Positions 1 through 48,567 of a stretch of DNA of 48,567 nt are shown piece by piece. The notes below the pieces were generated by a model. The model ran no database searches and had not been told where the DNA came from. It worked only from the letters and a program-made list of their open reading frames with translations. The translations under genes and the position numbers were made by a program. The stretch lies in contig CALSCP010001831.1 of assembly GCA_943704425.1 (NCBI GenBank), forward strand, positions 1 through 48,567, written 5' to 3'. The first letter of the stretch is position 1. Each line of letters opens with the position of its first letter. Source of the stretch: Ministeria vibrans ATCC 50519 (lineage: Eukaryota > Protista > Filasterea).

Positions 1-370
1 GCAATCGGCGCAACGCTGGAGCGCATCGATGGACGCGCGTGAAGCTCTGACTGTCGGTTGAGGCGACTGACGGCAGCGACGTGTGGCAAAACAGGGGGGC
101 ATGATCATGACTCTCTCGAGGATATCTGAACACTTCGCCACACTTTGAAAGGAGAATCCTCGGACACTGGTCCTTAGCCTGTGCCCATGGACGAGGGACC
201 AAAACAGCGTTATCACAGTCTGGTAGATGGGGTGAGGAGACGGCATTGAGAACGCGAAGCGTTTCGTCCGTCTCCAACGAGAAAACGAAGAATACAGCCA
301 CTGCGGCGATGACGACGACGGAGAGAACGCTCACAGCACGAACTGATTTGCTTCTACTTGGGAGTCTCAT
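1..370 (-). CDS. 5' exon of a type-II membrane protein, paralog of the GT61 glycosyltransferase at 12739 (runs off window start)
   Basis: ATG at 370 opens MRLPSRSKSVRAVSVLSVVVIAAVAVFFVFSLETDETLRVLNAVSSPHLPDCDNAVLVPRPWAQAKDQCPRILLSKCGEVFRYPRESHDHAPLFCH..., open to base 1. It has a signal anchor. Bases 1-328 are the near-identical reverse complement of 12769-13086. Confidence 0.75.
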   Translation of the reverse strand, partial: MRLPSRSKSVRAVSVLSVVVIAAVAVFFVFSLETDETLRVLNAVSSPHLPDCDNAVLVPRPWAQAKDQCPRILLSKCGEVFRYPRESHDHAPLFCHTSLPSVASTDSQSFTRVHRCAPALRRL

Positions 371-560
371 ACGAATGAAAAAAAACTAAAAGAGTGAGAG
401 ACAGAGACTCAACTCACTCAAGGATGGAGACTGAATAAATGAGTGAGAGTTTCTTTTTGATCTTTCTCCTTATAAATCTAAAAATAATTTTCTTTTTGAC
501 TCTTGTTTCCACTGCTCTCTTTCTGCTTCAAACGGAGACCGGTATTCAAATATTGACGCA

Positions 561-789
561 ATGAGTCATCAAAGCGGAATTGTCGGTATGCATTCGATGT
601 CAACAAATTCACTCTCCCTGTCTGCCTGACTGTCTTGTGTGTCTCTCTCCCAACACCCCTTCTCTCTTTCTCTTTCTCTTTTAGTCTGTCGTGAACTCCA
701 AGAGAGATTCAGCGAGGCTCTGGCGGAGAATAGTTCGGTGCGAATGCTCCAGATCAACATTGTTGAAGGTCTCAAAGACAAAGAAAAAA

Positions 790-834
<45 letters not shown>

Positions 835-2021
835 ATGTTGCCTCGTCTGTGTCTGAGAACGCGCTCTGTTCGCCTGCATGCTCTTTGGTTGTGTTCTTTT
901 GCTGCAATCTGAAATATTGGTTTTTTTGTCTTCAAAGACCATATTGCAAAGGAGAACTTGTCAGTTCGCGTATCGGGGCTTTGTTTTCTGACATATCTTA
1001 TGTTATAGCCTTAAGCACGCAAACGCAGCCCATCTGGGTTCGGGAGGGGGGTTTTCTCTACATTTTTTTCCCATTTCAGCCGTTTCATTTCTCTCACCCA
1101 TTCTTTTGTAGAAGCACTCGTGGAGTCGTCGTCGTCAGATGCGGCAGGCACATGGCAAGACGACTACGATACGGCGATTCTGCCTCTACTCGACGAAACT
1201 AAGGTTCCAACTGCTTGATCAGCTCGTCTCCTTAACATCTATCGCACCACTGTTCTCCATCATCGCTGTAGGCGTCATACTTTGTGTTTCGGTCGGACAC
1301 GAAGAACGCATACGGCCCAGTGTGGCACTTTATTTGTTGGGTGCCCGATCACACACCAGTGCGCGAGAAGATGCTGTATGCTTCTACCCGTGCCACGCTC
1401 CGACGTGCCTTTGGGGATTACAGAATCGGCGACGAGGTATCAATAAGATGACACACAAACAGCCAAAACGAAAACGCCACAGAAAGCGACCGCGCACCCG
1501 CGTTAATGCGTGTGCTTGTGTGTCGACCTAAAAGCCACAGTACAATTTATACCACCCATCCACTCGCAGGTTTTCGGGACCTGCGAGAGTGACGTCACGC
1601 TGGACGGGCTTGAAAAACATCGCGAAAGCAGAGAGGCCCCTGCACCTCTGACTGCCCGTGAAGAAGAGGCAAATGAGATCAAGCGCGCTGAAGTGAGGAG
1701 TGATTGTCTTGATTTAAACCTGTCTGTATGTGTGTGTTGACAAACTCTTCTTTTTGATTTAGTGTGGGTCGGACATTGGCGCGTCGACGCGCAAGACGAC
1801 TCACAGCGGCGTGGCATTCCCTCTGACGGACGCAGCGCAGGGCGGAGTAGCTGCATTCAAGGCCGAGCAGAGTAACTACCTCCAGCTGGTCAGTTCTAGT
1901 TCTATACCACCAACTCTATCACGTTGCATTACTCTTTCCTATTATTATTTTATCACTTTGTTTCTCTCCATCACTTTGTTTCTCTCTGTTTCACTTTGTT
2001 TTTTCTCTCTCTCCCTGTCTA

Positions 2022-2077
<56 letters not shown>

Positions 2078-2376
2078 NNNNNNNNNNNNNNNNNNNNNNN
2101 NNNNNNNNNNNNNNNNNNNNNNNNNNNNNNNNNNNNNNNNNNNNNNNNNNNNNNNNNNNNNNNNNNNNNNNNNNNNNNNNNNNNNNNNNNNNNNNNNNNN
2201 NNNNNNNNNNNNNNNNNNNNNNNNNNNNNNNNNNNNNNNNNNNNNNNNNNNNNNNNNNNNNNNNNNNNNNNNNNNNNNNNNNNNNNNNNNNNNNNNNNNN
2301 NNNNNNNNNNNNNNNNNNNNNNNNNNNNNNNNNNNNNNNNNNNNNNNNNNNNNNNNNNNNNNNNNNNNNNNNNNNN

Positions 2377-2442
<66 letters not shown>

Positions 2443-3079
2443 ACGCACATACACACACACACGTGATCTAATCACTCCCTCATCCTTTCAGTGTTTGTGT
2501 ACTCTTGTCCGGGGTTTAACACAAAAATCAAGGAGCGCATGCTGTACTCTAGCTGTCGCAACACGCTCATTGACGAGCTCGAGCAGAGCTACGACATCAC
2601 CATTGACAAGCGCGTAAGTCCACATCAATTTAACACACCTTTTTAATTTAACACACCTTTTTTTCTTGGCTTCATCTCTCCTTCCCTTCTCTCCTTCCCT
2701 TCTCTCAACCCTAACCCTTCCCTTCTCTCTCTCTGTCTCTCTCTGTCTCTGTCTCTGTCTCTGTCTCTGTCTCTGTCTCTGTCTCTGTCTCTGTCTCCTG
2801 TCTCTGTCTCTGTGTCTCTGTCTCTCTCTATATATATTATATATATATATATAATATGTATAATATATTCATTTTTTTTCTTTGCATGTTCGCATTCCTC
2901 AGGTTGAAATTGGTGAGGCAAGAGACGTCAATGCAGAGGCGGTCGAGGAGGAGTTCCACCCGAGGCCAGTCGAGGCGAAAAAGAAGTTTTCACGTCCCAA
3001 GGCTCCGTCAAAGCGTGGTCCGCGCAAGTTGCTGCGTACCGAGAAGGAAGCCAGTGATACGCCTGACGAAATGAATTAA
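561..3079 (+). CDS. TWF: Twinfilin (two ADF-H domains plus capping-protein-binding tail), multi-exon; one exon probably lost in the N gap
   Basis: Spliced exons give MSHQSGIV..., WVPDHTPVREKMLYASTRATLRR, APAPLTAREEE, GVAFPL, VFVYSCPG..IKERMLYSSCR and the tail EEFHP...KKFSRPKAPSKRGPRKL. These match twinfilin throughout. All joins are GT-AG. Confidence 0.95.
2078..2376. other. Assembly gap (N run) between (CT)n and (CA)n microsatellites inside twinfilin
   Basis: Run of Ns. The twinfilin segment between NYLQL and VFVYS (start of the second ADF-H domain) is absent from visible sequence. Confidence 0.95.
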
Positions 3080-3275
3080 ATCAACTTTCACATAAACCCA
3101 GAACAAACGAAAGGCGAGCTCGCCACAATTAGTCTCAACGACGTGAGTGGAGACAGAGAACGAACGTATCCGCGCCCAAAGAATGCAATCAGTCAAAAAT
3201 AGTCAAAAATAGTCGATTAAGTCGAAATCAATATTATTTTCTCTTTCGTTTTAGCCAGAAAAAAATCATATCGCT

Positions 3276-5440
3276 ATGTCTGCACTCAAAGTCATTGGAA
3301 TTGGAAGCGGCGGTGTGGATGAAATGCGCGAGGCGCTCGACGAGGAGAAGGTGTGTCCGGCTCTTCCATCGATCTCCCTCTCTCTCTGCTTCGCGCCTGC
3401 ACTTCCCTCGGCATCCCCACGAATAGTGAATACCGCTGACAGGCGAGAGGGTCTTCTCTCGCCGCTTTTTTTTTTTTTTTTTTTTTTTCACGAATTTGTT
3501 TGCCGGCTTTTTTTTTTGACTTCTCTGGTGAAATGGTGCGCTGGAGAAGACCCCGTTTCTCCGACAGTATGTGTTTTTAAGCATTCTGTTGTGAGGCACG
3601 CTAGGTGCACAACGATATGTTCTATATTTTGCAAACTTTGCATTGCGAAAATGAACACAAACGAATGAGAGGGCAGGCACATCTTACGCCTTACTCGCCC
3701 TCAACCACAGGTCATGTTTGGTCTCCTGTACTTCCGCGTCGGCAGCGGCACGTTTGCGCGAGTGAAGCATCTGTTTGTGCACTTCAATGGGGACTCATGC
3801 AGTGGGATGAAGAAGGGGCGGGCGAATGCCAAGAAGGGCGAAGTCATCTCGGTGGTTGGGTCAACGCATGCCGAAGTTGGCATGGAGCAGCAAAAGGTCT
3901 GTGTGTGTGTGGTTGTACGTGTGTGTGCGTGTCTTTGTGGTGTGCGGTGTGTATGTGTCTTTGTGGTGTGTGTGTGTGTGTGTGTCTTTGTGGTGTGTGG
4001 TGTGTGTCTTTGTCGTGTGTGTGTGTGTGTGTGTGTCTTTGTGGTGTGTGTGTGGTGTGTGTGACTAATCGCATTGATTTTGTGTATGTTTCTCAGGAAT
4101 GCACACTTGACGGTATTTGGCGCAAGGTTCAAAAGGTGTTTGTTTCCGATGACGGCTCTTTCACCATCTCCAGGTATACTGCCCACCTTTCGAAGTGTTC
4201 TTGGGCTAATTATTATTGCTTGAATTTGACTGTTTTCTCTTGTGTGTCTGTGGTATCTTGCCAGCTTCAAAGGTAATGACAAACCAATCTGTTATTGCGT
4301 CTGATCGTTCTCATTACAATACCAGCCGATTACGAACGCATGATCCAGGAAGCCAAGGCCCGGGCGGCGGGCGGCGTCGATGCTACCAAGCGAAAGACGG
4401 CCAAAGACATGGGAATCAAGGTAGAGCGGGAGCGTGTGACCGCCTAGGTGGGGTTCTCATTTTCTGGTGTTCTAGGACACGTCCCGCATTCTGACTGCTC
4501 TGCGCAAGCCTGTGGGGCCTTTCAACTGGGGTCTGTTCAAACCTACTCAAGACGGGTTTACACTACACAATGCCGGCAGCGCAAGCGTCGAGGAAATGCG
4601 CGAATGTACGAACAAAAGGAATGAAGAATTGAGGCAAATTGACAGGTGTTGTTTGCTGGTTGTTTTCGTTGTTGTCTTTGTTGTTGTGTAGGGCTCGATG
4701 ACGGCGAGGTGCTTGCTGGTCTGCTGCGCATGGGATTCGGAAAGGGACAGTTCCGTCGCACTAAATGGGTCTCGTTTTGGTGGTCAGGGGAAGGGTAAGA
4801 ATGCGAGGACTCTTTTACATTTTACAAAACATTTTCTATTCGTAGTGTGTCCGCGGTGAAGCGCGGAAAGGCCAACCAGTTGCAAGGGAACACGCTGAAG
4901 GCACTGGAGCCATTTGCACTGACTCTGCAGGCGACGCACGAGAGCGAACTCACGCTCAAGATTATCATTGACAAGGTAACGAACCAGGAGAGACCGTCAG
5001 ACAGACAGATATTATATATATATATAATAGAGAGAGGGAGAAAATTCAAAGTGAGAGAGATGGAGAAAAAAAGTGAGAGAGAGGGAGAAAAAAAAAGTGA
5101 TAGAGAAAAACTTTGATAGAGAGAAACTGAGTAAGAAACAAAGTGATAGAGAGAAACTGAAAAGAAGAAGCAAGAAAGACTTACGGCCCACGTTGTTGGA
5201 TTGCAGGTCAAGAAGTCGACAGTGGTGGATGGGGATGGGGCGTCGGCCGAAGGGGACGGGGCCGACCCGTACTCGATGGAGGCCTTCTTGGCGGCTCTTA
5301 ACGAGGAGATGGAGGCCAACAAGGAGTTTTTCGGTGCCGACGAGTCGTCGTCGTCAACCGTCACTGACTCTGTTGAGGAGGCAGTCAAGCTCATCCGCGC
5401 CGACAATGCCTACAACTGGGGTCTCTTTGCATACGAGTAG
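3276..5440 (+). CDS. Coactosin/drebrin-like ADF-H protein made of two circularly permuted repeats (9 exons, including an 8-nt microexon)
   Basis: Spliced product: MSALKVIGIGSGGVDEMREALDEEKVMFGLLYFRVGSGTFARVKHLFVHFNGDSCSGMKKGRA...ILTALRKPVGPFNWGLFKP...AGSASVEEMREWLDDGEVLAGLLRMGFGKGQFRRTKWVSFWWSGEGVSAVKRGKA...AVKLIRADNAYNWGLFAYE*. The coactosin motifs GSGG, R-x-K, W-x-G and NW-x-LF each occur twice. Confidence 0.8.
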
Positions 5441-5502
5441 AAAGTGCAAGGAAACGGAGGTTTTTATTTTATCTTATTAGTGTTAAGAAATGGAATAGTG
5501 TG

Positions 5503-9865
<4,363 letters not shown>

Positions 9866-9869
9866 GGGA

Positions 9870-10014
9870 ACAATAATGGCAAATTTTTTAAATTTCAAAA
9901 GGGTGCAGTCTGCGAGTGGGGTGCGGGGTGCAGTCTGCGAGTCGAAATTATGAAGGGGTGCAGTCTGCGATTTAAATTTTTCAGGGGGTGCAGTCTGCGA
10001 TTTACCCATCACTG
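9870..10014. repeat. Four copies of GGGTGCAGTCTGCGA between imperfect inverted ends; MITE remnant or regulatory array in the divergent RNGTT/SGNH promoter
   Basis: Exact 15-mers at 9901, 9926, 9956 and 9986. Left end CAATAATGGCAAAT resembles the reverse complement of the right end, CAGTGATGGGTAAAT. No target-site duplication is visible. Confidence 0.6.
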
Positions 10015-10169
10015 ATTATTCACCTGTCAAATCTCTGATCAATAAGGTGAAAAGTCGAAAAACGGGGAAAAGGTGAAAAGTTTAAAGTCGTACAACTTTT
10101 TTTCAGCCAACCTGCCCGAAGCTCGCTCTCCTACCTCGATATCTGCACTCTGTAGCCGTTAATCTATTG

Positions 10170-11513
10170 ATGATTTTCAAAGCCCTAAGTTCACGTTCGC
10201 GGATCCTTCTTTTTATCCTGATTTTTTTTTTCGCTTTGGGTCTTGTCAATTTTTCGAATCTGACTTTGACGGAAACACGTGCTGGAAATCGGTAAGCCTA
10301 ACCTGACTGATGCAATGTCACACATGATTGTTTCAACTTTCGTTGGACCCTTTCGACCTGAAAACCTAACACTTCGTTCTTTAGACTACGCGTCGAATGC
10401 GTTCGACGCAACGCCTCTGAAAATGAATCTCTGCTTCAACAATTGCCCAGCTGCCGAGATTTCAATGGTAAGCTGACAGGCACGTACAACGGGGCGGTGT
10501 TCGTGCCGAACGAGTGTCGTTACAAGATCTTCACATCGCGTGAAATCAACGACGCTCTCGCCGGTAAAAGGATCGGTGTCATTGGGGCGTCATACCAGCG
10601 CAATCTCTTTCGCTGTATGGCAGACATTCTTAGCAACGGATACAGCGCACAATCGGACACTCGCTGGCCACACTCTTTTCGCCAGGGTCCAAACTGGCGA
10701 GCGGTTGCGTCTTGTGCCAACATTCATGTGGGCGGTGGCGATGATGGTCGCTATATTGACGCTTTGTCAGGCGCGCAGATAGACTTCTTTTGGAATCCCC
10801 TCACTTGGCAAAAACACGCCAAAAACGCCACCGTGTGTCCTTTCGAAGCATGTGTCGAGAATCTCCTTGCACCAGCCCTTAACAGCACTTCGCTCCAACT
10901 CGCAGCTCAGTATCCACTTTGTGTTCCTGTCGAAGGCAAAGTAACAAATTGTCTGGATGCGAGACAAATGCGCTACTTCGGCTGGAGAACGCGATGGACC
11001 CTTCTCCCCAAGCTTTTGGAGTCTGCCTCCCCTCCGTACGATGCGCTGGTTGTGGGTGATCGTTCTACGCCAGAGGCAGAGTTCGCACGACTTCGTCCCT
11101 TTTATAAGAGGCAACCAACATTTGTCAGCGAGCCCAAAATGAGCCCTGACTGGGATAAGGCAATATGGAAATTGCACGTTGCGCAAGACCACAACTACTA
11201 CATGGAGACTGCAGCGATCAACATGGCTCGCGCGGATCTCGCTTCCACCAAACTTCACCTGCAAGGTGACGCGCTTGTTACCGAGGCGCGCATCGTTTAC
11301 GATCGTCTGATCCATGTTTTGAACCCCGATGCATACGCCACCATGGGTCGCTCGCTCGCTGATGTGCTGGCCTCGGGTGAGCAGCACACTATCAATGACC
11401 ACTGGAATTTTGGCGAGCGAAATTATTTTGGAAAGGGGAAAATGACCGGCGACCTGTACTTCCAGTCGTTACTCGCACGATATCAGGCCCATCTCCGTGG
11501 CGAAATTCTTTGA
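10170..11513 (+). CDS. Type-II membrane SGNH/PC-esterase-like protein (putative glycan O-acyltransferase or esterase); one intron 10292-10384
   Basis: Exon 1 [29 protein letters not shown] (signal anchor) splices in frame (CG|gtaag...ttag|A) to the 356-aa ORF. The pattern C..G....F.P..C.Y..F...E....[18 protein letters not shown], plus IDFFW and a late DH, is typical of PC-esterase/Cas1p/NXPE-type domains. Confidence 0.65.
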
Positions 11514-11517
11514 GAGG

Positions 11518-11730
<213 letters not shown>

Positions 11731-11859
11731 GATTAAAAGACGAAGAAAAAAAATGAATATATCCGTAAAATCACGTGCGTAACATAATAAATTCTTCGTA
11801 CGCACTATCCGCAGCCACTACTACTGTACTGAAATGTTTATAATTCGATTCGATTCACT

Positions 11860-12600
11860 TCTGTGCATGGGCACCACCAGTGACCACCTGCATCCGCCGC
11901 GGCATGAGGGGCCCAGCCTTTGCTCGCTTCAACATTCCGGCTGGTGCGACGGCCGATACGTTCAGGTGTCGGGCGTGCGCAGCCATCCCACAGCCACAGC
12001 GACAACAACAACAACTGCAACAACCACCGCTGGAGAGTCCAGAACACTTCCTGCTCCTCTCCTCGCCCAGCGGTGTACCGACACCGACACGACTCACAAG
12101 ACTCTTGCCGAGGCACTGCGCGCGACTAACGACATGCACTTTGGAGCGTTTCATCCCCTGGGGGAGATATAGATGCTTCATCGCCGCCGTCAACGCCACC
12201 CAGTGATTCACCCTTCCGAACACCCGCTTTTTCTCCCCTACCCATTTATCTTTATCCTCATAATCTAACACACAGTCACGACAACAAGCACGCCAGCCGC
12301 CCTGCAGCCGACCCGCCCCGCCTGTGTACCACGGGAGCGCCCCACAGCCACCTGGACTTGCCGCCGCCGACCACCGATTCGATTGCTTCAACCACAACTT
12401 CGACTTTACACTCCTTCACCTGTGGTGTCAGAGCCCTAAGCCTCCACTGGGGATGGCGTATTAACCATTGCAATTGCCTCACTGGATAGCGACGATACAG
12501 CACTCTGACCGAGCTCTGACCTTCCACTGTTCTCCCATGTTACCTCTAGAGTTTCGGTTTGGTTGTGTCTTCGCGTGGTGACTGTATCATGTATAATAAT
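11860..12600 (+). mobile_element. Degenerate 5'-truncated non-LTR retrotransposon 3' end (zf-RVT-like zinc knuckle plus 3' UTR)
   Basis: The frame at 11880-12206 has FRCRAC...ESPEHFLL, resembling the CxxC...E..H motif at the C-terminus of LINE ORF2. The terminal about 54 bp recurs at 6666-6737. There is no host-like exon structure. Confidence 0.5.
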
Positions 12601-12738
12601 TAAGTCTTCTTTTTTTGTTCTTTTGTTTGGGTCAATTTTCGTTCAATAGTTTATTGAAAAAAAAGTTAAGTCTTCCCTTCATCTGAGTTTATCAGTAATC
12701 AGTTCATCTTAATTATACTCCTTCTCCTAATCCGCGCG

Positions 12739-14684
12739 ATGCTTCGGAAGTGTCGAAAGCCCCTTCGTGTTCTCTCCGTCGTCGTCATCGCCGCAGTGGC
12801 TGTATTCTTCGTTTTCTCGTTGGAGACGGACGAAACGCTTCGCGCTCTCAATGCCGTCTCCTCACCCCATCTACCAGACTGTGATAACGCTGTTTTGGTC
12901 CCTCGTCCATGGGCACAGGCTAAGGACCAGTGTGCGAGGATTCTCCTTTCAAAGTGTGGCGAAGTGTTCAGATAAGACATGATCATGCCCCCCTGTTTTG
13001 CCACACGTCGCTGCCGTCAGTCGCCTCAACCGACAGTCAGAGCTTCACGCGCGTCCATCGATGCGCTCCAGCGTTGCGCCGATTGCGNNNNNNNGTCATG
13101 ATCATGCCCCCCTGTTTTGCCACACGTCGCTGCCGTCAGTCGCCTCAACCGACAGTCAGAGCTTCACGCGCGTCCATCGATGCGCTCCAGCGTTGCGCCG
13201 ATTGCGGTAAGATATATGACTTCTTTGTAAGGACATGTGTCAGTATTAGTCTGTCGTCCGTTTCTGCTTCAATGCTCCAAAACATTTCTCAAAAATGACC
13301 ATCATAGAAAATAATAATAATAATAATAATAATTATTGCAATGATTGCGACAATGAAGAAACTTAAATTTATGTCTTTCTGGAATAGAGCGCCTTTTCAG
13401 CCATGGTTCTTGCGCCTGCGAGACACCAGCCTGACAAGGGGAGAAAATGTCTTTTTCGGGGCCGGCACGCGGGCCATTGTGCACATTCTCGTTCACAGGT
13501 TACCGGGTGATGAACCTGACTTGAATTCGCGTCTGGAACATCCAGTAGACGGTGTGCCATCGGAAATTTTTGCACCGGCCTTTTCGCACTCTCATGCTGA
13601 GGATGCTGCCTCGCAGCAGGTAGCAAATGCTTTTCGTGGCCGTGCGACAATGGCACGACTTGTGCCGAGCCCTGTGGCGCTTCAGGACAGCAACGCAGCA
13701 GGTGGGCCATGCGTCGAGATGGTGGAAGAGCCAACCATCGTTGCCATGCCAAGGTACCTCTATCACTTTGGTCACTTTCTCGGCGATGGTTTCACTCCGA
13801 TGGTCTATGCCGCTGCCAAAGCACTCGCTGATGGCATGCTTGGCTCGCCCCGCGTGCTCCTTGGAAGCGCGACGCGTGTGATCTTCTTGAGCGAATCGCT
13901 GCCACGCGTTCAAAATTGGGAATCAATGCGAAAGCATTGGGAGTTTGCGTTTGCGGCGATCTCGTCGCGTCCGGTGATTGTTGAAATGTCCTCGACTTTT
14001 ATGATGGTGGGACGGCGTTGCTACCGTGACTTGACGCTGGCAAGCGACTCTCGTCTCACGCACTACTACTCGAATATGGACTCACTTGAGGTTGCGCGCT
14101 TTTCCGCATTCATCCGATCCGCACTCCATCTGCCCACCCAACTGCCACCCCTTCGCCTCCCAATGTTACTCCTGATAAACCGTCCATCCACGGCCGGGCG
14201 CCGAATATTGAATGCCGATCAGTTGCTAGCAGTGGCGCGAAAGCACGTGTACTGCGAAGAGGTGCAGCTCGAGCATCTGACCTTTCGAGAGGTGGTAACG
14301 CGACTCTCGGTGCACACCTCCATCTTAGTGGGTGTTGATGGCACTGGTTTGCTCAATAGTTACTTTTTACGTCCCGGCACTACTCTCATTCGTATTATGA
14401 CTCTTAAGTCAGAGTGTTATGGAGGAAACTTTGACCACGTTGTCTCGAGTACCGGAGGTTTCCTGCTGCACGTCAACCTTCCCAATGCCACTTGCTGTAT
14501 TGACGCCGCAAGTAGTGCGACAACGGCGGAACACGCGTACGACACGGCGTCTGCAGCACAACGCCGCGAAATCATGGCGAAGCTTCGCGACTTCAACATC
14601 ATCGTGCCCCTCGAAGCGTTTGAGCGTGCTGTGATGCAGGCCATGACGACCAGTCTCAATCAGAATGCCAAACGTCGACTCTAG
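12739..14684 (+). CDS. GT61-family (EOGT/POMGNT2/xylosyltransferase-like) type-II membrane glycosyltransferase; exon 1 disrupted as assembled
   Basis: Exon 2 (13499-14684) has YHFGHFLGD, LLINRPSTAGRRILNADQL, LEHLTFREVV and LVGVDGTGLLNSYFLRPG, a GT61 pattern. Exon 1 has a signal anchor but also TAA at 12973-12975, an N gap at 13088-13094 and a duplicated segment at 13095-13206. Intron 13207-13498. Confidence 0.75.
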
Positions 14685-14898
14685 GATCCTCCTTTATTTT
14701 TACTACCCCCTCCTCCCCCTCCCCATTTCTCTTCCCTGTATTGTTGCTTCATTTTTCTCTCAGCTGTTCTGCATTCTGTTAGTATAAAGAGCATAGTAAA
14801 TTATCATTATTATGATTATTATTGTTTTGATTTTTTATTATTCTTCTGGAATTAAATCATCACAGATATTTTAATAATAAAAGAGTGTCAAGTGAACA

Positions 14899-15521
14899 TT
14901 AGGGCCAGAGAAGAACGCGCAAACCACGATTGCGCACTTTCTGTAGCATGTCGTTTGCTTCGGTGACGGTGCGCTGACGGGGATGCTTGTGGTCGCGACA
15001 CCAGCCGGCAGCGGCGAGCAGAGGGCAGAACATGTGGATCTCAAGGTACGCTTCATCGATCAGGTGGTGCAGCCCTGACTCAAGAAGAACTTCTAGAAGC
15101 GCATACTGGATGGAAGATCAAGTGCGCATTGACAAGAGAGACAGGGAGAGACAGGGAGAGAGAAAAAACAAGTGAAAGCCACAAAGACAGGGGTGAGCGG
15201 GAGAGAGAAAGGGAAAGTCGCATAAGTGTGACTCAAGTTGTGTCTCACTGTGGTACCTCGTGACCCTCGACGTCCATTTTCAGAACAACAAAGTCGTCGT
15301 CTTTTAGCTTCATGGCCGTCAGATAGTCCACCAGGTTGTACAAACGTTTCGATTCGTCTTGGGGTGCCCCCACGACAAACCCGTGCGTAAAGTGAAACTG
15401 GGTTGTCATAAAGTTCTTGGGCAGCTTTAGTGCGGCAACATGGGGAAGCTTTTGAAACTCGTCGTCGGTAGGGATCTGCAAAGAGAAACGCCAAGTGCGA
15501 ATAATAACATAATAATAATAA

Positions 15522-15595
<74 letters not shown>

Positions 15596-16513
15596 GAATA
15601 ATAAAAATAAAAAATAATAATTATTATTATTATTATTATTATTATTAAGAAAGTAACATAGAGAATCGAGAGCTGCGCACTTAATGTCAAAACAAGACTT
15701 ATTATTATTATTATTATTATTATTATAATAATATTATTATTATAATTATTTTACGACTATTGAGGTGAAATCGTACCGTCTCGATGAACTTAGCCTCGCC
15801 CTCAATCGTGTGAACTTCAGTGAAGCTTCCTGGGTAGGTCGTGAGCATCTGTAAAACACTGGAGGAAAATCTATTCATGCCAAGGTCGATGTACACACGA
15901 CGACCTGTCGAGGTTGTGCGTCGGCTGCGACCGAGAAACGATCCTCGCATTTGCTCCTTCCAGGAAATGAGCGGGGGCCCAATGCCGCCTAAGGCAGCTT
16001 TCTACAGGGAACTTGAGACATTGGTATATATATCCTACTCCAATCGAGAGTCAGGATTCTGGACATTACCGCTCGGTTTTGCATGAAGGGCAAGCGAAAG
16101 TAATTTTTCGGATCGAGTGTGTCCACGAGACACATCTCGCCTTTGTCAACGGCTGCAAGCACCTCAGAAACACTCGCACGACCATCACTGTCCTGAAGCT
16201 CCTGAAGCACACAGCTCCAGTGAGACTCAGTCGCCATTGGTTTAGGATTTTGCAAATCAACGTCGGTGAAGGAGTCGACAAAGCCCTTTTGCATGCAGTG
16301 ATCCGGGACGTCAAAGATTGGTTGCCACCAGGAGGCGAACCTGTCGCGGGGGTAGAGTGTCGAGTGTATTGACTCGCTCTTTGTTGTTGGCATTGGGTCA
16401 GCAACGGGGTCAATGCCACCAACGGGGCAATGGCAGGGCTGGTACAGCGAGGTGAGCAGACACGACAGAACACCACCGAGCACGAATGGGACTACACTCC
16501 CACCAAAACGCAT
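14899..16513 (-). CDS. Type-II membrane FkbM-like (Methyltransf_21) SAM-dependent methyltransferase, 4 exons
   Basis: N-terminal hydrophobic anchor MRFGGSVVPFVLGGVLSCLLTSLY; RVYIDLGMN; EVHTIEG; DDFVVLKMDVEGHE|YALL; LIDEAYLEIH; ends RNRGLRVLLWP*. Confidence 0.8.
15500..15750. repeat. (TAA)n/(TTA)n microsatellites enclosing a 41-bp dispersed element (15658-15698)
   Basis: atagagaatcgagagctg..act.aatgtcaaaacaagac also occurs at 30816-30854. Confidence 0.8.
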
Positions 16514-16889
16514 TTTCTACTGCGGGATGTATGCAACAAAGATAAAGACGCTTGTGGGAACAATTGGCCGTGGANNNNNNNNTTTTTTTTGCTTTGTTTT
16601 TTCCTGTAACCTCCGTGTCGCTCTTTCGTGTATTTCCACCGCCCCATCTGCGGCTTGGCGTCAGTATGAGCTCATGCTCGCACGCTGATGACCTCATATC
16701 GTTTGTTTCTTGAGTTATTTTGAGAGAATCAAAAGTTTTTTTTTTTTTCTTGATCTTTTTATAAACGATTTGCTCGTTACGTCGACTGACTTGTGCGTGA
16801 CGTTGTAGACGTCCTCTGTAACGGGAGGGGCGGTAAGTAGCGACAATAAGAAGAAGAAGAAGAAGGGGGACGGTGCGGGGGACGGCAAG

Positions 16890-19730
<2,841 letters not shown>

Positions 19731-19978
19731 TCTCCGCTTCCTTCGTTCCTTCTATTATTTTTTTTCTGGTGTTTGTTTCCCGTTTGTGAGTTTTTTTTGT
19801 GTTCGTTTGTTGTGTTTTTCTCCATCTTTGTTTTTTGGCTTTCTTTTTGTGTTTCTCCCGTTCCTTTGTCCTGCTTCTCTTATTTACATTCTTTTTCAGT
19901 GTGTGAGAGAATACAAAAACATGTGATGTTTTTATTATTAATACTTATTTTAATAATTATTATGATTATCGTGCGTGG

Positions 19979-21334
19979 TTATTCGCCAAAGAGCTTTCTT
20001 CTGGCGCGCATTCGAGGCTGAGACTGGAGGAGAGATGGGTCGGGAAGGGATCTCTTGCGGCGGAGGGTGGGGGGAGGAGGGGCGGGAGCCGGGGAGTGTG
20101 GGGCCGGGGGCGCAACGGTAGTGGGGGCCAGGAAGGCGGAGGCGTAAAGAAGATCGTGGTCGCTGTCGTTACTTTCCGGGTTGGGTAGGGATGGTGTGGG
20201 GGGAGGGGCCTGTGTGGGGTCGAGACGCACGCGGACGGGACTTACGACACGCCCGCCGTTGCCGAGAGTAAAGCGGAGGCGACGATGGCTCATGGCAGTG
20301 CTGCTATGCGGGGGAGCGTACAGTTGTGCCTCGAGAAGATCACGATGGCGCAGGGGCGGCGACAGAGGTCCCACAAACGCCGCTTCGGCTTCTTTTTCGT
20401 CTTGTTGTTCGTCGTCATTGTCGAGGTCCTCCTCGTTGGCCTTTCTAGTGCTTCGCGGGGGTGTCAGGTAGAGAGTGCGTCTGAAAGAGGAGGAGGAGCC
20501 GGAGCCGAGGCACGACTGCACGGCTGTGACGTGACCGGCGTTTGTGCACGCTGTGTCTTGCAGCACAGCCCCATCAGCATCCTTGTCTGATACGGGGCCC
20601 TGCTTGGCGGACGAGTCCAGCAAGTCCAATGCAATGGGCAGAGCGGGCGCCGGGTGTCTCACGGGCGTCGGCGAGGCGGATGTGGTGGGAGTGGGTTTGG
20701 TCGGCGAATGAGCGAGCGTTGACGTCGTCGAGTCTGATCGTGCGAGGATTGAGGGCGATCGCACCGACGCCGCGCGCGCAGGGAGCACGCAGTGCGGCGT
20801 AGAGGCGCTGGCGAGGGCGAGCGAGCCGTGCAGCGCGCGCGTTGAGCGGTGATCAAACGTCTCGCGCGGAAAGGTATGTGCAAGAATCTTTCGTCGCCTC
20901 TCAGCGCGTTGCCGGAGCGCCGTCACGCGTTTTGTTGCCCCGGCACTGCCGATGTTTGTGCCTCGTATTGCAGGCTCCAAAGACGTGTCGTGTGATCGCT
21001 GGATTCGCGCCTGAAATGCGAACCGGCATTTTTTTTTGTTATTCCAAGACGAAAAAACAGAAAAAAAAAAAACAAAGAGAGATTCAATGAGAAATGAGGG
21101 AAAGGAAAGGACGCGAACCTTGGCATAGAGAGAGTCAATGGCCGTGCTTGGTCGATTCTGAGCGTCTGCAGCCTCGCTACACTGTCCGTTCAAAGAGAAA
21201 TCCCAAGTGAGTCGGTCTTTTCATTTGCTCAAACGATGACGTACGGTGACCACGGAGCGATCGGGCGAGGGCTGGGCCGCATACGGAAGAACTGTGCCTC
21301 TGTACAGGCCGAAAAAGGCACTGCGAGAGGTCAT
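19979..21334 (-). CDS. Hypothetical Pro/Ser/Thr-rich disordered protein (3 exons) ending in RARRKLF
   Basis: MTSRSAFFGLYRG...VVT|CSEAA...LYAK|ARIQRSH... joins in frame by GT-AG into the long GC-rich ORF. I recognise no domain. Confidence 0.55.
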
Positions 21335-21646
21335 ATCTTACGGCGAAGAAAAAAGATGAATTAAAAGTTATTCATTCGATTGAAATTATATTTTTGTATT
21401 CGCTGAGAGAATGTGTGACGTTGCTCGCCTGATGAAACGTCAAAACGAGTTACGAGTGGCCTGTAAAGGACTGAAGGCAGTGAGACGGTCCTGTTCTGGA
21501 GGTGGGGGTTGGATCGGACGGGGTTGTGCCTTTACGTTTCAATCATCCACCAATCATCTGGGGCCCAGATGAGTTAACCGTTAGTGAACTTTAAAACTTA
21601 TGTCTTATGCGAACATTTCTTTATTTGTGTTCCTCGCGCTCGCACG

Positions 21647-21843
21647 ATGAGCAGAAGACTAGGGAGTGGATTTGAGCCGTCGAAGCAGTGGCGGGTGATT
21701 GCGGTGGCTCTGGCGCTGGTTGTGGCGGGAACAGTGTTGTATGCGCGGTCGGAGATTGCAACGCTCAGCGAGCTGGTACGGGGCGGAGGGGTGTTGCTGG
21801 GGCTGCATGTGGAGGGGCGGGGGGTGTGGTTCTGACTGTGGGG

Positions 21844-21883
<40 letters not shown>

Positions 21884-23234
21884 TCCGCGCAGACCAAGAC
21901 CCTCACTGCGCGCATTGACGAGCTGCAGACGGCCAAAGGTGCAGGCGACGCGCACATCCGGCCCTGGTACTGACTGTGTTCCTTGTAGAGATTGGCGCGG
22001 CACAAGCGGCGGCGAAACTGGCGGCTGCTCAAGGTAGAGGGGAGACACGTCGGGAGAAAAAAACGAACGGCCTTTTTCTCTTTTCTCTTTTTCACATGTT
22101 TAGACGAGGCGAGGGAACGATCGCGGCGGGGAGAAGCAGACTTGGAGAAACTACGCACGGAAGTTGCCGCCAGCGAGAAAGAAATTGGTATGATGTTGTG
22201 CGAGTGAGTGAGTGAGTGAGATGGATGAAGAACGTCTCGTTTTGTCTGGCCACAGCGAGTCTTCAGGCACAGCTGACCGATTGCGAGCTCGTGTCCAAGT
22301 TGGTCAAGGTACAACGTTGGTTTGGGGTGCAGAGAGAGAGATAGAGAACGAGTGAGAAGCGCACCGAATCTGACGAGCGTATCTTTTGTGGGGTCGTTTT
22401 TGTGCTTGACAGGAAAATGAGATGCAAATGACAGAGAAGGAGGCGGAGTTGACGCGGTGTCGCGAGGAGTATGACGAAGTGCAAATTGCAAGTGAGCAAG
22501 CGCGACACGAGTCGGTGCAGCTGTCGCGAGACTTGCGACTGTGCGAAGAGGAAGGAGAGAAGAAGAGGGCAGGAGGCGAGGCGAACAAGGGTGAACGAGA
22601 GGGGGAGACGAAGACGAAGGGGAAAGGGAGAGGGAAAACGGCAAAGGCGGATGATGAAGGGGAGCAAGGACATTTGGAGGAGGCACGGTACCGTGGAGTG
22701 AAGCATTCGCTGGAGCCGCCACGGGAAGGCGATGAGAGTACGGCGAAGGAGGAGGAGGTGCCGGTGTTGCCGATGAAGGAGGAGGGCGACAGTGAGACGG
22801 GGGAGACGGACGACAGTGAGAGTGAGAGTGAGAGTGAGAGTGCGGATGAGCTGGAGGGTGCGGAGGCAGAGGCGGACGGCAGTGAGTTTTCTGAGTCGTC
22901 TGAGTCCGACGACGACGCCTCTGAGTTGTCAGAGTCTGAGCCTGAACCTGAGGTTGAGCTTGAGGTTGTGGAACGGCGGTCGGTTGGACAGCAGGCGAGT
23001 GAAGGAGGAGAAGGAGGGGAGCAAGTGGGAGGAGAAGAGGAAGGGAGTGCTGAGCTGGCGTTAAGTGGTGGACGAGTGTTACGGCGCGTGGATGCGCATG
23101 CCAAGCAGAAGCAGAAGAGGGGTGGTTTGAAGAGTAAGAAGAAGCCGGAGCTGAAGAAGAAGCTGAACCTGACGCACCACGAGAGAGTACAAAGTCGTGT
23201 GCAGCGGGGAGTGGGTAGTGGGGGAATGCATTAA
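21647..23234 (+). CDS. Type-II membrane protein with luminal coiled coil and acidic region (GOLM1/GOLIM4-like architecture), about 6 exons
   Basis: MSRRLGSGFEPSKQWR, then TM (VIAVALALVVAGTVLY), in-frame heptad-rich small exons, and a Glu/Ser-rich last exon. Confidence 0.6.
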
Positions 23235-23304
23235 ACTGAACTTTATTACAAAACACGACAAAAGAGGAAAGGACAGAGGAAGAGAGGAAGAGTAGGGAGA
23301 TAGA

Positions 23305-23311
23305 AACAAAG

Positions 23312-23400
<89 letters not shown>
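23305..23400. repeat. AACAAAGTGATAG followed by (GA)n between convergent 3' ends
   Basis: Seen directly. Confidence 0.9.
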
Positions 23401-23402
<2 letters not shown>

Positions 23403-23440
23403 ATCATCGCAGTCATGGACACGCATTCACATACGCGCGA

Positions 23441-23842
23441 CTACTTTTGTTCTGCGTCGGGGGTGTAGCCAAGGGATTCGACAAAGGCGGGCAGTTTGTC
23501 CGTCTTCTGCATCTCGATGATCACATCTGCTCCGCCCACAAGTTCGCCGTTGGTGTACAGTTGCGGGAAGGTGGGCCACTCGCTGTACTCTTTGGCGCCC
23601 TCACGGATGTCCTGGTTGTCGAGGACGTTGACCGTCTGGATGTCGTTGGGAGGGACACCTGAAAGCGAAATGCGCCGAGATGAGTTGGTCAGGACAGCAG
23701 GCTGCACGCAAGCGGGGGGCGGAACGTACCATACATGGTGAGCAGCTGGCCCACTGCTCGGCTGAAGCCACACATGGGCGAGTCCAGAGAACCCTTCATG
23801 AACAGGACAATTTTGTGTTCCTTGACCGTCTGAGAGAGAGAA

Positions 23843-23887
<45 letters not shown>

Positions 23888-24056
23888 ACGGTGAGCACGA
23901 CAGGAGAGCCACAGCAACACGGGGCACCTTCTCGATCCACTCCTGCACGTTCTTCTCGTCGACATGCGCTGTTGCGAGTGCGGCGTAGTTTCGAAGAGTG
24001 GCGTGACGCGCTGCCACGAGCGACGACGACGCGCGTTGGCTGGCAAAGCGGAGCAT
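23441..24056 (-). CDS. GLRX5: Mitochondrial monothiol glutaredoxin (CGFS), 3 exons
   Basis: Presequence-like MLRFASQRASSSLVAARH; IVLFMKGS..SPMCGFSRAV; IREGAKEYSEWPTFPQLY..GELVGGADV. Confidence 0.95.
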
Positions 24057-24195
24057 GGTGTATTTGGAAAGATGTGTGAGCAGAATAGAGTGAATAAGGA
24101 ACAATAGAATGTCAAAATGAGGAGTTGAGTAGTCGTTTAGTCATGACAAAAAGTCACAATACTCGTTATCAAAATTACAATTATTTTTATTTGAT

Positions 24196-26466
24196 ATGGA
24201 AGATGCTCTTGCTGCGCTCTCGTTGGGCCCCGACGAGTCCGTGGCAGATTGGGTAGCGACTCTGTCGACGTCTCGTCTGCTGGAGGAGCTGAAAAAGCGC
24301 GGCGAGAAGACAGGGCCGGTGAACAAGCGAACGCGACCGCTGTTTGAAAAGCGTCTGCTTGCCGCCATGGGTGCCAGTGATTCGGTGCGCTCGGCGGCGT
24401 CGCTGGCCGCGGCGGGCTGCACCGCATCCACCCCTCCTGCTTCTGCTGCTGCTGCCCCGGCCACCCCCTCCGCACCCGCCGCCGCCGCCGCAGCAGCAGC
24501 AGCAGCAGAGGCAGCGCAAGAGGCGCCTCTTTCAAACACCGCGCTCTTTGTCGTCGTCGTCGCTGGTCGCCCTCAGCTCGTCGAGCATTTCCGCGATGTT
24601 TTGGGTCTGCTCAAGGAGCACGGGGGAGGCGCACACTTTTTCAAGCACGCCACGGCCGAGGCGGCGCGCGAGCGGTTCGCGCGCCTCCAGGACAGTCCGG
24701 CGACGACGCAGCCGGCGACTCCGCGCGCGCGCAGTCTCAACCGCGATCCCGATTTGCCAAGCATGCTGGCGTTTCGCAAAGCCCTCGAGATGGGCGACGT
24801 GGCACGCTGCGAGCAGCTGCTGACTGAGATGCCGCGACTGCTCGTTGCCAAAAACGGTCGGCTGTTTGAGCTACATGCAGGCAAGCGACTGACTGCGTTG
24901 CACATTGCTTGCGAAGGATCGACCCAGAACCAAGCACGATTGCTGCGCTTTCTGTTGGACACGCTTGCAAGCGACCGCTACTGGGAGTGCTGGCGGGCGT
25001 TTGCGGAGCGAGTGGGCGCTGTGGATACAACGTTGCGTGCACGACGAAACATGGGCGACTATGTCAATGCCGAGGACGACTTGCACAACACGGCGCTGCA
25101 CTATGCTTCTCGCTACGGCCTTGTAGCGTGTGTTGAAATGCTTGTGGCAACGCCCGGCATTGATCTGTACGTGCTCAACACGAACCAAAAGGCCGAGATG
25201 GTCGTGGAGACACCCCGACGGCAAACGGCACGCGACTGTGCATGTGGTCTGTCGGGCTCGACCGCGACACGCACGCGCATCCAGCAGATCCTTGACGACC
25301 AGTGGATGATACCGCTGCTGCGCGATGCCACGTCCATGCCCATCGTGGCCGAGCCCATTGATCGCACGGTCGAGCTGGATATTCGAGTGGGGGCTCTGGT
25401 GGAGTGCTCGGATGAGCCTGACTCGCCCGACGAGCGAGCACTGCCGTCGTCACTGTCGCCACCCTCCAATACGCCCAGCACCAACAGCATCAGCAACAGT
25501 CCAGCGCAGCTCCAGTCGCCCTTGACAATGGCGATGGCGAGCAACAGTGCGCTCTCGCGGCTGGATGAGCCCCAGACACCGTCGCCATCGCCGCACCGTC
25601 GTCGTGTTGCCTCGCCTGCGTCGCGCGGTGGCAGTGCGCGCTCGTCGCCCCGCTCTGCTCTTGATCCCGAACTCAAAGTGCAAGCAATGATGGGTCCGAT
25701 GAGTCGAGCGAGTGCGGCCGAGCTGTGCCAGTCGTGGCGGCGGACACCGCCTCGTCGACGAAACAAGGGAGGGGGCGAGTCATCGGGCGGTGTGGCGAGT
25801 GAAAGTGTGCGAGTGCTACGTGTGACAGATGCGGAGCGAGGCCTGGAGCGAGTGGGTCGGGGACTGGCGCGAGAGCGAGGTGTGGAGTGGCTGGAGGTGT
25901 GGGCGTGGCTGCGGGATGGACGGCTGGACGGACGGGGCGAGGAGGATGACGGGGTGGTCGAGCGGCTGCTCGAAACACATCTGACGCGCACAGGGGCACC
26001 GTTTGTAAATGGGGAGGAGGCGAGCGAGGAAGACTCGACGTTGTTTCGACGCTTGCGCGATCGGTCGTTTGGGGAGGGATCGCGGGTGCGCGAGTGGGGA
26101 GTGCGCGTGGCACAGCGGATTGTGGAGCATGGCGTGCACGAGGGGGCATGGCCTCGGGCGGTAGGGGCGGCGGATTTGGGAACGGCGCAGGGACGCCGGC
26201 AGCTGGAAATGCACCTCTCCAAGACAGGCGAAGGGTTTGTGTGGGGTGGCAGTGTGACCCTGGACGACTATCTGGCGTGGGTGGCGGTGGGGGAACACAC
26301 GCGCAGTGGTGGGGACAGTGATGGAGGTGGGGCGTTGACGGCGGAGTGGCGGGCGCGGGTGGGGGAGCGGGTGGAGCGGTACCCGCGCGTGTACGGAGCA
26401 GACCGGGCGCAGTGGCCGCGCGGAGTGGCGCGCCGACGATTGCGCTATGACGACGACGACGACTAA
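24196..26466 (+). CDS. ANKLE2: ANKLE2/LEM4-like protein (LEM, Caulimovirus-like domain, ankyrin repeats, conserved C-domain), intronless
   Basis: LEM motif LSTSRLLEELKKRGEKTGPVNKRTRPLFEKRL; ankyrin TALHIAC and NTALHYASRYG..CVEML; ANKLE2 motifs AMMGPMS...W..TP, DAERGLERVGRGLA...WLEVWAWL and DLGTAQGRRQLE. Confidence 0.85.
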   Translation: MEDALAALSLGPDESVADWVATLSTSRLLEELKKRGEKTGPVNKRTRPLFEKRLLAAMGASDSVRSAASLAAAGCTASTPPASAAAAPATPSAPAAAAAAAAAAEAAQEAPLSNTALFVVVVAGRPQLVEHFRDVLGLLKEHGGGAHFFKHATAEAARERFARLQDSPATTQPATPRARSLNRDPDLPSMLAFRKALEMGDVARCEQLLTEMPRLLVAKNGRLFELHAGKRLTALHIACEGSTQNQARLLRFLLDTLASDRYWECWRAFAERVGAVDTTLRARRNMGDYVNAEDDLHNTALHYASRYGLVACVEMLVATPGIDLYVLNTNQKAEMVVETPRRQTARDCACGLSGSTATRTRIQQILDDQWMIPLLRDATSMPIVAEPIDRTVELDIRVGALVECSDEPDSPDERALPSSLSPPSNTPSTNSISNSPAQLQSPLTMAMASNSALSRLDEPQTPSPSPHRRRVASPASRGGSARSSPRSALDPELKVQAMMGPMSRASAAELCQSWRRTPPRRRNKGGGESSGGVASESVRVLRVTDAERGLERVGRGLARERGVEWLEVWAWLRDGRLDGRGEEDDGVVERLLETHLTRTGAPFVNGEEASEEDSTLFRRLRDRSFGEGSRVREWGVRVAQRIVEHGVHEGAWPRAVGAADLGTAQGRRQLEMHLSKTGEGFVWGGSVTLDDYLAWVAVGEHTRSGGDSDGGGALTAEWRARVGERVERYPRVYGADRAQWPRGVARRRLRYDDDDD

Positions 26467-26598
26467 GGAGCGACCGGGGAAGGGGGTGTACTGTACCAAG
26501 TGACGCGAATTTATATAGAATATATAATTAATTTTACAGTTGATGGGAGGTCCATGCGATTATTTTTTTCGCAGACGTGAGAGTGTGCTTGTGTGTGG

Positions 26599-27534
26599 TC
26601 ACGGCTCTTCTCCGTCATCTTCGAGATGCTACAAAAAAAAAGAAAGATAGAAGGAGGGGGATGAGTGAAAGAGAGAGCACACACTGTGCGTTGCTTACCG
26701 GGTCGATTTTGACTTCTTCGTCTTCGCCCCACTGGACGAGAGAATCCACTTGAAAAAGAAGGGCCGAGACGGAATCGTCGTCGGAGACATCGAGAGGAAC
26801 AAAGGAGACACAGGAGTAGTCGTCAATAAGGGAGGCAAGCTGATGGTTGAAGCGAGCAAAGCCAGGACGAACAGGAAGGGACGGCTGAGCCAGGTCGGAG
26901 AGGAGTCGGTGCGTGTCGGCCGTGAGAAAGCTGCGAGAAGGGGAGTGATGAAGATCAGGTGGCGTGGGGTGGCATGGAGGGTACGAACCGTTCCAGGTTG
27001 GAATAGGCCTTTTGACGTTTGTCAAGGAGATCGATTTTGGTGAGGACACTGAGCTGGGGCAGATCGAGCTGGATCATGGCAGCGAGGGTGGCGACAGTGG
27101 CGCCGAGGAACTTGCTGGGGTCGCGCGAGAAGTGTGCTGCGTCAATGAGAAACACACCGGCCATACGGTAGTCGTAATCCTGCGGTGGAAGGTGGAGGGA
27201 AGCAATTGAGTGACAAAAAGAAGGCGAATGTGAACTTTGCAACTGTGTTTTGGGTGTGTACTTGTGTGAGTGCTTTTGCGAGTTGTCTCATGATAGGAAA
27301 GTGAATGTACAGCTCGATCTGACCGGGACAGTCGAAGAGGAGGTAGTCGTCTTCAAAGCTGCCAATAGCATTGTGGAGCCATTCGATGTTGGCCAAGAGA
27401 AACCTGCAAAGGACGAGGGTCAGACGGGTGCGATGAGTGCGCTGTGCCGTACTCCATGCAGTAGATGAGACCGCCGTTGGGGCCGAATTTAAGCTCCTCT
27501 GCGACGTCGTCGAGCGAGATGAGGTCGCGAATGT
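26599..27534 (-). CDS. GPN3: GPN-loop GTPase 3, 5' exon(s) with P-loop not visible
   Basis: [28 protein letters not shown]; [16 protein letters not shown]; [19 protein letters not shown]; [10 protein letters not shown]; VQWGEDEE; ends HLEDDGEEP*. Confidence 0.9.
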
Positions 27535-27539
27535 CTACG

Positions 27540-27657
27540 AGAGTTCAAGAGAGAGTTCAAGAGAGAGAGAGAGAGTTCAAGAGAGTTCAAGAGAGAGTTC
27601 AAGAGAGTTCAAGAGAGTTCAAGAGAGAGAGAGAGTTCAAGAGAGAGAGAGAGAGAG

Positions 27658-27695
<38 letters not shown>
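27540..27695. repeat. GAGAGTTCAA-type minisatellite grading into (GA)n
   Basis: About 8 copies of gagttcaaga separated by variable GA runs. Confidence 0.9.
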
Positions 27696-27697
<2 letters not shown>

Positions 27698-27705
27698 ATA
27701 TAATA

Positions 27706-28507
27706 TTATACGTTTGGTGATGCAAGAGAGCGTGTAGTGGAGATGTTTGATGATGATTTTGCTGTTGCTGCCGCCGCTGCTGATATTGTCGACCTTGTTG
27801 ATGATGATGCTGACAGGCTGGGGCGGGGAGCGGTCTCTTCGACAGAGTCCAAGGGCGTAAGCGACAGGGTGGGCTCAACAGGGTGCATTTGTTGGAGAAG
27901 TCCTGAGAGGGAGAGAGACAGGTTTGAGACAAACGAAGGTTTGCACAATCAAGGGCTGACTTTGGAAGGGAGAGAGGAAGTAGACAAAGGGAAAGAGCAG
28001 AAGAGCGGCGACAAGAAAGCGGATTTCAATGACGAGTGGAGCGAGGGTGAGGAGGACGCAGAAGAGGAGGAAGGTGGAGGTGAGGCGTGGATCGCGCCAT
28101 CGAATCAGTCCGGCAAGTTCGTCGAGAACATTGTCTAGGGTCGCGCCAGTCTCAAGCAGGGACCGCATCCAGTTGCGATACAGCATAAGGGAGGCAGCCA
28201 CGGAGTCTGTGTCGCCGGCCAGGCCGTCGGGAGCGGGAGTCGGCTCGTGTGTGTAGGCGGCGTTAGCTTTGAAGCGAAGGTACTCGCCAGCGAGGCCTGT
28301 GCATGCCAGCGTGCCCGTCCCCACCAAGAGATACACCGGGTTGCGTGCAAGTAGCTGTATAGTGATCACCACGGGCAGCGTGACCAGCGGACGCTCCCAG
28401 CAGAGCAGCGCCAAGAGCCACTTGGGACGGAGGAGCTTTGTACACTTGCCGTGCAGTCGGTCTGCAAGGCGCACCACGGCGCCCATATCAAAGACAGGCT
28501 TTGACAT
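27706..28507 (-). CDS. Membrane protein with reticulon-like hairpins (Pex24/Pex30/protrudin/MCTP-type), 2 exons
   Basis: Two W-x-x-P-x-x-T-initiated hydrophobic hairpins (LLCWERPLVT..., LIRWRDPRLTST...) separated by an amphipathic helix (YRNWMRSLLE...LDNVLDELAG). Ser-rich tail. Confidence 0.55.
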
Positions 28508-28650
28508 GGAGTCACCCGAGAGGAAGGGAGGAGAAAGTGTTTGAGAAATGAGAATACTCAAACAGCTCTTCCTATTCACTCGCGATTCCATAAAGCACTA
28601 ATTAAAAATTTAAAATTTAAATTAAGCATTTTCTTGCGGGCGATTGTGGA

Positions 28651-29394
28651 ATGGCATCGACTGCTGCCACCTCGGAGGAAAAAACACCGAGCGATCTCAT
28701 AGGCGATGATGGTAGGAGAGGCGAACAGTGAAAAACACTCACATATTTAACATTTAACATTTGTAGCCTTTCTTGCGCCCTTTCTTGAGGATGACTGCGA
28801 CGGCGAGATGGTTGCGGTGTCGTTGATGAATGGCAAAGCGATATCGGGCACGCTGGAGCGACTGTGTGCCGGCATCGACAAGATTGACGTGGAATTGAAA
28901 AGCCAAGTGGCGCTGCACGACGACGACCTTTTGCGTCAGGCGGAGGGCATCGAGAGCCTCGAGGTAGCTGCCTGGGCTTGAGTTGCGTCCTCTTGCTGAC
29001 ACTTGGGTGCGTTTGTGGAATGTAGAGGGCTCTTGAGACGGTGTCGAGTCGTGTGCGTACGTTGGAGACAAGCGTGAAACACCTGCGCCAGAGTGTCGTG
29101 GTGCCCTATGAGAAAGTGAGCACTTCCACACACCAGCTTGCCCGTCTCCAGACTGCGTGCGACCTTCTTCGACGCGTTCGCGAAGTACTACAACTGTGTC
29201 GTCGGCTGGAGTCGGCCGGTACGCGCGAGCTCAGCAAGGCGTCGCAGGCTCTCGGCGAACTCGAGCTTGTACTTCGGGATCCGGCGCTCGAAGGCATTGC
29301 TGTGGTCGACAAAGAGCGACCGTGGGTTGTCAGTGTGCGCGAACGCGTCGAGTCCGATGCAATGAAGACACTTGAACATGGCATGGACACACAG
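28651..29394 (+). CDS. COG5: COG complex subunit 5, N-terminal about 200 aa only (3 exons)
   Basis: LERLCAGIDKIDVELKSQVALHDDDLLRQAEGIESLE; VVPYEKV...QLARLQTACDLLRRV; RELSKASQALGEL; LEGIAVV. The last exon ends at a donor that leads into (TAA)n. Confidence 0.85.
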
Positions 29395-29449
29395 GTACAA
29401 CAAATTATTATTTTTAAAATTCTATAATTTTGACGTATAATTATACCAA

Positions 29450-29800
<351 letters not shown>

Positions 29801-29802
29801 TA

Positions 29803-30634
29803 TTAATAATAATTATTATTGTTATCTTTCGAAAGAGAAGAAAAAATCGAATCGAATTCTTTTCGTACCTGGTTCAAAAGACTCGTCGTCGGAGCCGAAA
29901 CCAGCCTGTTCTTCACGCCCAAGAGCATAGTCGTCGTCCAAAGGCTCCTCTTCGTCATCTTCTTCATCGTTCAGACCACCTTCGCCATCCGCTGACTTGC
30001 CATCAGCGTCGACGGAGTCGCCATCTCCATCCTCCTCCTCTCTCTTCACACGCTCTCGGCCTGTCTTCGCCTGTGACTCCTGCTCGCGACGTTCTAGCTC
30101 CTTGGCATCCGCATACGTTCGGTACACTAAATTGTTCGCACGTCGTCGCTCGCGCTTCTGCCGCTTCTTCGACAGTAAATGCTCAAACTCCCTCTGACCT
30201 GTGTTGCGCTTGGTATCAGTACACACACCATTGTGTCTCCTAGGGCAGTTTACCTTTCCCAACTCCAGCAAAACGCGACTCCCAGCTCTCATCGGCCGTC
30301 TGCGCTCCATCCAGGTCGTTCACGGACGCTACACGAATTGTCGAGTTTGCACAGTGAACATCTCTTCTCTCACTGCTCACCATTAAGCAGAATAGCATTC
30401 TTGGCACGCTTTTGGTTGGCTCGGATGCGCAGGGGGTCGCGGCGCGACTGGAGGCGGCGCGCAATGGCGACAACGGGCGCAGCAACGCGTTTCGCGTCGT
30501 CCACTTGAAAGAGACCCCATTGATAGGGCGCCAGCGTCACCGACCCAATCGTTTTAGTGACTGACTCTCGTGCCTGCGCAACACCACGAATGAGCCACGA
30601 TGTGTGTGAAGAATGAGTTATTACCAATCCTTTT

Positions 30635-30666
<32 letters not shown>

Positions 30667-30752
30667 GCTCGTACGGGAAACATTGGTGTCGGGACAGCCA
30701 CCATTGGTGGATGAGCTGCAGATCTCGTCCCGCCAGATTGCTTCGGAGGCAT
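29803..30752 (-). CDS. Small basic-then-acidic protein, possibly RNA polymerase III subunit RPC7/C31-like
   Basis: Exons join as MPPKQ...VPTPMFP|...KELERREQES...DEEDDEEEPLDDDY...GFGSDDESFEP|DNNNNYY*. The P-x-P-x-FP motif, acidic tail with D-D-Y and terminal aromatic resemble RPC7. The last exon is tentative. Confidence 0.45.
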
Positions 30753-31054
30753 GTGTGACAGTGTGAGAATAGAATTGAATCAATTGAATATGACTATGGA
30801 TTAATAGGAAAATAAATAGAGAATCGAGAGCTGTACTCAATGTCAAAACAAGACAATATACAAAGCAATTTAAGCAAAGAGCAGCACAATACTTCCGCCG
30901 CAGTCCGTAGACTAGAATTGATTATTGAATTAAATAGTTGATTTAACAGAAGTCACGTTTAAAGAAAGTGTGAAAGGGCTGCTAATTAAATACTTACCAT
31001 GAAATCAGAAAATATTAATATGAATTCAAACCATTTTGTTGTCTTTTCAAAAAA

Positions 31055-34000
31055 ATGTCCAGCTTGGAAACGGATGCCCACGAGGTTAGTACTTAACAAC
31101 AGAAACAACTTACAGCTCTCTTGAACTACCAAGCACCAAGGGTTGCACCTTGCGCGTGATTCTCTTGTTTATACTGTTTTTTACAATGAGTCTCATTTGC
31201 AATACCCGTCGCCTTGACAACCGCCCACAATACCCGCCTTTCCTTCATAGATCGACCCCAATGCTGCGCTACAATCTCGTCTCTATTCAGATGGCGCCAT
31301 GTACAGCTCCACGACATCTAGTTCGCGCCAACACGACGTCACAAAGAGAGTACTACTTCTTTCGCTAACCCTGACCCTAACTAATCCTTTCTTCGTATTA
31401 ATATTGTGTGCCTACCTCATCTATATATCTATATAGACCCTCAAGCCTATAGTTTGTCGGCCATATGTTTATGACCTGGATCAGGTGCCCACGCCACGCC
31501 CACCCCTGTCGAAACGAACAAGCTTTTCGACTGCAGCCCAACACACTGCCGCCACTGCCGCCATCAAATTGACGCCTCTCTCCACACCCCCTTCGACAGT
31601 AACAGACGAATTGCCACACCTGCCAACATCTCTCAAGCACCTGCAAGACGTCTGGTTTCAGCAGCGAGGAGCGCAACCGCAACCAGCCGATTTACTGGCG
31701 TTGATTGATTGCGCCCGAAAAAACTCCCTTCCCATGGCCACCATCGAATCCCTAGCCTCCAATGGCTTCATCTACCTTCAGCCAACTTGCGCGCGCCACC
31801 ATTACGACTACTCCACTTACGCCTTGCACATCGTGCCCCACCAACAAGTCGATCGACACAACTACTACACCCTTAGCAACGCCGGCCTCACCCACACTCT
31901 CGATGGCGAATCCGAGTTCCTCACACTCGACCAGTGGGAACGCGACATTCTCAACTACCGCAAACTCACGCAGCTCCGCGTGTTTCGTCAACATCGCTTG
32001 CTCAAAGCCCTCAAGCTGTGGCACTTTGTTGTGCGTCGCAGATCCTTTCTGGCGCATCAGCACTCTCTCGATTCCCTTCTGTTACACGGTGATGCGCCCG
32101 TGCGCTCGGCGCTCCTCGCCATCCGCCACACCTACCTCAACTCCATCGCATCATGGCAGCTACTGGCTACGGAGTCCCACGAAACGTACTCACTTGACGC
32201 GTTCATGGCCAAGCAGCGGGCCACCGTCAGGTTGGTTCGCCGTCGTCTCGATGACACACGTGCGTATGCACTCACCACTGTCCTCGAAGCTTGTCAAGCG
32301 TCGCTTGACCAACAAGATTTTTCCGCCATGAGCAGCACATATTCTCACAGTGGAAAGGGAAACAGCGTGTCGTACACGGAGCAGGCGGCGAAACGCGCTC
32401 ACTGCAAACGCCTAGCCTCCTTTGTAAGACTCACCGACTACATGACCAATTCTTTTCTCCACTCGGTCGTCCTTTCGTCCACCTCCACACTTCTCTCCCT
32501 CGTTCAGTCTCGTGTTCAGCTCCCAATCAGTGCCGAGGGCGACGACGCTGACGTCAACAACAACAACAGCAACAACCTCGTGGATGCGCCCGCCCTCTTT
32601 CGCACCATGGTTGTGCTCGAGCTCAACGACACCGCCAGCGACCTTGCTTTCGCACCCGCTCTGCCCCTGTTCACCACGGCAATGTATCAGCTTGTTGATC
32701 TCTTCCGCACGACAGTCATCTCCACGCACAGCCTCGTCACCGACCCCATTCTGGCGGACTACATCAACCCACGCATCAACACCAAGCTCGACCTCGATGA
32801 CCTGCCCGCAGGTCCTTCGCTCGAGGCTGTCTTTAACGAAGACGAGCACTTTCTCAATCTCACCCACTTGATTGGTACGTCGCTGCGCGTTGCCTTTGAC
32901 GAGGCTGCCCGCTTTGCTCTGACGCTCGGCCACATTCGTGACTACTGTGTCGAGAGTAAGTCGTTCACCGTCGACGATGACTGCCGCAACGATGACATCT
33001 CTGTTAACGACTTCCGCGGCCATCTGGTACGCCTCACCCAACAAGAGCGCACCATCCTTGATCTCGAGTCGTCTCGCAACACGGGCGTGATTCTCGTTGA
33101 GCTACCCGAACTCCAGCGCCAGGCTTTGCCCAGTGTGCGCGCCTGCATCCGTCGCATCGACTTGGTACTGCCACGTCGCGTCCACACTAAGAACGAGAGA
33201 CTCCTCGCCTGTATTGACGATGCCTGCACGCGTCTCGAGCTCTCACCCGCCAACATCACCGAGTCAGTTGCCTGGCTCAAGTTCCTCGAAGACATCCTCG
33301 ACCGCACCCAGTCCATCGAGTCAGACGCCCTCAACGTCTCGCAGCTCTATTCGCTCCTGCAGGAATTCCAAATGGCCGTACCCCCCGAACACGTTGCCAT
33401 CTTTCAGACTCTGTCGCCGGCTCTCAACCGTCTCAAGACGACCGTCATCGAGGCGGAGTCGCAACGCGAAGAGAACCTTGTTGCCTTTGCCAAAAATCTT
33501 CAAGGTGACATTGCGCTGCTGCTAGAGGATGCGGACAGCATTGGTCGAGCGGCCGCCGAAGAGCGCGTCTTTGATTCTACGACGGATCCCCTGGACGCCA
33601 TTGAGTTCCTAAACAATCTCGAGCGGCGTTGTGTCCGTCTCCGTCGCACCGCCGACACCTACACCGGCTACCAGCGGAGTTTCCTTCCCAAGTTACCCGC
33701 TGCTGACTTCTCTGATCTCACCACCGCCCACGATGCAGTCATCAAACGACTGCGCATGTGGACCGAATTGCGCGACTGGACAGCACTGGTGGACTCGTGG
33801 ATGAGTGGCGCCTTTGCAACTTTTGACGTGAGTGACGCTGGCGAACGGTTGCGTGCATTCCAGCGCGAAACGTACACTCTCGAGAAAGTGCTGCCAGCCA
33901 ATGCCGTCGTCGAGTTGCTCAAAGAACGCGCACTAGAATTCAAGGTCTACCTTCCATGTCTAGTAGACCTGTGCAACGACGCGCTCAAGCCGCGTCATTG

Positions 34001-35536
34001 GGACGCCATTGAGTTTGCAACTGGACTCAGTGTGCCACGTGACAGATCGCTCACCTTGCGCGCTCTCATAGCGACGGGCCTTCTTGAGCACCACGCAGAC
34101 ATTCAGGCGGTGTCGAGTCAGGCCAGCAGCGAGGCAGCCCTCGAGAAAATGCTCAAGAAGATCGAGGATGCCTGGGGTGCGTGTGAGCTCACGGTTCTTC
34201 CCTACCGTGACACCAAGGACGTGTACATTCTTGGGAGTGTCGACGAGATTCAGTCGCTCCTTGACGACTCGGTTGCCTCTGTGTGCACCATTGCAGCGTC
34301 GCGTCATGTGGGCCCCATTCAGAAGCAGGTCGACGACTGGCAACACAACTTGATGCTCTTCAGCGACACTCTCGACGCCTGCATGGTCTGCCAGCGCGCC
34401 TGGCTCTCCCTCGAGCCTGTCTTCACCACACCCGATATTCAGCGACAGCTGCCCGCCGAGGCAAAGACCTTCCTCTCGGTGGACAAGACCTGGAAGGATG
34501 CCATGCGCCAAATTCAGCGCAAACCCGCAGCCATACCAGCCGGTACCGAGCCAGGTCTGCTTGAGAGCATGCTTGCGAGCAACTCAACGCTCGAGCAGGT
34601 GCAAAAGTGCCTCGAAGAATACCTAGAGTCGAAGAGACTTCTCTTCCCGCGCTTCTACTTTCTCTCTAACGAAGGTCTCCTCGAGATTCTTTCGCAAACA
34701 CGCAACCCACAGGCAGTGCAACCACACCTTCGCAAGTGCTTTGATTCGTTGCGCTCGCTTGACTTTACATCAGCCGTTGACATTACGGGCATGTTTAGTG
34801 CCGAGGGCGAGCACATTGCATTTACCAAGACGCTCAAGGCACGCGGCAATATTGAGGCGTGGCTCGGTGCTGTTGAGCAGATGATTGTCGACACACTACA
34901 GCGTCTCACTAAGACGACACTGGCGGCGCATGTGAATGAGTCACGTGAGACGTGGGTACTGGGTGACCATCCAGGTCAGATGGTGCTCACTGTGGCCCAG
35001 ATTGTCTGGTGTCGTCAGGTCACGGACTGTCTCGAGTCGCACAACCCAAGTGAGGCACTCGCGCGCATGGAGAACACTTGCGAGAAGAACCTTGCACACC
35101 TCGCCGAGATTGTGCGAGGTCCTTTGACGTCGCTCAAGCGTCGTGTCATCACGGCGCTCATTACACTCGATGTGCACGCCCGTGACATTGTCACGCAAAT
35201 GGTGCGTCAAGAGTGCTTCAGCACAAACGACTTTGAGTGGATGCGACAGCTGCGCTACTACTGGGACGCCGAGACCGACGTGTGCTTGGTGCGCATGAGC
35301 AACGCTGTATTCCACTACGCGTATGAGTACATCGGCTGTCAACCCCGTCTCGTCATTACTCCGCTCACAGACCGTTGCTACCTCTGTCTCACCGGTGCTC
35401 TCCAGCTTGATCTTGGTGGTGCACCAGCTGGACCTGCTGGAACAGGAAAGGTACAGCATTGTTTCGATTTTTTGGTTTGCAATGATTCTATAATAATATA
35501 AATAATAATAACAATAATAATAATAATAATACAATC

Positions 35537-35618
<82 letters not shown>

Positions 35619-38600
35619 TATTATTATTATTATTATTGACATTATGATTGTTAATATTATTCTATTCATTATTTTCATTGTTTATTTTTGATTTTTCATT
35701 ATTTTTATTCTGTTTCTGCACTCTTTTCCATTTCACTTTATTTGTTCCTATTCTCTATTCCTATTCATTTTTAACGTTTTGTTGTGCAGACGGAAACCGT
35801 CAAGGACTTGGCCAAGGCGCTCGCAAAGCAATGTGTTGTGTTCAATTGCAGCGAGGGTCTCGACTACCGCATGATGGGACGCTTCTTCAGCGGGTATGCT
35901 TGACCTTGGTCCCCCTTCACTCCTAACTCTCTTCTCGTTTTCTCATAGTCTCGCTCAATCAGGTGCATGGGCGTGCTTCGACGAGTTCAATCGCATTGAC
36001 ATCGAAGTGCTTTCAGTCATTGCTCAGCAACTACTGACCATTATGCGTGCGAAACAGGCACACGCCTCCAACTTTCTATTTGAGGGACGACACATCTCGT
36101 TGGTGCCTTCCTGTGCGGCATTCATCACCATGAATCCGGGTTATGCTGGTCGCACTGAGCTTCCAGGTGAGTAATTGAATGCGACCAATTTTCACGAATT
36201 TAGTAGTACATACCATACGAACGGAGTAGTCAGCGCGACTCAATAGCACTCTTCTTTTTTTCTCCTTCCTTTTTTGCATTTAGACAACCTCAAGGCACTG
36301 TTTCGCCCCTTTGCCATGATGATCCCTGACTACAAACTCATTGCCGAGGTCATTCTCTACAGCGAGGGCTTTGCCTCGTCACATCTCCTTGCTCAAAAGA
36401 TGGTTCAAATGTACAAGCTGTGCAGCGAGAAGCTCTCGCAACAAGACCACTATGACTTTGGCATGCGGGCCGTCAAGTCGGTCCTTGTCATGGCGGGCGC
36501 ACTTAAGCGTGCCAATCCCGAGATTAGTGAAGGTGCGCCGCGAGAAAATAGCAGAGGATGGGAGGGAAGGAGAAAGAAGGAAAAATGAGTACTAACCATT
36601 TTGTTGTGTGTGCGTGTGTGTGTGTGTTTTTTTTCTTCTTTTTTTTTTTCCGTAGATGCTGTTCTCATTCGAGCCTTGCGCGACTCCAATTTGCCCAAGT
36701 TTCTCGCACAAGATGTGCCGCTGTTTCAGGCGATCCTTCAAGACCTGTTTCCTTCCATTGAAATCCCCGAGGCGGACGTAGGGCGTCTGCGTCTCACCAT
36801 TGAGGAGGTGCTACGCGACCGTCACCTCCAGGTGGTACCGGCGCTTGTGCTCAAGTGTGTGCAGTTCTACGAGACTATAAATGTACGTCACGGCGTCATG
36901 CTCGTGGGCCCTTCGGGGGGTGGCAAGACCACCAACTACGAGGTGTTGGCCGAGGCATTGTGCCGATTGCACGCTCAAGATTCGGCTGTATTGGATTTGA
37001 ACAACGGCCAGGCTGACTATGATCAGGTATGAGGAGGCACTCATCAAAAGTTGTCTCGGCGGTTATTTTTTTTTTTTTTTGCTATGTTTTCAGGACTGTG
37101 TTGGCTTCCAGAAATGCACTTATCGCGTTCTCAATCCCAAAGTAATCACCATGGGCGAGTTGTACGGAGAATTTGATGAGTTGTCGCATGAATGGACGGA
37201 CGGACTGCTCGCGTCGATGGTGCGCCAGGCGGTGAACGAACGCACGCCGGCCTACAAGTTCATTGTGTGCGATGCGCCTGTGGATGCGCTATGGATCGAG
37301 AACATGAACACAGTACTGGACGACAACAAAACGCTGTGTCTGGCCAATTCGGAGCGTATAAAACTAGACTCCAGTGTGCGAATGGTCTTTGAGTGTCAGG
37401 ATCTTGCCGTTGCCTCGCCCGCCACTGTCAGTCGCTGCGGCATGGTTTATATGGATCCGGCTGACGTGGGCTGGCGCCCTTTTGTGGAATCGTGGCTTGT
37501 GCGATTTGCAGCGCACGAGCATGTGCCAGTGTTACTTGCGACTCAAGTGCGCTCCCTCATTGATTGCTATGTGCCGCGCGCTCTTGACTTTGTGCGTGCG
37601 CACTGCTTCGAGCCGTTTGCTCAGGTTGACGTCAGCAAGGTCTCTAGCATGTGCGTGCTTCTGGATGCGCTCCTCACAACTGAGCACGTAGCACCCGAGA
37701 TCGACAACGAGACGCGCCTCGTGTCGTTGGGTGCCAGTGCTTTCATTTATGCGCTCGTGTGGGCGCTCGGCGGTAACCTGAACTGTCCTGGCTATGCTGT
37801 TTTTGATGTGTTTGCCAAGGAGCTTTTGGAGCCTCTGTCGGCCACTGTGGTCGTACCACAGCAGGACACGCTCTTCGACTACTACCTGGACTACGAGTGT
37901 GCTGCTTTGGCGTCGTGGGCCGATTCGGTGCCGGCCTTTGAGTACGACGCGAACATGAGCTACTTCGACATGCTCGTGCCTACGGTCGACACACAACGCT
38001 ATGGACATGTGCTGCGTGTGTGTGTGCTTGCTGACCAGCCCGTGTTGTTCACCGGCACCACAGGGGTCGGCAAGAGCGTCCTGGTTGCAGGCACGTTGCG
38101 GCAGTTGCAGCAAGAGGCGCATTTCGCGTGCTCCACAATCAACTTTAGTGCGCAGACACACAGTGGCAACACTCAAAAGCTGATTATGAGCAAGCTTGAG
38201 AAGCGCAGTGGCACGACGTACGGTGCGCCCGGCGGTGCGGAACGTGTGGTGCTTTTTGTCGACGACCTCAACATGCCCAAACTGGAAGAGTTTGGTGCTG
38301 TGCCGCCCATTGAGCTTTTGCGACAGTTGCTCTCTCAGCGTGGCCTCTACGACCGCGAGCGTCTTGTGTTCACTGACATTCATGATGTGACTCTCCTCGC
38401 CGCGTGTGGCCACCCGGGCGGTGGCCGAAACGCCATCACGCCGCGCCTGCTGCGTCATTTTCTCATTTTGAACATGCCCGAACCCAACGACACAACGCTG
38501 CGCACGATCTTCCAGGGGATCCTCGACGGTTTCTTTTCCGCGCACGAGTTTGCTACGGAGATTCTGCAGACTGCCGTGGGTCTGGTCAACTGTGCGGTTG

Positions 38601-41600
38601 ACGTGTACAATCGCCTCGCGTGCGAGATGCTTCCCACGCCCACCAAGTCTCACTACGTCTTCAACCTGCGCGACCTCAGCAAGTGCGTGCAGGGTCTTTT
38701 GCGCGCAACGCCCGCCACGGTGGACACACGCGACCAGTTGGTGCGCCTCTTTTGCCATGAGAACATGCGAGCGTTTCACGACCGTCTTGTCGACAGACAC
38801 GACCGTCGTTTCTACTGTCAGCTGCTGGCTCGCGCTGTACAAACATCTATGGACATTCACGTGGACGCGTCCATGCTCATGGCACAACCACCACTCTACG
38901 GCGACTTTTTTGTGGCGCACGTGGCGCCCGAGCAGCGCGTGTACCGCGAAGCACCCAACGACCCGAATGCGCTCGCGGCCCTTCTCGACGAGTATCAGGA
39001 GGATATGAATGCGCTGCAGTCGCGCGACCAGCGACTCGTGTTCTTCGACGATGCTGTGCACCATTGTTCGCGCATAGTGCGCACGCTGCGCCAGGAGCGT
39101 GGCAATGCTCTCCTGGTGGGTGTGGGGGGTGTGGGCAAGCAATCGCTGACGCGTCTCGCCGCCTTCATTTGTGGTTACTCGTGTTTTTCCATTGAGCTCA
39201 CGCGCGGCTACCGCTACCAGGAGTTCCACGAGGACCTCAAGGCACTGTATGAGCGAGCGGGTGTGCGCGGCGAGAACATCGTCTTTCTCTTTACCGATTC
39301 GCAAATTGTCGTGGAGGAGTTTCTTGAGGACATCAACAACATGCTCAACAGTGGCGAGGTGCCCGGTTTGTTTGAAGGCGAGGATCTCAACCGGATCATC
39401 GAGGGCATGCGACCAGTCGCCAAGGAGCACGACGTGGCGCAGGATCGCACATCGCTGTATCGCTTTTTTATTGAGCGTGTGCGTGCCCACCTACACATTG
39501 TGCTGTGCATGAGTCCCGTTGGCGACTCGTTTCGTCGGCGGTGTCGCATGTTTCCGTCGCTCATCAACTGCTGCACCATCGACTGGTTTACCGTGTGGCC
39601 GCGCGACGCGCTCCTCAGTGTCTCCCAGCACTTCTTCGCGTCGGGCGACCTAACTTCCGACACGCCCAGCCATGTTGCGGCTGCCCTCCCGAACGACCTG
39701 GGTACACGCCTTGCCCACATGTGCGTGGCCGTGCACACCAGTGTCGAGCAAGCGAGTGCGCAATTTTATGCGGAACTGCGACGCCACTACTATGCAACGC
39801 CCACGAGCTATCTGGAGCTCATTCAGTTGTATGCGCAGATGCTTACAACAAAAAAGCGTGCACTCTCGCTGCAACGCAGTCGTGTCGAGACAGGTCTGGT
39901 CAAGCTGCTGGAGACGAACGATGTGGTGGTGACCATTGAGAGGGAGCTACAGGCGCTGCGACCCGAGCTCAATAAGCGTGCGGGGGACACAGAAGCGCTG
40001 ATGGTGCAGCTGGCAGAGGATAAGAAGGAAGCGGACGCGCAGCGCAAAGTGGTTGCCAAGGAGGAGGCGGTGGCGCAAAATCAGGCGTTGGAGACTGAGG
40101 CGATTGCAAACGAGGCGCAGCGTGACCTTGATCAGGCTATTCCGGCGTTGAGTGCGGCCGTGGCGTCGCTCGATGCGCTCGACAAGCAGTCCATTGCCGA
40201 GCTGAAGATGTTCAACAAGCCCCCCGACATGGTGCGCACCGTGATGGAATCCGTCTGTATTCTGTTTGGTGTCAAACCCAATTGGGAATCGAGCAAGCAG
40301 TTGCTGGGCGAAGTGGGCTTTCTCAAGCGTATGGTTGACTATGACAAGGACGGCGTGTCGGACGTGACGCTGCGCAAGCTTCGCAAGTATATTGACAATC
40401 CGAGTTTCACACCGGAGATTGTTGCCATCACGTCGGTGGCGTGCAAGGCCATCTGCACCTGGGTGCGTGCACTCGACCTGTACGCCAAGGTGTTCCGCAC
40501 GGTGCAGCCGAAGCGCAAGCGACTGGCCGAGGCACAGGCAAGTCTGGTGGTGACACGTGCAGCGCTCGCTGAGAAACAGACGAGTTTGGAGGCGGTGGAG
40601 AAGAAGATTGCAAGACTGCAAGCGAGCTACGACCACAGCGTCAAGGCAAAGCGCACCCTCGAGGAACGCATTGAGGACACGTCTACGCGTCTCGAGCGAG
40701 CCAGTCGGCTCACGACGGCGCTTGACGACGAGCAGGTGCGCTGGGGTGAGACCGTGGAGCGAATCGACGAGGAGTTTGCCACGGTGGTTGGCGATGTGTT
40801 TATTGCGGCTGCCGCTGTCGCCTACTACGGAGCGTTTACAGCGCCCTACCGTCGCACACTGGTCGCTGGCTGGCTCGTGCTTTGTCTCGAACAGGGCATT
40901 CCTGTGGCGAGCGAACCGGCTCGTGGCGATAGTACTAATGGTGAGGGAGGCTCGACCGACGCGGCGCAACCAGCGGAAACTGGCTTTTCCATGGAGAAGG
41001 TGGTCACCGATGCGTACGAGATTCGCTCGTGGAACGAACATGGGCTTCCGCGTGACCCGCTGAGCTCAGAGAATGCGATTTTGGCGACGCGGGGTCGTCG
41101 TTGGCCGCTTATGATTGATCCGCAAGAACAAGCAAATCGATGGGTGCGCAGCATGGAGAGTAAGAGCGATCTCAAGGTAATCAAACTGGGCGAGCCCAGG
41201 TTTTTGCGAACCCTCGAGAACGCGATACGCTTGGGATTGCCCGTGCTGCTCGAGGACATTGGAGAGATGCTGGACCCTGTACTGGAGCCAGTGCTGCTGC
41301 GTCAGACCTTCAAGCAGGGCGGGCGCACGTTGATTCGACTGGGCGACGCGGACGTGGACTACAACGAGCACTTTCGTCTGTACATCACGACGAAGCTGGC
41401 CAATCCACACTTCTTGCCCGAAGTCTTTATCAAGGTGACCATTATCAACTTTACGGTGACCCAGCTGGGTCTCGAGGACCAGCTGCTGGCGGACGTGGTG
41501 CGTCTTGAGCGGCCCGAACTTGCACTGCAACGGAGCGAGCTCATTGTATCCATTAACAAGGACAAAGCGACGCTGCGTGCCATTGAAGATCGCATTTTGA

Positions 41601-44600
41601 AGATGCTCTTTGAGAGTTCGGGCAGCATTCTCGACGATGAGACGCTCATTTCGGCGCTGAACGAGAGCAAGACAACGAGTCGTGCCATTTCGCTACGCCT
41701 CGTGGCCGCCGAGGCGACCGAGCGTACCATTGACGTGGCTCGCGAGCGCTACCGTGGCGTCGCTGTGCGCGGTTCGCTTCTTTACTTTGTCGTGGCGAGC
41801 CTTGCGCTCATCGATCCCATGTACCAGTACTCGCTCAAGTTCTTCAAGGCTCTCTTTTGCTCCGTGATTGCTAGCCTTGAGCATGAGCAGCAACCGTACG
41901 GAGACGAGCATGAGGATCCGGTCGAGCGAGGTAACGAAGGCGACGAGCACAACAGCGATGGTGATGGTGACGAGGCTGAAAAGGCAGAGAATTGCGCTGA
42001 TGGTGCGGAAGCGGCTGTGGATGCGGTACTGGGCGAGCGTATCGAGACGCTGCTGCGCTTGCTCAATGAGAGCGTTTATCGCAATGTGGCGCGCGGTGTG
42101 TTTGCTCAACACAAGCTACTGTTGTCGTTTCTGCTGGGCACATCGATTGAACGACATGCAGGACGCATTGGCAGCACTGAGTGGACCATGATGTTGCGTG
42201 GACCCTTTTCGCCTTCGCTACAAATGCACATTGACTCAAATTCGGCTTCTGTCACTACAGCTCCCGCTGCCTGGCCTGGCGATGAGACGGGGCTGCCGCT
42301 GACAAAGGAGACCTGGGAGCTTTTGGTTGAGGCGGAACGTGTCCTACCGAACGTGCTTGGCTCGCTGTGTGAGCATATTAGTGCGAATGCTCACGAGTGG
42401 GAAGCGTTCTTCCGCGGCGACACGCCGTTCAGCGCCTGTCCTTGGTCCCAACGACTGACGGCCTTCCAGCGCCTAATGTTGGTGGCCCTGACACGCAAGG
42501 ACCGCTTCGTGCCGTCTCTCACCGCCTACATTGTGGCCGAGGTGGGTGCCGGCTACGTACAAGAGCCGGCAATCGACCTGCCGAGTGTGTTTGGGGACAC
42601 GTCATCGAGCACTCCGCTCATTTTTATTTTGAGTCCCGGTTCGGATCCCATGGCGGCATTTATGCGCTTTGCACATGAGCGCGACTACGCACATCGTGTG
42701 CAGACTATTTCTCTGGGTCAGGGCCAGGGCCCTGTTGCGGAGCAGCTCGTGGTGACTGCAATGACGACGGGCGACTGGGTCTTTCTGCAGAACTGTCACT
42801 TGGCCGCAAGTTGGATGAGCGAGCTTGAGCGTCTCGTGCGCGCACTTCTGTCGCCTGGCGAGGCACCGGTGCACCCTGACTTTCGTCTGTTTCTCTCGTC
42901 GATGCCCTCACGCGATTTTCCCGTGTCCGTGTTGCAAAACAGTGTCAAGGTGACCAACGAGCCACCGCGCGGTCTACAGGCGAATCTTAAGCGGACGGTG
43001 GCGGCGCTGGATGCGGCTGAATTTGACGCACACGAGCGCGGGAGCACCTGGCGACGCATGGTCATGGGACTGTGCTTTTTTCATGCGATTGTGCTGGAGC
43101 GCAAGAAGTTTGGCGCTCTTGGCTGGAACAAAGAGTACGAGTTTAACGAGAGCGATCGCGAGTGTGCTCTTTTCCAACTGGACATGTTTCTGCCCAAGTC
43201 AACAAGGCGACTTCGTGCGACAACGCTCGGTGCTGTTGATGTTCCTTTGCCTGACATTCCGTGGGATGCGTTGTCGTTTTTGACGGGCGAAATCACGTAT
43301 GGGGGACGAGTGACGGATCACTGGGACCAGCGTTGTCTCAAGAGCATTCTCAAGGGGGTTTTTGGTGAGAGTATTGTGGCGCATGTGAGCGACGCGTATC
43401 CACTGGGATTGGCTGGCAATGATAGCTCTGGGAGTGTGTATCGCTTGCTGGGCGCGAACGAGGGCGATGCGCACAGTGACTACGTGGACTATGTAACAAC
43501 GTTGCCGCTCGACGATGTACCCACGGTGTTTGGCCTGCACGCCAACGCGAACATCACGTACCAACTGAATGAGACGCGGGCGATTGTGGATGCGCTACTG
43601 GAGGTACAGCCGCGCGAGTACGTGGTGAGTGCTATGGCGACAAACGATGAGGATGACGAGGCGAAGAAAGAGGATGGAGGGGAGGGGGAGGAGGTGGAAG
43701 GGGGAGGAGCGGGTGTGCTGGGTGACGATGGCATTGTGTTGCGACTGGCCTTGTCACTCGGGTCGCGTGTGCCTGCTCTCTTAGTCGTCCACGAGGGTCT
43801 TTCGACTCTTTTTGTTCCCGACGCAATGGGCCGTGAAGATTCGTTGACGACAGTGCTGAAACAAGAGTGTGATCGCTTCAACCGACTTCTGCGAGCAGTT
43901 GCGGTGTCGCTTTCCGATCTGGTACGTGCCATTCGTGGTCTGGTGGTCATGTCGCCCGAGCTGGAGAGTGTTTATGGGGCGCTTCTCAATGGCAAGGTGC
44001 CGTCGGCCTGGGCCGCACTCGCGTACCCGTCGCTCAAGGTTCGTCATTTGATTGTTGACAGCACTTTTTGCTACACAAAATCTTTTGAATTAATCATTGC
44101 TTTTTTTAGTCGTTGAGTCCATGGATGGACGACCTGCAGGCGCGCGTGGCCTTTGTGCGCGATTGGCTGACCAATGGCGAACCGCGTGCCTTTTGGCTCA
44201 GTGGCCTCTTTTTCCCACAAGGTGTGTGGGGGGTTGTGTGAGAGAGAAAAAGGCATAGGAAGAGAGAGAAAGAAAGGAGGAAGAAAGAAACAAAGGGATA
44301 GAGAGAGAGAGAGAGCGAGGAGGGAGAAGGAACCAAATGGATAGAAAGACAGACAGACATAGACATAGAGTATGTGTGTCTGTTTGCGTGTGTTGAGCTA
44401 ATTGCTGAGTTTTATTTAGTGCTCTGAGTGTGGTGTATGTTTGATGATGCCTCATTGATGCCCAATGTACTGACTGTGGTTTGATAGGATTTTTGACGGG
44501 AGCACTGCAGCGACACGCGCGCAAGTACCGTCAGCCTATTGATGCACTGTCGTTTGACTTTGAGGTACTGGATCGAACTGAGTTTACCTGTGAGCAAGTG

Positions 44601-45085
44601 AGACACTCATCGGAAATTGAAGTGCCGGTATGATCAAGAAGAGAGACAGTATCATGTCGACGAAAAGGTGTGAGACGATGTACGTTTACGTGGTGTAGGA
44701 GGATGGGTTTCTTGTGCACGGGCTGTTTTTGGAGGGAGCTCGGTGGTGCTTTGAGGACCACTGTTTGCGCGATGAATACGATGCACAGATGCTCTCGGTA
44801 GGACACGATGCTGTCGAATTTGCACACAGGTACACTCGCTCACTCCCGCGCTATCACGTTCCCTTCCAGGCACTGCCCCTGATTCACTTTGTGCCGCGCA
44901 TGGACTTTGCTGCGCCCGAGAGCGCCTACCAATGTCCATTGTACAAGACGAGTGCTCGGGCGGGTGTGCTCAGCACGACGGGACACTCGACCAACTTTGT
45001 GCTGGCTTTGGCATTACCCACCGACCAATCTGTGGACTATTGGATTCGCAAGGGAACGGCGGCTCTAGCGCAGTCCGATACATGA
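31055..45085 (+). CDS. DNAH6: Axonemal inner-arm dynein heavy chain, DNAH6-like (exact first exons uncertain)
   Basis: Walker A motifs GPAGTGK|[18 protein letters not shown] and GVGGVGKQS; FPRFYFLSN; CFDEFNRI; [13 protein letters not shown]; stalk coiled coil; RWPLMIDPQ; SLGQGQG; C-terminus [21 protein letters not shown]...W. Confidence 0.93.
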
Positions 45086-45380
45086 GAGAAAGAGAGAATA
45101 TTAATATTAATGATAGTAATAATGATAATAATAAATGAATAAAAATACAATAAAGTAAATAAACCCGCTCAATAATATTTAATCATATAAACCTTGGGCC
45201 TATGCTGTATGCACACAGCCTAGCCTATGGCGGAAGCATTGTATTACTCATATATTTCCAACTATTCTTCTTCTTTACGTGTCATTCATTGAAATAATCA
45301 TTTACTCAAATCTCATTATCTCAATTTCAAATTTTCAATTTTGCAATCAATTTTCTTCTTGAAACACCTCTTTTATTGAC

Positions 45381-46790
45381 ATGGCAAGGTATATGGAGAT
45401 GGCACAGTCGCATGTCGCCGCGCTGCCTTCGACCGAGTGCTTTGCGTCTATTTTTTCCTTTCGGTCTTGTGATCTCTCTTTTGCCATCCGCCCCGTCCCT
45501 CTGCGCCGCCTGGGAGCGTGTCCTGCACTGTGGTCCACCGTCGTGCAGCGCGCACTGCGGCGTCACCATTGCGAAATACGGCGCGACTGGTGATCGTCTT
45601 TCAACCATTGAAAATTCCCATCAGTCGCACGCAAACGAAAAAAAGAAGAAAAAAAAAAGAGAGAGAGAGAGAGAAAAGGCGAAAAGGAAACCAGCGTACG
45701 CCGGAACGGCAGGGGGGGCGCCACCCACCTTCTTGTCTGACCGTTTTCGATTGTGTCCAAAGACCCCTCACTGTCCCATTATCTTCTAAACTGACCTCTT
45801 TTTTTTTTTTTCCGTCTTTTTCGCAGATCATTCATCGTACTTGCGAGCGTTCTTGCGCTTCTGGCGAGCCCGGCGCTCGCCGGCAGGTTGGTGCGTGACA
45901 TGGCACAGCCCTGTCTGTTCACGGGCCCCACTGGCAATGTAAGAAGGCGGATTCGTGACACTTTCCCTCATTCATCAATCATGGGATGGCCTTAGGTCTA
46001 CAATTTTGAGAGCTTGGAGACCACGGATGGATACTCTGCCAAGGACCCGTCTTCATACACCTTCTACTACAACGTAAGCGATGCTTCTCTTCGGCGATTA
46101 CGCCCAGCGACTCAATCATGAAGAAACGACGAACTGACAATTTCAATTGTTTTCGCTGACAGTTTTGCGGAGGCGTCGTTGAGGGCTCCGGTGACCTGTC
46201 TTGTGGTACTGGCACGGCGGTGTGCCAGGGTGACGAAACACTGACCAACTACTATTCGTGCGGCACTGTCGGCTCGGCCGTGTACACCGAGGTCGCGGGT
46301 GGTGTCGACGTGGTCTACACTGGTGGAGCTGACGCGCGTCAGTCGACTGCTCATCTGGTAACGCAACAAGCCAATGTACGAACCGAGTCTCCTGAACTAG
46401 AAACTCTTCTCTTTTCAGACTTGCCAGCAAGGTACGACGACACCCGTCATGACGGCGCAGGGCGAGACGACGCAGAAGGAGTACGACATTACCGTGACCA
46501 CCCAGTGCGCGTGCCCCAACGGCTGTGGCGCTGCCCCACCGCCTCCCCCGGGCCCTGGCGGCAGCAGCGGCAAGCTGAGCGCTGGCTCGGTGCTCCTCAT
46601 CATCTTCTTCGTGTTGCTCTTTGTCTACTTTGCGGCCGGCATGCTTTTCAAGAAGTACAAGATGCAGGCGGAGGGCGCTGAGATTGTCCCCAACAAGGAC
46701 TTCTGGACGTCTCTCCCGGGCCTCATCAAGGAGGGCTTCCTCTTCTCCATCTCCAAGTGCAAGCGTGATGGCTCCTACTCGTCGCTCTAG
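45381..46790 (+). CDS. M6PR: Cation-dependent mannose-6-phosphate receptor/ATG27-like type-I membrane protein (single MRH domain), 5 exons
   Basis: MAR|SFIVLASVLALLASPALA signal peptide; MRH pattern YYN|FCG, AVCQ, YTGG..RQS..L|TC, GE...EY...TQCACP; TM LSAGSVLLIIFF..VYFAAG; GAEIVPNKDFWTSLPGLIKEG; C-terminal YSSL. Confidence 0.75.
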
Positions 46791-47483
46791 TTGGGGGGGT
46801 TTTTTTTTCTTTTACACAAGTAATGAACTCGAATGCTCGCGTTCCTTCCCTGATTGATTCTCGTTTTCACATTCAGCCTCCCCTTTTTTCCTTTCTCTCT
46901 CTTTCTCTCGCTGCGTTCTCTCGTTGGATCAAACATAATCGATTACACCGTCGTGCAGTCAGAGCCGCGCAGAGATTTAGAGATACCTTTTGATTTTTTT
47001 GAAATTCGGCCCTAATAAATCACAAACAATCAACATTCAACAAGAAATGATTGATAATAAATTGGAAAATGTCTTCTTCTTCTATAAATTTAATAAATAA
47101 TAATAAGCATCGAGGCCATCGACCGTTACGCTTGATTTGTTTTGCCGATACATATTATTTTTTGAGACGCGAAAATGAGAAAATCACATCATGACACTTT
47201 CCTATGGTACTCTGATCATCTCTTTATCCTTTCTTCTTCTTCATCTCTATATCCTCTATCATTGAGTTAGTAGTTTCGTAATAATAGTAATACACTATAG
47301 AGAGTATAAAATAATAGAGTATTCTCTAAAACGACTCACAACGTAACAACCCCGTATACACTCTACCCTGTCCAAAAGTTGTAGCGTAATTTTTCAGCTT
47401 TCACTTCCACTCTCGAGATCTCTTTTGTACAAATTGTACTCTTTTGTGTTCTGCTACTTCTGTAAAAAAAAAAGAAAGAAAGA

Positions 47484-48452
47484 ATGTCAACTGCGGCAGC
47501 ATGGTTAACGCGGTGGGTACCGATGGGACGCGGGTCGTGCGTTCGACGGCTTCTCCTCAACATTCTGCGCGCTGGTCCCATCCCGAAACACGTCGCCCTC
47601 ATTATGGACGGAAATCGACGGTATGCTCGTAAATCGGGAGTGCCTAGCTCGTTGGGACACGCGGCGGGCTTTGAGAAACTCGAAGAGGTTTGCAATTCTT
47701 TGACGCGCGTTTTATGATCGACTCATCCTCTGTGCTCCTGCGCCAGATTCTTGAACTGTGTCTTGAGCTGGGTGTCAAAACAGTAACGGTGTATGCCTTT
47801 AGCATTGACAACTTCAAGCGAAACGACGAAGAGGTCAGTCTGAATTGTCTTCCACGTCGTCCCGTTGTTGAGCCCTCTCTCTCGTCTTTAATCAGGTCTC
47901 TGCGCTGATGAAGCTTGCCGAAGAGAAACTCTATCGTCTGATGAACGAAGTAGAATCAATCAAGAAGCACGAGGTGGGCATTCGTGTGTTGGGGGCAGTC
48001 GAGCTGCTGCCAGAGGGCGTTCGTCGTGCCGTTGGCAAGGCTGTCACCATGACGCGCAAACACGAACGCTGCGTCCTCAACGTCTGCATGCCCTACACGG
48101 CGCGTCACGAAATGCTTCAGGCAACCCGCGACTTGGCGGCGGGCGTTGATGCACAAATTCTGCAGCCCGACGATGTCGACGAGGCTCTGTTTGAGCGATG
48201 TCTCTTCACGCGTGGTGGCCAGCCCGATCTTGTCGTGCGCACTTCGGGTGTCGTGCGTCTCAGTGACTTTTTACTCTGGCAATCATCGTTTTCGGCCCTA
48301 TACTTCTCACAGGTGTCCAGAAACCAAACTACCAAAATGAAAAACTATGCGTCTCACACTCGTTTGTGGCCAAGGCACTCTGGCCCGAGTTCTCCTTTCT
48401 TGATATGTTTGCCGCAGTCATTTTCTACCAGCGAAACCACGCAGCTGTGCAG
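47484..48452 (+). CDS. DHDDS: cis-prenyltransferase (dehydrodolichyl diphosphate synthase), continues past window end
   Basis: GPIPKHVALIMDGNRRYA; VTVYAFSIDNFKR; PYTARHE; PDLVVRTSGVVRLSDFLLWQ; LWPEFS. The last visible exon ends at a donor followed by (TTA)n. Confidence 0.93.
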
Positions 48453-48480
48453 GTACTCTCCCTAGCGAACATAGTTTATA

Positions 48481-48567
<87 letters not shown>

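Follow-up and report, generated by a model that had tools for sequence, protein, structure and literature searches.

A Ministeria vibrans gene points to a conserved protist family in which one coactosin-like ADF-H domain is predicted to be split around another

The gene at positions 3276-5440 of the Ministeria vibrans DNA analysed here (48,567 nucleotides in all, referred to as the window) encodes a protein that begins within an ADF-H fold and ends with the helix and strand that normally open that fold. An earlier note, made from the sequence alone, had described it as a circularly permuted tandem of coactosin-like domains and had proposed that the displaced C-terminal element completes domain 1, either within the same chain or in another molecule. 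The question is whether this arrangement is genuine, whether it is conserved, and what the displaced element does.

Gene structure and termini

The gene lies on the forward strand and has nine exons with GT-AG introns throughout; the coding sequence of 1038 nt comprises 345 codons and contains no internal stops. The joined coding sequence served for the frame check, for the alignment with a paralog and for self-alignment, and searches were run exon by exon or via database homologs. The exons are as follows, domain 1 being the first ADF-H core in the chain and domain 2 the second.

Exon 1, 3276-3350, +: start codon, then domain 1 strand 2 (LKVIGIGSGGVDEM, 3285-3326)
Exon 2, 3711-3896, +: domain 1 core with strands 3-4 and the first part of the long helix
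Exon 3, 4097-4173, +: last part of the domain 1 core, and the beginning of linker helix 1
Exon 4, 4265-4272, +: 8-nt micro-exon that completes ..S-F-K-A.. and is required for the reading frame
Exon 5, 4326-4420, +: linker helix 1 (DYERMIQEAKA...) and a flexible linker
Exon 6, 4476-4605, +: mid-chain helix 1-strand 1 (ILTALRKPVGPFNWGLFKP, 4488-4544), then domain 2 strand 2
Exon 7, 4692-4794, +: domain 2 core (LLRMGFGKGQFRRTKW)
Exon 8, 4846-4975, +: domain 2 long helix, strand 5 and last helix
Exon 9, 5207-5440, +: linker helix 2 (YSMEAFLAALNEEMEANKEFF), low-complexity linker, C-terminal helix 1-strand 1 (5372-5437) and stop codon (5438-5440)

Two observations support the micro-exon: the paralog carries FSIESLKRDYQK within a single exon, and the exon-wise matches are collinear with P0172, the transcript ORF of Codosiga hollandica used for exon-wise comparison (exon 3 ends at its residue 130 and exon 5 starts at 136). 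An alternative donor after exon 6 (gacag/gtgttg) was rejected, because the chosen donor yields MREWLDD, which matches the paralog and the homologs. Exon 2 is 57-62% identical to P0172 and P0171, exon 5 is 63% identical to P0172 136-165, and exon 8 is 51-58% identical to family members. A transcript of exactly this gene was not found in sequence collections, and neither the window protein nor its paralog is present in protein collections, where identity to the best matches is about 60%; the closest homologs of the window protein are choanoflagellate.

The N-terminus of the protein is MSALKVIGIGSGGVDEM, which begins at strand 2 of the ADF-H fold, and the C-terminus is ...VEEAVKLIRADNAYNWGLFAYE, with the stop codon directly after helix 1-strand 1 (NWGLFAYE). 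With a helix 1-strand 1 HMM built from the family, two copies stood out, one mid-chain (27.8 bits, frame 4476-4688) and one C-terminal (21.5 bits, frame 5150-5437); over both strands of window positions 1-9000, nothing else exceeded about 3 bits. The two units, each running from strand 2 to the end of the domain, through a linker helix and into a helix 1-strand 1, self-align end to end with 27% identity (blastp of the cores, E = 4e-15). The sequence order is permuted, and the cut falls exactly in the turn between strands 1 and 2.

Paralog, neighbours and the possibility of an artefact

A paralog in the same genome (G000:C2736) encodes 352 aa that are 48% identical to the window protein and collinear with it from the first to the last residue. 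It begins MAMKVIGTGSGGIDEM and ends TWGLFELK at the matching place, and its introns lie at partly different positions. It was recovered in the own-genome search with exons 6 and 9; exon 2 as a query revealed no further copy. The exon for its domain 2 scores 32.1 bits against Cofilin_ADF (cut-off 22.4), and the best PDB sequence match of that exon is 1X67 (E 0.005).

The gene upstream in the window is a real twinfilin, in which exon 1272-1427 corresponds to Twf1 68-114 (E 3e-17) and exon 2482-2616 to Twf1 254-291. Its stop codon at 3077-3079 lies 196 bp before the ATG of the gene studied here. A fusion of the two genes was rejected on account of this stop codon and because the paralog has another upstream neighbour.

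The unusual termini could in principle reflect an error in the gene model or the assembly, with a missed 5' exon that carries helix 1-strand 1 or a missed 3' part that would yield a third domain. The draft assembly contains an N-run in the upstream twinfilin intron, and an intron in the 5' untranslated region is possible (donor 3144, acceptor 3254). We nevertheless regard such an error as scarcely credible. The frame upstream of the ATG closes at the TAG 3252-3254, and the in-frame stretch before the ATG differs between the two paralogs and is not conserved. Downstream, an opposite-strand ORF ends 63 bp away. The HMM scan detected no extra helix 1-strand 1 in window positions 1-9000, nor any beyond the known copies in the 10 kb around the paralog, whose termini are identical in placement. 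The same termini recur in complete transcript ORFs and in the tightly flanked intronless ortholog P0158 described below. The earlier claims that strand 2 opens the protein and helix 1-strand 1 closes it, and that no upstream exon supplies this element, therefore hold for gene model, HMM scan, paralog and homologs alike; a longer 3' end giving a third domain, which the note had named as a finding that would count against it, was not found in the HMM scan or in the paralog, which has the same stop.

ADF-H identity and predicted fold

The assignment to the ADF-H fold was assessed with Pfam. The eight exon translations of the window, taken singly, gave two weak Cofilin_ADF matches only, namely exon 2 (profile positions 58-109, E 0.017) and exon 8 (positions 96-125, E 0.17). 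The window exons are 50-60% identical to homologs that match Cofilin_ADF (PF00241) significantly: P0001, P0006, P0008 and P0025 score 67-93 bits, with two stretches each. In these homologs the profile is covered from 23-34 to 124 on domain 1 and from 3 to 124 on domain 2, and residues 4-96 of P0001 correspond to profile 29-124. Thus domain 2 has the canonical order of elements, helix 1-strand 1 first, and domain 1 does not. The best exon-wise PDB matches are drebrin-like and coactosin structures and not twinfilin, which the neighbouring gene does match.

For the predicted fold, an AlphaFold2 monomer of the homolog P0001 (about 45% identical to the paralog) stood in for the window protein. The model has a pLDDT of 89.5 and a pTM of only 0.65, so that the relative placement of its two domains is not fixed. 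Its residues 151-275 superimpose on human CLP 8-131 with Z 14.3 and an rmsd of 2.6 A (124/130 residues), and Z ranges from 10 to 14 across human CLP, drebrin, cofilin, GMF and twinfilin domains. The best single-domain Foldseek matches of the model are coactosins (TM 0.77-0.80). The middle domain of the model has a canonical coactosin fold, indicating that the mid-chain helix 1-strand 1 belongs to domain 2, as the earlier note had claimed; the proposed ADF-H/coactosin identity agrees with both Pfam and the comparison of the model with human CLP.

The same superposition (151-275 on human CLP 8-131, Z 14.3) led us to reject two separately permuted domains. The notion of two permuted units stands as a description of the sequence repeat; structurally it does not, since in the homolog model each helix 1-strand 1 packs with the core that follows it. 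On this model, a canonical ADF-H domain is enclosed by the two halves of a split one, so that the predicted circular permutation affects a two-domain tandem as a whole.

Distribution of the split layout

One large HMMER search returned 460 cluster representatives at E<=1e-3 and 209 at E<=1e-10. In a 78-sequence alignment of family members (A1), the mid-chain Trp and the C-terminal Trp are each invariant (78/78). The chain stops 0-10 residues past the C-terminal Trp in 48 of the 78, and 15 residues or fewer precede strand 2 in 44; the long N-terminal extensions of other members contain no helix 1-strand 1. Complete transcript ORFs with the same layout come from the choanoflagellates Codosiga, Stephanoeca, Didymoeca and Salpingoeca urceolata, from a bicosoecid, and from Euglena, Eutreptiella, Entosiphon, Ploeotia, Diplonema and other diplonemids, and Pyramimonas. 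Diplonema papillatum carries the gene as KAJ9452684.1. P0158, an intronless picoeukaryote ortholog, is closely flanked, with 62 bp to a divergent gene on one side and 15 bp to a convergent gene on the other; its locus contains two helix 1-strand 1 elements and no more.

The taxon range thus spans choanoflagellates, Ministeria vibrans, euglenozoans, a green alga and a stramenopile. Judged by these sequences, the split layout is a conserved family and not a one-off, with hundreds of database members in several eukaryotic supergroups. Among the taxon-traceable matches none comes from animals, fungi or land plants, which may be why the family has been overlooked; most matches carry no taxon. The ESM Atlas gave generic cluster names only, and literature searches turned up no publication that describes a coactosin-type ADF-H protein as permuted, split or double, in agreement with the earlier statement that no description of the architecture was known. 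The layout, which 78 or more database relatives across several flagellated-protist lineages share, therefore appears undescribed.

Fate of the C-terminal element

The chain would run from the domain 1 core (from strand 2) through a linker helix to a complete domain 2, and then through a second linker helix to the helix 1-strand 1 of domain 1. The edge element of domain 1, with its invariant Trp, would thus sit about 230 residues downstream of its core, at the C-terminus. Most likely it folds back and adds to the exposed N-terminal strand 2, and this fold-back would close the polypeptide into a ring with two ADF-H domains.

In the P0001 model, the C-terminal helix (334-341) and strand (351-356) have a pLDDT of about 90, and a helix at 111-130 corresponds to linker helix 1 of exon 5. 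From DSSP, pLDDT and one truncation control, we deduced that strand 351-356 pairs with strand 4-10. The control was the model of P0036, a natural fragment without the domain 1 core, in which the C-terminal helix is kept (pLDDT of the element 85-91) and the strand is unformed. Formation of the strand in the full-length model, and not in P0036, favours closure in cis. The comparison of full-length and truncated models supports the idea that the moved element re-forms domain 1 in the style of permutation by duplication, and the homolog evidence is compatible with the cis completion that the earlier note had suggested.

The element might instead be separate from domain 1, which would then be a stable four-stranded truncated ADF-H domain; the tail would be a motif in its own right that binds domain 2, actin or a partner, serving, for instance, as a ligand or an autoinhibitory peptide. 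The high pLDDT and the helix do persist in P0036, and APC-corrected mutual information over 74 sequences, in which the C-terminal element leans to domain 1 over domain 2, is not significant. We consider a separate tail improbable, given that the element aligns residue for residue with the mid-chain helix 1-strand 1, an integral part of domain 2, and that all 78 sequences have its Trp, whose mid-chain counterpart is a core residue. Moreover, the strand is formed in the models only with the domain 1 core present, and domain 2 already owns a helix 1-strand 1.

Completion could also occur in trans, with the C-terminal helix 1-strand 1 inserted into domain 1 of another molecule; domain-swapped dimers or head-to-tail chains would result, with many ADF-H domains available to actin. 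Both the known ADF-H sheet order and the strand order of the P0001 model place strand 1 at the edge of the sheet, so that a strand supplied by another chain meets no greater steric hindrance than one supplied in cis. Long linkers, disordered in part (pLDDT <50 at 319-326), and a pTM of 0.65 are in keeping with this reading, and an N-terminal helical hairpin, seen by eye in some family members, might dimerise. Against this, the C-terminal element is already satisfied at high confidence in the AlphaFold2 monomer, and the termini are cut exactly inside the strand 1-strand 2 hairpin, which would place them side by side in a cis arrangement. We regard completion in trans as unlikely and prefer closure in cis.

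Relation to actin and to known ADF-H proteins

Coactosins bind F-actin without severing it and do not bind G-actin (PMC2447895), and the R73E/K75E mutant of COTL1 shows no F-actin binding (PMC11260685). The equivalents of R73 and K75 are present in both domains of the window protein: in domain 1 (exon 2) as Arg 3759-3761 and Lys 3765-3767 in the motif FARVK, and in domain 2 (exon 7) as Arg 4757-4759 and Lys 4763-4765 in the motif FRRTK. Across the family, domain 1 has the Arg in 74/78 and the Lys in 74/78 sequences, and domain 2 has them in 73/78 and 65/78, respectively. Since both domains keep the pair needed by human coactosin-like protein, the likely activity is bivalent coactosin-like side binding. 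Taking together the gene model, the AlphaFold2 homolog and the basic pair, we assign a probability of about 0.6 to a clasped, bivalent F-actin side-binder whose split domain 1 is closed in cis. Such a ring might stabilise, bundle or cross-link actin filaments rather than sever them.

A bolder reading, which we hold to be rather doubtful, sees in the family a sixth ADF-H class with a reversible C-terminal latch, possibly predating the split of several eukaryotic supergroups. Closed in cis, the protein would be a compact two-headed actin side-binder; released, the latch would insert into a neighbour's open domain 1 and build a head-to-tail, strand-complemented, actin-organising polymer. Load, phosphorylation or partner binding might tune such a switch.

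Among known proteins, coactosin/COTL1 (PDB 1T2L, 1T3Y, 1VFQ; Entamoeba coactosin 4LIZ) is the best structural match of the homolog's middle domain, and the R73/K75-type pair, in the strand preceding the long helix, is kept in both domains here. Coactosin consists of one domain in unpermuted order, about 140 aa long, whereas the window protein has 345 aa, two domains of which the first is split, two extra linker helices, and about 18-20% identity to human CLP. Abp1, drebrin and drebrin-like proteins (HIP-55; PDB 1X67, 5Y1Z, 1HQZ) resemble the homolog model with Z 13.9, but they have one N-terminal canonical ADF-H domain followed by charged or helical regions and an SH3 domain. The domain order differs here, and no SH3 was seen in the window protein.

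Twinfilin likewise joins two ADF-H domains by a linker in one chain of about 340 aa. It has two complete domains of canonical order from the cofilin-like, G-actin-binding branch, together with a C-terminal tail that binds capping protein. The window protein, by contrast, is coactosin-like, with strand 2 as its first element and helix 1-strand 1 as its last; its chain stops 5 residues past the NWG of strand 1 and so lacks such a tail. Aligned as a whole to twinfilin (7CCC_B), the P0001 model gives an rmsd of 23-24 A.

The same HMMER search also returned tandem arrays in canonical register (P0148, P0038 and, from Vermamoeba vermiformis, P0134; E 1e-13 to 1e-22) with 3-6 coactosin-like ADF-H domains. 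Unlike the split family, these arrays begin with helix 1-strand 1 and finish with a complete domain, and P0148 lacks, by eye, the FS.E.F..AL.EE linker helix. P0001 9-357 aligns to P0148 from strand 2 of the first domain to strand 1 of the third. The split family may have originated from a tandem array of such domains trimmed at both ends, a form of permutation by duplication.

The family, so far unnamed, is a conserved class of ADF-H proteins, with a new architecture in which one ADF-H domain is apparently split around another; the known classes consist throughout of canonical domains. It would be a natural case in which an entire two-domain unit has been circularly permuted, and a candidate self-clasping or chain-forming actin cross-linker. 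As a putative actin regulator in close relatives of animals, it is relevant to reconstructing the pre-metazoan cytoskeleton. Some family members, such as P0192, also carry a WH2 motif.

Gene structure and flanking genes

The gene under study, in the window at 3276-5440 on the plus strand, was modelled with nine exons, every one of which has GT donors and AG acceptors.

Exons of the coactosin-like gene
3276-3350, +, exon 1
3711-3896, +, exon 2
4097-4173, +, exon 3
4265-4272, +, exon 4 (8-nt micro-exon, S-F-K-A; required for the reading frame)
4326-4420, +, exon 5
4476-4605, +, exon 6
4692-4794, +, exon 7
4846-4975, +, exon 8
5207-5440, +, exon 9

Joined by script, the exons gave a CDS of 1038 nt (345 codons, no internal stops), and the encoded protein begins with MSALKVIGIGSGGVDEM and ends with ...VEEAVKLIRADNAYNWGLFAYE*, as the earlier note had read them. 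The Codosiga transcript ORF P0172, collinear with the window gene, backs the micro-exon. The joined protein was used solely for the frame check and for alignments to itself and to its paralog; single exons or database homologs served as queries for searches and family scans, and database homologs were used for structure prediction.

The window belongs to a 29.7-Mb eukaryotic draft genome with GT-AG introns and numerous microsatellites. The upstream neighbour (561-3079) is a genuine twinfilin (PDB matches, E 3e-17 and 3e-9), whose exon 1272-1427 matches twinfilin-1 residues 68-114 (E 3e-17) and whose exon 2482-2616 matches residues 254-291; its introns hold an N-run assembly gap and long microsatellites. 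The twinfilin stop codon (3077-3079) lies 196 bp upstream of the ATG, in agreement with the gap of about 200 bp noted earlier. Downstream, an opposite-strand ORF ends at 5503, 63 bp past the stop codon. A candidate 5'UTR intron was seen at 3144-3254 (donor GTGAGT at 3144, pyrimidine tract and AG at 3253-3254); a TAG at 3252-3254 ends the frame there, so that this intron adds nothing to the coding sequence.

Predicted structure and domain layout

AlphaFold2 was run on the homolog P0001 with a 78-sequence family alignment, and the model had a mean pLDDT of 89.5 and a pTM of 0.65.

Elements of the P0001 model
4-10, strand, followed by the remaining ADF-H core to helix 91-101
111-130, linker helix
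153-161 and 169-173, helix and strand
Second full core, ending with helix 266-278
283-311, linker helices, then a disordered stretch
334-341 and 351-356, helix and strand (pLDDT about 90)

Residues 151-275 of the model superposed on residues 8-131 of human coactosin-like protein (Z 14.3, rmsd 2.6 A; VIA-align) and also on drebrin, HIP-55, Abp1, cofilin, GMF and twinfilin domains, and the best single-domain Foldseek matches were coactosins (TM 0.77-0.80). The superposition on coactosin indicates that the mid-chain copy of helix1-strand1, the opening element of the ADF-H fold, packs with the core after it; domain 2 is thus predicted to be a canonical ADF-H domain that includes this element, as the earlier note had proposed. 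The same note saw two permuted units. These stand as a sequence repeat (27% identity end to end; cores, E = 4e-15) but not as two permuted domains, since domain 2 of the model is canonical. The layout is therefore read, with a probability of about 0.9, as a split ADF-H domain whose two halves enclose an intact one.

Genuineness of the termini

A paralog was found on contig G000:C2736 with exons 6 and 9 as queries. It has six exons on the minus strand (5038-3002 of G000:C2736:29000-38999) and encodes 352 aa, from MAMKVIGTGSGGIDEM to ...TWGLFELK*, with 48% identity to the window protein and collinearity from the first residue to the last. Conservation between the two genes begins at the ATG, the in-frame stretches upstream being unrelated; the paralog has a different gene upstream, and its intron positions differ in part. 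A single paralog exon encodes FSIESLKRDYQK, which supports the micro-exon of the window gene. One paralog intron is filled by a minisatellite of about 40 bp (about 4400-3800 of the same piece).

A missing helix1-strand1 could have been supplied by a hidden upstream exon. A profile of this element, built from 155 family segments, was scanned in six frames against window positions 1-9000 and 10 kb around the paralog. Exactly two elements were found per gene (27.8 and 21.5 bits in the window; 29.0 and 25.8 bits in the paralog), and the next-best score in these regions was about 3 bits, which rules out such an exon, as the earlier reading had it. A whole-genome Cofilin_ADF scan and a search with exon 2 found no extra ADF-H core on the window's contig beyond those of twinfilin. 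Judged from these comparisons, the termini of the window protein are real.

A conserved family

Among 1.84 billion cluster representatives, HMMER with the paralog's 121-aa exon as query retrieved 460 proteins at E<=1e-3, of which 209 reached E<=1e-10; many hits showed two or three matched segments in a chain of 330-390 aa, and 71 fetched proteins cover at least 90% of the length of P0001 in one HSP. Named members come from choanoflagellates (Codosiga hollandica, Stephanoeca diplocostata, Didymoeca costata, Salpingoeca urceolata), euglenids (Euglena gracilis, Eutreptiella, Entosiphon, Ploeotia), diplonemids (Diplonema papillatum KAJ9452684.1, Flectonema, Namystynia, Artemidia), the green alga Pyramimonas and a bicosoecid, many of the sequences being complete ORFs from transcripts. 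The nearest relative exon by exon is Codosiga P0172 (50-63% identity, collinear). An intronless ortholog, P0158, is a single 384-aa ORF (4001-5155 of piece L019) on a compact TARA marine picoeukaryote scaffold. It is flanked 62 bp upstream by a divergent gene and 15 bp downstream by a convergent one, and again contains only two helix1-strand1 elements.

In the 78-sequence alignment the mid-chain and C-terminal Trp are both invariant (78/78 each). The chain ends 0-10 residues past the C-terminal Trp in 48 sequences (5-10 in all but one), while 26 have further C-terminal parts, some of them with a PH domain or a WH2 motif. At most 15 residues precede strand 2 in 44 of the 78, and none of the 14 sequences with long N-terminal extensions has helix1-strand1 there. 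On the Pfam Cofilin_ADF profile, the match to the N-terminal domain of homologs begins at positions 23-34 and that to the second domain at position 3, and both run to 124. By sequence, then, the window protein is a member of a conserved family and not a single oddity.

Fusions to WH2, WW or PH domains were seen in P0192, P0211, P0083, P0128, P0014, P0029, P0031 and P0042. An N-terminal helical hairpin in several of them resembles, by eye and without Pfam confirmation, the CacyBP/SIP N-terminal dimerisation domain.

Proposed closure of domain 1

Strand 1 of the ADF-H sheet is an edge strand adjoining strand 2, so that the orphan element need only be added at the edge to complete domain 1; the new chain ends fall exactly within the strand1-strand2 hairpin. 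As a control for strand pairing we modelled P0036, a natural fragment in which only the domain 1 core is missing. Its C-terminal helix persisted and the tail was still at pLDDT 85-91, but the terminal strand was no longer formed; the partner of this strand in the full-length P0001 model therefore probably lies in the N-terminal part. In a covariation test on 74 sequences, the C-terminal element leaned towards domain 1 over domain 2 without reaching significance. On the models, closure of domain 1 in cis is somewhat favoured.

Putative actin function

The family motifs FxRxK (domain 1) and FRRTK (domain 2), FARVK and FRRTK in the window protein, align on K72-R73-S74-K75 of human CLP, and the COTL1 R73E/K75E mutant does not bind F-actin (PMC11260685). 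The equivalent Arg and Lys are each present in 74/78 sequences in domain 1, and in 73/78 and 65/78, respectively, in domain 2. Domains of the coactosin and Abp1 type are low-affinity filament binders that neither bind monomers nor disassemble filaments (PMC2447895). The window protein thus probably binds F-actin, and the WH2 motif of P0192 fits an actin context for the family. Clasped together, a pair of such domains would gain avidity for filaments and could link two protomers or two filaments; bundling or cross-linking is a tentative proposal.

Origin and novelty

The HMMER search that gave the family also brought up P0148, P0038 and P0134 (the last from the amoeba Vermamoeba vermiformis). 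These and P0058 are relatives that carry 3-6 coactosin-like ADF-H domains in tandem and in canonical register, whereas the window protein has two domains, the first one split. The alignment of P0001 to P0148 begins at strand 2 of the first P0148 domain and ends at strand 1 of the third one, and a related helix is present in both linkers of the window protein. Both observations fit an origin in which a tandem array was trimmed at its two ends, as in classical permutation by duplication; the present layout may have arisen in this way, and the multidomain relatives are possible models of the ancestral array.

The split double ADF-H architecture is real and conserved. The field recognises five ADF-H classes (PMC2447895), and a literature search found no description of a coactosin-type ADF-H protein that is permuted, split or double, in line with the earlier note; as far as we have seen, the architecture is undescribed. 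Database names of members are 'hypothetical' or 'ADF-H domain-containing', with no functional name, and the ESM Atlas gave generic cluster names only.

Other genes in the window

A single 756-aa ORF at 24196-26466 carries a LEM domain, ankyrin repeats and the ANKLE2 third domain (Pfam), a gene type typical of animals and their relatives. Giant open frames at 31485-35501 and 37019-44116 (1338 and 2365 aa) belong to one dynein heavy chain and hold DHC_N2, AAA modules, the stalk and the C-terminal domain.
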